Positions 1 to 64,000 of a stretch of DNA of 64,000 bases are shown here, piece by piece. The DNA is taken from positions 5,728 to 69,727 of the forward strand of contig CAZDGL010000003.1 in the NCBI GenBank assembly GCA_964505155.1, read 5' to 3'. This DNA comes from an uncultured Candidatus Saccharibacteria bacterium. GTDB taxonomy: Bacteria; Patescibacteriota; Minisyncoccia; Phycocordibacterales; UBA9973. Below the pieces are notes generated by a model. The model saw only the letters and a list, made by a program, of their open reading frames with translations. It ran no database searches and was not told where the DNA came from. Position 1 is the first letter of the stretch. Every line of letters starts with the position of its first letter. The position numbers were made by a program, and so were the translations under genes.

Positions 1-2
1 AT

Positions 3-2552
3 ACTACACCTAACAGTCTATTTACTGTAGGCCCAGCTTCAGAATTTCAAGTCAATTCTTCTGGTGCAATTATTGCTGCAACAGGGATAACAATGACTTC
101 AGGGGATATCATAACTTCAAACCTAGGAGTGAATTATACAGATTCAGACACAAACCCAGGATGTGCTGCTGGTGAATACAAAATATTTGCAGATACTTCA
201 GAAACAAAACTAAAGAAATGTACAAACGGCACTATCACTGATCTCGATACAACAGGTGGAGGTGGAATTACTGTCGGCGGGGCTATTGCAAGTGGTGCGA
301 CAAACCGTGTCTTGTATGAAGATGGCTCAAACCTTCTTGCTGAAAGTGCTAACTTTACATATGACGGTACTACATTAGGAGTATCTACATCTTCTACAAC
401 TGCTTCCAACAAAGCTTTGAACATAGCTCAAACTGGGGCCACCTCAGGCACTGATTATGCCGGCTACTTCTCAAACACTGGCGCTGCAACAACAAACGTT
501 GGTTTATATACTACTGCTTCCGGAGGTACAACAAATCTCGGACTTAATGTCGATGCAGGGCAAACACTTCTTGGAGGAACAACACTTAGTACAGGTACAC
601 TTGCAAAACTAAACATAGTCTCTACCATGGCTTCAAACGGTTCAACTACTGCTATCGCTGGAATTCATGGTGACTATACATTTAACAACGGTGGAACTGC
701 TAGTTTTGTCCAAGTCGGCAACAGATTTGTATTTAATAATGCCCCAACAACCAATGCCAACACTATGGTAGGTGAAGTCATAAGAACAGTAGACAATACT
801 TCTCTTGCAAACCTTGTCCGTGGTATTGAAATTACATCAAACGCTGGTAGTAACACTGCAGGAACAAATACAGGGTTACGTTCTACTGGTGCAACCTTTG
901 GTGTACAAGCTATCACAAATGGTGCTGCGGGAGGAGTATCAGTGCCAGCAGGTCTATACGCAGAAAACACTGGCACAACTCAGGGAGATGTAGCGAGGTT
1001 CTATACAGGATCCATGACTTCTGCTGCTTCAATGCTAAATGTCTATCACGACACCTCTACATTTACTGGAACAGCGCTTCTTATGGATATGGCCGTTTCA
1101 ACAGGAACATTTTCAGGTAATTTTGTAGACTTCAAAAATGCAAGCGTTAGTAAGTTCAAGGTTACATCTGCTGGTGTAGTTAGTATGGGCCTCTCTGGTA
1201 CCGCTTCTACAAATGCGGTTTGTTCAAGTTTAGCCAATGCCACTGCTCCTACTGCAGGTACAGCTTATGAGCTCAGAGATTGTAACGCAGCTCCAGCAGC
1301 TGACTATGCCGAAATGTATCCTGTAGAAGAGGGGGTAGAGTTTGGAGATATCGTCGCAACCGGAGTAGATATGGTAGATACTTACGATGTTACAGATGGA
1401 AATGTGGATTGGACAAAGCTAAAAGGTAAGATTACTCGTATGATCAAAACTACACAAAGTTACCAAAAAAATGTGGTAGGTATAGTTGTTGATAACTACG
1501 GAGATTTTTCTTCAGTTGGACACAATATAAAAGAAGAAGACAACCCTATGCCAATAGCACTCAACGGACGTGTACCAGTAAAGGTAGCAAGTGATTCCGA
1601 AATCATTATGCCAGGGGATTATTTGACAACTTCTAGTACAGAGCCAGGTAAAGCACAAAAAGCACAAAAAGCCGGTTTTGTTATTGGTAAAGCGCTAGAA
1701 GTTTGGACTCCAAATACAAATACTCCAACTGTTATGGTTTATGTCGAGCAAGGTTTTTATAACGGCATAGGGGTAAGTCAGTTTGCTGGTATTGAAGCAA
1801 CAAGCGAAAACTTTGCCAACCAAGTTCTTGGAGCATTGCTAAGCACACCACCAACTACAGTTTCTGTCTCAGAGGTACTTACCGATAGACTTGTTGCCGG
1901 ACTGGAAATCATAACTCCAAAGCTCTACGCACAGAGTGTTGCTACAGATGCACTTGTTACTGCTACAGGAGAAAAGATAGTTATAGGCTCTCCTGTAGAG
2001 TTTACTTTGCCTCCTATTTTCAATAAAAATACAGCCGGTTATGCTCTTATCAAGCAAGGGGATAAGAGGGTCAAGGTAACCTTTGATCAAGTATATGTGG
2101 CAACTCCTGTTGTAAATGTATCTATGACATTTGAAGTAGAAGATGATATAGATGACGAGGAGGCGCAGTCATTGTTTAACGATGATATACGTTTTATTGT
2201 CCTTTCCAAGGATCAGACTGGTTTTACTATACTTCTCAACAAACCAGCTACTCGTGATATAAGATTTTCTTGGAACGCTTTGGCTGTGAAAGATCCAAAT
2301 ATATTTGAAAGTATTGTAGAAGGGCTAACAATCGAACAAGAAAACAATCAAAACAATCAAAACAATCAAGGTACTCCTCCACCAGAAGAAACTCCAAATG
2401 AAGAAGAACCAGATGGGTCTGGTTCTTCAGAAGAGCCAGTAGTAGAGCCTGGGACAGATCCAGGAGATAGTGGCCCAACTATAGATCAATTATTAGACCC
2501 AGAACCCCAATCATCAGGTGAATCGACACCACAAGAAGAAGCATCATTTTAA
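3..2552 (+). CDS. Large secreted Gly/Thr/Ser/Asn-rich repeat surface protein, 5' end truncated by the window edge; acidic Pro/Glu/Ser-rich C-terminal tail
   Basis: Reading frame is open from window position 3 with no stop before the Met at 93, so the gene starts upstream. Composition is dominated by G/T/S/A/N repeats. Short in-frame simple repeats are present (KAQKAQKA; NNQNNQNNQ encoded by 9-nt aacaatcaa x3 at 2343-2369). Confidence 0.55.
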   Translation, partial: TTPNSLFTVGPASEFQVNSSGAIIAATGITMTSGDIITSNLGVNYTDSDTNPGCAAGEYKIFADTSETKLKKCTNGTITDLDTTGGGGITVGGAIASGATNRVLYEDGSNLLAESANFTYDGTTLGVSTSSTTASNKALNIAQTGATSGTDYAGYFSNTGAATTNVGLYTTASGGTTNLGLNVDAGQTLLGGTTLSTGTLAKLNIVSTMASNGSTTAIAGIHGDYTFNNGGTASFVQVGNRFVFNNAPTTNANTMVGEVIRTVDNTSLANLVRGIEITSNAGSNTAGTNTGLRSTGATFGVQAITNGAAGGVSVPAGLYAENTGTTQGDVARFYTGSMTSAASMLNVYHDTSTFTGTALLMDMAVSTGTFSGNFVDFKNASVSKFKVTSAGVVSMGLSGTASTNAVCSSLANATAPTAGTAYELRDCNAAPAADYAEMYPVEEGVEFGDIVATGVDMVDTYDVTDGNVDWTKLKGKITRMIKTTQSYQKNVVGIVVDNYGDFSSVGHNIKEEDNPMPIALNGRVPVKVASDSEIIMPGDYLTTSSTEPGKAQKAQKAGFVIGKALEVWTPNTNTPTVMVYVEQGFYNGIGVSQFAGIEATSENFANQVLGALLSTPPTTVSVSEVLTDRLVAGLEIITPKLYAQSVATDALVTATGEKIVIGSPVEFTLPPIFNKNTAGYALIKQGDKRVKVTFDQVYVATPVVNVSMTFEVEDDIDDEEAQSLFNDDIRFIVLSKDQTGFTILLNKPATRDIRFSWNALAVKDPNIFESIVEGLTIEQENNQNNQNNQGTPPPEETPNEEEPDGSGSSEEPVVEPGTDPGDSGPTIDQLLDPEPQSSGESTPQEEASF

Positions 2553-2557
2553 AAAGT

Positions 2558-3505
2558 ATGAATAATAACGAAAAAGAGTTTCATAAAAAAATAAAAAAAC
2601 AAAAAGTACTAATATTAGCGCTTTCGCTATGTTTGTTCATAGCTATTTTAATGTATCTAACGAAGTCTGGTGTAAATAGTTTATCAAAAGAGTTTACTTT
2701 ACTTGACCCATTGCGCCAATTCGTTCCTGCCGAAAACTATATTACAAACATACAAAGCTTAAGAGAATACCTACATCAATTAGAGGTAAAATATCCAGAA
2801 TCTATTTCCATTTATTATGAAAATATAAACTCAGGATCAAACATCTCTGTAAATAAAGATTTGCGATTGTTCCCGGCATCACTTTCTAAGCTTGTTCAGG
2901 CTATACTCATCGTAAATAAAGTTGAAAAAGGGCAAATGGCCTTTGATCAAAGACTCAAAGCCTTGCCAGAGGATCTATCATCAGGATCTGGAGAGCTTTA
3001 TAAAACTATAGGTGAAAGTTCTCTGACAGTAGAGGAATTATTGCAAGAATTAATTGTTAATTCTGATAACACTGCTCAAAATATTTTTAGACATTATTTG
3101 GATTTTTCAGATTATCAAGATTTTCAAAACAATACAGGTCTGCAGGACTTGTACAATGAAAAAGGTTTCATCTCATCTAAAGAGTACACTCGTATACTTC
3201 GTGTGCTTTACACCTCAAACTTTTTGAAACCAGAAAACTCACAAAAGATTTTAAAATACATGTCCCAGTCTTCTTTCAAAGATTATCTCTCTCAAGGTAT
3301 ACCAGATGGGGTAGTGTTTGCCCATAAGTATGGAGAAAACAAAGACTACAATATTTTTGCTGATTCTGGCATAGTATATGTCCCAGGCAAGCCTTACATG
3401 ATCTCAGTAATTATAAAAGGCAAAGACTCTAGCCCAGAAACAAGAGTTTGGGCAGCAAGCTTGATGAAAGAAATTTCACAAAGAGCATATGAAGTAAATA
3501 AATAA
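2558..3505 (+). CDS. Membrane-anchored class A beta-lactamase-like serine hydrolase (penicillin-binding fold)
   Basis: N-terminal hydrophobic anchor. S-x-x-K motif (ASLSKL), SDN motif (VNSDNTAQN, compare TEM SDNTAAN), and a KYG(E) element in the KTG position. Length of 315 aa is typical for the family. Confidence 0.55.
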   Translation: MNNNEKEFHKKIKKQKVLILALSLCLFIAILMYLTKSGVNSLSKEFTLLDPLRQFVPAENYITNIQSLREYLHQLEVKYPESISIYYENINSGSNISVNKDLRLFPASLSKLVQAILIVNKVEKGQMAFDQRLKALPEDLSSGSGELYKTIGESSLTVEELLQELIVNSDNTAQNIFRHYLDFSDYQDFQNNTGLQDLYNEKGFISSKEYTRILRVLYTSNFLKPENSQKILKYMSQSSFKDYLSQGIPDGVVFAHKYGENKDYNIFADSGIVYVPGKPYMISVIIKGKDSSPETRVWAASLMKEISQRAYEVNK

Positions 3506-3511
3506 TTAATT

Positions 3512-3544
3512 AAAAAAATCTTCACATGTGTGAAGATTTTTTTA
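3512..3544. terminator. Bidirectional intrinsic terminator between convergent genes
   Basis: A-run, perfect 9-bp inverted repeat atcttcaca/tgtgaagat (3518-3537), then T-run; located between stop codons at 3505 (+) and 3542 (-). Confidence 0.6.
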
Positions 3545-4252
3545 ATTAGGTTTTATTTTTATGATTCGAACTCTTTTTTTATCAATGAGAGGTATAGTGA
3601 CTCTTAGGAAACCGTGAGATAGTAGGGAATCCACTTTGTCTATTTCTATATTATAAGGCAAGTCTATAGTGCGTGAAAAATTTCCAAAAAAGATTTCTTC
3701 AATAAAAGTATTTTCTTTAGAAAAAGCATTTTGTTTTTTTCTTGAACCACCAATAGTTATATTGTCATACGTTACTTTTATTATAATATCTTCAGGGCTG
3801 TTGCCACCAACAAATGCCTCGATAAATAGTGCTCCATCTTTTTCATACATGTCGATAGGGAGCTCTGCTGTGCCCTCTTCTGTTTGAAACTGTGGAAAAC
3901 TATTTTGAACATAATTTGAAGACTCTATTTTTTCAAACCAAAGCTTAAAATAATCTATATTTTGAGGCGAAATAATCTCGATAATTTTTAGTAAATTTTC
4001 ACCGGTTGATACATCAGTAAGGTAGCTTTTACCATCGCTTGAGGGGAGTTTCAGTTGGTTACAATTTGTAACCAACTGCGGATTAGCCTTTTGTAATCTA
4101 CTTTTTAAGACCTTCCAATAATTTCGAGCATCAGAGCTTTCTGAGACTACTGCCACAACGTCAACAACAGAAAAGTACCATTGTTTGCTAGTCTCATCAT
4201 ATTGTCGACGAATTATGTTCTCGTCTATATCTTTGTGCCCGAGCGTATTCAT
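3542..4252 (-). CDS. Fusion protein: N-terminal Bro-N-like domain plus C-terminal Hsp20/alpha-crystallin domain
   Basis: N-terminus IRRQYDETSKQWYFSVVDVVAVVSES fits the Bro-N consensus (basic residue, W-F, DV..L). C-terminus GNFSRTIDLPYNIEIDKVDSLLSHGFLRVTIP matches the Hsp20 ACD signature (F-R-x-x-LP...vd...A...nGvL.i..P). ATG at 4252 preferred; the ORF-track start at 4282 is a TTG. Confidence 0.5.
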   Translation of the reverse strand: MNTLGHKDIDENIIRRQYDETSKQWYFSVVDVVAVVSESSDARNYWKVLKSRLQKANPQLVTNCNQLKLPSSDGKSYLTDVSTGENLLKIIEIISPQNIDYFKLWFEKIESSNYVQNSFPQFQTEEGTAELPIDMYEKDGALFIEAFVGGNSPEDIIIKVTYDNITIGGSRKKQNAFSKENTFIEEIFFGNFSRTIDLPYNIEIDKVDSLLSHGFLRVTIPLIDKKRVRIIKIKPN

Positions 4253-4338
4253 AATATATGTATAAATACTATTGTATAACAAGATTTTTTAGAAGACTAT
4301 TTGTACAGTTATGTTGTATAATTATCTGTATAAAAAAT

Positions 4339-7300
4339 ATGAATGTAGCTATCAAAAAAATACTAAAACCTTTAGCCATAATTTTCGCCGCAACTTTTGT
4401 TTTTTGTTTTTTTTCTAGTGAATATAGCTATGCCGCAACTCGTACTTGGACTGGAGCAACTAGTGGCTCATGGTCTGTAGGATCAAACTGGTCAGGAGGA
4501 GTTGCTCCGGTGACAGGAGATGATCTGGTTTTCCCAGGTGGTGCATCAAACCTATCCAACACCAATGACCTCACAGAAAATACTATCATCAACTCTATCA
4601 CTATCTCTGGTAGTGGGTATACACTCTCTGGTAATCCAATCATCTTGGGTCCCGGTCTTGCTGGCCTTACTGATAGTGCATCTTCTGGTGGCAACACAGT
4701 AGCTCTTGATATTCGTCTCGACGCTACTCGAGATATTTTTGTTACAAACTCTGGAGAGACTCTTACTATTAGCGGGCGCATTGCCGGTGTGGGTGGTATC
4801 AACAAAGAAGGAACAGGTAAACTCGTACTCTCAGGTGCAAATACTTTTGGTGGTATTTTAAAAATCAACGTAGGTATTGTTAATGCACAAAACAACACTG
4901 CGCTTGGAACCATAGCAGCAGGAACTGAAGTTGTTGGTAATGCAGCACTCGAACTACAAGGCAACATAGACATCAGTTATGAAGCACTGGCTCTTCGTGG
5001 TTATGGGGTAAGTAGTACTGGAGCCCTAAGAAATATTAGTGGAACCAATACATATCGTGGACTCATCACACTTTCATCTGCTGGTGGTACAGAGATAGCA
5101 TCTGACTCCGGAACCCTTACAATCACCGGTGGTATGTCAGGAGCATTTCCTCTTGTGATTGATGGCTCTGGTGATGTTACTTATTCAACAACACCAATAG
5201 CTACGGGATCTGGTACTGTCACTAAAAACGGTTCCGGTACACTCACTTACAACTTTCCAAATACTTATAGTGGTCTTACGACTATAAACGCTGGGACACT
5301 TCTTTATGGTGTCGATAATGCTATTCTCACTGGCGCTATTACAGTAACTGGTGGGACGCTTGATATAGCGACTTATTCAGATATGGTCGGATCAGTAGTA
5401 GTTGGAACTCTCGACCTTGCAAGTGGTACTATCACTGGCTCAACTGGTGTTCTAAGTAGTGCTGCGTGGACTGTTTACAACGGTACTATATCTGCCATTA
5501 TCGCCGGATACGCTGGAACACTAACAAAAAGTACAACAGGGACAGTGGTGCTGACTCGTGCCAACCAGTTTACAGGAAACACAACAATAAGTGCCGGTAT
5601 TTTAGAAATCCAAAATAGCACATCTCTTGGTTTTATCGATGGTATTACGACGGTATCAGCTGGAGCAACACTCCAGATCAATGGTAGTGGCCTTTCTATT
5701 CCCGAATATATTACATTCTCTGGTACTGGACATTTGTATACTGGCGCTATAAGGAATATGGGTGGGGATAATACCTTGACAGGCTTACTTACCCTTGGGG
5801 CAGCAGCCAGAATCAAGTCTGATGCCAGTACTACACTAACTATTGATTCCAAAGGCCTTTCTGCGACAACACTTGGTCTTACTATTGGAGGTGCTGGAAA
5901 CACAACTTTTACTTCTACGGCACCTATATACGGAACTACAGCTACTCTTACCAAACAAGATAGTGGTGTTCTAACAATGCAAGCTTTTAACAACTTTACT
6001 GGTGCTACAAACTTAAACCGTGGGGAGATTGTACTAAGTAGTACAGGAGCTATGCCTAACTCTACTATTACTGTAGGTAGTGGAGGAACTCTTACCCTAG
6101 ATAATTCATCTACAACTCTTTTAAATCGTATTAGTGATTCTGCTGCTCTTACTATGAATGGTGGAAGTTTCAATTTTATAGGCAACGCAACTGGTACCGC
6201 TCTTGAAAATGCTGGAGCTCTCACTATTGCTTCGGGGCACAATACGGTGACTGTAACTCCTGGTGCTGGAGGTCCGACAACTATGAATTTTGCAAGTCTG
6301 TCACGCACGGCTGGAGCCACGGTACTTTTTCGTGGAACAAATCTTGGTTCCAACCCCGCACCCAACATCTCTACTATCATGTTTACTTCCGCTCCGGCAG
6401 TACTAGGTGGAGGTGGTGGAGCTGGTACTACTACTGCTAGTATCATAAAAGGTGCATTTGGTGACAGCTCTCTCTCTGGAACAGGTTCTGATATGGTCAC
6501 TTATAATCTTGGAAACACCAATGGGCTCCGCCTTTTAAACGGTGCTGGTTTCTCTGGTGAATATGCTTTTACACTAGCAACAAATGCCAATGTAAAACTT
6601 GTTGCTGATACTGTAGCGAGTACATCTAGTATTAATTCTCTTATTTTAGACGGATTTAGTATTACAAACCCAGGGAGTGCACAGACTATCACTCTATCAT
6701 CTGGATCTCTTGCTGGAAATATTCTTATGAATTCAGCAACCAGTATAGCTGGCGCAAATACGACACTCGGTATAACTACTAACCATCTTGATATTTTGAC
6801 AACAGCGAGTGCTACGATCTCTGCTGTTATTGGTACTGCGGTGGCTGGATCAGTCGCTATCAGTGGCACAGGAAGTGCGACAGTAAGTGCGGCTAATCTT
6901 TACACTGGTACAACATTTATCAATAATGCAACACTTTTTGCTGGGGCAACCAATGCGCTCTCTAGTGGTGGCGTGACTGTAGTAGGAGGTACATATGACT
7001 TGGGAAACTTCAATGATACTGTAGGTGCTGTCATACTTCAAAATGGAACTATAACTAGTGGTTCGGGTACTTTGTCTGGAACTTCTTATAGTCTTCGTGA
7101 AGGAACAGTAAGTGCGATTCTCGGCGGAGGAGCTGCTACTGTCACACGTATCGCCACAAGTGCGGCAGCTGATAGTGTGGTCACTATGACTCGTGACAAT
7201 ACATATACTGGAACAACAACAATCACAAGCGGAATACTTAAACTCGGTGCAGCCGGCGGTGGAACAAATACACCACTGGGTACCACTGGTGGTGGAACAC

Positions 7301-10300
7301 TCATTGCTAGTGGAGGAGCGCTAGATCTAAATGGTTATACTCTCGGAACAGCTGAAGCTATCACGTCTTTGGCAGGAACAGGTTTTGGTGCTTCTGGTAG
7401 TAGTAATATGGGAGCTATTATGAACAGCTCAGCTTCGCCTGCAAGCTATAGTGGAGCCCTGACACTTACTGCTGCGGCTCGTATCAATGCTGATGCTGGA
7501 GCACTTACTATTAGTGGGAATGCTTCTGGAAACTTTGCTCTAACCTTCGGAGGATTTTCTGATATCACTTATTCAGGAGTACGCTCTGGTACTAGTACTA
7601 TTGTAAAGGATGGAGTGAATACACTAACTCTTTCAAGTGGAAGCTCTTCTTATACAGGGGCCACTACTATAAGTGCTGGTACTGTAAAGGTTGGTGCTGC
7701 TTCAGTTGGTGGCACAAACTCTCCGCTTGGTACAACTGGTGGTGCTACTACTGTCGCGCTCGGTTCTCGACTTGATCTAAATGGATTTAACCTTGGAATA
7801 GCAGAACCTCTTACCCTAAACGGTGTCGGGTATGGACTCGGAGACTTTGCAAGTGGAGCTCTTGTAAATAGCTCAGGATCTACTGTAACTTATAGCGGAC
7901 TTATTACACTCGGGTCTGCTTCTACTATCAAAGCTGATTCGGGTACTGTTAACTTGACTGCTGCGGGTACAATATCAGGAGCAACGTTCGGACTAACTCT
8001 TGGCGGAGCAGGCACAGGAACACTCTCTAGTATTATAGGAACAACAACTGGTACAGTTACAAAAATAGATACAGGAACATGGACGATTTCAGGAGTTAGT
8101 ACTTATACAGGTGCTACTACTGTTAGTAGGGGCACTCTTAGATTGGGTGGTGGTGCAGGGGGCCCGACAAACTCAGTTTTAGGTACTACAGGTGGAGCTA
8201 CATCTGTTTTGAGTGGAGCGGTCTTGGATTTAAATGGTATTACTTTAGGTATAGCTGAGTCGCTTACAATAAACGGACGTGGAATAGACGATGGAGGTGC
8301 TCTTATCGGTGGCGCTGTGACTTGGCCTGGTACTGTTGCTCAAGCTACTGATTCTCGTATTACATCTTCTTCTGGAACACTTACTATTACTGGCGCCGTG
8401 AGTGGAGCCTTTGCTCTTTATGTTGGTGGTGCCGGCAATACTACATTTAGTACAGCTACTGGTACTGCGGGACTTAGTTTAACAAAACAAGGTGCCGGAA
8501 CTTTGACGCTAACTGGTACCAATACTCATACTGGGGCAACTCGAGTTGAATCCGGCACACTGGCTTATGCTGCATCTACGACCTTAGCGGCGACTGCGCT
8601 CACTGTTCTCGGTGGTACTTTTAACAGCGGTGCAAACGCTGACACTATCGGTGCTGTAACACTTATCGGTGGAACTATTACAAACTCTGCCGCTCTTACA
8701 GGTACTGCATATACCTTTGAAGGTGGAAATATTAGCGGTATTTTAGCTGGAGCAATTGCTGTAACAAAAAATACAAACAACACTGTCACTTTATCTGGAG
8801 TCAATACTATTAGTAGTACCATAACTATCAATGCAGGAACACTTACTTTCAGTGGTTCGGGGTCAGCTACTAGTGTTACCGGTGTTACAGTAAACCTCGG
8901 TGGTACATTGACTCTTGATAACTCTACAACAGCTGTGGCTGATAGACTCAACGGTACGGGTGGTACAAATGCCATTGTGCTGACAATGAACGGTGGCAAC
9001 TTCAACTTCATCGGTAATGGGGCAGCAGCATCTTCTGAAACACTTGGTCAGCTTGCTCTTGCATCGGGACACAACATTGTGACAGTTACTCCTGGTGCTG
9101 GTGGATCTACAACTCTTACTTTTGCAACTAACCCTGGATTTAACAGAACAGCTGGAGCAACAGTACTCTTCCGTGGTACTAATTTCGGCTCAAACTCTGG
9201 CGCCAATGTCTCTACTCTCGTATTTTCTACTACCCCTACACTAACTGGTGCAGGTGGAGCATCTGGTTCAGCGACAGTTAGTATTATCAAGGGTGCTTTT
9301 GGGGATAGCTCTCTTTCTGGAACAGGTTCTGATATGGTTACATACCAAGGTGGAACAGGACTTCGCTTACTTAACGGTGCGGGGTTTGCCAATGAATACT
9401 CTGGAGATTTTCAAACTGCCAATGCTAACGTTAAGCTCACTGCTGATCGCGCAGCAGTTGCTACCAACACCAACTCGCTTATACTAAACGGCTTTAGTGT
9501 TACTAACCCTGGAGGCGCAGTTACTATACCTATGGCTTCGGCATCACTCTCTGGTAACATTCTAATCAATTCAACAAATAATATCGCTGGCGCAAATACA
9601 ACTTTGGGTATTACCACTTTTGAATTACCTATTTTGGCTACAGCAAGTTCCACTATTTCCGCAACCATTGGTACTGCCACAACTGGCTCTCTAACATTAA
9701 GTGGCTCTGGTAACGTCACTCTCACTGCAACAAACGCTTACACCGGTACAACATTTATAAACAACGCTATACTGACCTCTGGTGCAAACAATGTGTTATC
9801 AAGTGGAGGTGTGACAGTAGTAGGTGGAACATACAACCTAAACGGCAATTCAGATACTGTCGGTAGTATATCTATAAATGCTGGAACTATTGCGACAGGT
9901 GCTGGTACTCTTACTGGCAACGGAACATTTACTACTGTTGCAAATGCTAACTTTGCTTCAATAATAACTGGTAACTTAGGTCTTGGCGCTAATGCTACAT
10001 TTACTATCAACGATGGACTTATGGATAATGACGCAGTTATCTCTGCAGTGATTAGTGGGGGATTTACTTTTGCAAAAGCGGGTAATGGAATTCTAGAGCT
10101 CTCTGGTAGTAACTCATATACTGGCACAACTACTATAAGCGGAGGAATACTCCGCCTGGGTGCTTCCGGTGGAGCTACAAACACTCCTCTTGGAACTACA
10201 GCAGGAGGAACCACCGTCTCTGGTGCAAGTTCGGCGCTTGATCTCAATGGTTACTCTCTCGGTACCTCTGAAGCACTGACCTTAAGTGGCGCTCTAGCAA

Positions 10301-13300
10301 CAGGAGCTCTACAAAATACTTCAAGTACTGCTGTAACCTATACAGGTCTTATCACACTCGGAGCAGCAAGTACTATCATTTCTAACTATGGAGATATTAG
10401 TATTACTAATAGCGGAACTATTTCAGGAGCAACATTTGGCCTAACTATTGGGGGAGCGGGCAATGGACTTCTCTTTAGTATTTTGGGTACTACAAGCGGC
10501 ACTCTCACAAAAAACGGTGTAGGAGTTTGGACTCTTTATGGTTCTAGCACTTTTACTGGCACAACTACTATAAGTGCTGGAACTCTCAAGCTTGGTGCTG
10601 CCGGTGGAGCTACAAACACTCCTCTTGGAACTACTGCAGGAGCAACTAGTATTACTAGTGGAGCTGTCCTGGATCTAAATGGTTTTACTCTTGGTACTGC
10701 TGAGCCAGTAACAATTAACGGAACAGGTATTGCAAGTATTGGAGCATTTATAAATAGTTCAAACAATACTATTTCTTATAGTGGAGCTATCACTCTAGGA
10801 GCTGCTTCTCGTGTTGCCAACTATGGTAGTGGGTTAATGACTGTTTCTGGAAACATCTCAGGTAACTTTGCCCTTACAGTTGTAACTGTAGGTAACTTTA
10901 CACAAGCAACAAATAGTGTTTGGTCCGGTTCAGGTTCTCTTGTAAAAGAAGGCTCAGGGACACTTATTTTATCAGGACAAAATAGCACGACTGGTGCAAT
11001 GACTGTTAGTACTGGTAAACTCCAGCTCGGTGCTTCCGGTGGAGCTACAAACACTCCTCTTGGAACAAATGCCGGAGGTGTGACTGTGTCTTCTGGAGCT
11101 GTTCTTGATCTAAGTACATTTTCTTTAGGTGGTGCATCAACATATGAGACACTAAACTTAAGTGGTACCGGTATAAACAATAACGGCGCTTTAACTTTTT
11201 CTGCTTCTACCAACAACAACTTTGGTGCTATGACAGTAGCAGCCAATACCCGTATAATAAACTCTGGTAGTGGCACTGTTACTTTCGGGGGGACAATAAC
11301 AGCTGCCAATGGAATAACTTTGGCTATTGGTGGTACTGGCCCAACGTCTATAACTGGAGTTTTTGGCGCGACAGCAACAACAGCTACTTTGACCAAGTGG
11401 GATGCTGGAACTCTGACTATTAGTGCTGCAAGTATTACTACTGGTTTGGTCCGTATCAACGGAGGAACACTGAGATATGGTGTTGCTGACGCACTCTCTA
11501 CTCCAGCTGTCACAGTAGCTGGCGGTACACTAAACTTGAACGGATTTAGTGAGACAAACATCGGTGCAGTAACTCTTATTGATGGGTCTATAGTAAACAC
11601 CGGTGCCGCCGCAACTCTGACTTCTACTGCGACATATACCCTTGAAAACGGAACTGTCAGTGCTGTTCTCGGTGGTGCCGTTGTAGCTGCTATTGTTAAA
11701 AATACTGCAGGAAGAGTTATCCTCTCAGGAGACAATACCTTCAATGGTACTTCTGCTACTATTGCTATAAATGCTGGATATTTAAATCTGCGTCACAACA
11801 ATGCTTTAGGAGCGGCTGCTAGTGCAAACACAACGACTATTTTAGGAGGGGCAACTCTTGAGCTCGAAAATAGTATCACTATACCAAGTGTCAAAGCTAT
11901 CACTGCAAATGGTACTGGTATGGAAAGAAATGGTGCAATAAGAAATGTTAGCGGAACAAACTCAATCGGTGCAAACATAACCCTAGGTACTACCAATGTC
12001 CGGATAAATTCAGATAGCGGAACTCTTACAATACCTACTGTTTCTGGGAATACTTTCAACTCAATCTTTGGCGGTGCAGGTAATACTACAGTCTCTGGAG
12101 CTATAACTACCACAAGCGGAACTCTTACAAAGGATGGTGCAGGTACACTTACTCTCTCTGGAAATAATACTTATACCGGTACTACAACTTTGATAAATGG
12201 TACTATTGTAGCCAACACTACAAATTCATTGGGAAATGAAAGCTCCACAAATACATTTATTTTTAGAGGCGGTACTTTGCAAGCAACAGGTACTATAACT
12301 TCTGCTGCAACTCGTGCTTTCACTCTAGCTTCAAATGCAACTATAGATACCAATGGCAACAGTGTTAGTATTGCCGGTACTGTAGGATCTATCGGCGGAC
12401 TTACAAAAACTGGTGCTGGTACCTTAACTATCACAGGTGTTACTACAATAGGAGGCAACCTTGCTATATCTTCTGGTACCTTTGTTGCACCAACGACTCT
12501 AACCCTGGGCGGAGACCTAACCAATAGCGGAACATTTACTCATAGTAATGGTACCGTTACAATAGCACCTACTAACTCTACACTAACCACAAATATTTTA
12601 GGTACTTCAGATACTGCGTTTTATAATCTAACCAACAATACTGCTGGCTCAACTATCCAGTTCAAAGCCGGCAACACTTATACTTTTGCCAATACACTAA
12701 TAATAAACGGTAGTGAAGGAAACCCTGTCTCAATAAACTCAGATAGCGCAGGTGTTCAGTGGTTGATGACTCTATCAGGTAGTGCTTCTCTTGCACACCT
12801 AAAAGTTAAAGATTCAGGTTGTAGTGGAGGCAACACCGTCTCAGCTAGTGGAAATGTTTATGACTATGGAAACAATGGTATATGTTGGTCATTTATATCT
12901 CCTGGATTTAAGCGAGGGGGAGATTCTATAGAGTCTTCTGCTGCTCCAAGTGGCCAAGTAGGTGGCGGAGGTAGTGGTGGTAGCGGTGGTGGCGGAGTTA
13001 GTTATGCAGTAGCCACTGCTGTAGTTTCTTCAAACGTTGTACAAAGTGTCACTATAGATTCTGGGGGTAGTGGTTATACCTTTGCGCCTACAGTACTGTT
13101 TTGTGGTGGTGGTGGCTCTGGTGCTTTAGGTACTGCAGTTTTGACAGGTGATGCTGTTTCAAGTGTGACAGTAGATAACGGTGGCTCTGGATACTCTAGT
13201 GTTCCTACAGTAGTGTTCAACAGTAACTGTCCTACTTCTGGTGGTAGCGGTGGCGGAGGTGGTGGGGGAGATATAGGATTTTTGTATCAAAGAAGAAGAT

Positions 13301-13380
13301 TCTTTGCTTTGTATAATCCTATAAATATAACTATTTTCAACTTCCTTTCTCAGGCATTTGTTCTCCAACCTAAGATTTAA
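4339..13380 (+). CDS. Giant (~3,010 aa) secreted adhesin-like protein built from autotransporter-associated beta-strand (PATR-type) repeats
   Basis: Signal peptide MNVAIKKILKPLAIIFAATFVFCFF..SYA. N-terminal motif WTGATSGSWSVGSNWSGGVAPVTGDDLVFPG and many repeats of the form G.GTLTLSG.NTYTGTTTISAGTL.LGA.GG.TNTPLGTT are characteristic of PATR/TIGR02601-type repeats. The ORF-track start at 4258 precedes the signal peptide, so ATG at 4339 is chosen. The C-terminus has poly-Gly runs. Confidence 0.8.
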   Translation: MNVAIKKILKPLAIIFAATFVFCFFSSEYSYAATRTWTGATSGSWSVGSNWSGGVAPVTGDDLVFPGGASNLSNTNDLTENTIINSITISGSGYTLSGNPIILGPGLAGLTDSASSGGNTVALDIRLDATRDIFVTNSGETLTISGRIAGVGGINKEGTGKLVLSGANTFGGILKINVGIVNAQNNTALGTIAAGTEVVGNAALELQGNIDISYEALALRGYGVSSTGALRNISGTNTYRGLITLSSAGGTEIASDSGTLTITGGMSGAFPLVIDGSGDVTYSTTPIATGSGTVTKNGSGTLTYNFPNTYSGLTTINAGTLLYGVDNAILTGAITVTGGTLDIATYSDMVGSVVVGTLDLASGTITGSTGVLSSAAWTVYNGTISAIIAGYAGTLTKSTTGTVVLTRANQFTGNTTISAGILEIQNSTSLGFIDGITTVSAGATLQINGSGLSIPEYITFSGTGHLYTGAIRNMGGDNTLTGLLTLGAAARIKSDASTTLTIDSKGLSATTLGLTIGGAGNTTFTSTAPIYGTTATLTKQDSGVLTMQAFNNFTGATNLNRGEIVLSSTGAMPNSTITVGSGGTLTLDNSSTTLLNRISDSAALTMNGGSFNFIGNATGTALENAGALTIASGHNTVTVTPGAGGPTTMNFASLSRTAGATVLFRGTNLGSNPAPNISTIMFTSAPAVLGGGGGAGTTTASIIKGAFGDSSLSGTGSDMVTYNLGNTNGLRLLNGAGFSGEYAFTLATNANVKLVADTVASTSSINSLILDGFSITNPGSAQTITLSSGSLAGNILMNSATSIAGANTTLGITTNHLDILTTASATISAVIGTAVAGSVAISGTGSATVSAANLYTGTTFINNATLFAGATNALSSGGVTVVGGTYDLGNFNDTVGAVILQNGTITSGSGTLSGTSYSLREGTVSAILGGGAATVTRIATSAAADSVVTMTRDNTYTGTTTITSGILKLGAAGGGTNTPLGTTGGGTLIASGGALDLNGYTLGTAEAITSLAGTGFGASGSSNMGAIMNSSASPASYSGALTLTAAARINADAGALTISGNASGNFALTFGGFSDITYSGVRSGTSTIVKDGVNTLTLSSGSSSYTGATTISAGTVKVGAASVGGTNSPLGTTGGATTVALGSRLDLNGFNLGIAEPLTLNGVGYGLGDFASGALVNSSGSTVTYSGLITLGSASTIKADSGTVNLTAAGTISGATFGLTLGGAGTGTLSSIIGTTTGTVTKIDTGTWTISGVSTYTGATTVSRGTLRLGGGAGGPTNSVLGTTGGATSVLSGAVLDLNGITLGIAESLTINGRGIDDGGALIGGAVTWPGTVAQATDSRITSSSGTLTITGAVSGAFALYVGGAGNTTFSTATGTAGLSLTKQGAGTLTLTGTNTHTGATRVESGTLAYAASTTLAATALTVLGGTFNSGANADTIGAVTLIGGTITNSAALTGTAYTFEGGNISGILAGAIAVTKNTNNTVTLSGVNTISSTITINAGTLTFSGSGSATSVTGVTVNLGGTLTLDNSTTAVADRLNGTGGTNAIVLTMNGGNFNFIGNGAAASSETLGQLALASGHNIVTVTPGAGGSTTLTFATNPGFNRTAGATVLFRGTNFGSNSGANVSTLVFSTTPTLTGAGGASGSATVSIIKGAFGDSSLSGTGSDMVTYQGGTGLRLLNGAGFANEYSGDFQTANANVKLTADRAAVATNTNSLILNGFSVTNPGGAVTIPMASASLSGNILINSTNNIAGANTTLGITTFELPILATASSTISATIGTATTGSLTLSGSGNVTLTATNAYTGTTFINNAILTSGANNVLSSGGVTVVGGTYNLNGNSDTVGSISINAGTIATGAGTLTGNGTFTTVANANFASIITGNLGLGANATFTINDGLMDNDAVISAVISGGFTFAKAGNGILELSGSNSYTGTTTISGGILRLGASGGATNTPLGTTAGGTTVSGASSALDLNGYSLGTSEALTLSGALATGALQNTSSTAVTYTGLITLGAASTIISNYGDISITNSGTISGATFGLTIGGAGNGLLFSILGTTSGTLTKNGVGVWTLYGSSTFTGTTTISAGTLKLGAAGGATNTPLGTTAGATSITSGAVLDLNGFTLGTAEPVTINGTGIASIGAFINSSNNTISYSGAITLGAASRVANYGSGLMTVSGNISGNFALTVVTVGNFTQATNSVWSGSGSLVKEGSGTLILSGQNSTTGAMTVSTGKLQLGASGGATNTPLGTNAGGVTVSSGAVLDLSTFSLGGASTYETLNLSGTGINNNGALTFSASTNNNFGAMTVAANTRIINSGSGTVTFGGTITAANGITLAIGGTGPTSITGVFGATATTATLTKWDAGTLTISAASITTGLVRINGGTLRYGVADALSTPAVTVAGGTLNLNGFSETNIGAVTLIDGSIVNTGAAATLTSTATYTLENGTVSAVLGGAVVAAIVKNTAGRVILSGDNTFNGTSATIAINAGYLNLRHNNALGAAASANTTTILGGATLELENSITIPSVKAITANGTGMERNGAIRNVSGTNSIGANITLGTTNVRINSDSGTLTIPTVSGNTFNSIFGGAGNTTVSGAITTTSGTLTKDGAGTLTLSGNNTYTGTTTLINGTIVANTTNSLGNESSTNTFIFRGGTLQATGTITSAATRAFTLASNATIDTNGNSVSIAGTVGSIGGLTKTGAGTLTITGVTTIGGNLAISSGTFVAPTTLTLGGDLTNSGTFTHSNGTVTIAPTNSTLTTNILGTSDTAFYNLTNNTAGSTIQFKAGNTYTFANTLIINGSEGNPVSINSDSAGVQWLMTLSGSASLAHLKVKDSGCSGGNTVSASGNVYDYGNNGICWSFISPGFKRGGDSIESSAAPSGQVGGGGSGGSGGGGVSYAVATAVVSSNVVQSVTIDSGGSGYTFAPTVLFCGGGGSGALGTAVLTGDAVSSVTVDNGGSGYSSVPTVVFNSNCPTSGGSGGGGGGGDIGFLYQRRRFFALYNPINITIFNFLSQAFVLQPKI
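6050..7400 (+). repeat. Intragenic large repeat, copy 1 (within the giant adhesin gene)
   Basis: Protein segment NGGSFNFIGNATGTALENAGALTIASGHNTVTVTPGAGG...RTAGATVLFRGTN...IIKGAFGDSSLSGTGSDMVTY... and the following ~450 aa recur about 2.85 kb downstream. DNA identity is high locally, e.g. ggtgcatttggtgacagctctctctctggaacaggttctgatatggt versus ggtgcttttggggatagctctctttctggaacaggttctgatatggt. Boundaries are approximate. Confidence 0.6.
8900..10300 (+). repeat. Intragenic large repeat, copy 2
   Basis: Second copy: NGGNFNFIGNGAAASSETLGQLALASGHNIVTVTPGAGG...RTAGATVLFRGTN...IIKGAFGDSSLSGTGSDMVTY.... The similarity continues through GILRLGASGGATNTPLGTTAGG and beyond. Boundaries are approximate. Confidence 0.6.
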
Positions 13381-13409
13381 TTGCTCAAAAAAAATATTTG
13401 ACGTATAAT
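13381..13409 (+). promoter_or_regulatory. Sigma70-like promoter (TTGCTC-17-TATAAT) for the 13436 gene and surface-protein cluster
   Basis: ttgctc at 13381-13386, 17-nt spacer, perfect tataat at 13404-13409. Confidence 0.45.
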
Positions 13410-13435
13410 CTTAGAGCTTAACATTTATATTGTTT

Positions 13436-13846
13436 ATGACTAAGAAAAGTTTTAAAAATATTTCTCTAGCGGTAATTATCCTGATTGTTCTATCTTTAGG
13501 TGGATTTTTTTACTATAAACTGCAAAAAATGAAAAAAAATAGTGCTGACATGGTCAAAAAAGAATCTCAGGAACTTTTAAGTAAGGTTTCAAGACTCTAC
13601 TTAGTATCTACAAAAGAAGAACCCACTATCGCTACTGTTTCTGACCCTGATAAACTAAAAGATCAAGCATTTTTCTCTGAATCAAAAAAAGGTGACAAGG
13701 TCCTTATCTTTACCCAAGCAGGAAAAGCTGTACTTTATCGTCCAGATATAGACAAAATAATAGCCATTGCTCCTTTTGATACTAGTAACAACTCAGGGAC
13801 AAACCCTACACCAGATAATAAAGCAACTACCAACTCTGGCAACTAG
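13436..13846 (+). CDS. Small single-pass membrane protein with Ser/Thr/Asn-rich C-terminal tail
   Basis: Hydrophobic N-terminal helix (ISLAVIILIVLSLGGFFYY). ATG at 13436; the ORF-track start at 13430 is a TTG. Confidence 0.45.
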   Translation: MTKKSFKNISLAVIILIVLSLGGFFYYKLQKMKKNSADMVKKESQELLSKVSRLYLVSTKEEPTIATVSDPDKLKDQAFFSESKKGDKVLIFTQAGKAVLYRPDIDKIIAIAPFDTSNNSGTNPTPDNKATTNSGN

Positions 13847-13873
13847 GTTTGATTATCGTGTTATTATATATCT

Positions 13874-14881
13874 ATGTTTAGAGTGCCTTATTTAGTTAAA
13901 AAAATATTTGGCGTTATTTTCCTTTTAGTTTTTTTTATAACTTCGTTTGCTTATTCTGCGGATATGACCAGTTCTAGTTTTATTATTCGTGATCCATTGG
14001 TTGGGACAGGTGGATCTTACGGCTCTTCTGCTAGTTTCCAAGCTTTTGGTTCAGGAGATATGACTACTATCGGTAGGTCTACCTCCGCTAGTTTTGAAGG
14101 TAGATATGGATTTTTATGGTTTCCTTATGTAACTCAGGGTACGTTTACAGCTACTCCAAATGGCTCTCAGGCAGATCTTGCTTGGGGCGCTTCCACAGCT
14201 GGACTTGGTTGGAGTGTCTCTGGTTATAAAACAGGGATTAAACCCTCTGGTGGATCGTACTCTTATACTACACATGGTCTTATAACTAGTTATTCTTATA
14301 CAGGGCTTACTCCGGGGGGATACTGTTTTGTACTACAAACTTTAGATGCTTTCAGCAATGTCATAGCAACTTCAAGCGAAGAGTGTATAACCATACAAAC
14401 AGTTCTAACTTTCTCTGTTTCGTCTAGCTCTATAGGATTTGGGACTTTGTCTGCTTCCGGTCCAAGATATGCAACCACAAGTGGCGGTAGTGGGTCAAAC
14501 TCAGTCGCTCATACAATGTCAGCTTCAAGCAATGCAGGTAGTGGATATACAATAACTTATTTTGGACCAACATTAACTAGTGGTTCAAATACTATAACTC
14601 CTGCAACTATTACAAATGATGCTGATGGTACTCCAGGGTCAAGTCAATTTGCCCTTTCTCTTTCTTCTTCGGGAAGTGCTAGTATCACTTCGGCTTACAA
14701 CCAATCAAGTGGATCAGGAAATTGGAAGTTCGTAGCTAGTACAGTGGAACCGATAGCAAGTACGAGCGGAGTGACCTCTTCGGAGACTTTTAGCAACAGA
14801 TATTTGTCAAATATTTCCTCACTAACTCCAGCTGGTAGCTATGCCACAGATATCACCTACGTAATAAGTGCCAATTTCTAG
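13874..14881 (+). CDS. Secreted Ser/Thr/Gly-rich surface protein, paralog A, with conserved C-terminal module (WxL-like?)
   Basis: Sec signal peptide. C-terminal ~150 aa (TITPATITNDADGTPGSSQFALSLS...NWKFVASTV...AGSYATDITYVISANF) are clearly homologous to the C-terminus of the next gene. Confidence 0.6.
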   Translation: MFRVPYLVKKIFGVIFLLVFFITSFAYSADMTSSSFIIRDPLVGTGGSYGSSASFQAFGSGDMTTIGRSTSASFEGRYGFLWFPYVTQGTFTATPNGSQADLAWGASTAGLGWSVSGYKTGIKPSGGSYSYTTHGLITSYSYTGLTPGGYCFVLQTLDAFSNVIATSSEECITIQTVLTFSVSSSSIGFGTLSASGPRYATTSGGSGSNSVAHTMSASSNAGSGYTITYFGPTLTSGSNTITPATITNDADGTPGSSQFALSLSSSGSASITSAYNQSSGSGNWKFVASTVEPIASTSGVTSSETFSNRYLSNISSLTPAGSYATDITYVISANF

Positions 14882-14996
14882 AAAACTGTGGATAACTATA
14901 CGTTTTTGATTGATTAGATCTTTCAATATTGTTATACTATAAGTAAGTACTAGGTAAGTGCTTAAATTATTATAAATAAAATTAAATTTTTAAATT

Positions 14997-16085
14997 ATGT
15001 TAAAGAAAATTATTAGTTCTATCTCTATCTTGGCTTTTGTATTTGGTACATTGGCATACAACCCTTTTACAGCAGTCGCAGCTCAGTTTACTGGAGTCAA
15101 AGACACTCTTTCTACTGTTACAGTTAATACAACAGCAACTCACGTCATAACAGCAACTCTTGTTGGCGGAGACACTTTTGCTGCTGCTGAAACCCTAACC
15201 TACGATTTCGTAGATGCTGATTTTACCCTTAACGCTATTGGTTCTTGGCAGACAGCAGACTTTTCTTTCAACGATGGTACAGCTCGAACAATCACCGCAG
15301 TCTCATCTTCAAGTGGTGTTGATCCTACATGTACAGCAGGTGTTAACAACGTAGCTGTTACTATAAACACATCAACAAACAACTTTAAAGTTACTGCTTG
15401 TAGTACTTATACAGCTTCTTCAGCTAACGCTACAGTTACCTTTACTATCAATGGAACAACAGCTTCTGGTACAGGAACAATGACCAACAAATCTTCAGAT
15501 GTAGACTCTTCTACATTCTCTATAACAGAATCAAACGGAGATACTGCAAGTGGCGCAGTTGTTGCTGAAACTAACGGTACAGTTAACATCACTGCTACTG
15601 TTTCTCCTACACTTACCTTTGCAAATGATGACGCTTCTGTTGGATTTGGAACACTTACTTCTGGTGCAGCAAGATGGGCTAACGGTGCTGCGACTGGATC
15701 TGCTTCTACAACAACAGCTCATACTATGACGATAGGAACAAATGCTCCTACTGGATACACACTTACCTATAACGGTCCAACTCTAACTTCTGGAGGAAAT
15801 ACAATAGCACCTGCAACTATCTCTGGTGATGCTGATGGTACCCCTGGATCAAGCCAATTTGCTCTTGGTGTGACTGTGACAGGTACAGGAACAGCTTCTG
15901 CTGGTTATCAAACTGCTTCAGACAACTATAACTTTGTAGCTTCGACTGTTTCTCAGGTAGCAGCTGCAACAGCTCCTGTTTCTTCTGATACAGTGGCAGT
16001 AAGATACTTAGCAAACGTATCAGCTTCTCAAGCAGCTGGTAGTTATGCTACAAACCTAGACTGGGTTGTTACTGGTAACTTCTAA
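14997..16085 (+). CDS. Secreted Ser/Thr/Gly-rich surface protein, paralog B, same C-terminal module
   Basis: Signal peptide. C-terminus TIAPATISGDADGTPGSSQFALGVT...NYNFVASTV...AGSYATNLDWVVTGNF is parallel to paralog A. The terminal Y-x-T-x-L-x-W-V-V pattern resembles the second WxL motif of Gram-positive WxL domains. Confidence 0.6.
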   Translation: MLKKIISSISILAFVFGTLAYNPFTAVAAQFTGVKDTLSTVTVNTTATHVITATLVGGDTFAAAETLTYDFVDADFTLNAIGSWQTADFSFNDGTARTITAVSSSSGVDPTCTAGVNNVAVTINTSTNNFKVTACSTYTASSANATVTFTINGTTASGTGTMTNKSSDVDSSTFSITESNGDTASGAVVAETNGTVNITATVSPTLTFANDDASVGFGTLTSGAARWANGAATGSASTTTAHTMTIGTNAPTGYTLTYNGPTLTSGGNTIAPATISGDADGTPGSSQFALGVTVTGTGTASAGYQTASDNYNFVASTVSQVAAATAPVSSDTVAVRYLANVSASQAAGSYATNLDWVVTGNF

Positions 16086-16115
16086 AAAGATTTATTAACT
16101 TAAAAAAGAGAGTTT

Positions 16116-17129
16116 ATGGTAAGAAAAATACTTTTAACGATTGGAGTATCGCTTTTAGCAACATGCTTTTTGGCTACTAAAAGTGCTTACGCCCTTACCA
16201 TAACTCCTATACGTTATGAGATATCAGGAAATCCTGGGGAAACTGTTACTCAAAAAATGGGTCTCGTAAACGAGACCAACAAAACTCAAACATTCTTTGC
16301 TTCGTTTGAAAACTTTGAAGCTCAAGGTGATACAGGAAGTCCTAGTTTTGTGGAAGCAAAAGATGGCCTAGGTACATGGATGACAACAGAGCAGGCCTCT
16401 ATCACACTTGCCCCTGGTGCTCAAAAAGAAATGTCTTTTAGCATTAAGATACCAAAAGATGCAGAACCAGGAGGGTATTTTGCAGCTATTTTTTGGGGAA
16501 CATCTCCAGGAGGTAATGCTCCAGGACAAGTTTCTATAGGAACCAAAACTGGCCTTCTCATACTTTTGACCGTTAACGGAGATATTAGAGAACAAGCTGG
16601 ACTTGTAGATTTTGAGCTTCATAACAACAAACATTTTTATAAAATGTTGCCTGTTGGGTTTCAATATAGATTTTCAAACCAAGGAAATGATAGAGTAAAG
16701 CCAAAAGGCGATATTGTTATCCGTAGTATATTTGGATGGGTTGCAAAAAGAGTCAATGCAAATCCTTATGATGGTAACGTTCTTCCTGGTACTACTAGAA
16801 AATTCTCACCAGAGTGGAGCAAAAGAGACTCTGTAGAAGTCAGAGATCAAGAAATTTCTCGAAACGAGTCATATTCTTTCAAGAAAGCTGTGGGTGATCA
16901 ATGGCACAATTTTGCTTTTGGGATTTTTAGAGCAAAGGTAGTAGCTAGTTTTGGTGTTGCAAACCAGGTAGCAAAAAGTCAGGCTGTTTATTTTGTAGTT
17001 TTCCCTTGGGAGTTGATTTTGGTAATTATAGTTTTAGCTATTCCAGTCTATTTTATACTTAGAGCTTTGCTCAAAAGGTATAACAGAGCTGTTATTAGAA
17101 GAGCACAGAAGCAGATGGGTATGCGCTAA
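16116..17129 (+). CDS. CscA-like cell-surface protein (DUF916-like N-domain, DUF3324-like domain, C-terminal TM anchor with basic tail)
   Basis: Signal peptide, beta-rich region (LTITPIRYEISGNPGETVTQKMGLVNETNKTQTF...APGAQKEMSFSIKIPKDAEPGGYFAAIFWG). C-terminal TM (ILVIIVLAIPVYFIL) is followed by RALLKRYNRAVIRRAQKQ. Size (337 aa) and architecture match CscA-type proteins of WxL loci. Family assignment is inferred, not searched. Confidence 0.5.
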   Translation: MVRKILLTIGVSLLATCFLATKSAYALTITPIRYEISGNPGETVTQKMGLVNETNKTQTFFASFENFEAQGDTGSPSFVEAKDGLGTWMTTEQASITLAPGAQKEMSFSIKIPKDAEPGGYFAAIFWGTSPGGNAPGQVSIGTKTGLLILLTVNGDIREQAGLVDFELHNNKHFYKMLPVGFQYRFSNQGNDRVKPKGDIVIRSIFGWVAKRVNANPYDGNVLPGTTRKFSPEWSKRDSVEVRDQEISRNESYSFKKAVGDQWHNFAFGIFRAKVVASFGVANQVAKSQAVYFVVFPWELILVIIVLAIPVYFILRALLKRYNRAVIRRAQKQMGMR

Positions 17130-18025
17130 TGATTTATGATTTTGTTATGCCTTTCAAAACTAAGCACATTATCGTATTAAGTTCAGTATTTGTTTTACTA
17201 ACTTCTTTTTTTCTATATAAAAATTTAAATGCTCAAACCTTAACAGAATCAGAAACAGTTTCTATAGGAGCGATAGTGGGTAGTATTCCTAGTATAGATA
17301 CAGGTCCAGGAGGTGGAACGTATCAAAGCGGCGTACGTTTTTCAGGACTTGCTTATCCAAAGGCCTTGGTCACAGTTCAAAAAAGAGATACTACTTTTGT
17401 GACAGTTGTAGCAGATGAAACAGGAGCTTTTTCTATTCTTGTTCCAGAAACTTCTTGGCAGTTGTTTACCTTATTTGCTGTTGATACAAAAGGTCGCAAA
17501 TCAACACTCTTAAATTTCCCAACTATTTTGTACAGTGGTTATATAACAGATATATCAGGTATAAGATTTGCCCCTACTTTGGTCACTGATAAAATATCTG
17601 TAAAAAGAGGTGACTTTATAACGTTTTCTGGGTCTGCTCTACCAAATAAAGAAGTAGAAGTTTCTTTTGAGGGGGAAGAATCAAAAACTTTTTATCTTAC
17701 TTCTGATGAGCTTGGGTTTTTTAGCGCTACAGTTCCTCTTGATTTAAAAAATGGAGAATACGTAGTTAGAGCTTTTTATTCTAAAGACTCAAGAACCAGT
17801 AAGGCCCTTAGAATAACTATAGGAAACTCTACAATACTACGAAACGAAGCTACAAATAACATACCAGGGGATTGTAACTTTGATCAAAATATCACACTTG
17901 TTGATTTTTCAGTTTTGGCCTTTTGGTACGGCAAGCAAAACCCGCCCAAGTGTGTTGACGCAAACTCTGATAGAATAGTAAATCTAATAGACTTCAGTAT
18001 AGTTGCTTTTTATTGGAATGGTTAA
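17129..18025 (+). CDS. Secreted protein with two Ig-like/beta-sandwich regions and a C-terminal type I dockerin module
   Basis: C-terminus holds two canonical dockerin Ca-binding repeats: GDCNFDQNITLVDFSVLAFWYG and DANSDRIVNLIDFSIVAFYWNG (D1-N3-D5-V8-N9-D12 followed by a hydrophobic helix). Confidence 0.65.
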   Translation: MIYDFVMPFKTKHIIVLSSVFVLLTSFFLYKNLNAQTLTESETVSIGAIVGSIPSIDTGPGGGTYQSGVRFSGLAYPKALVTVQKRDTTFVTVVADETGAFSILVPETSWQLFTLFAVDTKGRKSTLLNFPTILYSGYITDISGIRFAPTLVTDKISVKRGDFITFSGSALPNKEVEVSFEGEESKTFYLTSDELGFFSATVPLDLKNGEYVVRAFYSKDSRTSKALRITIGNSTILRNEATNNIPGDCNFDQNITLVDFSVLAFWYGKQNPPKCVDANSDRIVNLIDFSIVAFYWNG

Positions 18026-18028
18026 AAT

Positions 18029-18934
18029 ATGAATCAGAAAAAATACAAAAAAATAAATTTAATTGTTATTCTAGTTTTAGGTATTTTTCTCTTACCTTTT
18101 AAAGTCGCCACAGCTTCTTTACTCGAGTTTTCTGCTTTGGAAAAAGTCTCTGTCAATGAAAAATTTTATTTAGATATTTTGGTTGATCCAGAATCTCAAA
18201 GTATAAACTCAGTCGGGGCATCTGTTCTTTTTGATCCAGAACTATTCACATATTTAGGATTTAGTTCGAAGCAAAGCAGTATCCCTGTTTGGGTAGAAGA
18301 GCCAAAACAAGAAAAACTAGGAACTATAAAATTTTCAGGAGTTATCCCAGGAGGTATAGAAAGAATCTATGATCCACTAAACACAGGACAAAGATCAATC
18401 CCTATCGTGAGATTGTTTTTTGCAGGTAAACAAGAAGGTTATGGAACCTTTACTTTTTCTGATGCTGTAGTTTTGAAAAATGACGGGCTAGGAACTACGA
18501 CTAAACTATCAGTAAAGAGCAAGTCTGTTTCAGTTACAAAAGGAAATTCTCTAAATGATGCTCAAAAAGATTTGGTTAACCCAGAGCCTTTTTCTATAAA
18601 GATAATAGAGCGATCTATCTTTGGGAGGTCTCCAAGGCTTGCCGTTTTTTCTTCAAATGATGAGGGGGGCGGTATAGAGCGTTATGAAGTCTCTATTTCA
18701 GGGGGTCCTTTTAAAATCTCTTCCAGCCCCGTTCCTTTGCCGTATAAATTGTTCTCATATGAGTTTATTGTTAGAGCTTATGATTATTCGGGTAATTTTA
18801 GAGAGCAAAAGATTTTGGTCTCCGGAGAGAAGATTTATGGCGCTGGTGGCATCATAGTTATTTTTATACTGATTCTTGGCTTTATTCGTTATAAATTTTA
18901 TAATAAGAAGAGGATAAACAATGAAAAGATTTAG
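18029..18934 (+). CDS. Membrane-anchored cohesin-like domain protein 1
   Basis: Signal peptide. The N-domain (FYLDILVDPESQSINSVGASVLFDPELFTYLGF...GTFTFSDAVVLKNDGLGT) fits the cohesin beta-sandwich pattern (F.v.V......i......yDP..l..........F.F......dG). C-terminal TM helix GGIIVIFILILGFI. Confidence 0.5.
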   Translation: MNQKKYKKINLIVILVLGIFLLPFKVATASLLEFSALEKVSVNEKFYLDILVDPESQSINSVGASVLFDPELFTYLGFSSKQSSIPVWVEEPKQEKLGTIKFSGVIPGGIERIYDPLNTGQRSIPIVRLFFAGKQEGYGTFTFSDAVVLKNDGLGTTTKLSVKSKSVSVTKGNSLNDAQKDLVNPEPFSIKIIERSIFGRSPRLAVFSSNDEGGGIERYEVSISGGPFKISSSPVPLPYKLFSYEFIVRAYDYSGNFREQKILVSGEKIYGAGGIIVIFILILGFIRYKFYNKKRINNEKI

Positions 18935-20003
18935 TTTATTTTTATTTCTGAGCTTAGCTTTGGCTTCATGCAAAGCCTCTTTTGCTAGTGAAAATTTTAT
19001 AATAAGTGTACCCAATAGAGATATAAGAGTTGGTGAAAGTTTTCCTGTCACTGTTTTTGTTAGTAGTAACTCTCAAGCGATGAATGCTGTTTCTGGTACT
19101 TTGCAAGCCTCAGGAGGGCTAAGTGTTGGCGGTGTCTCTAAACAAAGCAGTATTGTTGATTTTTGGACTATAGAACCACAAATCTTTGGTAGTCAGATTA
19201 AGTTTGAAGGAGTTGTCTTAAACCCAGGTTTTCAAGGTCAAAGCGGAAAACTCTTTACTATCAACTTTTTAGCCCGCAAAGAAGGTAATGCCTTACTTTC
19301 TTTTTCAGACGGAGCTATCCTCGCAAATGATGGTTTAGGGAGCAATATTATAGACTCTCTTTCATCAAAGAGTGTAAAGATAGTCGCAGGTGCTCCTGTT
19401 ATTGTTGATCAGATACCTAGAGCTCCTATTGCCGTGGATAAACCTTTAGTCCCAACAAAACTATCAGCTCTTCCTGTTATCACAGAATACTCTCAGGTTG
19501 TTGATTCTTCTGGCCGGGCATTTATCAAAGGTAGAGGTGAGCCCAATGCTATAACAAAACTATCTTTCAAAGATACTTCAGCTAAAAGTTTGGGTGAACA
19601 GTTTATCATTGCATTACAAACCAAAAAACAAAAACCAACAGAAGCTCTTGTAAAAAACGATAATCAAGGTGTATTTCAGTACATATCATCCAACAACCTA
19701 GTTGCTGGAGCTTATAACGTTACACCATTTTTGGTTGAAGAAGATAATCAAACCCAGAAACCTGGTTTCGGAGTTCAGCTTTTAGTCAATAACAGTAAAA
19801 TGGTACGTTGGTTGGTTGTGCTTATAAATGTCCTAGCTCTGCTTATTCCTATTGTTTGTTTGGGTGTTATTGTTTACTTTATCCCTTGGTACTCAAGACT
19901 TAGAATGAAAATCCTTAATCATAAGATAAAACTTGAAGATGAGAAACTAACTCTTACAGAAAAACAACTCAAAAAAGAAGAATCTTCAACCGAGCAAACA
20001 TAG
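18921..20003 (+). CDS. Membrane-anchored cohesin-like domain protein 2 (paralog of 18029 N-domain)
   Basis: Signal peptide. The N-domain (FPVTVFVSSNSQAMNAVSGTLQASGGLSVGG...ALLSFSDGAILANDGLGS) is paralogous to the previous gene. C-terminal TM (WLVVLINVLALLIPIVCLGVIVYFI) plus short cytoplasmic coiled coil. Overlaps the previous gene by 14 nt. Confidence 0.5.
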   Translation: MKRFSLFLFLSLALASCKASFASENFIISVPNRDIRVGESFPVTVFVSSNSQAMNAVSGTLQASGGLSVGGVSKQSSIVDFWTIEPQIFGSQIKFEGVVLNPGFQGQSGKLFTINFLARKEGNALLSFSDGAILANDGLGSNIIDSLSSKSVKIVAGAPVIVDQIPRAPIAVDKPLVPTKLSALPVITEYSQVVDSSGRAFIKGRGEPNAITKLSFKDTSAKSLGEQFIIALQTKKQKPTEALVKNDNQGVFQYISSNNLVAGAYNVTPFLVEEDNQTQKPGFGVQLLVNNSKMVRWLVVLINVLALLIPIVCLGVIVYFIPWYSRLRMKILNHKIKLEDEKLTLTEKQLKKEESSTEQT

Positions 20004-20039
20004 TAGAGTTTTGTTGTGATACAATATTTATATAAATAT

Positions 20040-21119
20040 ATGCTTCGATCTTTTTTGCTAACCCTTTTTATCTTTCTCTCTTTCACTTCTTTGGTAAGTG
20101 CCAATGTTCTTACTCCTGATCAGCGCTCTTGGCTGACCAGTCACAAAAACACTTTACTCGTTAGGCCAGAGCGCAATTATCCTCCTTTTTCTTTTTTATC
20201 TTCTTCTACTAGCGCTAGACCCAAAGGCCTTGCTGTTGACTACTTAGACCTTGTCGCAAAAAAGGTTGGAGCAGTTGCTACTTTCTTAGAACCAAGATCT
20301 CGAAGTGCTATTTTATCTGATATAAAATCAGGCAAAGAAGGTATTGTACTTGCTATATCAGAATCCGCTGATAGGTCTGACTATATGTACTTTTCTGAAC
20401 CCTTTATATCCTTACCAGCGGTTATTGTGACAAGAAAGGATTTTAAACATTCAAAAGATCTAACTTTGGCTGATTTTGAAGCTAAACAAGTAGCTGTAAC
20501 AGGTGGCTATGAAGCTTTTGATTATATAAAAGATAATTATCCAAAAATAATTTTAGAGTCTGTCTCTGACGACGAAGTCGCTCTCCAAAAGCTTCTCCTC
20601 GGAGAGGTAGATGCTGCCGTTATGGATCTAGCATCACTGTCATACTATACCAGCAAGGATGTGCTCTCTTATGTATCTGTTGGTGGGCAAACTGGTTTTG
20701 AGTACAACCTCTCTTTTGCAGTCCCAAAAACAATGCCAGAAATGGTTACTATTTTAAATGCGGGACTTAAAGAAATAACCCCAACAGAAAAAATCATAAT
20801 CTCTGATCGATGGATAACTTTTGAAGAAAATAGAGAAGATAAAACTCAAAAAGTTTTTGGTATTTTACAAAGTCCTTTTTGGATTTCTGTCAGTATCTTG
20901 GCTATAGTTATCATCATCGTTTTATTGACACTGATAATTGTTCACTCTAGAAGGCATCATAGATATCACCTTGCTAGCCTCAAGAGAACTCAAGAGCTTG
21001 CTGAGCTCAAAAATGAACTTTCGCGTTTGGAAGGTGCTAGTGATACCTTGGAACAAAATTTAGAAGAAATAGACTCGCTCAAAAGAGCTGTAGAGGAGAA
21101 AATAGAGCATATAAACTAA
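20040..21119 (+). CDS. Tethered Venus-flytrap (SBP_bac_3-like solute-binding) domain protein with C-terminal TM and coiled coil, paralog 1
   Basis: Signal peptide. Motifs LLVRPERNYPPFSF and GEVDAAVMDLASLSYYT are typical of family-3 periplasmic binding domains; followed by a TM helix and Leu-heptad tail. The ORF-track start at 20016 is GTG; ATG at 20040 begins the signal peptide. Confidence 0.6.
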   Translation: MLRSFLLTLFIFLSFTSLVSANVLTPDQRSWLTSHKNTLLVRPERNYPPFSFLSSSTSARPKGLAVDYLDLVAKKVGAVATFLEPRSRSAILSDIKSGKEGIVLAISESADRSDYMYFSEPFISLPAVIVTRKDFKHSKDLTLADFEAKQVAVTGGYEAFDYIKDNYPKIILESVSDDEVALQKLLLGEVDAAVMDLASLSYYTSKDVLSYVSVGGQTGFEYNLSFAVPKTMPEMVTILNAGLKEITPTEKIIISDRWITFEENREDKTQKVFGILQSPFWISVSILAIVIIIVLLTLIIVHSRRHHRYHLASLKRTQELAELKNELSRLEGASDTLEQNLEEIDSLKRAVEEKIEHIN

Positions 21120-21165
21120 GTGTTGATTTTATAGCTCTAAACACGCTACAATACCTTATATCAAC

Positions 21166-22266
21166 ATGTCTAAACTCAGCAATTTCCTTCTAGCCACATT
21201 TTTAGCTATTTTATGTTTTGGGTTCTATTTTGACCAAGTAGCTTTTGCTGAAAATTCTATTTTAACTCAAGAGCAAAGTTCTTGGCTTAGTAAAAGAAAT
21301 AATACTATTTTGATCCGACCAGAGCGTAACTATCCTCCTTTTGTTTTTTCTGTACAAAACGGGCTTTCAAATGTCATTCAAGGTTTGGGCGTTGATTATT
21401 TGGAATTAATCACAAAAAAGATAGGAGCCAAGGTTCAATACTTCGAACCAACACAGCTTTCAAATATTTTGTCTTCTTTTAAAGAAGGTAAAGAAGGTGT
21501 AGCAATTGCCCTTACTAAAACAGCTGAAAGAGAAGAGTATTTGTACTTTACAAAGTCTTTTATAAGCATTCCCGCAGTTATCGTAGCCAGAAAAGATAGC
21601 AACTTATCGCAGGGCGATACTTCTTTAGCTGATTTGTCAGGCAAGGTTGTTGCTGTTGGCAAGGCTCATGCTGTTGAATCATATATCAAAAGTTCTTATC
21701 CTAATATAGTTTTAGATTCTTTACCAGATGACGAGGTTTCTCTCCAAAAGCTCCTCCTTGGAGAGGTAGATGCTGCCGTCATGGATTTGGCATCACTGTC
21801 ATACTATACCAATAATCAGGCGCTTTCATATGTGTCTGTAGTTGGTCAAGCTAATTTCAACTACAATCTATCTTTTGCTATTTCAAAGAAAAATAAAGAA
21901 CTTCAAAATATTTTTGATACTGCTCTTGGTACAGTAACTCCACAAGAAGCATCAGCACTGAGAGATAAATGGATTACACTAAAAGATGTCTCAATCGTAA
22001 AGTCAGAACCTACTAGTTTATTTAAAAATCCGATATTTGTAGTAGTCGTATCTATACTAATCATATTTTTTATTTTATCTACCTCTGTTTTCTTATCTTT
22101 TTTAAAGAAAATACAAACTCTTTTGGCTCAAAATTTAAAATTTAATAAAAATAAAAATGAGATAGAAAGTAAATTAGAAAGCTTAGAAAATGCAAAAGCT
22201 ATGATTAAAAAAGAACTTGAACATATTGACGAGCTAGAAAATAATCTTAAAGATACTTTGGACTAA
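21166..22266 (+). CDS. Tethered Venus-flytrap (SBP_bac_3-like) domain protein, paralog 2
   Basis: Same architecture and shared motifs (ILIRPERNYPPFVF; GEVDAAVMDLASLSYYT) as the preceding gene; tandem paralogs. Confidence 0.6.
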   Translation: MSKLSNFLLATFLAILCFGFYFDQVAFAENSILTQEQSSWLSKRNNTILIRPERNYPPFVFSVQNGLSNVIQGLGVDYLELITKKIGAKVQYFEPTQLSNILSSFKEGKEGVAIALTKTAEREEYLYFTKSFISIPAVIVARKDSNLSQGDTSLADLSGKVVAVGKAHAVESYIKSSYPNIVLDSLPDDEVSLQKLLLGEVDAAVMDLASLSYYTNNQALSYVSVVGQANFNYNLSFAISKKNKELQNIFDTALGTVTPQEASALRDKWITLKDVSIVKSEPTSLFKNPIFVVVVSILIIFFILSTSVFLSFLKKIQTLLAQNLKFNKNKNEIESKLESLENAKAMIKKELEHIDELENNLKDTLD

Positions 22267-22302
22267 GTATTTTTTACTGACATTTTTATAGTAAATGAAC
22301 TT

Positions 22303-22378
22303 TGAGCCACTTGTCAGACTTGAAAGACCTTCGCTTTACCCACTTACGCTTCAGTGGACAGGCGTCAGCGTTGCTCTG
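22303..22378 (-). pseudogene. Degenerate tRNA-Thr copy (anticodon-arm region disrupted, 5' half missing)
   Basis: The reverse complement aligns to tRNA-Thr positions ~22-76 (GAGCAACGCT...AGCGAAGGTC..TTCAAGTCTGACAAGTGGCTCA). It carries a ~28-nt stem-loop insertion in place of the anticodon loop and a 5-nt deletion in the T-stem. There is no complementary 5' acceptor strand. Confidence 0.45.
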
Positions 22379-22395
22379 TTTAGATTAATTTTTTG

Positions 22396-22468
22396 AGCCG
22401 CTTGTCAGACTTGAACTGACGACCTTCGCTTTACAAAAGCGTTGCTCTACCAACTGAGCTAAAGCGGC
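22396..22468 (-). tRNA. tRNA-Thr (anticodon UGU)
   Basis: Reverse complement GCCGCTTTAGCTCAGTTGGTAGAGCAACGCTTTTGTAAAGCGAAGGTCGTCAGTTCAAGTCTGACAAGCGGCT folds as a canonical cloverleaf: 7-bp acceptor, GCTC/GAGC D-stem, anticodon loop TTTGTAA, GTCAG/CTGAC T-stem with TTCAAGT loop. Confidence 0.85.
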
Positions 22469-22473
22469 GATTG

Positions 22474-22494
22474 TGGCTCCAAAATTTGGAGCCA
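22474..22494. other. Perfect palindrome tggctccaaa-a-tttggagcca (hairpin) downstream of gene 22508-22897 (-) and upstream of tRNA-Thr
   Basis: The two 10-nt arms are exact reverse complements. There is no flanking T-run, so terminator function is uncertain. Confidence 0.3.
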
Positions 22495-22507
22495 ACTGAC
22501 TTACATT

Positions 22508-22897
22508 TTACACGTTTTTTGTTTTTCGTCTAGCTTTTTTCTTTCCACCATCTGGGGCATTTATCTTGTCTTTATTTTCGGAGATACTCATTAGAAAATA
22601 AGATGATGGTCCATGCTCAAGCCCTGCTAGTTCGTCTTTGGGCTCAAAGACTGTTTTGGCTTTGGGGAATACATAGAAAAATGCTTTGGCTATGATTTTG
22701 GTCATAAAACCTCTCAATCTTTTTGTGATCCTAAGGATTAAAAACCAAGCTTTTCTAAAACTTCTAGCATACTTGTTGGATATTTGCTCTAGCTCTTTTT
22801 CTGATTCTTTTTTGTGATGTTCTTTGAAAATAACAAACATGACAAGAAGCCAAAGAGCAAGTAGGGAAATGATAAGAGCAAATATTTTTCCAATCAT
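22508..22897 (-). CDS. Small membrane protein, hypothetical
   Basis: ATG start; N-terminal TM helix (IFALIISLLALWLLVMFVIF) and basic C-terminus. Confidence 0.45.
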   Translation of the reverse strand: MIGKIFALIISLLALWLLVMFVIFKEHHKKESEKELEQISNKYARSFRKAWFLILRITKRLRGFMTKIIAKAFFYVFPKAKTVFEPKDELAGLEHGPSSYFLMSISENKDKINAPDGGKKKARRKTKNV

Positions 22898-22901
22898 ATC
22901 T

Positions 22902-23681
22902 TTAGCCTAGAGTGTAGAGCTTAAAAGAAACTACTTCTGCGCCTGCGTTTTGAGCCATCTTTCCAACTGTTATTTCTGGGTTTTTGAAAAATGGTTGATC
23001 AAGGAGTGTTTGTTCTTTGAAGTATCCAGATATCTTTCCTTCCATCATCTTAGTTTTGATATCTTCTGGTTTACCACTTTCGTCTACTTCTTTTTTCAAA
23101 ACTTCTATCACAGCTTCTCTGTCAGATTCTTTTATATCTGTAGCTTGTAGATATGTAGGCTTCATAGCACTAGCGTGCATAGCGATATCTTTGGCTACTT
23201 CAGCGTTACCACCTTTAAGTACAACCACAGAAGCGCTTTTGCCGTTGAAGTGAATGTAAGATCCAATAGTTTCTCCAGAATACTCATCTATTGTTCCGAG
23301 CTGAATATTTTCTCCAGTTTTTAGAACCGCATCGTTAATAAAGGCAGATGATGCTTCCTTAGCCTTCTCTGTGCCTTCACTCCAAGCGCTAGAGAGGATA
23401 GCTTCTCCACAGTCTATGAAGCCTTGGTTTTGAGCCACAAAGTCTGTTTCGCAGTTTAGGGTTACCACTACCGCCTTACCGCCTTCGTTTTTGATAAATA
23501 CTCGTCCATCTACAGCACTTCGGTCTGACTTTTTCTCAGCCATTTCGCTACCTTTTTTGCGTAGGATTATCAAAGCCTTTTCCATATCTCCACCAGCTTC
23601 TTCTAGTGCCTTGCGACATTGCATAACTGATACACTTGTTTTGTCTCGGAGTTCTTTTACTTGTTCTGTTGTGATTGTCAT
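22902..23681 (-). CDS. tsf: Elongation factor Ts
   Basis: N-terminus MTITTEQVKELRDKTSVSVMQCRKALEEAGGDMEKA is the conserved EF-Ts UBA-like start; located downstream of rpsB in the classic rpsB-tsf arrangement. Confidence 0.85.
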   Translation of the reverse strand: MTITTEQVKELRDKTSVSVMQCRKALEEAGGDMEKALIILRKKGSEMAEKKSDRSAVDGRVFIKNEGGKAVVVTLNCETDFVAQNQGFIDCGEAILSSAWSEGTEKAKEASSAFINDAVLKTGENIQLGTIDEYSGETIGSYIHFNGKSASVVVLKGGNAEVAKDIAMHASAMKPTYLQATDIKESDREAVIEVLKKEVDESGKPEDIKTKMMEGKISGYFKEQTLLDQPFFKNPEITVGKMAQNAGAEVVSFKLYTLG

Positions 23682-23849
23682 TTTATATATCTTTAAACAC
23701 TACCTCAATATATTTTTCGAAGTACACGCATAAATTTCTGATGAAATTTTGCTCTGCTCGGCTCAGTCAGCCTGCGCAAGGTACTTCTCAAAACATATTT
23801 TCGTTCGTGTCCTAATTTACTTTATAAACTTTATAACTTTACAAACTTT

Positions 23850-24527
23850 CTACTTACTAAATGCGTCTTTAAGTATACCAAGAACTGCTGAAATACTAGA
23901 AGCACTACTATCGTTAGCGATGATAGGGTAGGAAATAGCGCGGATAGAACAGTCAGTGTTGCCGATAGCAACTACAGGCACGCCAACTTTGCGAGCTTCA
24001 GCTATAGCGATGTGTTCTTTTTTTGTGTCTACTATTACTACAGCCTCAGGCATTTTTGTAAGACCTGTGAGACCGCTAAAGTATTTGTTCAAACGATCCA
24101 TTTCTCGGTTTAGAAGGATTTGTTCCTTTTTGGTGTATTTATCAAAGCCACCACTTGTGCGTTCTTCTTTGAGTTCTTCAAGGCGAGAAATTCTTCTTTT
24201 GATTTCTGGGAAGTTTGTAAGTATTCCACCGATCCATCTCTCTGTGACATATGGCATTTTGAGGGATTGTGCTACTTCCATCACAATCTTGCGAGCTTCT
24301 GGTTTGACACCTACAAAGAGCACTGTTTTGCCAGCACTTCCGAGTTCACTCAGGAAGTTTGCCGCCGCTTCCATCATAGGAGCAGTCTTTTCGAGATCGA
24401 TAATATCTACACCACCTTTTGTTCCATATAGAAATGGAGTAACACTAGGGTGACGACGAGTACGTGAGTATCCATAATGGACACCCGAGTCCATAAGAGG
24501 ACTAAGTGATAGTTCTTTTTTTGACAT
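23850..24527 (-). CDS. rpsB: 30S ribosomal protein S2
   Basis: GVHYGY..RR..P...PFLYG.K.GVDIIDLEKT matches the conserved S2 N-terminus; 225 aa. Confidence 0.9.
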   Translation of the reverse strand: MSKKELSLSPLMDSGVHYGYSRTRRHPSVTPFLYGTKGGVDIIDLEKTAPMMEAAANFLSELGSAGKTVLFVGVKPEARKIVMEVAQSLKMPYVTERWIGGILTNFPEIKRRISRLEELKEERTSGGFDKYTKKEQILLNREMDRLNKYFSGLTGLTKMPEAVVIVDTKKEHIAIAEARKVGVPVVAIGNTDCSIRAISYPIIANDSSASSISAVLGILKDAFSK

Positions 24528-24633
24528 AAAATCTGTTTACAGGTTTTCCCCAAAAGGGTACTTACCTTACTTTGGTTGCCCAAAGCCTACTCTCTTTTAG
24601 TAGGTTTACTGAATAATTGCATCCTTTTACTTG

Positions 24634-24648
24634 TCCGCCTTGGGCGGA
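24634..24648. repeat. GC-rich palindromic hairpin TCCGCC-TTG-GGCGGA (core 13-mer CCGCCTTGGGCGG), copy 1, in the rpsB 5' leader
   Basis: The identical 13-mer recurs at 57184-57196. It is GC-rich in an AT-rich intergenic context. Confidence 0.6.
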
Positions 24649-24697
24649 AGGACGTTTCAATCTAACATTTCCAAGCCATTTTGGCAAGGCAAACTCT

Positions 24698-24725
24698 TTG
24701 ACAAAGTAACATTCTAATGTAGTAT
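24698..24725 (+). promoter_or_regulatory. Candidate sigma70-like promoter (TTGACA-16-TAGTAT) for gene 24744
   Basis: ttgaca at 24698-24703 and tagtat at 24720-24725; start codon 19 nt downstream. Confidence 0.35.
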
Positions 24726-24743
24726 TATTAAAAAATAAAAACA

Positions 24744-25265
24744 ATGAGTACAGACCTTTTAATGAAGGAAGAAAAAGTAGTTAGCATAAAAGAGTCAGAA
24801 AGATATGACTTATCAACTTTCTATCGTTTTGATGAAGTTGTCAATGGGGTTTATTTTTCTGCTAATTTTAAAGCCGTCATATTAGCCGCAACTGCAACAT
24901 CAAGTTTTAGCTCAATAGATCATGTTGCAAGCTCAATTCGTGTGATGGCAAATGAAAAGACAATTATGGCAAGAGATGTCTTTTTATTAAGTAATGATGA
25001 CCTTGTTTCCAGGCATGGGCGCATATGCGCCAAAGAAAGATTAAGTGTTGTTGCTTCACTTGTCTCTGAACAACTCAATGGTGAGCCCGGGGTATTAAGA
25101 GTCACCGGTGATCGAAACCACATTGGAATCTTCAGATTAGGTGACCGTGAAGAATATTTGGCATTTGTATACTGGAACATTAATCTTAAATCTTGGTGCT
25201 TTGATAGTTTTAGTGTGGAAGAATACAAAGCAGATCCTAGTTTATGGTTATTTTTTCTTTTTTAA
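24744..25265 (+). CDS. Hypothetical cytoplasmic protein
   Basis: ATG start, 173 aa, no recognisable motifs. Confidence 0.45.
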   Translation: MSTDLLMKEEKVVSIKESERYDLSTFYRFDEVVNGVYFSANFKAVILAATATSSFSSIDHVASSIRVMANEKTIMARDVFLLSNDDLVSRHGRICAKERLSVVASLVSEQLNGEPGVLRVTGDRNHIGIFRLGDREEYLAFVYWNINLKSWCFDSFSVEEYKADPSLWLFFLF

Positions 25266-25425
25266 TTTCAAACAAAAAACTACACGCCTAAAAGCTTGTC
25301 AAAAACAGGCTTTTTTATTACCCAAAATATGTGATTTGATAAAGAGAGATGATTGACTATTTATATAAAATATGCTCTAATATATAAGATAATCAAATTG
25401 TACAAAACCTTGAAAATATTAAAAT

Positions 25426-25650
25426 ATGAAAAGCAAAAAACAGTTTTTATTTAAACAAAGGAAAGCATATATAATTATTGTTTTGTTGACAATTATTTGC
25501 ACACTTTGTGTTTGTGTAAAGTTGTTATTTAATCCGACATGGATACTATGGCATATGGCTATTGCTAGCATATTTGGATCTGTTATTTGTTTATTGATTT
25601 TTTTACCAATGCTTAAGGCATTAAAATCTGATATTAATCAAATGTCTTAA
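25426..25650 (+). CDS. Small two-TM membrane protein, hypothetical
   Basis: Two hydrophobic helices in 74 aa; followed by a terminator. Confidence 0.4.
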   Translation: MKSKKQFLFKQRKAYIIIVLLTIICTLCVCVKLLFNPTWILWHMAIASIFGSVICLLIFLPMLKALKSDINQMS

Positions 25651-25671
25651 GTAATTAGTCGTTACGTTAAA

Positions 25672-25697
25672 GGCCTGCGCAAAGCGGGCTTTTTTTA
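25672..25697 (+). terminator. Rho-independent terminator
   Basis: Hairpin gcctgc-gcaaa-gcgggc followed by ttttttt; a second small GC hairpin cccgc-ccta-gcggg follows at ~25702-25716. Confidence 0.6.
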
Positions 25698-25749
25698 TTG
25701 CCTCCCGCCCTAGCGGGACACGTCAAAATATGCGATTATGTAGGTACTT

Positions 25750-27210
25750 ATGGCACAGGAACAGAAGAAGTTTGAAAATGCAATTACCCCTCGATCTGAG
25801 GATTATTCGCAATGGTACTTAGATATTATAGCTGCGGCTGATTTGGCTGAATACGCGCCTGTAAAAGGCTGTATGATTATAAAGCCTTACGGCTACGCTA
25901 TCTGGGAACAGGTACAAAAAGTACTTGATGAAGAATTCAAAACTAAAGGAGTTCAAAATGCATATTTCCCACTACTAATTCCTGAGAAACTATTAAAGAG
26001 AGAAGAACAACATGTCGAAGGTTTTGCACCAGAGGTTGCTGTTGTAACACATGCGGGAGGAGAGAAACTAGATGAGCCTTATGTGATTCGTCCGACATCA
26101 GAAACTATTATGTATGAAGTATTTTCAGGATGGGTACACTCATATCGAGATTTACCTTTATTAATAAATCAATGGGCCAATGTTGTTCGCTGGGAACTTA
26201 GAACAAAACCATTTCTTCGCACTACAGAATTTTTGTGGCAAGAAGGTCATACTGTACATAAAACTCTTGAAGAAGCTGATGCTTTTGCAAGAGAAATGTC
26301 AGAAGTTTACGAAAAATTTGCTAGAAACTATATGGCTATACCGGTAATTCGTGGAGCAAAATCAGATGCAGAGAGATTTGCAGGTGCTCACACTACATAT
26401 ACTTGTGAGGCTATGATGCAGGACGGAAAAGCTCTTCAATATGCAACTTCACATAATCTTGGAGATAACTTTGCAAAAGCATTTAATATTCAGTTTTTAA
26501 ATGAACAAAATGAACTTGTTTACGGCTATCAAACTAGCTGGGGGCTTTCGACTCGTTCTATAGGAGGTCTGATAATGACCCATAGTGATGATAAGGGTCT
26601 TGTACTACCACCTAAGATGGCCTCTATAAAAGTGGTTATTATTCCGATCTTTAAAGAAGAGACAAAGACTGAAGTTTTACCTGTAGCTGTTCTTTTGAAA
26701 GAGAAATTGGAAAAGACTTTGGGAGTAAGAGCTGTTCATGTTGACGATAGAGAGAACTTAAGAATGGGTGAAAAAATATATGAATGGGAAAAGAAGGGTG
26801 TTCCAGTTAGAATCGAAATAGGTCCTAAGGATATAGAAAAAGAAGAATTTGTTTTATCAAGACGAGATACAGGAGAGAAAGAAGGTATAAAATACAATAA
26901 TGATACTTTTGGTGAAGCGGTAGAAGATATTCTGGAGAGAATCCAAAACAGCCTTCTTGAGGTTGCAGAAAAAAGGTTAAAAGAAAATACAGTCGATGTG
27001 GATTCTTGGGAAGAATTTATTTCTTCAATTGAGGCAGGGAAATTTGTTCTTGCTCATTGGGATGGTACAGGTAAAACTGAAAAAATAATCAAAGAAGAAA
27101 CAGGTGCAACTATTCGCTGTGTTCCATTTAATATGAAAGAAGAAACAGGTGCTTGTGTGAAAACAGGAGCGCTATCAAAAGGTCGAGTCTTATTTGCTAG
27201 AGCATATTAA
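25750..27210 (+). CDS. proS: Prolyl-tRNA synthetase, archaeal/eukaryotic-type (no INS editing domain, C-terminal Zn-binding domain ending ...FARAY)
   Basis: Class II aaRS motifs; 486 aa; C-terminal RVLFARAY terminus is characteristic of the eukaryotic/archaeal-like ProRS type. Confidence 0.9.
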   Translation: MAQEQKKFENAITPRSEDYSQWYLDIIAAADLAEYAPVKGCMIIKPYGYAIWEQVQKVLDEEFKTKGVQNAYFPLLIPEKLLKREEQHVEGFAPEVAVVTHAGGEKLDEPYVIRPTSETIMYEVFSGWVHSYRDLPLLINQWANVVRWELRTKPFLRTTEFLWQEGHTVHKTLEEADAFAREMSEVYEKFARNYMAIPVIRGAKSDAERFAGAHTTYTCEAMMQDGKALQYATSHNLGDNFAKAFNIQFLNEQNELVYGYQTSWGLSTRSIGGLIMTHSDDKGLVLPPKMASIKVVIIPIFKEETKTEVLPVAVLLKEKLEKTLGVRAVHVDDRENLRMGEKIYEWEKKGVPVRIEIGPKDIEKEEFVLSRRDTGEKEGIKYNNDTFGEAVEDILERIQNSLLEVAEKRLKENTVDVDSWEEFISSIEAGKFVLAHWDGTGKTEKIIKEETGATIRCVPFNMKEETGACVKTGALSKGRVLFARAY

Positions 27211-27215
27211 AATAC

Positions 27216-28262
27216 ATGTTCAAAAAGCTCTACAGTAGATTTTCAAATGATATAGGTATAGATCTAGGTACTGCAAATACCTTGGTGTATTTGCGTGGCG
27301 CTGGAACTGTTATCAACGAACCTTCGATAGTAGCGCTCAATCAAAAAACCGGACAAATAGTAGCCATAGGTAGGGAAGCCAAAAAGATGGATGGCAAAAC
27401 TCCAGCGCATATTTCGATAGTGAGACCTCTTGTAGAAGGTGTGGTTTCTGACTTTGAGGTTACCGAAGAGATGCTTGCTTATTTTATAAGAAAGGTAGAA
27501 AAGATGAACAAAAAGTTTTTTCGCCCAAGAGTTATCGTGGGAGTGCCAAGTGGTATCACCAACGTCGAGATGCGCGCTGTTTATGACGCAGCTATCAATG
27601 CTGGAGCCAGAGAAGTTTTTTTGGTCGAAGAAGCGATGTCGGCTGCTATCGGAGTGCGTTTACCAGTACTTTCTTCGACAGCGTCTTTGGTGGTAGACAT
27701 AGGAGGTGGAACGACAGATATTGCTCTTATCTCTTTGGGCGGGATAGTTAGATCGCTCAACCTGAAAGTTGCTGGAGACCACTTCAATGCTCGAATTATA
27801 GAGTATTTGCGAGATGAATTTAAGCTCCTCATTGGTGAACAAACAGCTGAGCAGGTCAAGATGGCTATTGGTTCAGCGATAGAGACAGACTACGCTGAGA
27901 TAGAGGTGCGTGGTCGAGATTTGATCACAGGACTTCCTAGAGCGCTTGTAGTTACCGATGGAGACATTAGAGAGGCTTTGGCATATCCGGTTTCTCTTAT
28001 TGTCGCAGGTATTCGAGAGGTTTTGGAAACTGCTCCTCCAGAGATGCTCGTAGATATCATCTCTAGTGGAGTTATTTTGACAGGTGGTGGAGCACTTCTA
28101 AAGGGCTTGCCACAACTACTTGGCCAAGAGTTGAAGCTTCCTATATATATAGCTGAAGATCCTCTCTCGGCTGTAGTGCGAGGTACCGGTATAATACTAG
28201 AGTCGTTTGAAGAATATAAAAGCGCACTCCTTTCTATAGAAGACCATGTCACAGTTTCGTAA
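27216..28262 (+). CDS. mreB: Rod shape-determining actin homolog MreB
   Basis: IGIDLGTANTLVY phosphate-1 motif and DIGGGTTDIA phosphate-2 motif; 348 aa. Confidence 0.9.
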   Translation: MFKKLYSRFSNDIGIDLGTANTLVYLRGAGTVINEPSIVALNQKTGQIVAIGREAKKMDGKTPAHISIVRPLVEGVVSDFEVTEEMLAYFIRKVEKMNKKFFRPRVIVGVPSGITNVEMRAVYDAAINAGAREVFLVEEAMSAAIGVRLPVLSSTASLVVDIGGGTTDIALISLGGIVRSLNLKVAGDHFNARIIEYLRDEFKLLIGEQTAEQVKMAIGSAIETDYAEIEVRGRDLITGLPRALVVTDGDIREALAYPVSLIVAGIREVLETAPPEMLVDIISSGVILTGGGALLKGLPQLLGQELKLPIYIAEDPLSAVVRGTGIILESFEEYKSALLSIEDHVTVS

Positions 28263-28983
28263 AAACAAAAGTATAAATTGGAAATTTATCATTTTTTTAA
28301 TCATCTGTTTTTTTATTTTTTGGTTTTTGTTTTCTTGGATTAGAAAGTTTAGGGGAATAAGCACCCCTGTTTATAGTGATGTAGTTTCTCTTGCTCTCGA
28401 GTCCAAACAGTCTTTGGTCAAAAAGGTCACAGCGCTTCAAAGCTCTCTTGATGCCCAAAGTGCCTCTCTTAGTACTCTCTCTAGTTTACAAAAAGAAAAT
28501 GAAGATTTAAAAAAAGAGCTCGGTAGAGAAGATCATGTCAGTGGAACATTGGCCAGAGTTGTTGTGCCACCAAATCGCTCTATTTATGACACACTCGTTT
28601 TAGATGTCGGAGAGAAGCACAATATCACTGTTGGGCAAAAAGTATACGCTTTTGGCGCTATAGCTCTTGGGACTATCTCTGAGGTCTCAGAAAATTCTTC
28701 TGTTGTGCTTTTGTATAGTTCTCCAAACAGAGAGACAGTCGGGTCTGTATCGGGAAGTGATTTAAATATTACACTCATCGGCCGAGGCTCTGGTGAATAC
28801 GAAGTTCGCATGCCTAGAGATATAGCCTTTAGTGAAGGAAGTGTGATCACAGACCAGTCTCTTGCACTGTACCCGATAGCAACTATCCAAAAGATAATCA
28901 CTGATCCCCGTGATCCATTCCAAAGACTCCTTGCCAAGGCACCAGTAAATTTGCAGACACTTAAGTGGGTAATAATTAAATAA
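28246..28983 (+). CDS. mreC: Rod shape-determining protein MreC (probable)
   Basis: Overlaps the mreB stop; N-terminal TM, coiled-coil segment, then beta-rich periplasmic domain. Position and architecture fit MreC. Confidence 0.55.
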   Translation: MSQFRKNKSINWKFIIFLIICFFIFWFLFSWIRKFRGISTPVYSDVVSLALESKQSLVKKVTALQSSLDAQSASLSTLSSLQKENEDLKKELGREDHVSGTLARVVVPPNRSIYDTLVLDVGEKHNITVGQKVYAFGAIALGTISEVSENSSVVLLYSSPNRETVGSVSGSDLNITLIGRGSGEYEVRMPRDIAFSEGSVITDQSLALYPIATIQKIITDPRDPFQRLLAKAPVNLQTLKWVIIK

Positions 28984-29051
28984 AAACTAAGGTGATATTT
29001 TTCCTGCGGATGCCTACGCAGAGTCCTCGGTGCAAATATCACCTTAGTTTT
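28983..29051. repeat. Perfect 18-bp inverted repeat (aaaactaaggtgatattt / aaatatcaccttagtttt) enclosing a 33-nt GC-rich spacer with its own hairpin (ctgcg...cgcag)
   Basis: The arms are exact reverse complements (19 bp if flanking a/t is included). Lies between the mreC stop and the tgt start; no T-run follows. Confidence 0.7.
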
Positions 29052-29082
29052 TATAGTTTCAAAATTATGGTAAGTTGTATTT

Positions 29083-30270
29083 ATGAAATTCTCTATTGAG
29101 AAAAAGTTAGAAGGTACTCTTGCGCGAGCGGGGATGATAGAAACCAAAAATGGAGTTATACAAACACCAGCTTTTGTGACTGTGGGGACAAAGGCAACAG
29201 TCAAGGCTTTGACCGCTGAGCAGATACGAAGCTTGGGAGCTCAGGTGGTGCTTGCCAACACTTATCACCTATATCTTCAGCCTGGCACTGACATTGTCGA
29301 AAAGGCTGGAGGCTTTGGTCCTTTTATGGATTGGCATGGTCCGACAATGACTGACTCTGGAGGTTTCCAAGCTTTTTCTCTGGGTGCTGCTTTTGGTACA
29401 GCCGTATCCAAGGTGGCTTCCGCTGATGCACCTGTTGAAGATATTTCGCTTACTGCAGGACAGCTTGCAAATGTAACTGATGAAGGTGTGACTTTCAAAA
29501 GCCATATTGATGGATCTATGCATCTATTTACACCAGAGAGTTCTATGGAAGCACAATGGTCTCTCGGTGCTGATATGATATTTGCTTTTGATGAATGTAC
29601 TAGCCCAACTGCTCCTTATGAATATCAAAAGAAATCTTTGGCTCGCACACATGAGTGGGCTAAGCGTTGTCTCTCAAGACACAATGAATTGGATATCGAA
29701 AATAAACAAGCATTATTTGGTGTTGTACAAGGTGGAAGACATCAAGATCTCCGTGAAGAAGCGGCAAGAACTATTGGCGCGCTCAATTTTGACGGTTTTG
29801 GTATCGGAGGCTCTTTTACCAAGGACGATATTGCGACTGCCGTTTCTTGGGTCAACAAAATATTGCCAGAAGATAAGCCAAGGCATTTGCTAGGAATAGG
29901 AGAACCTAGGGATCTTTTTGATGCAGTAGAAGCCGGATGTGATCTCTTTGACTGCATCGCTCCGACTCGTATGGGCAGGCACGGCACACTACACACTCAT
30001 GATGGTAGGCTCAATATCAGAAATGCAAAGTTTGTCGAAGATTTTTCCACTATAGAAAAAAACTGCACTTGCTATACATGTACTCATCATAGTCGTGCTT
30101 ATCTAGCTCATCTCTTTCGCGCAGATGAGATGACGGCTGCAACTTTGGCTTCCATTCACAATATTCATTTTATACTTAGACTTGTTGAACAGATGCGAGA
30201 GGCTATTTTGGACGGGACATTTCTAGAATTTAAAAAAGAATTTTGCTCTCGATACTATAAAGGAGTATAA
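29083..30270 (+). CDS. tgt: Queuine tRNA-ribosyltransferase (tRNA-guanine transglycosylase)
   Basis: VQTPAFVTVGTKATVKAL...ANTYHLYLQPG matches the Tgt N-terminus; Zn-site CTCYTC...H near the C-terminus. Confidence 0.85.
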   Translation: MKFSIEKKLEGTLARAGMIETKNGVIQTPAFVTVGTKATVKALTAEQIRSLGAQVVLANTYHLYLQPGTDIVEKAGGFGPFMDWHGPTMTDSGGFQAFSLGAAFGTAVSKVASADAPVEDISLTAGQLANVTDEGVTFKSHIDGSMHLFTPESSMEAQWSLGADMIFAFDECTSPTAPYEYQKKSLARTHEWAKRCLSRHNELDIENKQALFGVVQGGRHQDLREEAARTIGALNFDGFGIGGSFTKDDIATAVSWVNKILPEDKPRHLLGIGEPRDLFDAVEAGCDLFDCIAPTRMGRHGTLHTHDGRLNIRNAKFVEDFSTIEKNCTCYTCTHHSRAYLAHLFRADEMTAATLASIHNIHFILRLVEQMREAILDGTFLEFKKEFCSRYYKGV

Positions 30271-30280
30271 TATTTATCAT

Positions 30281-30409
30281 ATGACACTTAGAAAAACCTT
30301 GATTTATTTTTTGATATTTACTTCTATCGCGTCTTTATTTGCTTATAAAATAATAGTTAAAGCTTACGGCAATGATTCTATGTACGATATAGAAAAGCTC
30401 AAAAGCTAG
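30281..30409 (+). CDS. Possible 42-aa single-TM micropeptide (MTLRKTLIYFLIFTSIASLFAYKIIVKAYGNDSMYDIEKLKS)
   Basis: ATG-initiated, hydrophobic core, falls in the tgt-uvrB gap; below the ORF-track length cutoff. Confidence 0.2.
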   Translation: MTLRKTLIYFLIFTSIASLFAYKIIVKAYGNDSMYDIEKLKS

Positions 30410-30446
30410 CTTCCTAAGATAGTCTTTTGCTATTATACTGACTCTT

Positions 30447-32525
30447 ATGGATAAGTTTGAGCTTATTAGTGATTTTGCCCCCGGTGGAGATCAGCCTACT
30501 GCTATCAAGGGCTTACTTTCTGGTCTCAAAAAAGGGCTTAAAATGCAAACCCTTCTCGGAGCTACAGGAACAGGAAAGACTTTTACTATGGCCAATATCA
30601 TCGCCGAAGTGCAAAAGCCCACTCTTATCATCGCTCACAACAAAACCCTCGCCGCACAGCTCGCTAGTGAGTTCAAAAGCTTTTTTCCAAACAATGCCGT
30701 TCATTATTTTGTTTCTTATTATGATTACTACCAACCAGAAGCGTACTTACCAACAACTGATACTTATATAGAAAAAGATGCGCAGATCAACAAAGAGATA
30801 GATAGACTTCGCCATGCAACCACACAAAGCCTTTTGACTCGCAAAGATGTGATTATTGTTGCATCAGTATCATGTATTTATGGTCTTGGTTCTCCAATAG
30901 AGTATGAACGGGTGAATTTCAAAATAGAAAAAGGTATGACACTTTCTCGTACTGAAGCGATGCAAAGACTCATCGGTATTCACTATGAGCGTACAAATGC
31001 TGACCTTTCGCCAGCACAGTTTCGAGCGCTTGGAAATACAGTTGAAATAATGCCTGTTTCTGAGACAGTTCAGTATCGAGTCTTGTTCTCAGGCAACAAA
31101 GTAGAAGAAATATTAAAGATAGATCCAGTATCATCTCGCATTTTACAAGAAGAAGACCATGTGTTTATCTTCCCAGCCAAGCACTTCATCACCGCTGAAG
31201 ATCAAAAAGAAAAAGCAGTCAAAGCTATAGCCGATGAGTTAAAAGTTCAGCTCGCTTATTTTGAAAAAGAAGGCAAGCTCCTCGAAGCTGAACGTCTTAA
31301 ACGTCGCACTAGTTATGATATGGCGATGATCAAAGAGATGGGGTATTGTTCAGGGATAGAAAACTATTCTAGGTTACTCTCTGGCAAAAAAGCAGGCGAA
31401 CCACCAGAGACATTGCTTTCATATTTCCCACACTCTAAAAACGGGGAACCAGAATTTCTTTTGTTTATCGATGAGAGTCATGTGACTTTGCCACAACTCG
31501 GAGCTATGTACGCCGGAGACGCATCGCGCAAACAAACTCTTGTGGACTTTGGATTTCGCCTTCCTAGCGCCAAAGACAACAGACCACTTAAGTTTGAAGA
31601 GTTCAAAGAGCGTATCGGTCAGACTATTTTTGTTTCAGCTACACCAGGGAAAAACGAAGCCGAGCTAAGCGAACAAACAGTAGAGCAAATCATTCGCCCA
31701 ACAGGACTTGTTGACCCAGAAGTTGTTGTGCGCCCTATTCTTGAAGATGGAGACTACCAAGGGCAAGTTCAAGATTTTATCAACGAATCTGTTGCTGAGA
31801 TCAAAAAAGGTGGTCGAGTACTAGCGACTACTTTAACCAAAAAAATGGCTGAAGATTTGTCAGCCTATCTTAAGGATAAAGGGGTCAAAGCTGAATACAT
31901 GCACAGTGATATCAAGACGATAGAGCGCATACAAATCATCACTAAGTTTCGTAAAGGAGCCTTTGATGTGCTTGTTGGGGTCAACTTGCTTCGAGAAGGA
32001 CTCGATATGCCGGAAGTTTCTCTCATCGGTATACTTGATGCTGACAAAGAAGGCTTTTTGCGTAGTGAAGTCTCTCTTATTCAGACTATCGGTCGTGCTG
32101 CACGCAATGCCAATGGCCGAGTGATTCTTTACGCTGATCAGATAACAGGTTCCATGGAGCGAGCTATGGGAGAGACTAAGCGTCGTCGTGATGTGCAACT
32201 TGCCTACAACAAAAAACACGGTATCACTCCGATGACTATTTCAAAAGCTATCAATGACATCACTCAAGGCATGGAAAGTGATCACTCAAAAGCTGTGAAT
32301 GCAGAGCTTGCTCTCGATATGGAAATATTTAAAGCGATTGAACAAGGAAGTAAGAGAAGCTCGCCCCGCAGTAGGCGTGGGAAAAATCCTATTGAGAAAT
32401 TGATAGCTCTCAAAGAAGCTGAAATGAAAGAGGCAGTAAAAGTCTTAGACTTTGAAACAGCAGCAATATTAAGAGATGAAATCGGAGTACTCAAAGAAAA
32501 AACTTATATAAATCCAGAAAAATAA
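30447..32525 (+). CDS. uvrB: Excinuclease ABC subunit B
   Basis: GATGTGKTFTMANII Walker A, helicase motifs, C-terminal UvrB/UvrC interaction coiled coil; 692 aa. Confidence 0.95.
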   Translation: MDKFELISDFAPGGDQPTAIKGLLSGLKKGLKMQTLLGATGTGKTFTMANIIAEVQKPTLIIAHNKTLAAQLASEFKSFFPNNAVHYFVSYYDYYQPEAYLPTTDTYIEKDAQINKEIDRLRHATTQSLLTRKDVIIVASVSCIYGLGSPIEYERVNFKIEKGMTLSRTEAMQRLIGIHYERTNADLSPAQFRALGNTVEIMPVSETVQYRVLFSGNKVEEILKIDPVSSRILQEEDHVFIFPAKHFITAEDQKEKAVKAIADELKVQLAYFEKEGKLLEAERLKRRTSYDMAMIKEMGYCSGIENYSRLLSGKKAGEPPETLLSYFPHSKNGEPEFLLFIDESHVTLPQLGAMYAGDASRKQTLVDFGFRLPSAKDNRPLKFEEFKERIGQTIFVSATPGKNEAELSEQTVEQIIRPTGLVDPEVVVRPILEDGDYQGQVQDFINESVAEIKKGGRVLATTLTKKMAEDLSAYLKDKGVKAEYMHSDIKTIERIQIITKFRKGAFDVLVGVNLLREGLDMPEVSLIGILDADKEGFLRSEVSLIQTIGRAARNANGRVILYADQITGSMERAMGETKRRRDVQLAYNKKHGITPMTISKAINDITQGMESDHSKAVNAELALDMEIFKAIEQGSKRSSPRSRRGKNPIEKLIALKEAEMKEAVKVLDFETAAILRDEIGVLKEKTYINPEK

Positions 32526-32546
32526 AAACCGAAAATATCGGTTTTT
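32525..32546 (+). terminator. Rho-independent terminator after uvrB
   Basis: Hairpin aaaaccga-aaata-tcggtttt overlapping a T-run, immediately after the stop. Confidence 0.55.
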
Positions 32547-32786
32547 AGGAGGCGATTAGAAGTTTTTCTTCATTTACTTATAAGAGAAAAACTAATAAAA
32601 ACATAACCGTTTACAATACTGTTTACTTTGTTTTTACATATAACTCTTGTGTGCCGTATTTGCAGAGCTATTAACTGGTTTTTATTTTTAAACTAAGCAA
32701 ACCAAGATATCTTAGTCATCCCCAAAGATTTACTTTATTTGGAGAACCATAAATTTAAAATTCGCCTCCTTCTGTTAGATTTTATA

Positions 32787-33758
32787 CTACCTTCTTTTTA
32801 AAAGATAGTCCAAACTCCAAGGACCGGCGCCGGTGATAAATAGGGCAGAGAGCACGCCAAAGAGTGTGACGTGTGAGTAGACCTCTTCTTTGAAGAAGAA
32901 AAATGTAGTCATAAGTACTACAAATGCCACAGCAGTTACAAGACGAGTTTGAAATCCGATAAGGATGAAGAGTCCAACAGCGAGTTCTATCATTCCGACA
33001 GCAAAGACCCACATAGCTGCTCCGACTGGGATGATATTGTCGAGTCCGTATTTGACGACAACAAGATCAGAAACATGAGGGTTCAATACTTTTTCATAAA
33101 GAGATAAAAAGACAAGAGCGCCTCCGATACCAAGACGAAGTAAGAGTGGGACGTATTTTTTGAATCTATCTGTTTTGATATGTGGCACGCCAAAGAGATC
33201 ATCAAGTCCAGGACGCATACTTCCTAAAATAAGCAGAGAGATAAGTGCTGAGGCTAGTTCTAGATTGCCAGCGATATAAAAGCTTTGTGAAAGCGCTACC
33301 ACGTAAAGCACTAAGGCGATTATTGCGCTCGGTACAACCAAAAATCCAGCCAAGAGTGCAAATCCTACTATCAGTTGTATGGCAGAAAATGCTCCAACCT
33401 GCAAAACGGGTGAGATAAGTACGTGTGCAACTGATGCACCTATCAAAGCTATTCCCAAAGATAGTCGCAAAATCCAAGGCACGTATTCGTCATATGTATC
33501 AAGGCGAGCTCTTAGAGCAATGATACGGTTGCGAATAGGTTTTATTTTCCAAGCTAGAAAATAAAGTACAAACACTCCTACCAAGGTAGCAAGTATCATC
33601 AAAATATTGTTTTTATTTGAAAGGGGAGAAAAAAAGTATGAACTATCACGGCCTAGACTTGCACTAAAGTCTGATTGCCCGACTACGTACCCGACATGAG
33701 CATAAGCTTTGCTAGTAAAATTACTAAAGATTGAAAGTAACAAAAAAATAATATTCAT
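32787..33758 (-). CDS. Polytopic integral membrane protein (about 8 TM; DoxX-like?)
   Basis: Signal/TM start MNIIFLLLSIFSNFTSKAYA at the ATG at 33758; the longer track ORF (to 33953) has a non-protein-like N-extension. Repeated hydrophobic helices. Confidence 0.5.
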   Translation of the reverse strand: MNIIFLLLSIFSNFTSKAYAHVGYVVGQSDFSASLGRDSSYFFSPLSNKNNILMILATLVGVFVLYFLAWKIKPIRNRIIALRARLDTYDEYVPWILRLSLGIALIGASVAHVLISPVLQVGAFSAIQLIVGFALLAGFLVVPSAIIALVLYVVALSQSFYIAGNLELASALISLLILGSMRPGLDDLFGVPHIKTDRFKKYVPLLLRLGIGGALVFLSLYEKVLNPHVSDLVVVKYGLDNIIPVGAAMWVFAVGMIELAVGLFILIGFQTRLVTAVAFVVLMTTFFFFKEEVYSHVTLFGVLSALFITGAGPWSLDYLLKRR

Positions 33759-33789
33759 ATGTTTTAGTATATAACGCTTTAGCTTAAAT

Positions 33790-36456
33790 ATGCTACAATC
33801 GCTTATATTTATGAAGAAAGAGAGCCAAAAAAAAGAAGAAACACAAGGGCTTATTGTAGTTAAAGGGGCTCGGACCCATAACCTCAAAAATGTCTCTGTC
33901 GAAATGCCGAGAGGTAAGATGATTGCTATTACTGGACTCTCTGGTAGTGGCAAGAGTTCTTTGGCTTTCGATACTATTTTTGCTGAAGGACAGCGTCGTT
34001 ATGTGGAGAGCCTATCTTCATATGCAAGGCAATTTTTGAATCAAATGCCCAAGCCTGATGTGGACGAAATCTCTGGTCTTTCACCAGCTATTTCTATCGA
34101 TCAAAAGTCTCGCTCCAACAACCCTCGATCTACTGTTGCGACCATCACTGAGATGTATGACTACATGCGTGTTCTTTATGCACGTGTCGGCAAGGCGTAT
34201 TGTCCGGTTTGCGGCACTCTTATCCAAAAACTCTCTCCAGAAGAAATCAACACTTTTATTCTTGGAAAGATTAAAGATTTTTCTAAAAAGAAAAATCCGC
34301 CAGCTGGAGGAAAATCTGTTATGGGAGTTTCTTGGAATGACACTCGCATCCAAATCTACGCTCCTATTGTTCGTGGAAGAAAAGGTGAATACTACCAACT
34401 CCTTTATGATCTTATCGGTAAAGGCTTTAGTACTGTGCGCATCGATGGCAAGATTCACAAACTTCGAGAGCGTATAGAGCTCAAGAAAAATGATAAGCAC
34501 ACTATCGAAGTCTTGGTAGACGAACTTGCAGTACATGAATTCAAAGACAGCCCTAGAGATGCCGAGCTTCGCCTTTTTGAAGCAACAGAGCGAGCGCTCC
34601 TAGAAGCTGATGGCTTGGTACAGGTAGTCTTTGGTGTTTCCGAAGACTTTGATATGCAGACAGAACCTCTTCAAGAGTTTTTGATGTCTTCCAAGTTTTC
34701 TTGTCCAAATGATGGATATTCTTTCCCTGAAATAGAGCCAAGACTATTTTCTTTCAACTCTCCTTATGGAGCTTGTCCAGAGTGTAATGGTATCGGAACT
34801 AAGTTCTTCGGTGGGACTGAAGCATGTGAAGTCTGTGGTGGCAAAAGACTTCGTCCAGAAGCATTAAATGTATTTCTAGATTCTGGTAAAAAGAAAACCA
34901 ATATAGTTGATCTGACTTCTTTTTCTGTTGAAGAAGCATTTGAATTTTTTGGATCTCTTAAACTCTCTGCCAAAGACATGGAGGTTGCCAAAGCCGTACT
35001 TAAAGAAATAGAAGACCGACTCAACTTTTTATTAAATGTGGGGCTCAACTACTTGGCTTTATCTCGTACCGCCAACACTCTCTCTGGAGGAGAAGCACAA
35101 CGTATCAGACTAGCCTCACAGCTCGGTTCTCGCCTTGTCGGAGCGATGTATGTACTGGACGAGCCAACTATTGGACTTCATCAAAGAGACAATGAAAGAT
35201 TGATTCGTACTTTGGAAGATCTGCGTGATGTCGGCAATACTATCTTGGTTGTTGAGCACGATGAAGATACCATTTATGCTTCTGATTATTTGGTAGATAT
35301 TGGTCCTGGTGCTGGGGTTCATGGTGGGCAAGTTATAGTCTCAGGCTATCTAGACAAACTTCTTTCTGCCAAGAAAAACGAAAGTGGCTCTCGTACACTT
35401 GCTTATTTGCGCAAAGAAGAAGAGATAGAGACACCAGAGAAACGTCGTGATGTAGATAAAGGCATGCTCAAGATAGTTGGAGCAAATCTTCACAACATTC
35501 ACAATCAAAACATCGATGTGCCACTTGGTAAAATGGTTTGTATCACCGGAGTCTCTGGTAGTGGCAAGAGTACATTTCTTTATGAAATTCTTTATAAGAA
35601 TCTTCAAGCTCGTTTTGAACGCAAGCTTCGTAGTGCCAAAGTTTACAACTGTGCATCTTTTACTGGTACTGAGTATCTCGCTCGCGCTATTATGATAGAT
35701 CAGTCGCCAATAGGTCGCACTCCGAGAAGCAACATTGCAACTTACACCGGAGCCTTCACTCATATCCGAGATATCTTTGCTCAAACAGAAGAAGCTAGAC
35801 TACGTGGCTGGAAGGTCAATAGATTTTCTTTTAATGTCAAAGGTGGCAGGTGTGAAGCTTGTGAAGGTAATGGCGAGATAGCTGTAGAGATGCACTTTTT
35901 GCCGACCGTGTATGTGACTTGTGATGTTTGTGGTGGAAAACGTTTTGACAAAGAAACTTTGACAGTCAAATACAAACGTAAAAATATTTACGATGTTCTT
36001 CAGATGTCTGTTGAAGAAGGTTTGGAGTTTTTTGCTGATATTCCTGCTGTTTACGATAGACTTAAGACTCTCTCTGAAGTAGGGCTCGGTTATGTGAAGC
36101 TTGGTCAAAGCGCGACCACTCTCTCAGGTGGAGAAGCACAGCGTGTTAAAATTGCCTCAGAACTTTATCGTCCATATCTCGAAAAGACTATCTACCTACT
36201 TGATGAACCAACTGTTGGGCTACACTATGATGATGTTAAAAATCTTATAGGAGTTTTAAACAGGCTTGTCGCCAAAGGCAACACTGTTGTTGTGATCGAA
36301 CACAACCTCGACCTTATCAAATGTGCTGATCATCTTATAGACTTTGGTCCCGAAGGGGGGATAGCAGGAGGCAAAATAATTGCCAAAGGTACCCCAGAAG
36401 AAGTCGCAAACAATAAACACAGTTTTACAGGAGAGTATTTAAAAAAGATTTTATAA
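33790..36456 (+). CDS. uvrA: Excinuclease ABC subunit A
   Basis: GARTHNLKN start motif, two ABC ATPase modules (GLSGSGKSSL; GVSGSGKSTF), Zn-finger Cys clusters. The alternative ATG at 33811 (MKKESQ...) may be the true start. Confidence 0.95.
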   Translation: MLQSLIFMKKESQKKEETQGLIVVKGARTHNLKNVSVEMPRGKMIAITGLSGSGKSSLAFDTIFAEGQRRYVESLSSYARQFLNQMPKPDVDEISGLSPAISIDQKSRSNNPRSTVATITEMYDYMRVLYARVGKAYCPVCGTLIQKLSPEEINTFILGKIKDFSKKKNPPAGGKSVMGVSWNDTRIQIYAPIVRGRKGEYYQLLYDLIGKGFSTVRIDGKIHKLRERIELKKNDKHTIEVLVDELAVHEFKDSPRDAELRLFEATERALLEADGLVQVVFGVSEDFDMQTEPLQEFLMSSKFSCPNDGYSFPEIEPRLFSFNSPYGACPECNGIGTKFFGGTEACEVCGGKRLRPEALNVFLDSGKKKTNIVDLTSFSVEEAFEFFGSLKLSAKDMEVAKAVLKEIEDRLNFLLNVGLNYLALSRTANTLSGGEAQRIRLASQLGSRLVGAMYVLDEPTIGLHQRDNERLIRTLEDLRDVGNTILVVEHDEDTIYASDYLVDIGPGAGVHGGQVIVSGYLDKLLSAKKNESGSRTLAYLRKEEEIETPEKRRDVDKGMLKIVGANLHNIHNQNIDVPLGKMVCITGVSGSGKSTFLYEILYKNLQARFERKLRSAKVYNCASFTGTEYLARAIMIDQSPIGRTPRSNIATYTGAFTHIRDIFAQTEEARLRGWKVNRFSFNVKGGRCEACEGNGEIAVEMHFLPTVYVTCDVCGGKRFDKETLTVKYKRKNIYDVLQMSVEEGLEFFADIPAVYDRLKTLSEVGLGYVKLGQSATTLSGGEAQRVKIASELYRPYLEKTIYLLDEPTVGLHYDDVKNLIGVLNRLVAKGNTVVVIEHNLDLIKCADHLIDFGPEGGIAGGKIIAKGTPEEVANNKHSFTGEYLKKIL

Positions 36457-37314
36457 ATGATTTCAAAAGAAGTTTTATCAAGAGCCAAAGCAATAACCAA
36501 GCTTTATGGCCGAGGATTTTATCGGGCTTCTTTTTTGTTTCCCAAAAAGACAAGAGAAGCTACTTGGGTGCTTTATGCTTTTGTGCGCATACCGGACGAG
36601 ATGGTAGATAGTGAACCTGACAAAAGCGTCGCCAAAGCTAGTTTAGAAAAATGGATGGTAGATTGGGAAAAGGTAGTAAGAGGATCAAAAGAGCAAAGTG
36701 TAGATCCTATACTTTTTGCTGCCAAAGAAGTTTTTGATGAATATAAGATAGATATCAAATACAGTTATGATTTTTTCTCATCAATGCATCAAGATTTAGA
36801 AACTACTAGATATCATTCTTATAAAGAACTAGAGAGTTATATGTATGGCTCCGCAAGTGTTATCGGCATTATGATGAGCCACATCATCGGTTTTAAACAA
36901 GGCGCTTTGCCTTATGCTAAAAGCTTAGGAGAAGCTTTTCAGCTCATCAACTTTTTACGCGACACACAAGATGATTATAGAACTCGTGGAAGAATCTATA
37001 TACCAAAGGAAGATATGGATAGGTTTGGTGTCTCAGAAGATCATATAAAAAACAGTATTAACGATAGCGCGTGGAAAGCCCTGATGAGTTTTGAGGTTGC
37101 TAGAGCAAAAGGTTTACTTGAAGAAGGAAGAAAAGGTATACCACTTTTAAATGGAAGAGGACAAAAGGCTGTATATGCGTCATATCTTATATATAAAAAG
37201 CTTTTGGAAGAAATAGAACGCTTGGATTATGACACTTTTTCAAGACGTGTTGTTATTAGTCCGCTTGATAAGACAATGCTATTATTGAAAGCACTATGGA
37301 ACAAAAGTCTGTAA
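36457..37314 (+). CDS. crtB: Phytoene/squalene synthase family protein (phytoene synthase-like)
   Basis: YGRGFYRASFLFP...WVLYAFVRIPDEMVD Asp-rich motif region of trans-isoprenyl diphosphate synthases (head-to-head). The start overlaps the uvrA stop (taaatg). Confidence 0.75.
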   Translation: MISKEVLSRAKAITKLYGRGFYRASFLFPKKTREATWVLYAFVRIPDEMVDSEPDKSVAKASLEKWMVDWEKVVRGSKEQSVDPILFAAKEVFDEYKIDIKYSYDFFSSMHQDLETTRYHSYKELESYMYGSASVIGIMMSHIIGFKQGALPYAKSLGEAFQLINFLRDTQDDYRTRGRIYIPKEDMDRFGVSEDHIKNSINDSAWKALMSFEVARAKGLLEEGRKGIPLLNGRGQKAVYASYLIYKKLLEEIERLDYDTFSRRVVISPLDKTMLLLKALWNKSL

Positions 37315-38801
37315 TCATAATAGGAGCAGGTATAGGAGGCTTGGCTTTGGCCGGCATGCTTGGAAAAGCTGGTTACAAAGTTACAATCATAGAAAAAAAC
37401 GAAATGGTTGGTGGGCGTGCGCGTATATTTTCTGACAAAGGATTTATGTTTGATATGGGTCCAAGCTGGTACATGATGCCGGATGTCTTTGAACACTTTT
37501 TTGAAATAATGTCTGAGGATATAAAGAGTCACTATCATTTAGAAAGACTTTCTCCCTCTTATCAGATAACCCTCAAGAGCGATGGGAAGAGTTATAAGTT
37601 TTATTCTGATATGACTAAAAACAAAGCTCTTTTTGAAAGCATCGAATCAGGAGCAGGCGAAGTGCTTGAGAAGTTTTTGGCTGAAACAAAATGGCAATAC
37701 GAACTTTCAAAGAGCGAGTTTATGTACAAAAACTACAACTCTGTTCGTGACTTTATGACTCTTAGGATTATGCGTCAGGGCGCCAAGCTTCCTCTTTTTA
37801 AAAAACAAAAACAAATCATCGAAAAGAAATTTAAAAGTGAAATTCTTCGTAAGGCTCTTCAGTATCAAACAGTGCTTCTCGGTACTGCTCCAGGAGATAC
37901 GCCTGGGATTTATACTCTGATGAACTATGTCGACCTTGTTCTCGGTGAATGGTACCCATCGGGTGGCATCAGAGCTATCCCAAACTCTCTCGAAAAAATT
38001 GCCAAAAAGTACGGGGCAGAAATAATACTAAACACACCAGTCAAAGAAATATTGGTTCAAAACAACCTCGCAAAAGGTGTGCTTTTGGAAAATGGCCATA
38101 CTTTAAACGCAGATATCGTTGTTTCTAATGCAGACATTTGGCATACCGATACAAAGCTTCTTCCTCAAGCATTTCGTACCAAGAGCGACAAATACTGGAA
38201 CTCACGCGTTTTGGCGCCGAGCGCATTTATTATCTATCTCGGAGTCAAAGGTAAGCTTCCACAAATGGAGCATCACAATCTTCTTTTTACCAAAAATTGG
38301 GAAGAGGGCTTTGGTCAAATATTCAAACATCCTGAGTGGCCTCATGACCCTTCTATGTATATCTGTGTTCCAAGTAAAACAGATCTATCTGTCGCTCCTA
38401 TTGGTGATGAAAATCTTTTTGTGTTAGTTCCTATAGCTTCAGGGCTTGAGTATACAGAAGACTTTGCCAAAGAATACGGAGATAAAGTCCTTGGTGAAAT
38501 AGCGCAGTATTACAACATCCCCGATCTTAAAGAGCGCATCGTTGTGAGGCACCACTACAGCGTCAAAGACTTTATGGCTGATTACAATGCTTTCAAAGGC
38601 ACAGCACTCGGGCTTGCGCATACACTCACACAAACCGCTATTTTCCGTCCCAACAATGTCCATCCTAAAATCAAAAATATGTACTATGTCGGAGCGGGAA
38701 CAAATCCAGGTATTGGTATGCCTATATGTCTCATTTCAGCCGAGCTTGCATATAAGCGTATAGAAAATATTACCCACCCATTTCCGCTTGAGAAAATATA
38801 A
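37296..38801 (+). CDS. crtI: Phytoene desaturase family FAD-dependent oxidoreductase
   Basis: N-terminal Rossmann motif VIIIGAGIGGLALAGMLGKAGYKVTIIEKNEMVGGRA; ~500 aa; overlaps the crtB 3' end by 19 nt. Confidence 0.8.
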   Translation: MEQKSVIIIGAGIGGLALAGMLGKAGYKVTIIEKNEMVGGRARIFSDKGFMFDMGPSWYMMPDVFEHFFEIMSEDIKSHYHLERLSPSYQITLKSDGKSYKFYSDMTKNKALFESIESGAGEVLEKFLAETKWQYELSKSEFMYKNYNSVRDFMTLRIMRQGAKLPLFKKQKQIIEKKFKSEILRKALQYQTVLLGTAPGDTPGIYTLMNYVDLVLGEWYPSGGIRAIPNSLEKIAKKYGAEIILNTPVKEILVQNNLAKGVLLENGHTLNADIVVSNADIWHTDTKLLPQAFRTKSDKYWNSRVLAPSAFIIYLGVKGKLPQMEHHNLLFTKNWEEGFGQIFKHPEWPHDPSMYICVPSKTDLSVAPIGDENLFVLVPIASGLEYTEDFAKEYGDKVLGEIAQYYNIPDLKERIVVRHHYSVKDFMADYNAFKGTALGLAHTLTQTAIFRPNNVHPKIKNMYYVGAGTNPGIGMPICLISAELAYKRIENITHPFPLEKI

Positions 38802-38931
38802 AAACCCGATCTCTCGGGCTTTTTACACTAGCTGTTTATATGCCAGGTAGCTAGTTCTGCTGGGGTCTTTATACACCGACAATTACTTTTTTTAATACTA
38901 CTAATTTCTATATAAAAATCAAATTTAAGAT

Positions 38932-39792
38932 CTAGAAAATATTCTTGGCAAAAAGTTCCATTGAGACTAGAGCGCCGATGAGGGTGTTAATGAGTGGGAA
39001 GTAGGTATAGAGCTTAAAGAGTGCTTCAGGTGTCTTTGCTCTTTGGCTACGCCACATAAAATATGAAAATGTTATGACGCCTATGATAGAAGCTATAGGT
39101 ATGATGTCTCGCACGAGATATCCAGCAAATGCATAGAGGAACCAGCACAGAGCAATAGTGCGTCTCTCGCCAATCATGATAGCGATAGTATGTAGCCCTG
39201 CTTGTAGGTCTGCTTTGATGTCAGGCACTGCGCTATAGGCATGCATTGCTATAGCCCAACACATTCCAGCAATCACGCCGACAGCAGGGAAGGCTACTCC
39301 TCCGGCAAGATAATATCCAAACACACCAGTTGCCACGTAGTGCCCAGCAGAAAATAGTGAGTCTATAACAGGTTTGGCTTTGGCTCGTATCGGACTTGCA
39401 GAATAAAACGATGCAAAAAATACAAAGGCAAAAAAAGAAATAAGTAGAGGAGTATAAAGTGAAAAGAATATAAGAAAAAAGAAAAAAGGAATATTGGTCC
39501 ATATTATCCAACGCCAAAGTGCTCGCTGTCTCTCAGGGGGCACGAGTGCTTCGTAAGCATTGTCACCTTTTTTGGGGTTGAGTTTGTCTGTCTCATAATC
39601 AAAGATATCGTTGATACCATATATCAAGATATTTGCTGGGATTAGGAAGTATAGTGCAAATACCCAGTACCTCCAGTCTGAGAAAAAAGACAGTCCTTGT
39701 AGTGCCCCTACTGTACCCACAAGTCCAAATGTTGCTGCTTCATAAAGCCAAAAACGTGGTCTAGATATTTTGATAACTTCTTTGAATTTCAT
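38932..39792 (-). CDS. UbiA-family polyprenyltransferase (possible lycopene elongase / prenyltransferase)
   Basis: Multi-TM protein with Asp-rich motif NDIFDYETDKLN (first UbiA motif) and a second D-rich region; convergent with crtI. Confidence 0.75.
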   Translation of the reverse strand: MKFKEVIKISRPRFWLYEAATFGLVGTVGALQGLSFFSDWRYWVFALYFLIPANILIYGINDIFDYETDKLNPKKGDNAYEALVPPERQRALWRWIIWTNIPFFFFLIFFSLYTPLLISFFAFVFFASFYSASPIRAKAKPVIDSLFSAGHYVATGVFGYYLAGGVAFPAVGVIAGMCWAIAMHAYSAVPDIKADLQAGLHTIAIMIGERRTIALCWFLYAFAGYLVRDIIPIASIIGVITFSYFMWRSQRAKTPEALFKLYTYFPLINTLIGALVSMELFAKNIF

Positions 39793-39851
39793 AAATAGAT
39801 ATTACCACAAATAAAACCACCCTCATTGGCTTGAGGGGGTAGTTTTGTTTA

Positions 39852-40025
39852 TTTAATATTTTTTACTACTGCAAAACCAGGTTCTGTTTCTACAGTACTC
39901 ACTTTTTCTACTTTTTCTTTAAAGCTCAGAGGGTACTTTTTGCTTTCCTCTAATGCCTTGAAGGACACAAAGATGACAGAACCTATAATGAGGAGAAGTA
40001 CTCCTACAAAGCTATAGGTTTTCAT
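39852..40025 (-). CDS. Possible 57-aa membrane micropeptide
   Basis: ATG start, N-terminal TM (SFVGVLLLIIGSVIFVSF), not in the ORF track because it is shorter than 60 aa. Confidence 0.25.
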
Positions 40026-40095
40026 GTTGATTGTTTTTATAATTATATAACAAAATAAATACTTTCACTTACTATTTTATCATATAATTAGTGAT

Positions 40096-40124
40096 TTGTC
40101 AAGTCAAAAAATACTTGCTATGCT
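40096..40124 (+). promoter_or_regulatory. Candidate promoter TTGTCA-17-TATGCT for uvrC
   Basis: Hexamers at 40096-40101 and 40119-40124, 12 nt before the ATG. Confidence 0.3.
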
Positions 40125-40135
40125 AAACTTGTTTT

Positions 40136-41380
40136 ATGATTCGTCAAGATTTAGACAAATTAAAATTGCCTGAAACTCCGGGTGTATATGTCTGGCGTGA
40201 TAAGGAGGGCAAGATTTTGTATATAGGTAAGGCTACATCACTTCGCGATCGTGTGCGGAGTTATTTTGCGCCTGACGTGATCAAGGCTCGCGGTGCTCAT
40301 ATCGTTGATATGGTATTTAAGGCCTCTACAGTGACTTATCAAGAAACCATGAATGCTCTTGAAGCCTTGATACTTGAAGCCAACCTTATCAAGCGCTATA
40401 AGCCTTATTACAATACCAAAGAAAAAGACGACAAAAGCTTTAACTGTGTGGCTATTACCAAGGAACCATTTCCAAAAGTCATTCTCGTCCGTCAAAAGGA
40501 TATAGATACCAAAAACAAAACAGTCAAAGTTTTGCGTGATCCAAAACCTATATCTTACGATACTGTTTTTGGCCCATATCCGAAGGGTTCTTCTATCAAA
40601 GAGGCCCTCCGAATACTACGCCGGATTTTTCCATTTAGAGATATCGTTTCTTCCAAAAAAGATAACACTGTCTTTTATCGCCAAATCGGTCTTGCTCCAG
40701 ATACTGCTTCTACAGAAGCAGAGCTCATGTACAAGAAGACTATAAGTCGACTCAAGATGATCTTTGAAGGCAAGTATCAAAAGCTTTTGAGTGCTTTGAA
40801 AAAGGATATGATGGTCGCTGCCAAGCGTGAGCAGTTTGAGCTGGCAAATGAGTTAAAGCAAAAAGTCTTTGCCTTGGAACATATCCAAGATATTTCTTTG
40901 ATCAAGAGAGATTTGTCTTCAAGTATCTCTGGTGAGCAGTTTCGTATCGAGGCTTATGATGTCGCGCATATCTCTGGCAAGCAAATGGTCGGTGTGATGA
41001 CGGTGGTCACAAATGCTGTAGCTGACAAAAATGAATATCGAAAGTTTGTTATCAAAGGCTTTGAAAAAGCAAATGATGCTGGAGCACTCCGAGAAATCCT
41101 AACAAGACGCTTTGCTCATCCAGAGTGGACTTTGCCAAATGCCATAGTAGTAGACGGTAATGCTATCCAAATAAATGTAGCTAAAGAAGTTTTGAAAGAA
41201 TTAAATCTAAAAATAGAAATCATTGCTGTTACCAAAGATGAACGTCACAGAGCCAAAGCCATAACAGGGAAAAAAGAGATAGTCGAAGCTCGTAAATACG
41301 ACATTTTGCTAGCCAACTCTGAAGCCCACAGATTTGCTATATCTTTCCACAAGCAAAGACGCAAAAACGCCTTTAAATAA
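40136..41380 (+). CDS. uvrC: Short UvrC-like excinuclease (GIY-YIG plus RNase H-like endonuclease domain; lacks the C-terminal (HhH)2)
   Basis: GIY-YIG block GVYVWRDKEGKILYIGKATSLRDRVRSYF; central UvrB-binding-like helix; C-terminal ...NSEAHRFAISFHKQRR matches the UvrC endonuclease-domain motif. Only 414 aa versus ~600 for canonical UvrC. Confidence 0.8.
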   Translation: MIRQDLDKLKLPETPGVYVWRDKEGKILYIGKATSLRDRVRSYFAPDVIKARGAHIVDMVFKASTVTYQETMNALEALILEANLIKRYKPYYNTKEKDDKSFNCVAITKEPFPKVILVRQKDIDTKNKTVKVLRDPKPISYDTVFGPYPKGSSIKEALRILRRIFPFRDIVSSKKDNTVFYRQIGLAPDTASTEAELMYKKTISRLKMIFEGKYQKLLSALKKDMMVAAKREQFELANELKQKVFALEHIQDISLIKRDLSSSISGEQFRIEAYDVAHISGKQMVGVMTVVTNAVADKNEYRKFVIKGFEKANDAGALREILTRRFAHPEWTLPNAIVVDGNAIQINVAKEVLKELNLKIEIIAVTKDERHRAKAITGKKEIVEARKYDILLANSEAHRFAISFHKQRRKNAFK

Positions 41381-41398
41381 AGGTTTTTTGGAAAGTAC

Positions 41399-41427
41399 TT
41401 GACAAAAAAGTATATATAAGCTATGAT
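41399..41427 (+). promoter_or_regulatory. Strong sigma70-type promoter TTGACA-17-TATGAT
   Basis: ttgaca at 41399-41404, exactly 17 nt, tatgat at 41422-41427; just downstream of the uvrC stop. Confidence 0.55.
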
Positions 41428-41434
41428 AATAAAA

Positions 41435-42020
41435 AAGTTATTTATATGCTAAAAAACGATTTATCATTTTGGGTTTGAAGGGGAAAGCAAAAAGAAACTT
41501 TCCAGTCTTCACCTAGTTACTTGGTAACAAAAATACATGTTTCAGAGCCAAAGATACACTAATTTGGGCCAGAATCTGAGCTTATATTTAAAATGGTAAG
41601 TAAGTATTATCAATAGTTAGATATGTTTCTAATCAGACTCCTACGAGTACAGAGTCTATGTGTCGTTGGGTCAATTAAAAAGTTCCTCAATGATTAACAT
41701 GATAGGTCTGGGACCAATTACGCCACCTCGTAAAAAGCGGCGTTATCTGTAGATTACATATCCTCTTTGTTGAAAGTTGCGATCGCAATAAGTAAGCAAT
41801 GCAGTTTTAAGTAGTAAAACCGAGCTGTGATTCTCTGGATAGAATCGTTATGTGTTAACAAACAGCGCTTTTTGTTTCAAACCACGTTTTGTGGAAATCA
41901 AAAAGAGGTTCAAGGACTTATTACCGAAAATACTGAGAAGAGTTTAGTGAACACTACCTGATCAGTACACTAAGCCAAACAAAAGAAACTTAACAAAACC
42001 TCGATATTCGGGGTTTTTTA
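41435..42020 (+). ncRNA. Candidate ~590-nt non-coding transcript (unidentified structured RNA or long leader) between the promoter at 41399 and the terminator at 41995
   Basis: No ATG ORF longer than 24 codons on the + strand across ~600 nt in an otherwise tightly packed window; bracketed by a consensus promoter and an intrinsic terminator. RNase P RNA CR-I/CR-IV motifs and a tmRNA tRNA-like end were looked for and not found. Confidence 0.3.
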
Positions 42021-42026
42021 TTTACC
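41995..42026 (+). terminator. Rho-independent terminator
   Basis: 9-bp stem aaaacctcg/cggggtttt with loop atatt, followed by ttttatttac; 30 nt upstream of the ATG at 42056. Confidence 0.65.
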
Positions 42027-42055
42027 TCAGGGTTTAAATGTTGTAAAATACAAGT

Positions 42056-43105
42056 ATGAATACATCTAAGAAGATTTGGGTTATTGTTGTTTTTTCTGTA
42101 GTTATTTTGACTTCTGGGTTTTTGACTTCTATTTTTTTGACCAGCAAAATAGATAGAGAACAAAGAGAACAGCTTTTGATAGATGCCAAGCAGGCTGCGC
42201 TTTTGGTGCCGACTTCTACTCTTAGCACTCTTTCAGCTAGTCCTTCTGATGTTGGCAACCCTCTTTATTCAGAAATGAAAGAAAAGCTAATGATGTTTCG
42301 CCAGTACAATCCACAAAACCGCTTCGTCTATGTTTTGGGCTATAAACCAGAAATCAAAAAACAGTTTTTCTTTGTAGACTCAGAACCTGTCTCTTCTAGT
42401 GACTATTCAGCTCCAGGTGCCCTTTTTCCAGATACAAGAGAAAAAGATATAGAAAATTATCTCAAAGGTGAAGCTTATACCGATGGACCTTATAGTGATA
42501 GTTGGGGTGAATGGGTCTCTGGTTATGCACCTATCAAAGATAATAGTGGAGAAATGATAGGGCTTTTGGGTATAGATACAGCAACTAGCATTTGGCATGA
42601 GCAAATAGGTTTTGTGCGCACTGTTGTTTTGCTTATATCAATACTGCTTTGTTTGTTGTTTGGTTTTATAGTCTATGTTTTAAACAAAAAGCAAAGCTCT
42701 ATCAATACCTTGGTAAAAGAAAACCAAAATCTTTATAACAAAGAAAATAAATTTAAAGAAATGCAGGATTTGGCTCACTTAGGAAGGATCTCTGTTTATT
42801 TTCCAGAGCAAACTTTTGTTTTTGATGGCGCGATAACCAAAAGCCTAGCTATATCTGATGGGGAGAGGCTTAGTAAAGAAGATTTTTCAAATTTTATAAA
42901 AGATTCTGACAAAGATAAGCTTCAAAGTTTCTTGGACTCTTTTAAGGAGACCAAAGATGTCTATGGATGGCTTGATATAGCGCTTGGAACAAAAGATCGA
43001 GGTTATAGAACATTTCATATCTATGGCAACTTACAGAGAGATGAACTACTGGCGCCAAAGAAATTCTCTGGTATCATCCAAGACATTACTGACATAAACA
43101 ATTAA
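42056..43105 (+). CDS. Membrane protein with two TM helices flanking an extracytoplasmic sensor-like domain and a cytoplasmic coiled coil
   Basis: TM1 IWVIVVFSVVILTSGFLTSIFL, ~160-aa extracellular region, TM2 VVLLISILLCLLFGFIVYVL, then a helical C-terminal region. No kinase or output domain. Confidence 0.5.
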   Translation: MNTSKKIWVIVVFSVVILTSGFLTSIFLTSKIDREQREQLLIDAKQAALLVPTSTLSTLSASPSDVGNPLYSEMKEKLMMFRQYNPQNRFVYVLGYKPEIKKQFFFVDSEPVSSSDYSAPGALFPDTREKDIENYLKGEAYTDGPYSDSWGEWVSGYAPIKDNSGEMIGLLGIDTATSIWHEQIGFVRTVVLLISILLCLLFGFIVYVLNKKQSSINTLVKENQNLYNKENKFKEMQDLAHLGRISVYFPEQTFVFDGAITKSLAISDGERLSKEDFSNFIKDSDKDKLQSFLDSFKETKDVYGWLDIALGTKDRGYRTFHIYGNLQRDELLAPKKFSGIIQDITDINN

Positions 43106-43107
43106 CA

Positions 43108-43845
43108 ATGGCAACTGAAAAAATATATCTATATGGCAAACATGCTCTCTCAGAGGCTCTTTTGGCTCACCCAGAAGTAGTGCAAAAGGTATTTTTGAGT
43201 AAGGAAATGGAGTCCGATAGTGAGCTTGGCGGTCTTTTAAAAAAGCACAATATCGCAGTCAGTAGTATGAAAGGGGAAGTCAAAAAGGACGTTGGCAGTG
43301 ACGCAGTTCACCAAGGAGTTATTGCAGTTATAAATCCTGAGAAGCTCTATAGCACCATGGAGCAAGCTTTAGAAGAAGCTTCAAAAAAACAAAACCCTTG
43401 TATCGTACTTCTGGATGAGCTTCACGATCCACACAATGTCGGTGCTATTGTTCGTAGCGCTGTAGCTTTTGGTGCTAGTGCTATTCTTATGCCTAAACAC
43501 AACCAGTCCCCAATAACTGGTGTGGTGATCAAAACCTCAGTTGGCATGGTTTTTCGCATACCGATAGTTTTGATAGGCAACGTCAACCAGACTATTCGTG
43601 ATCTCAAAGAAAAGGGATACTGGTCTTATGGACTTGTGATGAATGGTAGCACCAAGCTCTCTGAAGCTAAGTTTGATAGTCCGACGCTTATCATAGTAGG
43701 AAACGAATCAGTTGGCATAAGAGAAAAGACACTTGAGCTTTGTGATATCCCTCTTTCTATCCCGATGGACCAAAGGTGCGAGTCACTAAACGCTGCTACT
43801 GCTACTTCAGTAGTTTTATATGAATACAGTCGTGCAAATCTCTAG
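43108..43845 (+). CDS. rlmB: SpoU/TrmH-family 23S rRNA (guanosine-2'-O)-methyltransferase RlmB-like
   Basis: N-terminal L30e-like substrate-binding domain (LYGKHALSEAL); SpoU motifs LLDELHDPHNVGAIVRSAVAFG and IIVGNESVGIR...IPM. Confidence 0.8.
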   Translation: MATEKIYLYGKHALSEALLAHPEVVQKVFLSKEMESDSELGGLLKKHNIAVSSMKGEVKKDVGSDAVHQGVIAVINPEKLYSTMEQALEEASKKQNPCIVLLDELHDPHNVGAIVRSAVAFGASAILMPKHNQSPITGVVIKTSVGMVFRIPIVLIGNVNQTIRDLKEKGYWSYGLVMNGSTKLSEAKFDSPTLIIVGNESVGIREKTLELCDIPLSIPMDQRCESLNAATATSVVLYEYSRANL

Positions 43846-43877
43846 TTTGTACAAAAATTCTGTTATAATATTAAGTA

Positions 43878-45719
43878 ATGCAAAATGATGGTGAACGAAT
43901 AACATATTTCGGCGAAACAAATTTTCGTAACCAACAAACTCGCTTTGGTATCAAAAGTCGAGATAGAACTCGTCACATGTATGTGGTAGGAAAGAGTGGT
44001 GTAGGAAAATCTACGCTTTTAGAGAACATGGCTATACAAGACATTCAAAACGGTGAAGGTGTGGCAGTGCTCGATCCGCACGGAAGCTTTGCTGAGAAAA
44101 TGCTTGATTATGTTCCAGAGCATCGTATCAAGGATGTAGTTTATTTTGCTCCTTTTGATATAGACAATCCCGTTTCTTTTAACATGCTCGAGGATATCGG
44201 CGAAGACAAACGTCACTTTGTGGCGTCAGGTCTGATGAGTACCTTCAAAAAGATTTGGGTAGATGCCTGGAGTGCTCGTATGGAGTACATTCTCAACAAT
44301 ATTCTTTTGGCTCTGCTTGAATATCCAGATGCAACACTTTTGGGGGTAAATCGCATGCTCTCTGATAAGGCTTTTCGAAAAAAGGTTGTTGAAAATATCA
44401 AAGACCCTTCTGTTAAAGCTTTTTGGACTGATGAGTTTGAAAAGTATGGTGAGCGCTATATGCAAGAAGCTGGCGCAGCTATTCAAAACAAGATCGGTCA
44501 GTTTACTGCCAATCCGCTTGTTAGAAATATTATCGGTCAACCCAAGTCAAGTTTTGATGTTCGAGAAATGATGGACAACAAAAAGATTTTGATAGTCAAC
44601 TTATCAAAAGGGCGAATAGGAGAGCAAAACACAAGTCTTCTAGGGTCTATGATTATCACCAAGATATATATCGCAGCTATGAGTCGCGCAGACGTTTCGC
44701 ACACTCGTATGTCCGAGCTTCCGCCATTTTATTTTTATGTCGACGAGTTCCAGTCTTTTGCTAACGAATCTTTTGCCAACATTCTCTCTGAGGCGCGTAA
44801 ATACAAACTCGCTCTCATCATCGCCCACCAATATATTGCTCAAATGGAAGAATCTGTCCGTGACGCTGTCTTTGGAAACGTAGGGACAAGTGTTTCTTTT
44901 CGGGTTGGACCACTTGATTCAGAAATGCTCGAAAAGGTATATGCACCACAGTTTACTGCCAATGACTTGGTAAACCTAGGTTTTGCGCAGATCTACCTTT
45001 CTTTGATGATCAATGATATGGGTTCACAACCTTTTTCTGCCAAAACCTTAGCCCCAATACCTCGGCCCGATATTACTTACAAAAACGATGTTATCGAATG
45101 GACACGAAGTCGCTATGCTTTACCTAAAGAAAAAGTAGAACAAAATATCAGAGACTGGTTCTCTGCTGGAAATGAAGTACCCCCCAACTCTGAAAAACCA
45201 TCTTATGAAAAAAAGCCTTATGTTCCAAATGCAGGCAAAGACTCTTTTGCACCAAGATCAAAACCAGCTTATCAAAATACAAGCAACTCTTCACCCAAGA
45301 ACTTCTCAGAAAATAAAACTGAAAAACCAAAGGTCCACATGCCATTTAAAAAGGTCTTTGATGTTGATTTAAAAACTGAAAAACCAAAAGAAGAGACAGA
45401 AATTTCTTCTTTACTTGACTCTTTGGACACTGAGTCATCCAAAATTAATCAGTCCCCACAGCCTAAAATTTTTCCAAAGACCTCAACACCTTTCTCTGGA
45501 GAAAAGCCTCTTTCAGAGACTATTGCCCCAGTAAAGGTGGCAGAGAGAGGTCCTAAAGAAGCTAGTCGTAATCTTCTGAAAGAAGCTTTAATGAAAGCCA
45601 ATTTTCCCATAGAGGATAAAAAAATAGAACAAAAAGATGTTAATATAAAAACAGGAGATAAATCAGCAGATCAAACAGGTGAAATCTCTCACCAAGATTT
45701 ACAAAAAATATTAGAATAA
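43878..45719 (+). CDS. Soluble TraD/VirD4/TrwB-family (coupling-protein-like) P-loop ATPase with a ~180-aa disordered Lys/Pro/Ser-rich C-terminal tail
   Basis: HMYVVGKSGVGKSTLLE...GVAVLDPHG (P-loop plus DP.G), Walker B FYFYVDEFQSF, and TraG-D_C-like ...LALIIAHQYIAQ...VFGNVGTSVSFRV. No N-terminal TM helices. Confidence 0.65.
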   Translation: MQNDGERITYFGETNFRNQQTRFGIKSRDRTRHMYVVGKSGVGKSTLLENMAIQDIQNGEGVAVLDPHGSFAEKMLDYVPEHRIKDVVYFAPFDIDNPVSFNMLEDIGEDKRHFVASGLMSTFKKIWVDAWSARMEYILNNILLALLEYPDATLLGVNRMLSDKAFRKKVVENIKDPSVKAFWTDEFEKYGERYMQEAGAAIQNKIGQFTANPLVRNIIGQPKSSFDVREMMDNKKILIVNLSKGRIGEQNTSLLGSMIITKIYIAAMSRADVSHTRMSELPPFYFYVDEFQSFANESFANILSEARKYKLALIIAHQYIAQMEESVRDAVFGNVGTSVSFRVGPLDSEMLEKVYAPQFTANDLVNLGFAQIYLSLMINDMGSQPFSAKTLAPIPRPDITYKNDVIEWTRSRYALPKEKVEQNIRDWFSAGNEVPPNSEKPSYEKKPYVPNAGKDSFAPRSKPAYQNTSNSSPKNFSENKTEKPKVHMPFKKVFDVDLKTEKPKEETEISSLLDSLDTESSKINQSPQPKIFPKTSTPFSGEKPLSETIAPVKVAERGPKEASRNLLKEALMKANFPIEDKKIEQKDVNIKTGDKSADQTGEISHQDLQKILE

Positions 45720-45726
45720 ATTTTTT

Positions 45727-47052
45727 ATGATTCGTAACTTAGCGATATTTTTCGTTATAGTTCTTATAAAAACAAGCAGTTGCTATGCTGATATTTTAGT
45801 CACCGAAATAAACTGGATGGGAAGTACTGATAGTCAGTTTGCCGAATGGATAGAACTCTACAACAACTCAGATGAGGAGGTAAATCTTTCAGGTTGGAAG
45901 CTTTATGAAGCAGGTGGAGATACTTTGGTTTTTACTTTTACAAAAAAGATAGCAGGCAAATCTTATCTTTTGCTTGAGCGGACAACGACTAGTTCGCCAG
46001 ACCCAGTACCAAGTGTAAATGATGAATTAGGATCTTTTGGTGGGAGTGGGTTTTCAAACTCGGGTGAGTTTTTGGTTTTGAAAGACAATGCCAATAATAC
46101 TGTGCAGTCTTTAAACTTTTCTCCAGGCTGGCCAGCAGGAGATAGTGAAAGCAAAAAGACTATGCAGTGGGATGGATCAAAGTGGATAACCTCAAGTCCA
46201 ACACCAAAGGCAGGACTCACCAGTACTACTATCACCCCAGAAGAGCCAACTACTTCTGGAGGCGGGAGTTTTGTTCCTGAGAAATTTGAACCCAAAGTGA
46301 CTCTTAGTCTTCCTAAGGTTATCTACACAGATATCGTTTATGAATACAAGGCCGAAACGTATTTGGAATACGGGCTAGTTTATAATGGAGTTTTTGTTTG
46401 GAATATGGGAGACGGCACTATATATAAAAGCCAAAATCCGGAAATAGTGAAGCACAGATACAAATACCCTGGATCTTATATGGTATCTTTTGGGTACTAT
46501 CGAAATCCTTATGAAAAAAAGCCAGTTCTTTTTACCAAAGAAAAAAGATTGGTTGAAAATTCAAAACTAGTCTTTAAAGTACTTCCCGATAAAGGCTTTG
46601 AAATCACCAACAATACAAGCGATGACTTTGATGTCTCTCTTTGGATTATAAAGCTCTCTGACAATAACACTCTGACTTTACCAGAGCTTTCTTTGATTGC
46701 CCCTAAATCAACAATAATCATACCTTTTTCTAACTTCGGATTATCTTCTTATTTGGGTGAAGCGACTTTGTTGACCCCAGAATGGTTAGCTTTTGGGGCT
46801 GATCAGACTGAACCTATAAAATACACTAGCGTAAAGGTTGATAACAAAAAATCTCCTAGTCAAACTGGGGAAGTTTTAGGTGAAAGTGCTTTTGGAGAAA
46901 ATATTATAAAAGAAGAACTCAAGCAAGAAGGTGAAAAACCGATAAAAAACAACAAAGACTATACCCGTATTATAATCCTCAGTATAGCCTTAGTTATTGT
47001 TATTTTTCTTTTTGTTCTTTTAGAGAAGTTTATTGGGTCAAAGGAGGAGTGA
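45727..47052 (+). CDS. Lamin-tail-domain (LTD) containing cell-surface protein with C-terminal TM anchor
   Basis: Signal peptide; ILVTEINWMGSTDSQFAEWIELYNNSDEEVNLSGWKLY matches the LTD signature (Ei......d..EwiEl.N......L.Gw.L); C-terminal TM IIILSIALVIVIFLFVLL. Confidence 0.7.
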   Translation: MIRNLAIFFVIVLIKTSSCYADILVTEINWMGSTDSQFAEWIELYNNSDEEVNLSGWKLYEAGGDTLVFTFTKKIAGKSYLLLERTTTSSPDPVPSVNDELGSFGGSGFSNSGEFLVLKDNANNTVQSLNFSPGWPAGDSESKKTMQWDGSKWITSSPTPKAGLTSTTITPEEPTTSGGGSFVPEKFEPKVTLSLPKVIYTDIVYEYKAETYLEYGLVYNGVFVWNMGDGTIYKSQNPEIVKHRYKYPGSYMVSFGYYRNPYEKKPVLFTKEKRLVENSKLVFKVLPDKGFEITNNTSDDFDVSLWIIKLSDNNTLTLPELSLIAPKSTIIIPFSNFGLSSYLGEATLLTPEWLAFGADQTEPIKYTSVKVDNKKSPSQTGEVLGESAFGENIIKEELKQEGEKPIKNNKDYTRIIILSIALVIVIFLFVLLEKFIGSKEE

Positions 47053-47749
47053 TTTCTTCTACTACATCAGGCATATCGTCACCAAGCTCTTTTTCTATTT
47101 TCTCAAGCTCTTTTGAAACGATTTTATCTTCTTGTTTTGAAACCTTGGCCAAAGTTTCATCTACCGCCTTGAAAGCATCTTCATTTTTTTCATCTCCTTC
47201 AGTTGCGTATTTTTTGAGTTCTTCTTTTTGACTTTTTAGACTCTCTTCTAGATCCGCTGTTACCTTCAAAGCCTCTGTTGTATCTGTTTTTGCAAGTTCT
47301 TCAGAAAGATTTTCTATATGAGTGTCGAGTGCCCGTTGAGCTGTTTCTTGTTTGGCTTTGGTCAGTGTTTTGGTTGCGGCGAGTGTTTTTATTTCTCCTA
47401 GACGATTGTCTATGCGAGATTTTTGCCAAGAGATTTTATCACTTGGATTTTTGATAAATGCACCTTTAACTTCTTCATTGACATTAACCTTGAAAGAGTA
47501 AAGTGCGTCTCCTGGAAGAGAGTTGTCAGCCACTACAGAAACACTACCACCGACAAAGATTATAAATATAAAAGTAGAAAGTCCGATACGCAGTCCGTGT
47601 TGTAGACCTGTATAAAATATAGAAACACGAGGTTTTGATTCGAGTGTCTGGATACTACGAGCAACTGAAGCACGCAAAACAGACCTCTCTTTTTCCGTTA
47701 GAGAGATACTCTTTAGCATCTTTAGTTGTTCTAGTTTTTTATCAATCAT
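47030..47749 (-). CDS. Putative anti-sigma factor (single TM, extracytoplasmic coiled-coil domain)
   Basis: Translationally coupled, overlapping the stop of the upstream ECF sigma gene by 8 nt; short cytoplasmic N-domain, one TM (IGLSTFIFIIFVGGSVSVVA), helical C-terminus. Confidence 0.5.
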   Translation of the reverse strand: MIDKKLEQLKMLKSISLTEKERSVLRASVARSIQTLESKPRVSIFYTGLQHGLRIGLSTFIFIIFVGGSVSVVADNSLPGDALYSFKVNVNEEVKGAFIKNPSDKISWQKSRIDNRLGEIKTLAATKTLTKAKQETAQRALDTHIENLSEELAKTDTTEALKVTADLEESLKSQKEELKKYATEGDEKNEDAFKAVDETLAKVSKQEDKIVSKELEKIEKELGDDMPDVVEEITPPLTQ

Positions 47750-48260
47750 AATGTGTTTCGTTGTAAAATGTTTTGAGTTTTTGAATAATTCTATGAATTC
47801 TAACTGTCATAGCATTGGTTGTTTTGTTGAACAATGTCGCTATCTCTTCTATAGGCTTTTCTTCGGTATAGCGTAAAAAGATTATTTGCCTACTTTCTTC
47901 ATCAAGTTCTTCGAGGAGTCCTTGAACCATTTTGATGTCGTCATTTTTTAGTATTTCTTCGCTATGGTTGTTGGTCTGTGGTTCAAAGCCAGAATCAAGC
48001 AGATCTTCAAGTGAAGAGCTTTTACTTTTTTTGTAGTAGTCGATAACCGCATTTTTGGCAATTCGATACACAAAAGCTTGCTCGTGCTCTATAGCACCGC
48101 CCTTTGCTATATAACCCCAAAGTCTGACAAAAGTGTCCTGGGTGATGTCTAGGGCTGTTTGCCTACCTCCTACACGAAAAAAAACAAAACGAAATATCGC
48201 ATCTTGGTACTCTTCAAAAAGCTTGTGAAATAAGGCTTGTTTTTGGTTTTCGGAATTCAT
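47742..48260 (-). CDS. ECF-type RNA polymerase sigma-70 family factor
   Basis: Region 2 (DITQDTFVRLWGYI...AFVYRIAKNAVIDYYKK) and region 4 HTH (IIFLRYTEEKPIEEIATLFNKTTNAMTVRIHRIIQKLK). ATG at 48260; the track start at 48287 is TTG. Confidence 0.75.
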   Translation of the reverse strand: MNSENQKQALFHKLFEEYQDAIFRFVFFRVGGRQTALDITQDTFVRLWGYIAKGGAIEHEQAFVYRIAKNAVIDYYKKSKSSSLEDLLDSGFEPQTNNHSEEILKNDDIKMVQGLLEELDEESRQIIFLRYTEEKPIEEIATLFNKTTNAMTVRIHRIIQKLKTFYNETHYD

Positions 48261-48340
48261 AGAACCATTTACTCTTAGTGACGACAAAACGCCACAAATA
48301 TTACATTATTATAGCCTAAAATACCGATTTTGGGCATATC

Positions 48341-48349
48341 TGGTATAAT
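48341..48349 (+). promoter_or_regulatory. Extended -10 promoter element TGgTATAAT for the NDH-2 gene
   Basis: tggtataat 10 nt upstream of the ATG at 48359; no good -35, consistent with an extended -10 promoter. Confidence 0.4.
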
Positions 48350-48358
48350 CTTTATATT

Positions 48359-49558
48359 ATGGACAAACAGTCTCCCAAAAAAGTCGTTATTATCGGAGGT
48401 GGTTTTGGTGGGATTGCAGTAGCCAAAAAGCTTGCTAAGCAGAAAAACCTTGAAATAACCCTCATTACTAAAAACCCTCTTTTTGAGTATTACCCAGCGC
48501 TCTATAAGCTTGTCACCGGTGCTTTGGCTATCGAAGTCTGTGTCCCTTATAACAAGATTTTCAAAGCTTCTAGCAATACAACGGTTTTGGAAGGTTTTTA
48601 CGAATCATACGATAAGGACTCCAAAATAGTCACACTCCTTGATGGTAGGACATTTTCTTATGATTATCTAGTTTTGGCGATGGGAAGTCAGACCAACTAT
48701 TTCAACATTCCAGGGATAGAGGAGTTTGCCTTTGCTTTCAAGTCTTCTTTTGAAGCACTCAAGCTCAAACAACATTTTCTAGATCTCTTGCGTGTATCTC
48801 AAGATATATCTAAGGAAGAGCTGGTTGAAAGATACCACGTAACAGTTGTCGGAGGTGGTCCATCAGGGGTTGAGCTTGCTGGAGATATCACTACTTATCT
48901 ACGCAAAATGACTAAGCGCTATCATGTAGACCCTAGCTTTGTTACTGTGGATCTCATCGAATCCAATCCTAGGGTTTTGGCAATGCTTCCTGAGAGTGTT
49001 TCTCGAAAAGCTGAAGCTAGACTGCGAAAACTAAAGGTCAATATCTATACCAACAGAACTTTGCAAGCCCAAGACTTAGACAATGTCACCGCTAGTGGTA
49101 TGACTATGCGTTCGGGGACAGTAGTTTGGACTGCTGGCACAAAGATTAACGACTCATTTTCTTCTTTTGATTTAGATGCAAAAAAAAGAGTTAAGGTCAC
49201 AGGAGATTTTTCACTAGAGAATGATCCAAATGTTTTTGTGATTGGTGACGGCGCTGGTGCTCCAGGAGCAGGGTTGGCTCAAGGCGCTATTGTTCATGGT
49301 AAATACGTAGGCGAGCTTATTGTCTCAAAAATTAAAAATAAAAAACTTAAACCTTTCAAACTCAAAACTATCGGATATCTTGTGCCTATCGGACACTCTT
49401 GGGCTGTGCTTAGTTACAAAAACATAACAATTTCAGGATTTATTCCTTGGATTATGAGAAGTTTTGTAGATTTTAAATACTTTACAAGTATTGTCCCGTT
49501 TTCTTATGTTTTGGAAGTCTTTAGACAAGGTAAAAAATATAGAAAAGGACAATGTTAA
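48359..49558 (+). CDS. ndh: Type II NADH dehydrogenase-like FAD/NAD(P)-dependent oxidoreductase
   Basis: Two Rossmann motifs (KKVVIIGGGFGGIAVAKKL; HVTVVGGGPSGVELAGDI) and C-terminal membrane-association helix; 399 aa. Confidence 0.8.
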   Translation: MDKQSPKKVVIIGGGFGGIAVAKKLAKQKNLEITLITKNPLFEYYPALYKLVTGALAIEVCVPYNKIFKASSNTTVLEGFYESYDKDSKIVTLLDGRTFSYDYLVLAMGSQTNYFNIPGIEEFAFAFKSSFEALKLKQHFLDLLRVSQDISKEELVERYHVTVVGGGPSGVELAGDITTYLRKMTKRYHVDPSFVTVDLIESNPRVLAMLPESVSRKAEARLRKLKVNIYTNRTLQAQDLDNVTASGMTMRSGTVVWTAGTKINDSFSSFDLDAKKRVKVTGDFSLENDPNVFVIGDGAGAPGAGLAQGAIVHGKYVGELIVSKIKNKKLKPFKLKTIGYLVPIGHSWAVLSYKNITISGFIPWIMRSFVDFKYFTSIVPFSYVLEVFRQGKKYRKGQC

Positions 49559-50298
49559 AAACAGACTGGGACAATATATCATCATGGTACGAAGACTATC
49601 TAGGAGGAGAAGATACCTACCAAGCCAAAGTTATTGCGCCCAACCTTTTGCGTATGCTCGAGATCAAGAAAGGCGAAAGTGTCTTGGATCTTGCTTGTGG
49701 GGAAGGGTTTTTTGCTCGGTTGGTAAGAGCTAGTGGGGCAGTAGTCTCTGGAGTAGATCTCTCAAAAGAGCTCATCTTAAAAGCTCAAAATAAATCAAAA
49801 GACATTGGTTATCTCAATTCTCCAGCTCATAATACTAAGATAGAAAAAGAGTCTTTTGATAAAGCTTTTACCGTTTTGGCATTTGAAAATATAAAAAACA
49901 TAGATGAAGTAGTTTTGGAAATCAAGAGAGTGCTCAAACCAGGAGGGAAGTTTTTGTTGGTTATGCTCCATAATGCTTTTCGTATACCCAAGCATAGTGA
50001 CTGGGCTTTTGACTCCAAGAAAGATTTGCAATATAGAAGAGTAGACAAATACCTCTCAGAAATAAAGATAGAGATAGAACTCAACCCTCACAAAGGAAGC
50101 AAAAAAACTAGCTCAATCACTTTTCACCGACCTCTTCAGTGGTATATGAAGATTTTCAAAAAGCATGGTTTTGTTATGACAGGCTTAGAAGAATGGATTT
50201 CTCACAAGAAAAGCGGTGCAGGTCCTAGACAAAAAGCAGAGGATTTAGCCCGCAAAGAGTTTCCGATGTTTCTTGCTCTTGAACTCAAAAAGCTTTAG
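49552..50298 (+). CDS. Class I SAM-dependent methyltransferase
   Basis: Motif I VLDLACGEGFF, motif post-I VSGVDLS, motif II-like LKPGGKFLLV; overlaps the ndh stop. Confidence 0.7.
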   Translation: MLKTDWDNISSWYEDYLGGEDTYQAKVIAPNLLRMLEIKKGESVLDLACGEGFFARLVRASGAVVSGVDLSKELILKAQNKSKDIGYLNSPAHNTKIEKESFDKAFTVLAFENIKNIDEVVLEIKRVLKPGGKFLLVMLHNAFRIPKHSDWAFDSKKDLQYRRVDKYLSEIKIEIELNPHKGSKKTSSITFHRPLQWYMKIFKKHGFVMTGLEEWISHKKSGAGPRQKAEDLARKEFPMFLALELKKL

Positions 50299-50348
50299 AT
50301 AAATTGACTTTTGTATTTTTTGTCTTATACTGAAAAAAATTAACAACT

Positions 50349-50558
50349 ATGAAAAATAAAATAAGTCGAATTGGATGGTGGACAACCTTAACCATTGTCG
50401 GACTGGTGATTGCCATAGTGATCCAACTATTTACCAGATATTGGATTTGGTGGGAGTGGATTATCTATGCAGTTATTTTCATCGTAGTATGCCTTTTAGT
50501 TTTTTTAGGTTGTTTTCTTTGGATTTTTAAAGATGTAAATATAGAAGATGACCAATAA
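50349..50558 (+). CDS. Small two-TM membrane protein, hypothetical
   Basis: 69 aa with two hydrophobic helices. Confidence 0.4.
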   Translation: MKNKISRIGWWTTLTIVGLVIAIVIQLFTRYWIWWEWIIYAVIFIVVCLLVFLGCFLWIFKDVNIEDDQ

Positions 50559-50625
50559 AGATTTTTATCAAAGGCGTTATTCATTGTAAAAGAGCTTACT
50601 ATTTTGTAAGCTCTTCTTGTTTTCA

Positions 50626-50838
50626 TTAATACTTTTTACCACCAAAGTTATTTTTTGTTGTTCCTGCGTATTGCGGTCCCCCTTTTTCATCGTAGACTGA
50701 AGATATCTCAGAGTGTTTTGTTTTAAAAAACTTTTCTTCGATTCCGTCGTCTTCATCTTCAAACTTCTCGCTATCTTTAGTAGGTGGTATAAGCTCATTG
50801 GTTAGGTACAGTGTTTTTATGCTTTTTATATCTAACAT
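50626..50838 (-). CDS. Hypothetical small acidic protein (uncertain)
   Basis: ATG-initiated portion of the 85-aa track ORF; competes with an overlapping 73-aa ORF in another frame. Weak. Confidence 0.2.
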   Translation of the reverse strand: MLDIKSIKTLYLTNELIPPTKDSEKFEDEDDGIEEKFFKTKHSEISSVYDEKGGPQYAGTTKNNFGGKKY

Positions 50839-50869
50839 AACTAACGTTTTGTATACTGTATCATAATGT

Positions 50870-51481
50870 TTATTTTTCCTCAATTTTCTTTAATATTAAG
50901 AGTATTTTTTTGAAGTCTTTAATCAATACTTCTCTCATACTGCCATTATATAAAGCGGCGGCAGGGTGATATAGAGGTAAGAAATGTTCGGTATCTATGC
51001 CAGGAATATTTTGGACGATGAGTTTGCCATGTGCTTCAGAGATTTTTAATTCTGGAAAAAAGTGATTCATAGAATGTCGTCCCAAAAACACTATGAGCTT
51101 GGGTGCGATAGTATTGAGCTCTTCATGTAGCCACTCTTTGCAAGCTTCTTTTTCGCTTGGTAGTGGATCACGATTATTAGGTGGTCGGTATTTTACAATA
51201 TTGGTTATATAGATATCAGAGCGAGACATTTTGATACTTGCAAGCATCTCGCTTAGAAATTTTCCTGCAGCTCCGACAAATGGCACGCCTGTCTCGTCTT
51301 CTTTTTTGCCAGGTGCCTCACCGATAAATACCACTTGTGCTTTTGAGTTCCCATCGCCAAAAACTGCTCTAGTGGCAGTATTTTTGAGCTCACAAGTGCA
51401 GTTTTCCTGCCAAAAAGTATTTATTTCTTCTAAGCTTTTTTGGCTAGATTTAGGCATGGTTTTATGATACCATGAAGGCAT
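50870..51481 (-). CDS. ung: Uracil-DNA glycosylase, family 4
   Basis: FGDGNSKAQVVFIGEAPGKKEDETGVPFVGAAGKFL matches the family-4 UDG motif GEAPG..ED..G.PFVG.AG. ATG at 51481 gives a typical 203-aa protein; the upstream 340 nt of the track ORF are low-complexity. Confidence 0.75.
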   Translation of the reverse strand: MPSWYHKTMPKSSQKSLEEINTFWQENCTCELKNTATRAVFGDGNSKAQVVFIGEAPGKKEDETGVPFVGAAGKFLSEMLASIKMSRSDIYITNIVKYRPPNNRDPLPSEKEACKEWLHEELNTIAPKLIVFLGRHSMNHFFPELKISEAHGKLIVQNIPGIDTEHFLPLYHPAAALYNGSMREVLIKDFKKILLILKKIEEK

Positions 51482-51716
51482 GTTTGGACTAAAAAAGATG
51501 CTCACCAACAAACTGTTGGAGCGACAATTAAAAGCTTTGCCAGAAGCACAAAGACAAATGATTATGGAGGCGGTGAACGCCAACCCTGATTTTTTCAACA
51601 AGCTTGCCAAAGAAATAGAGGCTGAAAAAAAGGCCGGCAAAAGCGAGATGGCAGCTTCTATGGAAGTTATGCGTAAGCACCAAGGCGAATTACAAAAACT
51701 AATGATGGGTAAGTAG
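51480..51716 (+). CDS. Small helical hypothetical protein (78 aa; alternative start 51498)
   Basis: Charged, helix-prone sequence (LPEAQRQMIMEAVNANPDFFNKLAKEIEAEKKAG). Its start abuts or overlaps the divergent ung start, so either its true start is internal or it is not expressed. Confidence 0.3.
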   Translation: MFGLKKMLTNKLLERQLKALPEAQRQMIMEAVNANPDFFNKLAKEIEAEKKAGKSEMAASMEVMRKHQGELQKLMMGK

Positions 51717-51827
51717 TTTCTGAGCCTCTCTTTTGGTATCGTGTTGATGTAGTACAAAATGACAAGGGAACAAAACCGATACTGTTTCAGTCTGGAATCA
51801 AATTCTTTTATCACAAATGTCATTTGT

Positions 51828-51861
51828 CAATAAATAAAAACCTCTCGATTGAGAGAGGTTT
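51828..51861 (-). terminator. Rho-independent terminator for gene 51868-52206 (-)
   Basis: 9-bp stem aaacctctc/gagaggttt; on the minus strand it is followed by TTTTTATTTA. Confidence 0.55.
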
Positions 51862-51867
51862 GGTGTC

Positions 51868-52206
51868 TTAAACACAAATTTCTTTTTTGCAAAGATCGAT
51901 ATATTTTCGTGTAAGGCGGTACCTTTGAGGATCTGTTGCTATTGGGTAATCAAAGCAGTCTTTGATGCCAAAATTATAAAAGGCATGCATAAGTTTTTTC
52001 CATCGAACAACACCAACGCCGTGGGAGACGTTGTAATCCCTTGTCCACATTTCTAAAAGGTCACCTACACAGGTTGCTTTTTGAAGGTGCGTGTTAAAAG
52101 GACGTTTGATGATACCTTTCCAGTCTTTAAGGTTTGTGAAAGTAAAAAAGTGTTCCAGGGGCGTCTTTAAGAGCCAAGTTTTCTGATCTATTTTTTTGAA
52201 CTCCAT
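51868..52206 (-). CDS. Hypothetical protein (112 aa)
   Basis: ATG start; Trp/Cys-containing globular-looking sequence; own terminator; divergent from the 52292 gene. Confidence 0.5.
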   Translation of the reverse strand: MEFKKIDQKTWLLKTPLEHFFTFTNLKDWKGIIKRPFNTHLQKATCVGDLLEMWTRDYNVSHGVGVVRWKKLMHAFYNFGIKDCFDYPIATDPQRYRLTRKYIDLCKKEICV

Positions 52207-52239
52207 TTTATAACGTTTTCTCTACCTTACGACATTTTA

Positions 52240-52268
52240 TTGACTTTGTAAAGTAGGTAGGCTAGAAT
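52240..52268 (+). promoter_or_regulatory. Sigma70-type promoter TTGACT-17-TAGAAT
   Basis: ttgact at 52240-52245, 17-nt spacer, tagaat at 52263-52268, 24 nt before the ATG at 52292. Confidence 0.55.
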
Positions 52269-52291
52269 ACAAAAAATAAAAATTGTTACTT

Positions 52292-53302
52292 ATGGAAAAT
52301 GCATTAAGCAGATTCATTAAAAATCGTAATATTTCCCCTGAAATCCTTCAAAGAAAAGCTGTTTTAAAAGTTAGAAACGGTGCATCGTTTCCGTTAAACT
52401 ATCTTCGAACTTTGCTCAAAAATGAAAATGCGGGTATTTCCCTTTCAAACATCGACCGACTTGATAAGGCATACAATCTTACCAAAGAAGAAAAAGAAGA
52501 TTTGCAAAGAATGGTTAAAAAAAGCGTTGGGGGCAAGGGGAGGCCTAAGTTTTCAGAAGGAGAATCAGAAGAAAGAAAGAGGGAGAAACAGGTCTTTAGG
52601 GCTGTTCGTGAACATCAATATACTCTTTCACAGTGTAAAGATGTGAGAAGGTTAATTGCTGAACTTAGACAAAAAGCTATTGAGTTTAAACTACTTCTCT
52701 GTGTTAACTGGAAACAACATGCGGAGGTCAATAAGCTTTCAAACCATGAAACACTCCATGCTTTCATTAAGGCCCACCAAAAAAACCGCACAGAAGCAGC
52801 AAACATCCAGCTTAACCTTCTGGGAATCCTTTGTAAGCTCATGATTTTTGTCGAAGAAGGTTTAAAGAATGAGATTGAAATTTTTGGAAGTATTCCTTCT
52901 GTATTTATGACCCTTGATGCTGATGGAATTAGAAAACAGACACAGGAGGTAGTAAGACATGGTGAGGAGAAACTTTTCTCACTAATGAACAAAGACGTCT
53001 CAGCCGCCCAACAGCACTACATGCAATGGATCAATGTGGAAGCAAAGAATAATAGTGGAATTGTTGATATAACGAAGTATCAACCACCCACAGATATTCT
53101 TAGATTTAATGCATGGCTTGGGTGTTTAACTTTTGAAGACCTTGCGTATTGTAAAACAGATATGTCTTTCTTTGGGGGAGGGGGTATGGCCAAGGAAACC
53201 TTAGCTTTTTATGGTGTCGAGGAAGTTATTACGATTATCGAAAAATCTGTAAACAAAAGGATTGCTGACCTTACTTCAGTAAAAAAAGCCTTATTTATAT
53301 AA
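52292..53302 (+). CDS. Hypothetical protein with N-terminal HTH (XRE-like) region and ~230-aa C-terminal domain of unknown function
   Basis: N-terminus ...ISPEILQRKAVLKVRNGASFPLNYLRTLLKNENAGISLSNIDRLDKAYNLTKEE resembles a Cro/C1-type HTH. ATG at 52292; the track start at 52283 is TTG. Confidence 0.5.
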   Translation: MENALSRFIKNRNISPEILQRKAVLKVRNGASFPLNYLRTLLKNENAGISLSNIDRLDKAYNLTKEEKEDLQRMVKKSVGGKGRPKFSEGESEERKREKQVFRAVREHQYTLSQCKDVRRLIAELRQKAIEFKLLLCVNWKQHAEVNKLSNHETLHAFIKAHQKNRTEAANIQLNLLGILCKLMIFVEEGLKNEIEIFGSIPSVFMTLDADGIRKQTQEVVRHGEEKLFSLMNKDVSAAQQHYMQWINVEAKNNSGIVDITKYQPPTDILRFNAWLGCLTFEDLAYCKTDMSFFGGGGMAKETLAFYGVEEVITIIEKSVNKRIADLTSVKKALFI

Positions 53303-53313
53303 GGCTTTTTTCT
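53284..53313 (+). terminator. Rho-independent terminator overlapping the stop of gene 52292-53302
   Basis: 9-bp stem aagccttat/ataaggctt with ttat loop, then ttttttc. Confidence 0.6.
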
Positions 53314-53344
53314 TTTCTTCATTTTTCTGCTACTATAGAGCTCT

Positions 53345-54346
53345 ATGTCACTATCTATCGGTATCGTCGGGCTCCCTAATGTCGGCAAATCTACGCTTTT
53401 TAATGCACTCACCAAAAAAGGGGTTCCAGCAGAGAACTATCCTTTTTGTACTATCGATCCGTCTGTCGGTATTGTTCCTGTGCCAGATGAGAGACTCTAT
53501 AAGCTTGCAGAATTTTCCAAAACTCAAAGTACTATCCCAGCTGTTATCGAGTTTGTAGACATCGCTGGTCTTGTCGCTGGAGCAAGCAAGGGTGAAGGTT
53601 TGGGCAATAAATTCCTCTCCAACATTCGTGAGACTGATGCCATACTTCATATGGTGCGAGTATTTGAAGACAAGGATGTCATTCACGTGGCCAACAAAGT
53701 CGACCCGCTCTTTGATATCAGTGTCATCAACATGGAGCTTATCCTCTCTGATCTTGAAACAGTTAACAAAAGATTGGAGACAAATGCCAAAGACCAAAAG
53801 CGTGGAGTCAAAGAAGCTATCATTTTGCACGAGGCACTAGAGAAGATAAAGAGGGCACTAGAAAATGAAGTCATGGCTTCAAGTGTTGTCCTAGAAGACG
53901 CAGAGAAGCCATTAGTCGCACAGCTGAACCTTCTGACTATGAAGCCTATGCTTTATGCTCTCAACACTTCGTCAGCCACAGAGAATAAGGTTGCTGGAGT
54001 AGTTAGCGAGCTTCCAGGACCATATATAGAGATAGATCCTGTTTTTGAAACTGGCTTTGATGACATGATCCGGGCTTGTTACAAACTTCTAAACCTTGAG
54101 ACTTATTTTACAACTGGAGAAAAAGAAACCCGTGCCTGGACTATCAAGGCTGGAAGTACTGCCCCTGTCGCCGGAACTGCTATTCACACCGACTTCAAAG
54201 ACAAATTCATCCGTGCTGAGGTTGTATTTTGGAAAGATCTACTTGATACTGGTAGCTACGCCGAAGCCCGCTCCAAAGGCCTTGTACGGATAGAAGGGAA
54301 GGAATACATAGTAAAAGACGGCGACGTTATTGAATTCAGAATATAA
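53345..54346 (+). CDS. ychF: Ribosome-binding ATPase YchF (Obg-family GTPase)
   Basis: [20 protein letters not shown]1 motif, DIAGLV G3 motif, C-terminal TGS domain ([23 protein letters not shown]). Confidence 0.9.
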
Positions 54347-54480
54347 CCTCTAAGTATAAAAAGGAGATGCCTGCCCCGTTGGAAGCGATTAGCTTTCCTG
54401 CGGGGTTATAGAATTTAGAATATAGACTTGACTTTTTAGGTAAAAGGTGCTATACTTAATTACGAACTAAATCAATACAT

Positions 54481-54699
54481 ATGAAAAAGAAGACCATATT
54501 TTTCTGGATGTTTTATACTCTGGTGGTAATGGCTCTGATTTATCTAACAAAAGGCTTCTCCTTTCCTTCGGGCGGTGATACTGCACAAGGAGGATTCCAG
54601 CTTATTTGTTGGACTGCAACTTTTTCTCCTGTGATTTTAAAATTGTTTATTAGTCCAATTGCCAAGTTTTTGGCACAAAGGAATCAAAAAAGAGTATAA
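54481..54699 (+). CDS. Small membrane protein, hypothetical
   Basis: 72 aa with two hydrophobic segments; followed by a strong terminator. Confidence 0.4.
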   Translation: MKKKTIFFWMFYTLVVMALIYLTKGFSFPSGGDTAQGGFQLICWTATFSPVILKLFISPIAKFLAQRNQKRV

Positions 54700-54700
54700 A

Positions 54701-54748
54701 ATAAAAATCCCCGCCAACTTGTGGCGGGGATTGTTTTTTTATTTTTTT
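54701..54748. terminator. Bidirectional intrinsic terminator between convergent genes
   Basis: 9-bp GC-rich stem tccccgcca/tggcgggga (54708-54730) flanked by an A-run upstream and ttgtttttttattttttt downstream. Confidence 0.7.
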
Positions 54749-55251
54749 AACTGTTCTATCTCTTTTTGAAGTTGAGTCAGGATGGTTTGGATAGCAGCGA
54801 TAGCGTTGGCTTCTTTGGTCTCTACTTTCAAGTCTTGATCGCTATCTTCTTCAATCTCCTCAATGTCTTCTTGGATCTCATCCACATCCTTTTGGATCTC
54901 ATCGACGTCTTTTTCGATCTCTTCCACACCTTCTTCAATCTCCTCAATATCTTCTTGGATTTCCTCCACGTCTTCCTGAATGATTTCGATGTCTTTGGTG
55001 TTTTTGTTGACTGACATTTGAATGAAGATAGCTAGGTATATAGCCTCGAGAGATAGTAGGGTAGTCAAGACAAGTAAAACTCTCTCAAGACTTATACCAA
55101 AGAGTGGCAGACTAAAAGCTCCCAGAAACAAAATAGTGTGAACTATCAGACTACGAGTAGAGCCTATCCAGCGTGTAGCTTTGTCAGCAGTTTTTTCTAG
55201 TTTTATTTTGTTGCGCTTAAATTGCTCCTCCATGTCCTTGTTGTACCACAA
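54739..55251 (-). CDS. Membrane protein with two TM helices and a cytoplasmic acidic tandem-repeat tail (E/D/I/Q-rich)
   Basis: Hydrophobic helices (LIVHTILFLGAFSLPLFGI; VLLVLTTLLSLEAIYLAIFI), then repeats of DVEEIQEDIEEIEEG / DVDEIQKDVDEIQEDIEEIEED encoded by a periodic 15/18-nt DNA repeat at ~54835-54990. Confidence 0.55.
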   Translation of the reverse strand: MWYNKDMEEQFKRNKIKLEKTADKATRWIGSTRSLIVHTILFLGAFSLPLFGISLERVLLVLTTLLSLEAIYLAIFIQMSVNKNTKDIEIIQEDVEEIQEDIEEIEEGVEEIEKDVDEIQKDVDEIQEDIEEIEEDSDQDLKVETKEANAIAAIQTILTQLQKEIEQLKK

Positions 55252-55270
55252 AAATTATATTTTAAGCAAG

Positions 55271-55319
55271 AAAAAACCCCCATAAAGATACTTATTTTAA
55301 AATAAGTATCTTTATGGGG
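55271..55319 (-). terminator. Rho-independent terminator for gene 55328-55759 (-)
   Basis: Perfect 21-bp inverted repeat ccccataaagatacttatttt/aaaataagtatctttatgggg (55277-55319) followed on the minus strand by TTTTTT. Confidence 0.7.
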
Positions 55320-55327
55320 TATGTTAA

Positions 55328-55759
55328 TTAACCCATCTTTTCTTTTAGTTTTTGAAGAGCAGATAGATTTCCGAGTGTTGCAGGTGTGGAATCATCGATA
55401 TATCTAACAGCGACATCCGTACCTTTGCGCCTTTTTAAGTCGTAAAGAGTAGTTTTGGTTTTACGTCTCCACACTTCATCAAATCCGTAATAGGGATCTT
55501 TGTAAACCTCTTCCGCGATTTGGACTGCTTTTTGAAGTTCATCCTCAGAAAGAGGAACTTCCTCAAGTTTCCATTCACGGCGCATACGCCAGAATTCTCT
55601 TTGATCAAGGAGCAGGTCAGGATTTTTTTCTGTTCCTTTCCAGGTTCGATGGTTCATTTCTTTGTCTGTGAAAAAGACCACAGGCGGTTCTTCAGCAAGC
55701 ATTACTTTTACGCAGTAACCATTATTGGTCACAAGCATAGACACTGATTTGATTTCCAT
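55328..55759 (-). CDS. Hypothetical protein (143 aa)
   Basis: ATG start, charged W/R-rich sequence, own terminator. Confidence 0.5.
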   Translation of the reverse strand: MEIKSVSMLVTNNGYCVKVMLAEEPPVVFFTDKEMNHRTWKGTEKNPDLLLDQREFWRMRREWKLEEVPLSEDELQKAVQIAEEVYKDPYYGFDEVWRRKTKTTLYDLKRRKGTDVAVRYIDDSTPATLGNLSALQKLKEKMG

Positions 55760-55923
55760 ATTTAATGAGCATTTTGGTTAAGAAAAATACAATTCTCAGA
55801 CTACGAGGGAGCTAAGCGCTGTATTTTTCTTAACCTTTTATTTATTATAGCATTTATAAGTATAAAAGTCAAGGTTTATATAACTTGCTCAAAATGGGCC
55901 TCTCTGGTATAGTATTCGGACCT

Positions 55924-56082
55924 ATGGCACAAGATAACCTAGTAAAACTCGTAAATAAAGAAACAGGAGAGACTTATTGGTCTACCAAAAACCGCAAAAA
56001 GCTCGCGGGTATTAAGCTTGAATTCAAGAAATACTCTCGTAAACTTCGAAAGGTTGTATCTTTCAAGGAGTCAAAGAAATAA
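55924..56082 (+). CDS. rpmG: 50S ribosomal protein L33
   Basis: MAQDNLVKLVNKETGETYWSTKNRKKLAGIKLEFKKYSRKLRKVVSFKESKK fits the L33 pattern (KL.S..TG.FY.T.KN.r....KLE.kKydp...khv.fkE.K). Upstream in-frame TTG (55885) and ATG (55894) alternatives exist. Confidence 0.7.
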   Translation: MAQDNLVKLVNKETGETYWSTKNRKKLAGIKLEFKKYSRKLRKVVSFKESKK

Positions 56083-56134
56083 AATAAAAAAAGTAGCAAA
56101 TAGCTACTTTTTTTGTTATAGTTTTCTAGTTCTA

Positions 56135-56205
56135 GGGCGATTAGTTTAGTGGTAGAACGAAGGTCTCCAAAACCTTTGGTGTGGGTCCGATTCCTACATC
56201 GCCCG
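56135..56205 (+). tRNA. tRNA-Trp (anticodon CCA)
   Basis: GGGCGATTAGTTTAGTGGTAGAACGAAGGTCTCCAAAACCTTTGGTGTGGGTCCGATTCCTACATCGCCCG: 7-bp acceptor, anticodon stem AAGGT/ACCTT with loop CTCCAAA, T-loop TCCGATT. Follows rpmG, a common rpmG-tRNA-Trp arrangement. Confidence 0.85.
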
Positions 56206-56209
56206 CAGT

Positions 56210-57091
56210 TTATTTCGCATATTTTTTAAACCAAGTTCTTTGGCGTTTGACGTATTGCCAGCTATCTTTTTGTATATTTTCTATCATTATCTCTTTTGAA
56301 ATTTTGTTTTGTAAAAATAGAGCAAGGTATTTATATTCAAGTCCAAGTGACTCGAGTCGTTCCCAAGACACTCCTTCCGTGTGTAGTCTTTCTACTTCTT
56401 CTACCATACCCATATCTAATCTTTTTATTAGTCTGTCATGAATACGTTTTTTTAGTACATCATCTGGTAGGTCTAAATAATGCCAGTCTATATCATACTC
56501 AGGATTTTTTGTTAGTTCCGGTACAGTTCCAAGTTCTGTGGCTATTTCTATAGCACGGATAAGACGAACTTTGTTTTTTTTATCAACGAGATCAAAGCGT
56601 CGTGGATCGAGAGTTTCTAATCTTTGTTGTAAATCCTCCAAAGAAAGTTCTTGAAGTTCTGTACGAAGTTTAGGGTTTGGTGGAACGGCAGGGAAGATGG
56701 TACCGCAAACAACAGCGTCTATATATAGTCCTGTACCACCACAAATGATCGGTGTATGCCCTCGAGCAATAATCTCATCAATAGTCTTGGTCGCAAGGCT
56801 TTGGTACTGTGTGACCGATAAGACGTCTTTTGGATCAGCTACATTGAGTAAATGGTGGGGGATGCCATGCATTTCTTCGGTAGTGATTTTGCCACTTCCT
56901 ATATCAAGACCTTTGTATACTTGTCGCGAGTCAGCAGAAATAACTTCGCCTAAAACTTCTCTTTGAGAAGTTCGGCCGACCACGCTGTTTGCGTGGTTTA
57001 GGTCACCAAGATTCTTGGCAAGTTCTACGGCATAATCACTTTTGCCTGTAGCAGTCGGCCCACAAACGACTATTATTTTTTGCTTTTTCAT
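56210..57091 (-). CDS. miaA: tRNA dimethylallyltransferase
   Basis: N-terminal P-loop IIVVCGPTATGKSD; conserved MiaA core (DSRQVYKGLDIGSGKIT); 293 aa. Confidence 0.85.
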   Translation of the reverse strand: MKKQKIIVVCGPTATGKSDYAVELAKNLGDLNHANSVVGRTSQREVLGEVISADSRQVYKGLDIGSGKITTEEMHGIPHHLLNVADPKDVLSVTQYQSLATKTIDEIIARGHTPIICGGTGLYIDAVVCGTIFPAVPPNPKLRTELQELSLEDLQQRLETLDPRRFDLVDKKNKVRLIRAIEIATELGTVPELTKNPEYDIDWHYLDLPDDVLKKRIHDRLIKRLDMGMVEEVERLHTEGVSWERLESLGLEYKYLALFLQNKISKEIMIENIQKDSWQYVKRQRTWFKKYAK

Positions 57092-57095
57092 TTTG

Positions 57096-57176
57096 TGCCC
57101 GAGGAGAGACTTGAACTCTCACCCCTTACGAGACTCGATTTTGAGTCGAGCGCGTCTACCATTCCGCCACTCGGGC
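57096..57176 (-). tRNA. tRNA-Leu (anticodon CAA), type II with long variable arm
   Basis: Reverse complement GCCCGAGTGGCGGAATGGTAGACGCGCTCGACTCAAAATCGAGTCTCGTAAGGGGTGAGAGTTCAAGTCTCTCCTCGGGCA: acceptor GCCCGAG/CTCGGGC, anticodon stem CTCGA/TCGAG with loop CTCAAAA, 13-nt variable arm, T-stem GAGAG/CTCTC. Confidence 0.85.
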
Positions 57177-57182
57177 TTTTAA

Positions 57183-57197
57183 CCCGCCTTGGGCGGG
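57183..57197. repeat. GC-rich palindromic hairpin CCCGCC-TTG-GGCGGG (core 13-mer CCGCCTTGGGCGG), copy 2, 7 nt upstream of the tRNA-Leu 5' end
   Basis: Identical 13-mer to 24635-24647. On the + strand it is followed by aatttctttatttt. Confidence 0.6.
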
Positions 57198-57254
57198 AAT
57201 TTCTTTATTTTACATGGTTTCTCAGGGAAGTAAATATAAGAAATAAATACTTAC

Positions 57255-57282
57255 TTGACAATATTTGTCAAAGGTGTATACT
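57255..57282 (+). promoter_or_regulatory. Sigma70-type promoter TTGACA-16-TATACT inside a palindrome TTGACAATATTTGTCAA (possible divergent promoter pair)
   Basis: ttgaca at 57255-57260, tatact at 57277-57282. The palindrome places a TTGACA on the minus strand as well, oriented toward tRNA-Leu/miaA. Confidence 0.5.
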
Positions 57283-57288
57283 AAGAGT

Positions 57289-57700
57289 AAGAATAAATAA
57301 GTTCTTACTTCGTAGTGAATATGTAGCTACGGAATATACAAATCAAAAAAACAAAGAAGATGAAAAAACAACGATCTGCGGAATCTCCGCCTGGCTCAAC
57401 AGCCAACATCTTTTCCGGCCACAGCGCCAAAAATATTAATTTTTATTTTCCTGTTTCCGGAATGAACCCGGTAATTTCCTGCTGATCCGCCAGCTGGCCC
57501 GGGGCTACAAATCCAACATAGGAATGTAGACCTCGGGGCCGAAGCCGGAATATTTCAAGAATCGAGCCGTATATTTACCCTGCTCAATAAGTTAGAGGGT
57601 GGCTCAAAAAAATCTGCCCATGTCGTGGCAGGCAAGATTGTGCCGGACTATCCGGTAAAAAGAGAAAGCCCCAACAAATGTTGGGGCTTATTTTATTTTT
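57289..57700 (+). ncRNA. Candidate ~400-nt transcript with an anomalously GC-rich (~50%+) structured core, ending in a strong terminator just upstream of parB (unidentified ncRNA, leader, or decayed foreign gene fragment)
   Basis: Promoter at 57255. Perfect 8-bp hairpin agtaagaa/ttcttact at ~57286-57309, then multiple GC hairpins (ccgg-aatgaac-ccgg; ctgcc..ggcag; ccgga-cta-tccgg). Contains only a 41-codon ATG ORF (57360-57485). GC content contrasts sharply with the flanks. Confidence 0.3.
57666..57700 (+). terminator. Rho-independent terminator
   Basis: Stem aagcccc-aa/tt-ggggctt (about 9 bp) followed by ttattttatttttt; 28 nt upstream of the parB start. Confidence 0.7.
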
Positions 57701-57727
57701 TATACAAAAAAGTTTTTATGTTATCAT

Positions 57728-58774
57728 ATGTTCATGTCAAACCTTTATTCAAATTCTATTTTCTTTATCGATACGGACAAGATTTTTCCCAACCCATATC
57801 AACCTCGTCGAGAATTTGAAGAAGGTCCACTTAAAGATTTGTCAGAGTCTATTCGTCAATACGGAGTGTTACAACCTTTGACAGTCTCTCGTGTAGAAAA
57901 AGAAACTCCAGAGGGAGGACTCAAGACAGAATACGAACTCATTGCCGGAGAGCGACGATTGCGCGCTGCCAAGTTGGCAGGTATACCACAAGTGCCGGTG
58001 ATTATCCGTGTCGGAGATGATCCGATGATGAAGCTTGAGCTGGCGATCATCGAAAACGTTCAGCGCGAAGATCTCAATCCTGTAGAGCGAGCCAGAAGCT
58101 TTGCGCGTTTGGTAGAGGAGTTCAAGCTTACTCACACCCAGATAGGTCAAAAGGTAGGTAAGAGTCGTGAATATGTTTCAAACTCTTTGCGTATCTTGGC
58201 GATGCCGGCAGAGCTACTCGATGCTCTTTCAGCTGGCAAGATAAATGAAGGTCACACCAGACCACTTCTCATGCTCTCTAGTCGCCCAGAAGAGCAGATG
58301 ACGCTTTTCAAGGAGATAGTTTATCGCAAGATTTCAGTGCGTGAGGCGGAACGTATAGCTCGCAGAATAGCTGTAGAGAAGTCTCGCAAAAAGGAACTCC
58401 TGCCGACACCTGAGCTGATGGAGATAGAAAAGCAGTTGGCTGAGAAGCTCGGTACTCGCGTACATATCCAAAAGAGTGAAGTCGGAGGCAAAATCACGAT
58501 AGATTATTTCTCTGATGAAGATTTAGGTGTGATAGTCGATGTTCTTGGCAAGGCTGAGGCTGGTAGAAGTAGTGCTGAGTCTTTCCAATCCATGATAGCG
58601 AGCAAGGAAGGAGGCGAGACTGTAGCTAGAGACGACCTAGCAGATAAAAACGAAGACAAGGTAGCTGAAGAAAAGCTTGAAGTAGAAATGCTCGACGATA
58701 GAGACCCACAAGAGAAAAAAGAATCAGAACAAGACGTAGACGATCTCTACAATATCAAAAACTTCTCTCTCTAA
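57728..58774 (+). CDS. parB: Chromosome partitioning protein ParB/Spo0J
   Basis: ParB box region YELIAGERRLRAAKLAGIPQVPVIIR and HTH (QIGQKVGKSREYVSNSLRIL); acidic C-terminal tail. Confidence 0.85.
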   Translation: MFMSNLYSNSIFFIDTDKIFPNPYQPRREFEEGPLKDLSESIRQYGVLQPLTVSRVEKETPEGGLKTEYELIAGERRLRAAKLAGIPQVPVIIRVGDDPMMKLELAIIENVQREDLNPVERARSFARLVEEFKLTHTQIGQKVGKSREYVSNSLRILAMPAELLDALSAGKINEGHTRPLLMLSSRPEEQMTLFKEIVYRKISVREAERIARRIAVEKSRKKELLPTPELMEIEKQLAEKLGTRVHIQKSEVGGKITIDYFSDEDLGVIVDVLGKAEAGRSSAESFQSMIASKEGGETVARDDLADKNEDKVAEEKLEVEMLDDRDPQEKKESEQDVDDLYNIKNFSL

Positions 58775-60222
58775 AATTTTTCTTGGTTTTCTAGGAAGCC
58801 TCTGATCTTTCTTTTGGCGAAGCTACTTTTGGCATGATCCAACCATTTGCTAGTTGGATGAGAGTTTTTGCTAGTTGTTACCTCTACAATGTCGCCATTT
58901 TTGAGCTTGGTATCTATGCTAACCATTTTTTTGTTGACCTTGGCTGCGCTTAGATGTCCGCCAATGTCTGAGTGGATAGCATAAGCAAAATCTATAGGAC
59001 TTGAGTCTTCTGGTAAGTCTACGACATCACCTTTTGGTGTGAAGACAAATATCCGGTGGGTAAAAAAGTCGAGTTTGAGCTCGTTCATATCGTCAATACT
59101 TTTTACCATACTTGAGAGCTCTTTGAGCTGGCTCAGCCAAGACTGTTGTTCACTTGGTTTTAACTTTTTTTCTGCGGAATTTTGTTTATAAACTAAGTGT
59201 GAGGCGATACCCAACTCAGCATCATCGTGCATTTCTTTGGTTCTTATTTGAATTTCGACTATACCGTCATTTGTAATAACTGTCGTGTGAAGAGATCTAT
59301 AGCCATTTGGTTTAGGAACAGCTATCCAGTCTTTGATGCGACCTTGTACAGGTTTCCATTCCATATGCATCAAACCAAGCACTTGGTAACAATCAGGGAT
59401 ATTTTCAACCAATATTCTAAGAGCGACGATGTCATGAATCTTTTCTCTATTCATTTCATACTTAACAAGTTTTCTATACAAACTATAGGTGTGTTTAACT
59501 CTTGCTTCAACAGAGCCTTTGATACCAAAAGAATCAAGTATTTCTACAACTTGGTTTTTTACTTTTGTAACAACCTTGGTTGCCTCGGGCACCATTTGAT
59601 TCATTAGCTCTATCGTTTCTTCGCACTCTTTTGGATAAGCGAAAGGGAAGGCATAGTCTTCGAGAAGGCCTTTGAGTTTACCCATACCGAGACGTCCTGC
59701 AAGAGGTGCATAGACTTCTATGGTCTCTATAGCGATGCGTTTTTGTTTGTCCTCTCTCACATGTTCTAGGGTTTGAACATTGTGAAGTCTGTCAGCTAGT
59801 TTGATGATCAGTACGCGCACGTCTTCTGCTAGTGCGATAAAAAACTTACGCATACTTTCTACGTGGCGCTCTACGCCTTGATATTTTAGAGTTCCTAATT
59901 TTGTTACTCCTTCAACCAAAAACACTACGTCATCTCCAAATATTTCTCTGATTTCTTCTGCGCTAGCTTCTGTGTCTTCTAAGGTATCGTGAAGCAAGGC
60001 TCCAGCGATAGTAACAGCGTCAGCACCCAAGTTAGCGCAGTTTTTGGCAACTTCTACAGCGTGGTAAAAGTAGGGTTCGCCACTATTTCGCTTTTGCCCA
60101 TCGTGAGCATTTTGGGCAAAGTTGTAAGCTTCTTCTATCAAAGCCCTTTCGCTATCAGAGAGCTCTTGTTGTGAGCTTTGGTATATTTCTTCTAGAGAGG
60201 CTTTACTTTCCATGTTGTCCAT
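58771..60222 (-). CDS. rel: Short RelA/SpoT-family (p)ppGpp synthetase/hydrolase (HD, synthetase and TGS domains; no ACT domain)
   Basis: HD motif HDTLEDT, synthetase motif YRSLHTTVITNDGIVEIQIRTKEMH, TGS-like IFVFTPKGDVVDLPEDSSPIDFAYAIHSDIG; 483 aa. Confidence 0.85.
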   Translation of the reverse strand: MDNMESKASLEEIYQSSQQELSDSERALIEEAYNFAQNAHDGQKRNSGEPYFYHAVEVAKNCANLGADAVTIAGALLHDTLEDTEASAEEIREIFGDDVVFLVEGVTKLGTLKYQGVERHVESMRKFFIALAEDVRVLIIKLADRLHNVQTLEHVREDKQKRIAIETIEVYAPLAGRLGMGKLKGLLEDYAFPFAYPKECEETIELMNQMVPEATKVVTKVKNQVVEILDSFGIKGSVEARVKHTYSLYRKLVKYEMNREKIHDIVALRILVENIPDCYQVLGLMHMEWKPVQGRIKDWIAVPKPNGYRSLHTTVITNDGIVEIQIRTKEMHDDAELGIASHLVYKQNSAEKKLKPSEQQSWLSQLKELSSMVKSIDDMNELKLDFFTHRIFVFTPKGDVVDLPEDSSPIDFAYAIHSDIGGHLSAAKVNKKMVSIDTKLKNGDIVEVTTSKNSHPTSKWLDHAKSSFAKRKIRGFLENQEKF

Positions 60223-60319
60223 TATACAGTACCATTAGTTGTAACTAAGTTAAGCGGTGAAAATAATGTCCTCAACGTCCACACCGTTTAGCAAACCCTC
60301 CTGGTTCTCCAGGCGGGTT

Positions 60320-62524
60320 TTATTTTACTTTCTTTTGAAAGTCTCTGGGTTTTTTCTCTTGTGCCAGAAGCTCAAGTGCTTGGTTAAGGGTAATAGTATA
60401 AACGTCCAGTGGTGCCTTGATAGAGCGGAAGTTGCCATCATGAGCCACATAAGGACCAAAGCGACCATTGTTAGCGGTAACATCCTTACCACTTTCTGAG
60501 TGTGTTCCAAGGGTTCTAGGAAGAGATAAATACTTTAGCGCCATCTCTAGTGTCACAGTGCTTGGGTCAACAGTCTTTGGGATAGAAGCCATTTTTGGTT
60601 TTGGCAGGGAAGATTTTTTACCCTTTACTTTCTCTGGCATTTCTCCAAGCTGGACATAAGGGCCAAAGCGTCCGACTTTTGTAAAGATAGGTAGGGAAGT
60701 CTCCGGATCGATTCCGATAGGTTCATCAGCTTTTATCTCTGTTCCGTCTAGCATCAAAGCGCCGTTACATTCTGGATACCTGTCACAAGAGAGAAACTTA
60801 CCGCCACGACCGAGTTTGACTACCATGCCACTACCACAAACTGGACACTTGAACTTGGCGTCCGCTACTTCAAGGGTTGTAGCTTTGTCGAGCTTTTCTT
60901 TTTCTTTTACTTCTTTTTTAAAAGGAGTATAAAAGTCTTTGAGTGTTTTGGTATAGTCTCGGTCACCATTTGCGATATCGTCGAGCTCATTTTCCATTTC
61001 TGCGGTGAAGGTGTCAGAAATATAGTTCATAAAGTTTTGTTCCAAAAATGTCGAAACAACTTCACCTGTATCAGTGGGCTTGAGTGAGCGATTGATCTTT
61101 TCGATATAACCCCTGATTTCAAGAGTACTAATGATAGCTGCATAAGTAGACGGACGACCTATGCCTCGAGCTTCGAGCTCTTTGACGAGTCCTGCCTCAG
61201 AGTATCTGTTGGGTGGTTCTGTTTGTTTTTCGAGATCAGTTATCTCTACTAGATCGAGAGTGTCACCTTCTTTGACTTTTGGTAGTTCTACATCTTCACC
61301 ACGAGCGTCAGAGTCGACAGAGAGCCATCCAGCGGAGAGCAGTCTTGAGCCGTTGGCAGAAAAGTCGGGGATAGAGTCACCTTTTACATTGGCAAGGATG
61401 CGAGTCTTGAGGAGTTTGGCATCTACCATTTGTGAAGAAACAGTACGCTCCCAAATAAGTGCATAGAGACGCTTTTGTTCTTCATTGTTTCCGGCAGAGA
61501 GTTTTTCTATGTGTGTAGGGCGGATAGCTTCGTGAGCTTCTTGGGCATTTTTGGATTTGGTTTTGTAGGTTCTCTTCTCTAACATGTCTTTGCCGTACTT
61601 TTTTTCGATAAGTTTGGAAATAGAATCAACTGCTTGAACAGAGAGGTTTGTAGAGTCAGTACGCATATAAGATATGTGTCCAGCTTCGTAAAGCTTTTGT
61701 GCTACTTGCATAGTGCGACTAGGAGAAAATCCCAATCGTGAAGAAGCAGTTTGCTGAAGTGTGGAGGTGGTAAATGGCGCACGCGGAGAACGCTTTTGTT
61801 CTGATTCTTTGACCTCTTTGATGTACCAAGAGCCTGACTTTGCCTTAGACAAAATACTTTCTACTTCACTTTTTTGTTTAGGTTCTTCTACACAACCAAA
61901 GACCACTTCTTCTTTTTTGCCTGTTTTTAGTTTGGCTGAGATATTCCAATACGTCTCTGGGATAAAGGCTTTGATTTCTCGTTCACGCTCTACAAGTATA
62001 CGTAGTGCTGGAGACTGCACTCTTCCTGCTGATAGTCCGTAGCGCACCTTTTGCCAGATGATACCTGAAAGGTCGTAACCAACAAGACGGTCTAGTACTC
62101 GGCGAGCTTCTTGAGCTTTGCGTAAGTTTGTATCTATATCTCTAGGGTGTTTAAGGGCTTCTGTTACAGCTTCTTTGGTGATTTCGTTAAATGTGACTCG
62201 TGAGATAGGTGCTTTGACGCGCTTGTCAGCTTTCAGTATTTCTTCCAAGTGCCAAGCAATAGCTTCTCCTTCTCGGTCCGGGTCAGTTGCTAGCACGATA
62301 CTTTTTGCTTTTTCAGCTAGCTCTTGGAGTTCGTGAACGACTTTGTCTTTGCCTTTGCTTATCTCATAATGTGGCACAAAACCAGCTTCGATATCGATAG
62401 CTTTTTTGTTGGACTTTGGTAAGTCGCGCACATGTCCAACAGAAGCGCGCACTGTATATGCCCCATCTAGATACTTTTCAATAGTTTTTGCTTTTGAGGG
62501 TGACTCAACGATAAGTAAATTCAT
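60320..62524 (-). CDS. topA: DNA topoisomerase I
   Basis: N-terminal Toprim MNLLIVESPSKAKTIEKYL, active-site Tyr region (HISYMRTDST), C-terminal Zn-ribbon repeats (CPVCGSGM...C..YPEC). Confidence 0.95.
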   Translation of the reverse strand: MNLLIVESPSKAKTIEKYLDGAYTVRASVGHVRDLPKSNKKAIDIEAGFVPHYEISKGKDKVVHELQELAEKAKSIVLATDPDREGEAIAWHLEEILKADKRVKAPISRVTFNEITKEAVTEALKHPRDIDTNLRKAQEARRVLDRLVGYDLSGIIWQKVRYGLSAGRVQSPALRILVEREREIKAFIPETYWNISAKLKTGKKEEVVFGCVEEPKQKSEVESILSKAKSGSWYIKEVKESEQKRSPRAPFTTSTLQQTASSRLGFSPSRTMQVAQKLYEAGHISYMRTDSTNLSVQAVDSISKLIEKKYGKDMLEKRTYKTKSKNAQEAHEAIRPTHIEKLSAGNNEEQKRLYALIWERTVSSQMVDAKLLKTRILANVKGDSIPDFSANGSRLLSAGWLSVDSDARGEDVELPKVKEGDTLDLVEITDLEKQTEPPNRYSEAGLVKELEARGIGRPSTYAAIISTLEIRGYIEKINRSLKPTDTGEVVSTFLEQNFMNYISDTFTAEMENELDDIANGDRDYTKTLKDFYTPFKKEVKEKEKLDKATTLEVADAKFKCPVCGSGMVVKLGRGGKFLSCDRYPECNGALMLDGTEIKADEPIGIDPETSLPIFTKVGRFGPYVQLGEMPEKVKGKKSSLPKPKMASIPKTVDPSTVTLEMALKYLSLPRTLGTHSESGKDVTANNGRFGPYVAHDGNFRSIKAPLDVYTITLNQALELLAQEKKPRDFQKKVK

Positions 62525-62580
62525 ATTTGTTCATGAAGTAGTACCATGATAATAAAAAAAGGGCAAATTTAAAAATACGA

Positions 62581-62615
62581 AAGCCGTCTCATAGGACGGC
62601 TTTATTTTATGTTTT
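62581..62615 (-). terminator. Intrinsic terminator between dprA and topA (T-runs on both strands)
   Basis: 8-bp stem aagccgtc/gacggctt with a T-rich tail on the + strand and TCGTATTTTT on the minus strand. Confidence 0.5.
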
Positions 62616-62750
62616 GGTAATGATTTTTTGATGTCTTGGCTTATAGAAAGCCACTTTTGTACAGAGTCTGATTTTTGATTTCCAGTTGAAGAATAATTTT
62701 ATTTTTCTCATTCAATGATATTTTTTATAATCCTACAACTTTTTTTATTT

Positions 62751-63644
62751 TTAGGCAATTCGCTCTATAAGCCCATAGCTTTCTTTTATTAACCCCTTGA
62801 TCTCAAGAGTAGAAAATATCACGTTGGCTTCGCTAGTGCTAAGCCCCAACTCTTCGATGATGGTGTCTTTAGTTTTGGGTTCGTTTAGTGCGTCGAGTAC
62901 TCTGCCTTCAGCTTCATTTACCACCAAAGCAGACAGTGGCATATCCTTTTTCTCAAGGCCAAGTTCTTTGAGAATGTCTTCGCTTGAAGTTATTGGTACA
63001 GCGCCGAGGCGAAGTAGCCAGTTGGTACCAGATGAAGAAGAACTAAAGATGCTTCCTGGTACAGCGCCGACTATCTTGTTGTACTCAGTACCAAGTCTGG
63101 CAGTGATGAGAGCGCCAGACTTTCCTTGGGCTTCTACTATGATGACTATGTCAGCGATGCCGGCAACTATTCTGTTTCGCCTCGGAAATGTCCAGATAGC
63201 TCCGCGTGTTTCTTCTGGATATTCAGAAAAAAGCGCACCGCCTTTTTTGAGGATTTCTTTTGCCAAATCCCTGTTGATTGCTGGATGAATGTATTTCCAG
63301 CCGAGACCAGATCCCGGAAAAGAGATAGTAGTAAGACCAGCATCCAAAGAAGCCTTGTGCGCTACTGTATCTATGCCCATGGCAAGCCCCGAAACTATAG
63401 CAACATTGTACCCACGCAAGCCTTCTATAAGTGCTCGACAAGCATTCATCCCATAACTAGTACAAGCCCGAGAGCCAACAAAAGCCACAATCTTTTTGTG
63501 TTTGATATTTTCAAGTGTTCCTCTCATGTAGAGTTGCTTGGGCTTTTGTGGTATTTCAGAAAGAGAAGGGAAAACTTCAAAATGGTTTATTTCTTTGATG
63601 GGAAATTCCTCGCTACTATCCATAGTATTGAATAATTGTAGCAT
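62751..63644 (-). CDS. dprA: DNA processing protein DprA (Smf)
   Basis: Rossmann-like DprA core VAFVGSRACTSYG...AIVSGLAMGIDTVAH...IIVEAQGKSGALITA; C-terminal winged-helix-like domain. Confidence 0.85.
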   Translation of the reverse strand: MLQLFNTMDSSEEFPIKEINHFEVFPSLSEIPQKPKQLYMRGTLENIKHKKIVAFVGSRACTSYGMNACRALIEGLRGYNVAIVSGLAMGIDTVAHKASLDAGLTTISFPGSGLGWKYIHPAINRDLAKEILKKGGALFSEYPEETRGAIWTFPRRNRIVAGIADIVIIVEAQGKSGALITARLGTEYNKIVGAVPGSIFSSSSSGTNWLLRLGAVPITSSEDILKELGLEKKDMPLSALVVNEAEGRVLDALNEPKTKDTIIEELGLSTSEANVIFSTLEIKGLIKESYGLIERIA

Positions 63645-63662
63645 TTTGGTACTATGAGAGAT

Positions 63663-64000
63663 ATGTTAGATATTAAATTTATCAGGGAAAACCCTGACCT
63701 TATCAAAGACGCAGTGCGCAAAAAGCACCTATCCTTTGATGTTGACACTCTTCTTGCTGTCGAAGAAAAAAGAAAACAAACTCTTTCTCACTTTGAATCT
63801 CTAAGAGCAAAGCAAAACGAACTCTCAGATGAGATACCAAAGGCAAGTGACCAAAGCAAAAGAGCGGAGCTTATAGAAGCCCTCAAACCTATCAAAGAAG
63901 AAGTTCAAAAGGCTGAAGAGTCTGTGCGTGAAGTAACCAAAGAGTGGCAACAACTCATGCTCCAAGTACCAAACGTGCCAGATGTTTCTGTACCAGAAGG
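63663..64000 (+). CDS. serS: Seryl-tRNA synthetase, N-terminal coiled-coil arm (3' end beyond the window)
   Basis: MLDIKFIRENPDLIKDAVRKK... is the conserved SerRS N-terminus followed by a long helical arm; truncated at the window end. Confidence 0.8.
   Translation, partial: MLDIKFIRENPDLIKDAVRKKHLSFDVDTLLAVEEKRKQTLSHFESLRAKQNELSDEIPKASDQSKRAELIEALKPIKEEVQKAEESVREVTKEWQQLMLQVPNVPDVSVPE

Follow-up and report, generated by a model that had tools for sequence, protein, structure and literature searches.

Organization of the locus

The window (the whole stretch of DNA that was analyzed, 64,000 nucleotides) contains, according to its ORF list, all of the ORFs named in an earlier note on this DNA, as stated there. 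That note had counted three genes between positions 13436 and 17129; position 13436 is an ATG two codons into the gene for a 138-aa protein (13430-13846, on the forward strand like every feature described below), and the range therefore holds four genes. The 138-aa gene opens a conserved cassette in which it is followed by the pilin gene or genes, the gene for a 337-aa protein, the gene for a 298-aa protein with Big_6 and dockerin domains, the genes for the cohesin-like TM proteins of 301 and 360 aa and a gene for a solute-binding protein (SBP). This order is kept among 84 CPR loci wherever the contigs are long enough, at identities down to 42-48%, and the conserved unit is bigger than the three genes of the earlier note. 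By their ORF coordinates the cassette genes are closely spaced or overlapping, and all of their products carry Sec-type signal sequences.

The 138-aa protein has an N-terminal TM/signal-anchor (TM segment 11-29) and a small conserved C-terminal domain (PTIATVSDP...KKGDKVLIYT). It has no family match in Pfam or NCBIfam, and its orthologs are found 5' of the pilin genes as 32 ORFs across the CPR loci. Immediately 5' of the cassette lies the gene for a 3040-aa giant surface protein with beta-helical PATR repeats (4258-13380; PATR PF12951, 58 bits), which is possibly a cassette-associated adhesin. Homologs of the giant protein occupy the position 5' of the cassette in a minority of loci (12 ORFs). 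The homologous giants of loci L120, L124 and L138 end in the pilin C-terminal domain (CTD), and a PATR-type repeat protein of L116 and L133 ends in the pilin linker plus CTD; the giant of the window has no pilin CTD (CTD-HMM score -0.9).

Two paralogs with a common C-terminal module

The genes at 13874-14881 (335 aa) and 14997-16085 (362 aa) had been described in the earlier note as Ser/Thr-rich secreted paralogs with a common C-terminal module, and the description is accurate. Ser and Thr make up 32% and 31% of the residues, both proteins begin with a hydrophobic signal sequence, and in a pairwise alignment of the module over 164 aa (E=1e-44), 49% of the positions are identical and 71% are positives. 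The modules end in ...AGSYATDITYVISANF and ...AGSYATNLDWVVTGNF. When the window was translated in all six frames and searched with a profile HMM of the module, only these two genes matched (201 and 184 bits); the next best score was 3.9 bits. Each paralog has exactly one Cys pair, located in its N-terminal half. The NCBIfam model NF058581, 'Pam pilus system pilin subunit', is matched by the 335-aa protein with 58.8 bits and by the 362-aa protein with 60 bits, both narrowly above the curated cut-off of 55 bits, with near full-length coverage in both (model positions 10-148 of 148 in the 362-aa protein). Disorder of the C-terminal modules, which the earlier note had named as grounds for rejecting its proposal, is excluded by a pLDDT of 90-98 across the C-terminal domain in the AlphaFold2 model of the 362-aa protein.

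The 362-aa protein is our candidate for the major (shaft) pilin. It consists of a signal peptide (1-29), an N-terminal beta-sandwich (30-191, with Cys112-Cys135) and a C-terminal acceptor domain (206-362, nt 15612-16082), and its AlphaFold2 monomer model shows the two beta domains with a mean pLDDT of 93. We found 324 homologs, and all of those with names come from Patescibacteria; the host is a CPR bacterium, as the earlier note had considered. With this model as query, Foldseek gave nothing but generic two-domain Ig adhesins at TM<0.3; the sole pilin was CfaE, ranked 49th. The two domains are joined by a linker (residues 192-205, nt 15570-15611, TNGTVNITATVSPT), a putative donor strand that is unpaired and has no strand assigned in the monomer model, and in which the hydrophobic residues alternate (V196-I198-A200-V202). 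No other region of the family is as conserved as this linker (mean 0.72 versus 0.59-0.60 in the two domains), with V196, A200, V202 and P204 almost invariant, and the 362-aa protein obtains a linker HMM score of 16.6.

The 335-aa protein, a PamT-like subunit and putative tip, consists of a signal peptide (about 1-29), a PamT-like N-terminal motif (about 31-85), an inserted domain with Cys151-Cys171 and the pilin C-terminal domain (173-335, nt 14390-14878). Its match to the PamT model NF058579 (43.5 bits, E=2e-11), in which the stretch 11-80 corresponds to model positions 7-77, is far beneath the equivalog cut-off of 240; a 242-aa ortholog in L079 aligns along the whole of PamT (7-241 of 241). 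With a CTD-HMM score of 184 bits and a linker-HMM score of -1.5, the 335-aa protein has the C-terminal domain without the conserved donor-type linker. Among 140 CTD-bearing proteins, the linker HMM detected the linker in 84% of the mid-length pilins, in 0% of the PamT-like proteins and in 0% of the long CTD proteins.

The membrane-anchored 337-aa protein

The protein of 337 aa (16116-17129) is a candidate WxLIP-like or PapD-like chaperone, as suggested by its AlphaFold2 fold, Foldseek, hhalign and HMMER. Its layout agrees with that proposed in the earlier note, and was seen both in the AlphaFold2 model and in TM prediction: a signal peptide (1-26), a DUF916-like domain (27-168), a second Ig-like domain (180-295), a TM helix that starts at residue 298 (nt 17007) and an Arg/Lys cytoplasmic tail. 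Both domains are beta-sandwiches in the model, which has a pLDDT of 90. The best PDB fold matches from Foldseek are the E. faecium WxLIP structures 9i1y/9i25 (E=6e-12, 295 aligned columns), followed by CfaA, CsuC, Caf1M, SafB, FimC and DraB (E=1e-10 to 2e-7). When a broad profile of the family was compared with the Firmicutes WxLIPs, hhalign gave a probability of 98.2% (P=5e-14, 214 columns) and a score of 109 against 20.8±4.5 for decoys, and HMMER matches between the two families reached 39 bits. The 337-aa protein is a remote homolog of WxLIP (DUF916/DUF3324). The assignment to the CscA/DUF916/DUF3324 type made in the earlier note thus stands at the level of fold, hhalign and HMMER, but not by Pfam, where PF06030 scores 21 bits, beneath its cut-off of 27.3, and PF11797 (DUF3324) has no match in the protein. 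The family is large (10,121 representatives at E<=1e-3), and none of the NCBIfam Pam models recognizes it.

Domain 1 carries a long beta-hairpin (residues 119-153, nt 16470-16574) with strands at 119-129 and 144-153 and a low-confidence tip at 130-143 (mean pLDDT 58). By analogy with the WxLIP hairpin and with its counterpart in the chaperones of chaperone-usher systems, the F1-G1 region, this hairpin is a candidate strand-donating (G1-like) element. The WxLIP hairpin inserts into WxL in an AlphaFold2 prediction (PMC10599100).

Genes downstream of the 337-aa protein

The 298-aa gene (17129-18025) overlaps the stop codon of the 337-aa gene by 1 nt and follows that gene in the 84 CPR loci wherever the contig continues downstream. 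In its secreted product, a candidate base or terminator adaptor, a conserved N-terminal strand (V44-x-I-x-A-x-V50) is followed by a Gly-rich spacer, one or more Big_6 Ig domains and a two-repeat dockerin-like C-terminus (246-298). The Pfam scores of the window copy are 34.5 bits for Big_6 and 18.8 bits for Dockerin_1, and one family member reaches 31.7 bits for Dockerin_1, which exceeds the cut-off of 22.9. The N-terminal strand is weakly similar to the pilin linker (the family has a median score of 2.1, around position 39; window copy -1.4).

Two candidate membrane anchors follow, and their cassette positions are conserved among the CPR loci. The 301-aa protein (18029-18934), which we consider cohesin-like, has a signal peptide, a beta-rich ectodomain and a C-terminal TM segment (268-286), and the hhalign comparison with the 360 family (99.9%, P=2e-34) makes it a paralog of the protein encoded next. 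This 360-aa protein (18921-20003) has a signal peptide, a cohesin-like N-terminal domain, a C-terminal TM segment (299-317) and, after it, a coiled-coil tail; Pfam Cohesin matches one member of its family weakly (E=0.043, covering 3-105 of the 139 model positions), and for the window copy there is a weak match to a TMEM132 cohesin-like domain (E=0.1). Next are two TM-tethered SBP_bac_3 solute-binding proteins (20016-22266; PF00497, 56.7 and 66.6 bits), and in roughly one in four related loci the cassette ends with one SBP gene.

Comparison with known surface systems

In Candidatus Mycosynbacter amalyticus (Saccharimonadia), the Pam pilus comprises the pilins PamA/PamB/PamE, the tip PamT, the TM-anchored chaperones PamC/PamD and the anchor PamR; its pilins join an NTD sandwich to a truncated Ig CTD through a linker that serves as donor strand, conservation is highest in the linker and CTD, cysteines are paired, the PapD-like chaperones carry a TM helix at the C-terminus, and the tip pilin has no linker (bioRxiv 10.64898/2026.03.03.709456). 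Judged through NF058579, NF058581 and the published description, the window locus resembles it in the pilin C-terminal domain family (curated cut-off passed), the two-domain pilin with a conserved inter-domain linker, the paired cysteines of the N-terminal domain, the linker-less PamT-like subunit, the PapD-like two-domain protein with a C-terminal TM helix, the Sec signals on all components, the lack of an usher or sortase, and the CPR host. It differs in having a Parcubacteria/Nomurabacteria-like host, whereas the paper highlights Saccharimonadia and Microgenomatia, and in having one chaperone-like gene instead of two. No RbmA-like PamR and no PamE were recognized at the window locus, which has instead the Big_6-dockerin protein and the two cohesin-like TM proteins as conserved downstream genes, a conserved 138-aa TM protein upstream, no ATP-synthase neighborhood, and a PamT-like copy with an inserted domain that scores far under the equivalog cut-off. 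The locus is probably a Parcubacteria-type variant of the CPR Pam donor-strand pilus.

It is unlikely that the cassette encodes a WxL/Csc-type complex, in which the paralogs would be divergent WxL proteins bound non-covalently to peptidoglycan and stabilized by the 337-aa protein, with no filament. In Bacilli such clusters combine WxL (PF13731) with WxLIP, which is DUF916 (PF06030) plus DUF3324 (PF11797) plus a TM helix (PDB 9i1y, 9i25). The 337-aa protein is homologous to WxLIP and agrees with it in length (337 aa) and in the order of its domains, and the helper protein is predicted in both cases to complement a subunit with a strand. Two or more secreted subunits with a common C-terminal beta domain are encoded ahead of the TM-anchored protein, and the order that the earlier note had observed, two subunits and then that protein, agrees with how a WxL cluster has been defined (PMC10599100); the domain occurs on short and long proteins, like the small and large WxL proteins. 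Three colinear motif blocks also align with the WxL domain, where the hhalign score of 21.4 is above all 25 block-shuffled decoys (16.2±1.7). However, the WxL identity that the earlier note gave to the paralogs is not upheld: PF13731 has no match at E<=1, the Trp-x-Leu motif is absent from both, and HMMER gave 6.9 bits, whereas shuffled decoys reached 12.3 bits. The hhalign probability for WxL is 2.8% (P=0.016), limited to the last strand, and the WxL chain of 9i25 is missing from the Foldseek top 50 for the pilin model. The WxLIP signature NQIDKxxxYFDLK is missing from the 337-aa protein, the cassette has no LPXTG partner, the scanned ORFs showed no sortase, and the host is CPR, not a Firmicute. 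NCBIfam assigns the C-terminal domain to the Pam pilin family, and a non-polymerizing complex leaves unexplained why the donor-type linker is conserved in shaft-type members only.

We regard it as rather improbable that each subunit remains 1:1 on the 337-aa protein by strand complementation without exchange, so that variable N-terminal domains are displayed from the membrane as adhesins and no polymer forms. The solved WxLIP-WxL heterocomplex (9i25), the permanent membrane anchor of the chaperone-like protein and the existence of adhesin-fused long CTD proteins all fit such a display, but the conserved, unpaired linker with its alternating hydrophobic residues would have no role in a 1:1 complex, Pam pilins homologous to the paralogs have been observed as filaments by cryo-EM (bioRxiv 10.64898/2026.03.03.709456), and loci that hold between one and three shaft-type genes together with a single linker-less gene fit a tip and shaft. 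A cellulosome-like cohesin-dockerin scaffold, with the Ig-like proteins as unrelated cargo or scaffold modules and a convergent likeness to pilins, is very improbable; it would account for the dockerin of the 298-aa family and the weak cohesin signal of the 360-aa family, but neither domain occurs in the paralogs or the 337-aa protein, and the NCBIfam Pam matches and the WxLIP/chaperone homology would be left unexplained.

The chaperone-usher pili of Gram-negative bacteria (chaperones PapD/FimC/CfaA/CsuC/Caf1M) share with the window locus the two-Ig-domain chaperone fold (target-normalized TM up to 0.63 for the 337-aa protein), an acceptor domain paired with a donor strand, and a tip subunit that lacks such a strand. 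In contrast to them, the window system has no usher and no outer membrane, its chaperone candidate is membrane-anchored, and its putative donor strand is the inter-domain linker and not an N-terminal extension. The window proteins have no sequence-level match to PapD-family Pfam models or PDB chains.

Proposed assembly and role of the filament

Returning to the Pam-type reading, the product of the cassette is most likely a thin adhesive filament on the cell surface, which would be assembled by donor-strand exchange in a monoderm envelope, independently of sortase and without an usher. At the level of domain families, the polymerizing shaft pilin would be the 362-aa protein, with its beta-sandwich, unpaired linker (V-x-I-x-A-x-V) and C-terminal Pam-pilin domain. 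This last domain is presumably an incomplete Ig-like fold whose groove may be filled by the linker of the next subunit. Motifs and statistics point to the 335-aa protein, which shares this acceptor domain and has a PamT-like N-terminus, as the distal tip; it has no donor linker, and the tip is therefore the sole position it could take. Adhesins of 0.5-1.9 kaa that end in the same pilin domain would occupy the tip position in other genomes. The 337-aa protein, whose homology and fold are established above, would act as the membrane-held chaperone, its hairpin strand capping the acceptor groove of newly exported subunits until strand exchange. More speculatively, the 298-aa Big_6-dockerin protein may give the final N-terminal strand and dock to the membrane-anchored cohesin-like proteins of 301 and 360 aa, mooring the filament.

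As a distant relative of WxLIP, the 337-aa protein joins two surface systems that have so far been treated apart. The role of the filament is likely to be contact with a host or prey by an episymbiotic ultrasmall bacterium.

Classification and gene content of the locus

On balance we assign the locus to the Pam pilus system, as a lineage-specific variant, and do not class it as the WxL/CscA-like cell-surface cluster that the earlier note had proposed; the observation behind that note was confirmed, and its interpretation is partly supported. Pam pili were first described in 2026 from one cultivated Saccharimonadia parasite, in a preprint that is also the source of the NCBIfam models NF058581 and NF058579 used here (bioRxiv 10.64898/2026.03.03.709456). 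In that work, the filaments of the CPR parasite Ca. Mycosynbacter amalyticus were resolved by cryo-EM and the pilins PamA and PamB identified, in which the C-terminal domain takes up the linker of a neighboring subunit. The operon also has PamC and PamD, which are PapD/FimC-like chaperones with a C-terminal transmembrane (TM) helix, as well as a linker-less tip protein, PamT, and an RbmA-like TM anchor, PamR. The emphasis of the paper is on Saccharimonadia and Microgenomatia, and it mentions neither Paceibacteria/Nomurabacteria nor WxL/DUF916 (bioRxiv 10.64898/2026.03.03.709456).

Three plus-strand ORFs were found where the earlier note had put them, and we refer to their products by length: the paralogs 335 (13874-14881) and 362 (14997-16085), followed by 337 (16116-17129). 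The start of the range proposed for them, 13436, falls two codons inside a fourth gene (13430-13846, +), whose 138-aa product has one TM segment, at the N-terminus. The 335, 362 and 337 genes are consecutive, so that subunits followed by a WxLIP-like protein are found within four genes, as in WxL/Csc clusters. Next come the 298, 301 and 360 genes (17129-20003, +), encoding a Big_6 plus dockerin protein and two paralogous cohesin-like TM proteins, and then two tandem SBP_bac_3 solute-binding protein genes (20016-22266, +), each product with a C-terminal TM helix and a coiled-coil tail. Upstream of the cassette lies the gene for a 3040-aa PATR-repeat giant (4258-13380, +). The unit is thus larger than the three genes first noticed, and its genes are tightly packed, with overlaps of 1 nt between 337 and 298 and of 14 nt between 301 and 360. 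The sole sizeable intergenic gap, 115 bp of AT-rich sequence at 14882-14996 (+), precedes the shaft pilin gene (362) and holds an extended -10 promoter-like site (14910-14938); the matches of the promoter and terminator scan as a whole were at chance level.

To compare gene order we drew on 84 related CPR loci, obtained from exact-protein look-ups and one metagenome scan. Wherever the contig extends far enough, these show the order 138-aa TM protein, one to three pilin genes, 337, 298, 301 and 360, and the same order is kept even where identity of the 337-aa protein has dropped to 42-48%. An SBP gene closes the cassette in about a quarter of the loci. In these loci 298, 301 and 360 follow 337 on every contig that reaches that far, and these genes likely belong to the same machine instead of a separate island. 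The 138-aa protein, the first cassette gene in many loci, has a conserved C-terminal motif (PTIATVSDP...KKGDKVLIYT) and matches no family. One Nomurabacteria-type locus (L069) carries an IS200-type Y1 transposase gene between the PamT-like and shaft pilin genes (L069:2761-3429, -) with the rest of the cassette intact, an arrangement seen also in L070, L071 and L084.

The cassette is surrounded by housekeeping genes (EF-Ts, S2, ProRS, MreBC, TGT, UvrABC); ATP-synthase Pfam families, which mark the neighborhood of Pam-type loci, were absent among the window ORFs scanned (most ORFs). Elsewhere in the window, the stretch between uvrA and uvrC (36457-39792) encodes a phytoene/squalene synthase, an amine-oxidase-type desaturase and a UbiA prenyltransferase, an isoprenoid or carotenoid-like cluster that is unexpected for a reduced CPR genome. 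At 43878-47052 (+) a VirD4/TrwB-type type IV coupling protein is encoded, and the gene after it specifies a Lamin-tail-domain protein; an ECF-type sigma factor gene adjoins one for a DUF5667 protein, its possible anti-sigma partner (47030-48287, -).

None of the window's proteins is named in public collections. The 90%-clustered database contains 565 homologs of 337 and 324 of 362, and every named one is from Patescibacteria, labeled as Nomurabacteria (members of the Parcubacteria group), 'Pacebacteria' or Minisyncoccia. With representatives of 50%-identity clusters, the 337 family numbers 10,121 at E<=1e-3 and 1,107 at E<=1e-30, counted with a narrow profile on which genuine WxLIPs score only about 15 bits and are therefore not included.

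The pilin-like paralogs and their linker

The common C-terminal module noticed earlier in 335 and 362 is real: BLASTP aligns 164 C-terminal residues at 49% identity (E=1e-44), and a profile of the module has no match in the window beyond these two genes. Ser and Thr together make up about 31-32% of each protein, and each starts with a hydrophobic signal sequence and has a single pair of Cys residues in its N-terminal half. The module, referred to here as the C-terminal domain (CTD), matches NF058581 ('CPR_Pam_pilin_C, Pam pilus system pilin subunit') with 58.8 bits in 335 (positions 18-148 of 148) and 60 bits in 362 (positions 10-148), a small margin over the curated cut-off of 55; other members of the family score between 62 and 85 bits. 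A pilin sub-clade with a divergent C-terminus (...HADYTDALTFIATGTF), seen at L069:1927-2712, L069:3626-4789 and L099:1764-2582, has no NF058581 match, so the model under-detects the family.

The AF2 model of 362 (pLDDT 93) has two beta domains, with residues 192-205 left unpaired in the monomer. By this model, 362 has the two-domain design of a Pam pilin, comprised of an N-terminal beta-sandwich domain (NTD), a linker strand and an Ig-like CTD. A Foldseek search of the whole 362 model against the PDB matched only two-domain Ig adhesins of a generic kind, and these with poor TM scores. Across the 362 family the linker is the most conserved part (0.72, against 0.59 for the NTD and 0.60 for the CTD), with V196, A200, V202 and P204 nearly invariant and hydrophobic residues in alternation. 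A linker HMM scores 16.6 on 362 and -1.5 on 335. The N-terminus of 335 reaches 43.5 bits against the PamT model NF058579 (equivalog cut-off 240), and a 242-aa ortholog from another CPR locus (L079) aligns with it end to end (model positions 7-241 of 241, 57 bits); judged from these alignments, the architecture of 335 is probably PamT-like, though below the equivalog cut-off.

We used 140 CTD-bearing proteins from the 84 CPR loci to define linker classes, taking a linker score >=5 as presence. The linker was found in 84% of the 88 mid-length proteins without a PamT-like N-motif (shaft-type), in 0% of the 10 mid-length proteins having that motif (tip-type) and in 0% of the 11 long proteins (517-1911 aa). 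This dichotomy fits a donor-strand fibre, because a shaft subunit needs both a donor strand and an acceptor domain and a tip subunit needs the acceptor alone. It also lends indirect support to a putative open groove in a truncated CTD, which the linker of the neighboring subunit would fill.

The 337-aa protein is a distant relative of WxLIP

From its N-terminus onward, the 337-aa protein has a signal peptide and two beta-rich domains, and it ends in a TM segment (helix from residue 298) and an Arg/Lys tail. Its model, built from a 50-sequence alignment (pLDDT 90), shows two beta-sandwich domains, a long C-terminal helix and a long hairpin (strands 119-129 and 144-153) whose tip is of low confidence (mean pLDDT 58). 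When the model was compared with the PDB by Foldseek, the newly released E. faecium WxLIP structures 9i1y and 9i25 ('WxLIP bound to long WxL') came first (E=6e-12, TM 0.42/0.51-0.53, 295 columns); after RbmA, the chaperone-usher chaperones CfaA, CsuC, Caf1M, SafB, FimC, DraB and EcpB followed, with E between 1e-10 and 2e-7 and target-normalised TM up to 0.63. An assignment of 337 as an RbmA-like anchor was set aside: the E-value of RbmA is similar to that of WxLIP, but its matches have a TM score of 0.23-0.25 and an rmsd of about 15 Å, where WxLIP and the chaperones reach TM scores of 0.4-0.6. As judged against the chaperones in the PDB, 337 fits a PapD/FimC-like chaperone with a C-terminal TM helix. 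This chaperone likeness is at the fold level only, 337 is TM-anchored, and neither usher nor PapD Pfam families occur in the cassette.

The DUF916/DUF3324 architecture that the earlier note had read in 337 finds support as remote homology and fails at Pfam's cut-offs. PF06030 (DUF916/WxLIP_PGBD) gives a sub-threshold 21 bits (cut-off 27.3) and PF11797 (DUF3324) does not match. As a reference we collected 68 Firmicutes loci by the published signature NQIDKxxxYFDLK and extracted 55 WxLIPs and 69 small WxL proteins; the reference WxLIPs score 135 bits with PF06030 and 121-173 bits with PF11797. In hhalign comparisons with these WxLIPs, the 337 family reached a probability of 67.6% (P=5e-5) with domain 1 of the first 50-sequence profile, 92.5% (P=5e-7) with 72 sequences from fetched loci and 98.2% (P=5e-14, 214 columns) with 133 diverse representatives. 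All negative controls gave P>=0.02, and the real pair scored 109 where reversed and block-shuffled decoys scored 27 and 20.8±4.5. Taken singly, domain 1 matched DUF916 with P=4.5e-10 and domain 2 matched DUF3324 with P=0.0044 only. HMMER agreed in both directions (up to 39 bits for the CPR profile against WxLIPs, 27.8 bits for the reverse), and the greedy alignment is colinear from the signal peptide through the TM helix and basic tail. The WxLIP signature was not found in 337; the aligned segment reads ...TPIRYEISGNPGE, with the NQIDK part as a deletion relative to WxLIP. Searching PDB sequences with the three proteins and with two family profiles (phmmer/hmmsearch) yielded nothing useful. 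We conclude that 337 is a distant relative of WxLIP and not a member of that family by Pfam's criteria.

The paralogs and the WxL family

The reading of the paralogs themselves as WxL proteins fared worse. Neither matches PF13731 even at E<=1, with genuine Firmicutes WxL controls at 72-200 bits, and Trp-x-Leu is absent from both, the aligned positions being GYTLTY / LDWVV and GYTITY / ITYVI. LPXTG is absent from all cassette proteins. Domain-trimmed hhalign of CTD against WxL gave a probability of 2.8% (P=0.016) over the last strand only. Its greedy mode produced a colinear alignment of 133 columns with an insignificant score and three motif blocks in register (CTD/WxL: LTF..FG; TNA..GY.LTY vs RG..GW.LSV; AGSY.T.LTY vs Y.T.LTW.L). 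The hhalign score of 21.4 narrowly exceeds 25/25 block-shuffled decoys (16.2±1.7), and the HMMER score of 6.9 bits is below those of shuffled decoys (up to 12.3). Four approaches, namely Pfam, hhalign in its default, greedy and global modes, HMMER run both ways and decoys, yielded only a marginal excess over block-shuffled decoys and motif colinearity, which we rejected as evidence that the CTD belongs to the WxL family. The sequence comparisons thus do not support WxL family membership of the paralogs, and they leave a very distant relationship neither shown nor excluded.

Downstream proteins and giant adhesins

NCBIfam Pam models have no match to the 337, 298, 301 and 360 families. The 298 family combines a Big_6 domain with a conserved two-repeat dockerin, one member scoring 31.7 bits, above the Dockerin_1 cut-off; 301 and 360 are paralogs (P=2e-34), each with a C-terminal TM helix, and the cohesin signal of their family is weak. 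The N-terminus of the 298 family begins with a V-x-I-S-A-x-V strand followed by a Gly-rich spacer. Its likeness to the pilin linker is reciprocal and position-specific at the family level and weak (E about 0.03-0.04), with the window copy at -1.4. As a hypothesis only, 298 might be a dockerin-bearing terminator with an N-terminal donor strand.

Among the long CTD proteins, several are beta-helical adhesins of the PATR type, like the 3040-aa neighbor in the window, which shares a C-terminal module ('NSDS.G.QW...VKDSGC...CW') with giants of other CPR loci. In those giants (L116:134-3409, L133:3068-8803, L120, L124, L138) the module runs straight into the pilin linker and CTD. The window's giant has no pilin CTD (CTD-HMM -0.9) and ends in Gly-rich repeats and a hydrophobic tail.

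Proposed assembly and implications

All components carry Sec signals. Once exported, subunits may be capped by 337 through strand complementation and would polymerise by insertion of the linker, with 335 at the tip of the filament; more speculatively, a dockerin-cohesin pair could moor the filament. Compared to the Pam locus of Ca. M. amalyticus, the cassette is related but differently composed, and is found in Parcubacteria-type CPR bacteria; where that system has the RbmA-like PamR, RbmA appears here only as a low-TM (0.25) match of the 337 model.

A broader reading, which we consider possible and yet rather unlikely, is that the CPR Pam pilus and the Gram-positive WxL/Csc clusters are branches of one ancient monoderm assembly system comprised of a membrane-anchored WxLIP-type chaperone and subunits with a common C-terminal incomplete beta-sandwich. 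WxL proteins would then also be handled by donor-strand complementation or exchange, and Parcubacteria would have a fibre with interchangeable tip adhesins, either PamT-like or giant and beta-helical, moored by dockerin and cohesin and not by an RbmA-like anchor. Our literature search found no paper connecting WxL with chaperone-usher-type assembly.

The mechanism of WxL/Csc surface clusters has been a puzzle since 2006, and the homology of 337 to WxLIP (DUF916/DUF3324) offers a link, open to testing, from CPR pili to the WxL/Csc clusters found in lactobacilli, enterococci and Listeria. The gene order of the cassette is highly conserved, and the family of its helper protein is very large, some 10,000 representatives strong at 50%-identity clustering. 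The presence or absence of the linker gives a simple rule that predicts shaft and tip subunits in uncultivated episymbionts, so that candidate host-recognition adhesins become predictable.

Follow-up and report, generated by a model that had tools for sequence, protein, structure and literature searches.

What is a cohesin–dockerin pair, best known from cellulosomes, doing in a Paceibacteria (CPR) bacterium? The question is raised by three consecutive genes on the forward strand of the 64-kb stretch of DNA analyzed here (the window). The first, g4 (17129..18025), encodes a secreted stalk protein of 298 residues, and the two that follow, g5 (18029..18934; 301 residues) and g6 (18921..20003; 360 residues), encode membrane-anchored proteins. 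The genes are tightly packed: from g3 (16116..17129) through g6, neighboring genes either overlap or lie 3 nt apart, and the start of g6 lies over the end of g5 in a 14-nt overlap. An initial annotation had read the trio as a compact docking system, in which a cargo protein docks to membrane-anchored scaffolds at the cell surface. The open reading frames, repeats, signal peptides and membrane helices on which it drew are all present. The trio is not self-contained, however. It makes up the invariant 3′ portion of a cluster of some nine genes that is fixed across 80 species-level genomes, ordered as a giant adhesin, a small membrane protein, two Pam-type pilins (g1 and g2), g3, g4, g5 and g6. 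We consider it fairly probable that through g4, g5 and g6 a Pam-type donor-strand-exchange pilus is attached to the cell.

The C-terminal end of g4 (17852..18022; residues 242–298) contains two Ca-binding loops, DCNFDQNITLVD (residues 248–259) and DANSDRIVNLID (residues 277–288), and in the AlphaFold2 model of g4 (pLDDT 82) the loops are followed by helices at residues 257–265 and 286–296, i.e., the paired helices that dockerin repeats were expected to form. Relative to the gathering score of the Dockerin_1 model (PF00404; 22.9 bits), full-length g4 scored lower (18.8 bits) and the isolated C-terminus of 57 residues scored higher (24.7 bits). The same model matched 22 of 22 g4 relatives, with a best E of 6.7e-8, and a profile built from the g4 dockerin family matched solved dockerins, including 2y3n_B at E 1.7e-5. 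The cysteine pair C249/C275 in this domain covaries: across 165 distinct sequences, both residues are present in 141 and neither in 24, and none is mixed. The C-terminus of g4 is a true dockerin, as had been proposed. Searching the six-frame translation of the whole 64 kb with the pattern D.[ND].[DN]..[IVLM]...D revealed no third site beyond these two, and the window encodes no dockerin or cohesin of these types other than those of g4, g5 and g6. When 1.84 billion cluster representatives were searched for this dockerin subtype, 116 of the 149 best proteins had the g4 stalk. Most of the other 33 were short or incomplete sequences, and a pilin N-domain, or a head with an FnIII domain, was present in several of the longer proteins. 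The g4 dockerin subtype is confined almost only to Pam-pilus modules.

Both g5 and g6 begin with a signal peptide and an N-domain of ~140 residues, continue into a second beta domain and have their membrane helix toward the C-terminus. In g5, the cohesin-like domain (residues ~30–172) is followed by an Ig-like domain (~183–270), the membrane helix (~271–288) and a short cytoplasmic tail. In g6, the cohesin domain (23–158) is joined through a low-confidence linker to an Ig-like domain (186–290) and the membrane helix (~297–321), and the protein ends in a long conserved cytoplasmic helix. The N-domains of the two proteins are paralogs (hhalign probability 99.7%, E 2e-25, 29% identity), and that of g6 has nine strands in the structural model (pLDDT 81), forming the nine-stranded beta jelly-roll that had been predicted, closest to solved cohesins. 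Foldseek also matched g6 to RbmA (4kkp), at E 1.7e-6, but cohesins clearly outranked it. In the Pfam check that the initial annotation had put forward, the Dockerin_1 model matched the isolated domain of g4, and the Cohesin model (PF00963) left g5 and g6 themselves unmatched at E up to 1. It did match some of their relatives, i.e., 5 of 35 for g6 (best 5.3e-7) and 2 of 25 for g5, these being distant relatives, as well as 7 of 22 isolated N-domains, and profiles of the N-domains matched solved cohesins marginally (E ~0.01). In cohesin–dockerin complexes, the 8-3-6-5 sheet of the cohesin is the dockerin-binding face. With sheets assigned from the canonical cohesin topology, 14 of 44 residues were conserved in strands 3, 5, 6 and 8, compared to 3 of 41 in the other sheet (Fisher p 0.006). 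By fold and paralogy, the N-domains of g5 and g6 are true cohesins. Docking of the g4 dockerin to these membrane-anchored scaffolds is most likely the function of the three proteins.

The remainder of g4 bears on what would be docked. Between the signal peptide and the dockerin, g4 consists of an N-terminal strand, a Gly-rich linker and a stalk of two tandem Ig-like beta-sandwich domains (17330..17824; residues 68–232). The AlphaFold2 model places the strands of the stalk at residues 68–146 and 155–232, with mean pLDDT over 10-residue blocks mostly at 86–97. Pfam returned Big_6 (34.5 bits) and Big_13 in this region, Foldseek matched the stalks of adhesins, among them Bap, SiiE and intimin, with a resemblance to the Bap C region 7dm0, and many of the 223 relatives of g4 have both PF00404 and PF17936. 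The conserved strand LTESETVSIGAIV (17240..17278; residues 38–50), a candidate donor strand, is located directly after the signal peptide and before the Gly-rich linker. Its family consensus is TExVSVSAxVGS, in which A48 is invariant and V50 is conserved in at least 90% of sequences; in the monomer model, residues 34–62 are disordered (pLDDT < 50). The V-x-V-x-A-x-V spacing of this strand is common to the linker strand of the pilins (VxVTATVxP), a resemblance below statistical significance: when the g4 strand was searched as an HMM, it reached just 2.8 bits on the g2 linker, and the reverse search from the pilin linker did not find g4. In some deep-branching relatives of g4, a Cys-rich domain is inserted after the strand. 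No obvious ligand-binding head was seen in g4; beyond the stalk and dockerin, it has the conserved N-terminal strand and linker. Rather than free cargo or an independent payload, g4 looks like a basal pilus subunit.

The two pilin genes upstream of g4 were assigned with the NCBIfam model CPR_Pam_pilin_C (NF058581; cut-off 55 bits), which scored 58.8 bits for g1 (13874..14881) and 60 bits for g2 (14997..16085), and which matched 20 of 32 relatives with a best E of 1.2e-44. The PamT model matched 14 of the 32. In g1, an N-terminal head resembling PamT is followed by an FnIII-like domain and a Pam pilin C domain; PamT (NF058579) aligned to the N-terminal part of g1 only (profile positions 7–77, 43.5 bits, below the equivalog cut-off of 240 bits), g1 being longer and multi-domain. 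We regard g1 as a candidate for the pilus tip subunit, and g2 as a Pam-type pilin with a linker strand. The g3 product is a two-domain protein anchored by a C-terminal membrane helix, and it appears to resemble WxLIP, PamC and PamD. Pfam WxLIP_PGBD matched it at E 3.5e-4, together with weak Fn3-like matches, and weakly matched 18 of 30 g3 relatives; the best PDB profile match, EfmWxLIP1, fell below significance. On these sequence similarities, g3 is a candidate for a membrane-anchored pilus chaperone.

To place the trio in context, gene order was compared across 80 species-representative loci labelled Paceibacteria, Nomurabacteria or Parcubacteria. Among the 72 loci with enough downstream DNA, two cohesin genes come right after the dockerin gene in 68, one in 2 and three in 2, and no locus has zero. 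In the 46 loci that lack the fusion and extend far enough upstream, the chaperone gene is present in 44, directly upstream of the dockerin gene, and the pilins are present too in 41. The order of these genes relative to the pilin and chaperone genes hardly varies. Since g4, g5 and g6 are a fixed part of the Pam pilus operon, the cohesin–dockerin pair probably fastens the base of the pilus to the cell membrane.

An alternative is that the g5 and g6 scaffolds show g4 as an independent adhesin, and that the adjacency to pilus genes reflects mere co-regulation. The cohesin and dockerin identities hold equally in that case, and the likeness of the g4 Ig domains to adhesin stalks speaks for it. In seven loci, a fusion protein joins residues ~10–172 of g1 (head and FnIII) through a Gly linker to residues ~67–298 of g4, and because this head–stalk–dockerin protein has no pilins around it, direct display is possible in principle. 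The head that is fused, however, is that of the pilin g1. Pilin C domains and the chaperone are absent from 6 of 6 fusion loci with enough upstream DNA, the dockerin and cohesin genes are retained, and the N-terminal strand of g4 is missing exactly in the variants without pilins and chaperone. What is lost together, i.e., the pilin acceptor domain, the second pilin, the chaperone and the g4 strand, is the set of parts needed for strand exchange. The near-invariant gene order, the restriction of the dockerin subtype and the want of an obvious head on g4 itself also argue against independent display, and we judge it unlikely.

A Pam pilus has been described in Candidatus Mycosynbacter amalyticus, a member of the CPR (Troman et al., bioRxiv 2026, 10.64898/2026.03.03.709456). 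The preprint describes pilins, placed mainly in Saccharimonadia and Microgenomatia, membrane-anchored PapD/FimC-like chaperones (PamC/PamD), and a membrane-anchored terminator, PamR (WP_260763282.1), in which one polypeptide combines an N-terminal strand with two beta domains and a membrane helix of its own, and whose structural match is RbmA; it makes no mention of cohesin or dockerin (10.64898/2026.03.03.709456). The locus analyzed here is alike in its CPR host, its similar operon organization without an usher, the C-terminal membrane helix on its chaperone candidates, and two pilins above the curated Pam_pilin_C cut-off. It is unlike in that the strand-bearing stalk protein lacks a membrane helix and carries a dockerin at its end, in that the next two genes encode proteins that combine a cohesin with a membrane helix, and in that its loci carry Paceibacteria, Nomurabacteria or Parcubacteria labels. 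Because no single protein with the strand, the two beta domains and the membrane helix of PamR was found, and these features are divided among g4, g5 and g6, we treat the locus as a variant of the Pam system.

The same comparison could be read to mean that g5 and g6 are orthologues of PamR, which terminate or anchor the pilus directly through their beta domains, and that the g4 dockerin has some other partner, for instance a component of the host surface, calcium or a glycan, or a protein encoded elsewhere. The overall architecture of g5 and g6, two beta-sandwich domains and a C-terminal membrane helix, is that of PamR, and RbmA is found among the matches of g6. Nevertheless, cohesins rank well above RbmA in those matches, and the conserved residues cluster on the sheet that canonically binds dockerin. 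The cohesin starts directly after the signal peptide, and its nine strands, as modelled for g6, leave none spare for donation; g5 likewise has no spare N-terminal strand, and the free, PamR-like one is found only on g4. Given also that the dockerin and cohesin genes always co-occur, orthology of this kind appears quite improbable. Finally, that the dockerin is a generic EF-hand-like Ca motif stabilizing the C-terminus, and the cohesins Ig spacers with no specific pairing, is scarcely credible, although full-length g4 lies below the Dockerin_1 threshold, Pfam Cohesin does not match g5 or g6, and a few relatives of the g4 dockerin also touch EF-hand models.

If the pair does anchor the pilus, assembly may proceed as follows. 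The pilins g1 (the tip, with its head domain) and g2 (the shaft) would leave the cell via Sec and be polymerized with the help of the putative chaperone g3. As the last, basal subunit, g4 would donate its N-terminal strand to the last pilin, whose open Ig-like C domain the strand would fill, and growth would stop there because g4 has no open acceptor domain. With Ca bound, the dockerin would plug into the cohesin of g5 and/or g6, which their C-terminal helices would keep in the cytoplasmic membrane. In this way, the anchoring role of PamR would be divided between a secreted adaptor (g4) and membrane sockets (g5 and g6).

Comparable logic is known from other pili: PapH in chaperone–usher P pili, and the basal pilins of sortase pili, are last subunits that join the fiber, stop its extension and fix it to the envelope. 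The proposed role of g4 shares this terminator–anchor logic, and homology to PapH or to sortase-pilus basal pilins was not detected. Whereas those pili are anchored by an usher and the outer membrane, or covalently to peptidoglycan, the joint proposed here is a non-covalent one, from cohesin–dockerin to membrane proteins.

Non-cellulosomal cohesin–dockerin modules, such as the C. perfringens GH84C/GH33 cohesins (2w1n and 2vo8) and the Archaeoglobus fulgidus cohesin 2xdh, likewise have a role outside cellulose degradation, and 2w1n shares the succession of a cohesin and a second beta-sandwich domain (FnIII in that case). They differ in joining secreted enzymes or toxins, or have partners that are unknown, and we know of none reported in a pilus operon or fused in this way to a membrane helix. 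A non-cellulosomal use, which the initial annotation had also favored, agrees with the gene content: g5 and g6 both carry just one cohesin, the window has no dockerin apart from that of the Ig-stalk protein g4, and no glycoside hydrolase was found among the genes scanned. In the anchoring scaffoldins of cellulosomes (R. flavefaciens ScaE; C. thermocellum OlpA, OlpC and SdbA), a single cohesin fixed to the envelope similarly captures a structural protein by its dockerin and tethers a larger assembly to the cell (PMC12270676). Unlike these, g5 and g6 are anchored by a C-terminal membrane helix in place of sortase or SLH domains, what is tethered would be a pilus subunit and not an enzyme-bearing scaffoldin, and one dedicated dockerin protein takes the place of a repertoire. 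The WxL clusters of Firmicutes are, as described, without cohesin or dockerin genes (PMC10599100), and no WxL domain was detected in g1 or g2 with Pfam. The likeness to these clusters lies in g3, which is WxLIP-like in its two Ig-like domains and C-terminal membrane helix, and for WxLIP, insertion of a strand into the partner protein has been predicted (PMC10599100).

The gene g4, which encodes a secreted stalk protein of 298 aa, lies at 17129-18025 and is directly followed by genes for two membrane-anchored cohesin proteins, g5 (18029-18934, 301 aa) and g6 (18921-20003, 360 aa). All three are tightly packed on the plus strand, with 3 nt between g4 and g5 and a 14-nt overlap between g5 and g6, and the start base of g4 is the end base of g3 (16116-17129, same strand), whose product has a C-terminal membrane helix. 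The G+C content of the g4-g6 part of the window is ~36-37%. A promoter and terminator scan of 13000-23000 stayed at or near chance (27 promoter-like sites, 25.9 expected) and did not delimit an operon, and minus-strand ORFs (e.g., 18755-19051), which fall within strongly conserved plus-strand genes, were set aside.

The initial annotation had described two dockerin calcium-binding repeats at the C-terminus of g4, and this description was borne out. Both repeats (DCNFDQNITLVD and DANSDRIVNLID) show a Ca-loop pattern typical of dockerins, and in a six-frame translation of the 64-kb window a loose version of the pattern occurred at just these two sites. Against Pfam Dockerin_1, full-length g4 scored 18.8 bits, under the gathering score of 22.9, whereas its isolated 57-residue C-terminus scored 24.7 bits and passed it; the same model was matched by 22/22 g4 relatives tested, with a best E of 6.7e-8. 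When the g4-family dockerin profile was compared with solved structures, the leading match was 2y3n_B (E 1.7e-5), followed by Acetivibrio cellulolyticus DocCel5 and Clostridium cellulolyticum dockerins. The AlphaFold2 model of g4 (pLDDT 82) places one helix behind each Ca loop, giving the paired helices expected of a dockerin; a Foldseek search with the whole model was dominated by the Ig domains and was uninformative on the dockerin. Conservation along g4 peaks in the dockerin (mean column identity 80%). This domain contains one cysteine at position 2 of loop 1 and another two residues ahead of loop 2, and among 165 distinct sequences both were present in 141, neither in 24 and a single one in 0. 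That the pair never occurs singly points to a disulfide clasp. The two halves are also nearly symmetric, with LV/LI at positions 10-11 and AF/AF at positions 17-18, so that binding in either orientation, or to two cohesins simultaneously, is conceivable, though speculative.

The products of g5 and g6 each consist of a signal peptide, a ~140-residue N-domain, a second β domain and a C-terminal membrane helix, and the family profiles of their N-domains match each other with a probability of 99.7% (E 2e-25). In the predicted model of g6 (pLDDT 81) the N-domain has nine strands, and the top Foldseek match of g6 was the cohesin-plus-FnIII double module 2w1n. Pfam Cohesin matched neither g5 nor g6 of the window itself, but was reached by some of their relatives, and some relatives are named ‘cohesin domain-containing protein’ by NCBI; single-sequence searches of PDB sequences with g5, g6, g2 and g3 gave no meaningful match. 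The assignment as putative cohesins therefore comes mainly from the predicted fold and, for g5, from homology to g6. In established cohesin structures, the dockerin is carried by the sheet of strands 8-3-6-5. With sheets assigned by canonical cohesin topology, 14 of 44 positions on strands 3, 5, 6 and 8 were strongly conserved, compared to 3 of 41 positions on the opposite sheet (p 0.006), which argues in favor of dockerin binding by these putative cohesins. An LASC motif at residues 14-17 of g6 raised the possibility of a lipoprotein, which was rejected as the motif is not conserved in the family. Taken together, the dockerin evidence and the cohesin fold and homology evidence confirm what had initially been observed in the sequence, namely a dockerin-bearing secreted protein followed by two membrane-anchored, paralogous cohesin-like proteins.

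The genes upstream place this module next to a pilus. Both genes ahead of g3, the pilin genes g1 and g2, pass the curated cut-off of NCBIfam ‘CPR_Pam_pilin_C’, and the N-terminal part of g1 additionally matches ‘PamT’; these models derive from the 2026 preprint that first described the Pam pilus, from the CPR bacterium Mycosynbacter amalyticus (10.64898/2026.03.03.709456). An NCBIfam scan of g3-g6 gave no Pam-specific match, and a solved Pam pilin was not found when PDB sequences were searched with g2. The product of g3 shows weak WxLIP-type matches, common to 18/30 relatives, and fits the slot of a Pam chaperone, making it a candidate chaperone. It and its relatives are similar to the WxL-interacting protein (DUF916/DUF3324 plus membrane helix) encoded in the WxL surface-protein clusters of Firmicutes, and these clusters may have a common origin or mechanism with CPR Pam operons. 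The system belongs to the Pam kind through its pilins and differs in its proposed base anchoring and in lineage; PamR, PamC and PamD were compared by their published description. The preprint, which mentions neither cohesin nor dockerin, proposes as terminator and anchor PamR, a protein that combines an N-terminal strand and two β domains with a membrane helix (10.64898/2026.03.03.709456). Since g5 and g6 have this overall architecture in common with PamR, and since RbmA, the structural match given in the preprint, was among the Foldseek matches of g6, they could be PamR counterparts; however, they have no spare N-terminal strand, and cohesins match them far better than RbmA does.

To follow the cluster across genomes, one genome per species (GTDB species representatives) was scanned, yielding at least 548 stretches that encode g4 relatives. 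The best 80 of the 548 were examined, most of them labeled Paceibacteria, Nomurabacteria or Parcubacteria. Within these 80, the gene order assigned by profile HMMs, i.e., head-bearing pilin, second pilin, chaperone, g4, cohesin, cohesin, is almost invariant. Two cohesin genes were present in 68 of the 72 loci with enough downstream DNA, and no locus of the 72 had zero; among 46 non-fusion loci with enough upstream DNA, the chaperone was present in 44 and the pilins too in 41. Many metagenome-assembled genomes titled ‘uncultured Candidatus Saccharibacteria’ (L006, L010, L014 and other loci) have g4 proteins 45-66% identical to those of Paceibacteria- and Nomurabacteria-titled genomes, and by this comparison such titles look like unreliable default labels.

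Seven loci carry natural fusions. These loci (six with enough upstream DNA) have neither pilin C domains nor a chaperone, and their dockerin protein is longer, joining residues ~10-172 of g1 (signal peptide, head and FnIII-like domain) through a glycine linker to residues ~67-298 of g4. What has thus been lost together is precisely what strand exchange requires, namely four parts: the acceptor domain of g1, the whole of g2, the chaperone and the g4 N-terminal strand. These loci keep the stalk and the dockerin as well as the cohesin genes. The fusion variants offer a ready-made minimal form of the system. Other architectures with the same dockerin subtype (P0314, P0328, P0338, P0369, P0414) bear it directly on a pilin N-domain or on a head plus FnIII; one representative combines head and FnIII with two tandem dockerins, and another combines head, FnIII and dockerin with a C-terminal membrane helix of its own. 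A set of 1.84 billion cluster representatives was ranked for this dockerin subtype, and of the best 149 proteins 116 had the g4 stalk, many of the others being fragments. By these architectures and counts, the g4-type dockerin is dedicated to Pam-pilus modules and is not a general cargo tag, which speaks against the earlier view of g4 as dockerin cargo. The initial annotation had also taken the three genes as a stand-alone display system. The domain assignments, a dockerin and two membrane-anchored cohesins, stand, with docking as their probable function; a self-contained system is a less likely reading, weakened by the near-invariant synteny with pilin and chaperone genes and by the natural fusions. 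A purely generic resemblance to dockerins and cohesins is unlikely, because the matches include solved dockerins, Pfam Dockerin_1 and cohesins.

How g4 might join the pilus is suggested by its N-terminus. Directly after the signal peptide is a strand with the consensus TExVSVSAxVGS, in which the alanine is invariant, and a glycine-rich linker comes next; in the monomer model this segment is disordered, and both Ig domains are confident and complete. The linker strand of the pilins, VxVTATVxP, has the same spacing. A short-strand HMM relating the two found the right place in g2 at 2.8 bits, which is not significant, and the resemblance is suggestive only. In the mechanism that we consider most likely, g4 would be the basal pilus subunit, giving its strand to the last pilin and itself not extendable, and its dockerin would bind the cohesins of g5 and/or g6 and so hold it to the cell. 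It is, in our judgment, an evenly balanced proposition that a large Paceibacteria clade fastens a donor-strand-exchange pilus to the membrane by a dedicated cohesin-dockerin joint, with a secreted terminator that donates its strand to the last pilin and plugs a disulfide-clasped, internally symmetric dockerin into two different membrane cohesin proteins, possibly both at once.

The proposed g4-g6 system would work in the manner of the cell-anchoring scaffoldins of cellulosomes (ScaE, OlpA/OlpC). A cellulosome was rejected because there is no multi-cohesin scaffoldin and there are no enzymes of that kind among the genes scanned, in agreement with the non-cellulosomal use initially suggested. 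CPR bacteria depend on host-cell contact and, to our knowledge, their surface machinery is almost unknown. If cohesin and dockerin hold the pilus base, this would explain anchoring without usher or sortase in membrane-plus-wall cells. It would be the first known case of a pilus attached to the cell in this way, and a modular alternative to an anchor made of one protein, as proposed for the Pam pilus of Saccharimonadia. The range of cohesin-dockerin would widen from enzyme scaffolding to filament anchoring. The two small domains form a simple, testable pair.

The flanks of the cluster also recur. Upstream, its usual neighbors encode a giant adhesin with repeats and a small membrane protein, in the window a 3040-aa protein with 13 PATR repeats (4258-13380) and a protein of 138 aa that has an N-terminal membrane helix (13430-13846). 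In most related loci the pilin genes come after this pair, or after a pair in which a tail-fiber-like giant replaces the PATR protein, and the adhesin may be carried or served by the pilus. Further upstream, 93-2552 encodes a protein of 819 aa that has no Pfam match and whose N-terminal half is rich in Gly, Thr and Ala; in some loci its relatives (up to 2614 aa) precede the pilus cluster, and a tail-fiber-like protein was noted near pam operons (10.64898/2026.03.03.709456). The two giant surface-protein genes are separated by two minus-strand genes, one for a class-A β-lactamase-family protein with an N-terminal membrane helix (2558-3505) and one for an Hsp20 protein that is extended at its N-terminus by 140 residues (3542-4282). 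A frequent downstream neighbor is a membrane protein with a solute-binding domain: in the window, 20016-21119 and 21166-22266 encode a paralogous pair with an SBP_bac_3 domain, a membrane helix and a C-terminal coiled coil, without a kinase domain, and in most closer related loci such a gene stands directly behind the second cohesin gene. This protein could serve as a sensor, or as a partner for the long cytoplasmic helix that g6 carries. Elsewhere in the window, at 36457-38801, a phytoene/squalene synthase gene adjoins a phytoene-desaturase-like amine oxidase gene, an isoprenoid or carotenoid-type pair that is unexpected in a reduced CPR genome.

Follow-up and report, generated by a model that had tools for sequence, protein, structure and literature searches.

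CPR genomes are tiny and tightly packed, and the locus studied here raises the question of what lies between a uvrC-like ORF (end, 41380) and the following ORF (start, 42056) in the window, the whole 64,000-nt stretch of DNA that was analysed. The host is a Paceibacteria/Nomurabacteria-type CPR bacterium. The first-pass annotation offered two readings of this interval, a large structured ncRNA of an unknown kind or a leader for the membrane protein encoded at 42056, and it named a conserved coding frame, or a lack of conservation in relatives, as findings that would count against an RNA gene. The former reading stood, on the basis of about ten helices with compensatory changes, purifying selection and the absence of a conserved frame and of any Rfam match, and the latter fell because the downstream gene possesses its own promoter. 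Judged from homologous loci, the interval very probably holds a selected, structured ncRNA gene.

We detected stops in all six frames of 41381-42055 (9-17 per frame on both strands). All three kinds of stop codon were present in every frame, which excludes an artefact of UGA recoding. The longest plus-strand ATG ORF in the element comprised 24 codons, the maximum given in the first-pass annotation, and the longest ORF was 44 aa when GTG and TTG starts were allowed. Further, the homologues described below shared no conserved reading frame; their similarity was scattered across several frames and the two strands, their aligned stretches contained stops, and the 5' AUG opened ORFs of differing length and frame in each lineage. 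A protein-coding gene or pseudogene was rejected, because no frame was conserved and no protein similarity was confined to one frame. The features that delimit the element are as follows.

41370-41389, plus strand: weak hairpin CCTTT-AAAT-AAAGG followed by T6, read from the sequence, overlapping the uvrC stop
41381-42013, plus strand: segment present or absent between strains (633 nt; a clean gap between the flanks in L109 and L110)
41399-41427, plus strand: sigma-70 promoter TTGACA-17-TATGAT (11/12 match)
41434-42019, plus strand: predicted primary transcript, about 590 nt, non-coding, bounded by promoter and terminator
41995-42019, plus strand: intrinsic terminator, AAAACCTCGATATTCGGGGTTTT followed by a T-run (10-bp stem, 3-nt loop)

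The promoter, which had been called near-perfect, begins 19 nt past the end of uvrC, and the terminator, which had been called strong, lies shortly before the next ORF; both descriptions and both placements agreed with our coordinates. We infer transcription of the element and the exact transcript ends from these two signals, with a start near 41434 given by the position of the promoter. The terminator was the sole terminator-like site within 41000-42400. The number of such sites was not unusual, as shuffled sequences contained 1.0 terminators compared with one in the region, and 3.5 ± 1.7 promoter-like sites compared with six. What exceeds chance is the conservation of the promoter and terminator rather than the site counts. 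The promoter hexamers and their 17-nt spacing were invariant in the window, L091, L001 and L030, while the sequence of the spacer varied. Each full-length lineage possessed its own canonical terminator, non-homologous to the others, so that three different hairpins, including those of L001 and L030, occupied the same position. An own promoter and an own terminator, functionally conserved in the homologues, are what is expected of a stand-alone ncRNA gene.

Homologues were found in four lineages only, those of the window (= L120), L091, L001/L112-114 and L030, and in every carrier lineage the element directly followed the uvrC stop codon. When 80 uvrC loci of GTDB species genomes were searched using nhmmer and blastn, only L001 and L030 matched. 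The other uvrC loci of this set (L002-L080 except L030) matched neither the element profile nor a covariance model built on P10-P11. In the most closely related of them, the next gene came directly after uvrC. The same covariance model, applied to 766 kb of related loci, returned the known copies only. Look-ups of contigs using UvrC added the element-bearing loci L112-114 and L120; the other loci were empty sites. A search for the motif CGCMACCTCNTNANAAGCGGCG gave 28 matches in metagenome contigs, of which L091 alone was real and the others were GC-rich chance matches, and none in viral contigs. The L091 contig (JACCDV010708700.1) belongs to the metagenome assembly GCA_013565675.1, and carriers are also present in the samples behind GCA_031972875.1 and JGI 3300045356/45347/45354. 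Using blastn with the element, we found no match in a plasmid collection and a single 42-nt match (E=1e-3, Bacillus phage) in a phage collection. The long gaps after uvrC in L052, L056 and L067 were rejected as carriers, because they hold tRNAs instead.

Comparison of closely related strains revealed filled and empty sites. In the filled site, TAAATAA is followed by AGGTTTTTTGG at the left end, and TTCGGGG is followed by TTTTTTATTTACC at the right end; in the empty site of L110, TAAATAA runs directly into TTTTTTATTTACC. The terminator T-run is also present at the empty site. The flanks of L109 and L110 were 96-98% identical to the window at the nucleotide level, and their UvrC proteins were 97-98% identical to that of the window, with a clean gap in place of the element. 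The same polymorphism was found in the L001 lineage, as L121 lacked the element and encoded a UvrC 94% identical to that of L001. The element was likewise absent at the site in L115-L119 (UvrC 78-85% identical to that of L030), and all of the nearest relatives of L030 carried ddl directly after uvrC. The RNA gene is probably accessory, as its presence differs even where UvrC is 94-98% identical. The RNA is dispensable, as closely related strains live without the element. The accessory nature could not be seen from the sequence of the window alone.

We next consider the downstream gene (42056-43105), for which the element might serve as a cis-acting leader or attenuator. The element's terminator precedes this gene by about 35 nt on the same strand, as such a reading would have it. 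However, the gene's own promoter (TTTACC-17-TAAAAT, 42021-42049) lies past this terminator and is intact, directly after uvrC, in the element-less strains L109, L110, L002 and L121, which shows that the element is not the leader of that gene. Further, the protein occurs without the element in L002, L003, L005, L009, L027, L109, L110 and L121, and L030 possesses the element without the protein: p349 comes next in the window and L001 lineages, whereas unrelated small ORFs and then ddl follow in L030. A leader or attenuator for this protein is therefore scarcely plausible, and the cis-regulatory 5' leaders as a class (riboswitch, attenuator and T-box) were rejected on account of the intervening promoter and the lack of a stable downstream gene family. 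Pfam and PADLOC searches of p349 and the neighbouring small ORFs yielded nothing informative.

The element was more conserved than the four-fold degenerate sites of the adjacent uvrC. Between the window and L001, 63% of element positions were identical, compared with 44% of four-fold sites, and between the window and L030 the values were 51% and 30%. For L091 they were 89% (over 509 nt) and 55%, although part of this 89% could stem from recombination rather than constraint, as the final 250 nt of uvrC were likewise 89-91% identical in a sliding comparison. These values indicate that the element, where present, is under purifying selection at the nucleotide level, in contrast to the lack of conservation that the first-pass annotation had named as counting against it. 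They also bear on whether the element is a functionless remnant, either a pseudogene in decay or a defunct mobile element, with promoter and terminator still in place. Its patchy distribution, easy loss and variable spot are compatible with such decay. Conservation far above the neutral sites of uvrC is not, and neither are invariant promoter hexamers, terminators that were replaced with their function retained, helices maintained by compensatory and wobble-preserving substitutions, and the absence of any residual frame or protein similarity; we regard a remnant as very unlikely.

We compared the homologues for covariation, as had been suggested in the first-pass annotation. About ten helices were found at homologous places, kept by compensatory changes, and independent MFE folds of each lineage gave the same helices at homologous positions. 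RNAalifold predicted 60 pairs on alignment A2, 28 of them with a compensatory change, and in a pair table curated by hand, 32 of the 62 pair positions were compensatory and 293 of 301 cells paired. In structure-blind MAFFT alignments, 84% of cells paired compared with 31-61% when the partners were slid, and 8-10 pairs were changed on both sides compared with 1-4 in the slid controls. The covariation score was 0.40-0.43, reached by 0 of 500 shuffles, compared with at most 0.17 in controls; these statistics are weak because the set comprises just five distinct sequences from four lineages (four effective sequences), which are phylogenetically non-independent. Thus, compensatory helices exceeded the controls across these five sequences. 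Further, L001 and L112 (97.5% identical) differed by six substitutions in the RNA body, four of which fell in predicted helices, and all of these kept pairing via wobble. The UvrC of L112 carries a 10-aa insertion. The predicted helices and adjoining parts of the RNA are as follows.

41477-41510, plus strand: P1 hairpin, outer GAAG/CUUC and inner GGAAAG/CUUUCC (independent MFE folds, curated pair table)
41516-41528, plus strand: P2 hairpin GUUAC-UUG-GUAAC, two pair positions changed on both sides
41636-41656, plus strand: P3 hairpin GACUC/GAGUC, 2 of 5 pairs compensatory, 96% of cells paired
41658-41700, plus strand: P4 hairpin of variable length between P3 and P5/P6 (MFE folds, curated table)
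41705-41715, plus strand: P5 small hairpin GGUC-UGG-GACC, in the window, L091 and L001
41720-41743, plus strand: P6 hairpin ACGCC/GGCGU, conserved loop ACCUCNUNANAAG
41767-41799, plus strand: P8 long hairpin, tip with an invariant palindromic GAUC
41824-41866, plus strand: P10 three-way junction, closing helix GCUGU/ACAGC, arm GAUUCU/AGAAUC and a second small arm
41868-41905, plus strand: P11, outer CUUUUUG/CAAAAAG around a hairpin CCAC/GUGG
41906-41994, plus strand: 3' tail, poorly conserved, with a length that varies (greater in L001 and L030)

The helices differed in sequence between lineages. P1 of L030 consisted of outer UAAA/UUUA and inner GGGGA/UCCCC. P2 was GUUGU-CAG-ACAAC in L001 and, in L030, an expanded helix into which a hairpin is inserted, and P3 of L030 was GGCC/GGCC. 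P4 occupied the same slot with unrelated sequences of 43 nt (window), 15 nt (L001) and 23 nt (L030), and P5 and the P10a helix were not evident in L030. All five inner pairs of P8 were changed on both sides across lineages, and its outer helix was compensatory between the window (UUGUU/AGCAA) and L091 (UUGUG/CACAA). A GAUC tetraloop directly closed by a C-G pair, as at P8, is geometrically ill-suited to a kissing complex. In P10, helix 1 paired in 100% of cells with two compensatory pairs, and helix 2 in 90% with three. The inner hairpin of P11 was UCAG/CUGA in L001 and UCCU/AGGA in L030; for L001 the MAFFT register was imperfect and the hand register fully paired. A helix closing the 5' domain was not established among these sequences.

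The most conserved nucleotides lay in loops and junctions, namely the P3 loop ((C/A)GAGUACAG, near-invariant), the P6 loop, GAUC and the P10 junction UGUGUUAACAAACAG; P6 with its loop was the most conserved block of the RNA. CUCG in the P6 loop (41727-41730) is complementary to CGAG in the P3 loop (41644-41647), which makes a candidate kissing loop of 4 bp. It paired in 100% of cells, and one pair covaried (C-G in the window and L091; A-U in L001, L112 and L030). Invariant unpaired motifs, together with the strong independent promoter and terminator, would also suit a base-pairing regulatory RNA, a long sRNA-like transcript or sponge that pairs with mRNAs, tRNAs or the 3' end of 16S rRNA. An ACCUC loop resembles the anti-Shine-Dalgarno core, and accessory sRNAs are common in bacteria. 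However, this loop already has a covarying intramolecular partner, and 590 nt with about ten covarying helices exceed the needs of a seed-type regulator; such a regulator seems quite improbable.

Fold statistics did not separate the strands. The fold z-score was -1.7 for the plus strand and -2.6 for the minus strand, and the structure conservation index of the core (1.09) was equal on both. Thus, thermodynamic stability alone is uninformative. On the minus strand, which the first-pass annotation had also proposed to check, stops were present in all frames and the fold z-score was slightly better than that of the plus strand. Because neither statistic favours the plus strand, the strand call depends on the promoter, on the terminator and on 11 G-U pairs. 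The indifference of the fold statistics to strand would be expected if the element acted as DNA, for example as a recombination site or through palindromes bound by protein, and positions 41777-41788 form a perfect 12-nt palindrome, TTGCGATCGCAA, which is palindromic in the other lineages too. Such a DNA-level element is nonetheless highly improbable: a conserved promoter and terminator frame one strand, the 11 G-U pairs of the helices would become A-C mismatches if the opposite strand were the RNA and are meaningless in duplex DNA, and long-range, nested helices with arms of variable length are typical of RNA.

To place this predicted RNA among known classes, we ran Rfam on the whole window and six loci in gathering mode and on the region and three homologous loci in E-value mode. 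At gathering thresholds the whole window gave three tRNAs and nothing else. The region 41300-42100 at E<=10 gave scattered sub-threshold matches (<=23.6 bits) from the terminator or AT-rich stretches, and the L001, L030 and L091 loci, at gathering thresholds or E<=5, gave nothing within the element. ARAGORN detected three tRNAs in the window, none of them in 41381-42055, and no tmRNA. The Rfam scan proposed in the first-pass annotation therefore found no family for the window copy or its homologues, and the statement there that the element is neither RNase P RNA nor tmRNA was consistent with both programs. The Rfam 15 families for OLE, ROOL, GOLLD, HEARO, raiA, RNase P, tmRNA, 6S and SRP RNA, as well as those for group I and group II introns, riboswitches and T-boxes, were rejected, as the gathering threshold was not reached. 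With no Rfam match for any copy, the predicted RNA represents a new family. A prior description of such an RNA was not found in a literature search.

The element resembles several of these classes in part. RNase P RNA, tmRNA, 6S and SRP RNA are structured RNAs that are abundant, act in trans and have promoters of their own, and the element likewise possesses its own; however, it is of the wrong size for them, and neither Rfam nor ARAGORN gave a match. Absence at the locus in 94-98% identical strains means that the element is not an essential housekeeping RNA, unless it is encoded elsewhere. The raiA motif, HEARO and other orphan Rfam ncRNAs are promoter-to-terminator genes recognised via covariation, as is the element. 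However, the element matched none of them and is 2-3 times longer than raiA, and the IscB/TnpB-type nuclease that adjoins HEARO is not found beside it. OLE RNA (about 600 nt), which occurs in Firmicutes, is similar to the element in size, in being a stand-alone gene, in its many helices and in having its most conserved nucleotides in loops and junctions. The two differ in that the element does not match the Rfam model, varies between strains and has a host phylum within the CPR. Both possess a hairpin with a palindromic tetranucleotide, L9.3 in OLE and P8 with its invariant GAUC here; L9.3 forms a symmetric intermolecular kissing loop via palindromic GGCC, GAUC or AGCU (PMC12286853).

ROOL and GOLLD are large ornate RNAs that form RNA-only nanocages. 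Their architecture makes prominent use of kissing loops (PMC12286853). The element, known here from sequence, shares with them its large size, a complex covarying structure and a sporadic, accessory distribution. In contrast to ROOL and GOLLD, it had no covariance-model match, its neighbours are protein genes and not tRNAs, and it is confined to four lineages at a single chromosomal site with no phage or viral similarity of substance. ORF-less group II introns and other non-autonomous mobile RNAs whose insertion sites lie behind terminator hairpins resemble the element in length (about 600 nt), in lacking an ORF, in following a gene-end hairpin and T-run and in their filled and empty sites. 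However, the element possesses its own promoter and terminator and is single-copy in the DNA searched, and no group II intron family of Rfam matched it, so that no domain V-like element was detected.

The filled and empty sites raise the further possibility of a selfish or mobile RNA-gene cassette, a 633-nt unit inserted site-specifically after the uvrC stop and hairpin, perhaps via an RNA intermediate or a recombinase acting in trans, whose conservation would reflect the requirements of mobility and not service to the cell. Consistent with mobility, the left junction (TAA, then AGGTTTTTTGG through TACTTGACAAAA) is identical in two clades with differing downstream genes: the window clade continues with p349-spoU and the L030 clade with ddl, and the closest relatives of L030 all join uvrC and ddl directly. 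Clean filled and empty sites separate strains with 94-98% identity, and the same spot holds other cassettes in L004, L006 and L119. Against this, we found no terminal inverted repeats, no clear target-site duplication, no second copy in the window or the 766 kb of related loci, and no transposase, reverse transcriptase or integrase nearby. Group II introns, retrons and other mobile-RNA families were unmatched, and the phage, plasmid and viral collections held no matches of substance. Further, element identity (89, 63 and 51% for L091, L001 and L030) tracks uvrC nucleotide identity (83, 78 and 64%), which fits vertical descent with repeated loss. A mobile cassette is quite unlikely on this evidence. 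Of the two ends of the element, the left has a T6/A6-based palindrome and no other feature, and the hairpins at the right lack conservation across lineages. A non-autonomous transposable element (MITE, PATE or ORF-less intron) was rejected, because terminal inverted repeats were absent and the element was single-copy in the window and the 766 kb.

We therefore return to the reading that we favour, on balance the likely one: a stand-alone, dispensable ncRNA gene of about 590 nt whose multi-domain product acts in trans as a folded molecule. The element's own consensus sigma-70 promoter would start transcription and its own intrinsic terminator would stop it (41381-42019). The RNA would then fold into several domains with about ten helices (P1-P11), in which the conserved loops and junctions may make tertiary contacts, the P3-P6 kissing loop being one candidate; self-association via the palindromic GAUC loop is a more speculative contact. 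Such an RNA would most likely be trans-acting, whether as a scaffold, as part of an RNP or as a self-assembling 'ornate' RNA, rather than a leader or antisense RNA. By analogy with the large RNAs discussed above, scaffolding or self-assembly is a possible but doubtful mode of action. We infer the trans action, the tertiary and quaternary contacts and any cellular role from conservation and predicted structure.

Large structured ncRNAs (>500 nt) are rare in bacteria, and the few classes described, OLE, GOLLD and ROOL among them, proved to be architecturally unprecedented. A bolder version, which we consider unlikely, is that the element encodes the first 'ornate' RNA specific to CPR/Patescibacteria, a molecule of about 590 nt with P3-P6 kissing and GAUC self-association like those of OLE, ROOL and GOLLD, with a promoter-to-terminator cassette that ultra-small episymbiotic bacteria acquire and lose at the 3' end of uvrC. 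A 0.6-kb RNA gene kept under selection in packed CPR genomes would have to pay for itself, and its absence from sister strains suggests a conditional role, e.g. in interactions with hosts or phages or under stress. To our knowledge, almost no ncRNAs have been described from this phylum. If confirmed, the element would add a new RNA family from the CPR and a compact, covariation-supported target for structure determination, within the limit of rarity that four lineages so far impose.

The left boundary holds a further detail. The junction of TAA and AGGTT(T/A)TT is common to the window, L001, L091 and L030 and is not present in the empty sites. The uvrC stop codon is TAA (41378-41380), and the 3' half of the hairpin at 41370-41389 is supplied by the first bases of the element (AGG). 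This hairpin probably insulates or terminates the transcription of uvrC.

The region around the 3' end of uvrC in the window contains the following features.

40136-41380, plus strand: uvrC-like gene with GIY-YIG and UvrC RNase H domains
41399-41427: promoter TTGACA-17-TATGAT (11/12 match)
41995-42019: terminator, a 10-bp stem followed by a T-run
42021-42049: promoter of p349, TTTACC-17-TAAAAT
42056-43105: p349, the next ORF (349 aa; no Pfam domain found)

The first-pass annotation had described the stretch between uvrC and p349 as an ORF-free unit with a consensus promoter and a terminator, and this description was confirmed. The longest plus-strand ATG ORF comprised 24 codons, and each of the six frames contained 9-17 stop codons. 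Because TAA, TAG and TGA all occurred in every frame, a recoded genetic code cannot rescue an ORF. A single good promoter match and a single terminator per 1.4 kb are statistically unremarkable alone; these signals gain weight from the comparison with relatives. Among the homologues of the element, we found no conserved reading frame, only short translated similarities scattered over several frames and both strands with stops inside, and its interpretation as a pseudogene is poorly supported.

The UvrC relatives of the window were Patescibacteria, from genome bins of the Paceibacteria/Nomurabacteria type. Among 80 uvrC loci from GTDB species genomes, the element was detected only in L001 (UvrC 85% identical) and L030 (66%). 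When metagenome contigs were scanned with the most conserved 22-mer, one real match, L091, was obtained; the remaining 27 were GC-rich and matched by chance. Further, contigs of the UvrC clusters provided L112-L114, whose elements were mutually identical and 97.5% identical to that of L001, and L120, a different assembly with an element identical to the window copy. Only five distinct sequences, from four lineages, are known. In every carrier the element started directly after the uvrC stop codon, at a common junction (TAA followed by AGGTT(T/A)TT...TACTTGACAAAA). The phage, plasmid and viral collections contained no similar sequence except a chance-level 42-nt match in a Bacillus phage.

The element was missing from L109 and L110 (UvrC 97-98% identical to that of the window, flanks 96-98% identical in nucleotides), where "absent", as for all element-free strains, means absent at the uvrC locus. 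At these empty sites the uvrC stop codon runs straight into TTTTTTATTTACC, which comprises the T-run and the p349 promoter region; the window therefore has an extra segment of 633 nt (41381-42013) that extends from just past the uvrC stop up to and including the terminator stem. The L001 lineage was polymorphic in the same way: L121 (UvrC 94% identical to L001) lacked the element. Elsewhere, uvrC was followed directly by p349 (L002, L003, L005, L009 and L027) or by spoU (L007, L008, L013, L111 and L122); p349 thus also varies in presence between close relatives and is missing where uvrC abuts spoU. In L115-L119, the closest relatives of L030, uvrC was followed by ddl, directly or, in L119, past one small ORF, whereas in L030 alone these genes were separated by the element together with two small ORFs and a third, tiny and basic one. 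The presence of the element is independent of flanking gene identity, except for uvrC on its 5' side, and the element is a self-contained, dispensable unit. The alternative that it is a long regulatory leader of the membrane protein gene at 42056 is poorly supported, because the p349 promoter was intact at the empty sites.

The element was more conserved than the four-fold degenerate sites of uvrC in each comparison with the window: 89% (509 aligned nt) against 55% for L091, 63% against 44% for L001, and 51% against 30% for L030. In the L091 comparison it also exceeded the uvrC coding sequence itself (83%); part of this 89% could reflect a recombination tract, since the last 250 nt of uvrC were equally similar (89-91%). 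Conservation was blocky, with near-invariant islands between variable, indel-rich segments. Among the lineages, the promoter hexamers and the 17-nt spacing were invariant and the spacer sequence varied; the window, L001 and L030 each had a canonical terminator, but these terminators were mutually unrelated in sequence.

RNAalifold predicted 60 pairs for four sequences, 28 of them with compensatory changes. When each sequence was folded alone, the same helices appeared in homologous places: P1, P2, P3, a variable-length P4, P5, P6, a long P8, a three-way junction P10, and P11 with an inner hairpin. The model is tentative for the 5' domain and the 3' tail. When 12 helices were registered by hand in a table, 293 of 301 cells paired (11 G-U included) and 32 of 62 pair positions changed on both sides. 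Because this table is biased by our own strand choice, we also counted pairs on MAFFT alignments built blind to structure, with 3' partners slid by 1-3 columns as a control. The predicted structure exceeded the slid partners among the five distinct sequences in cells paired (84% versus 31-61%), pairs with changes in both partners (8-10 versus 1-4) and covariation score (0.40-0.43 versus at most 0.17). The observed score was never reached in 500 column shuffles, and the structure conservation index of the core was 1.09. L001 and L112 differ by six substitutions in the RNA body; four of these lie within predicted helices, where wobble preserves the pairing in each case. The reading of the element as a DNA site is poorly supported. 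Folding does not discriminate the strands; the RNA is assigned to the plus strand by its promoter and terminator and by the G-U pairs of its helices.

A kissing interaction of 4 bp is possible between (C/A)GAG in the P3 loop and CUC(G/U) in the P6 loop; its variable pair is C-G in some lineages and A-U in others. The tip of P8 is an invariant palindromic GAUC. In the window it lies in a perfect 12-nt palindrome with a GATC site (TTGCGATCGCAA, 41777-41788; ACATGATCATGT in L030), which as RNA could fold back into a hairpin or pair between two molecules as an extended duplex. The L001 lineage carries a 5' insertion, GAGGAGU, complementary to the P3 5' strand (GACUCCUC; L001 about 4298-4306 and 4463-4472, with equivalents in L112), and the two substitutions distinguishing L112 (A to G, C to U) both preserve this pairing as G-U. 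This pairing could represent an alternative conformer competing with P3.

Neither at gathering nor at permissive thresholds did any Rfam 15 family match the window copy or a homologue, and ARAGORN reported nothing in the region; the first-pass annotation had noted that the element is not obviously RNase P RNA or tmRNA. We found no description of the RNA in the literature. The element has a size and gene organisation like those of the orphan ornate RNAs OLE, ROOL and GOLLD, and shares with them a conservation centred on loops and a sporadic distribution, but it belongs to none of these families. By cryo-EM, these RNAs assemble through kissing loops, which in OLE include a symmetric one with the palindromes GGCC, GAUC or AGCU (PMC12286853). 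We regard this parallel as a lead, not as a test.

The best-supported reading, one of the two that the first-pass annotation had offered, is a large structured ncRNA: a putative stand-alone, selected gene of about 590 nt that would constitute a new family, accessory and varying from strain to strain within a small Paceibacteria group. Its RNA would act in trans as a folded, possibly self-associating molecule. The chief alternative is a selfish cassette targeting the uvrC 3' end. It is suggested by the sharp boundaries between filled and empty sites and by a left junction that is identical in two clades although their downstream genes differ. Against it, the loci searched showed neither transposon-like ends nor additional copies nor mobility genes, and the divergence of the element tracks that of uvrC. 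Further, the neighbourhood of the element contained no phage genes and no gene for an integrase, transposase or reverse transcriptase.

This neighbourhood is an ordinary chromosomal one. Genes for uvrA, phytoene or squalene synthase, a desaturase-like amine oxidase, UbiA prenyltransferase and uvrC (33775-41380) have a UV/photoprotection flavour, to which a uracil-DNA glycosylase family protein (50870-51826) was also counted; SpoU, a VirD4-like ATPase and an ECF sigma factor are also present. The element is constantly linked to uvrC, a linkage that may have a functional or a purely historical basis.

Unrelated small-ORF cassettes occupied the position of the element in L004, L006 and L119, and the site directly after uvrC is a hot spot of alternative small cassettes in these Paceibacteria.

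L004, 1352-1681: cassette
L006, about 5281-5622: cassette
L119, 1546-1884: cassette
L030, 1971-2330, 2420-2818 and about 2915-3040: cassettes, including the tiny, highly basic ORF

Each has its own promoter-like TTGACAAA and terminator, and the encoded proteins of 109-132 aa had no Pfam or PADLOC match. The other long gaps after uvrC, in more distant relatives, contained tRNA genes and are unrelated to the element (L052, 3020-3093; L056, 5520-5593; L067, 5421-5493). The VirD4/TraG-like coupling ATPase (43878-45719) is followed by a protein with lamin-tail and PKD domains (45715-47052), a pairing kept in L109 and L111 that may be part of a CPR-typical DNA-uptake or secretion apparatus. Finally, the plus strand of the window at 4255-13380 contains one ORF of about 3,041 codons, which is very large for a CPR genome.
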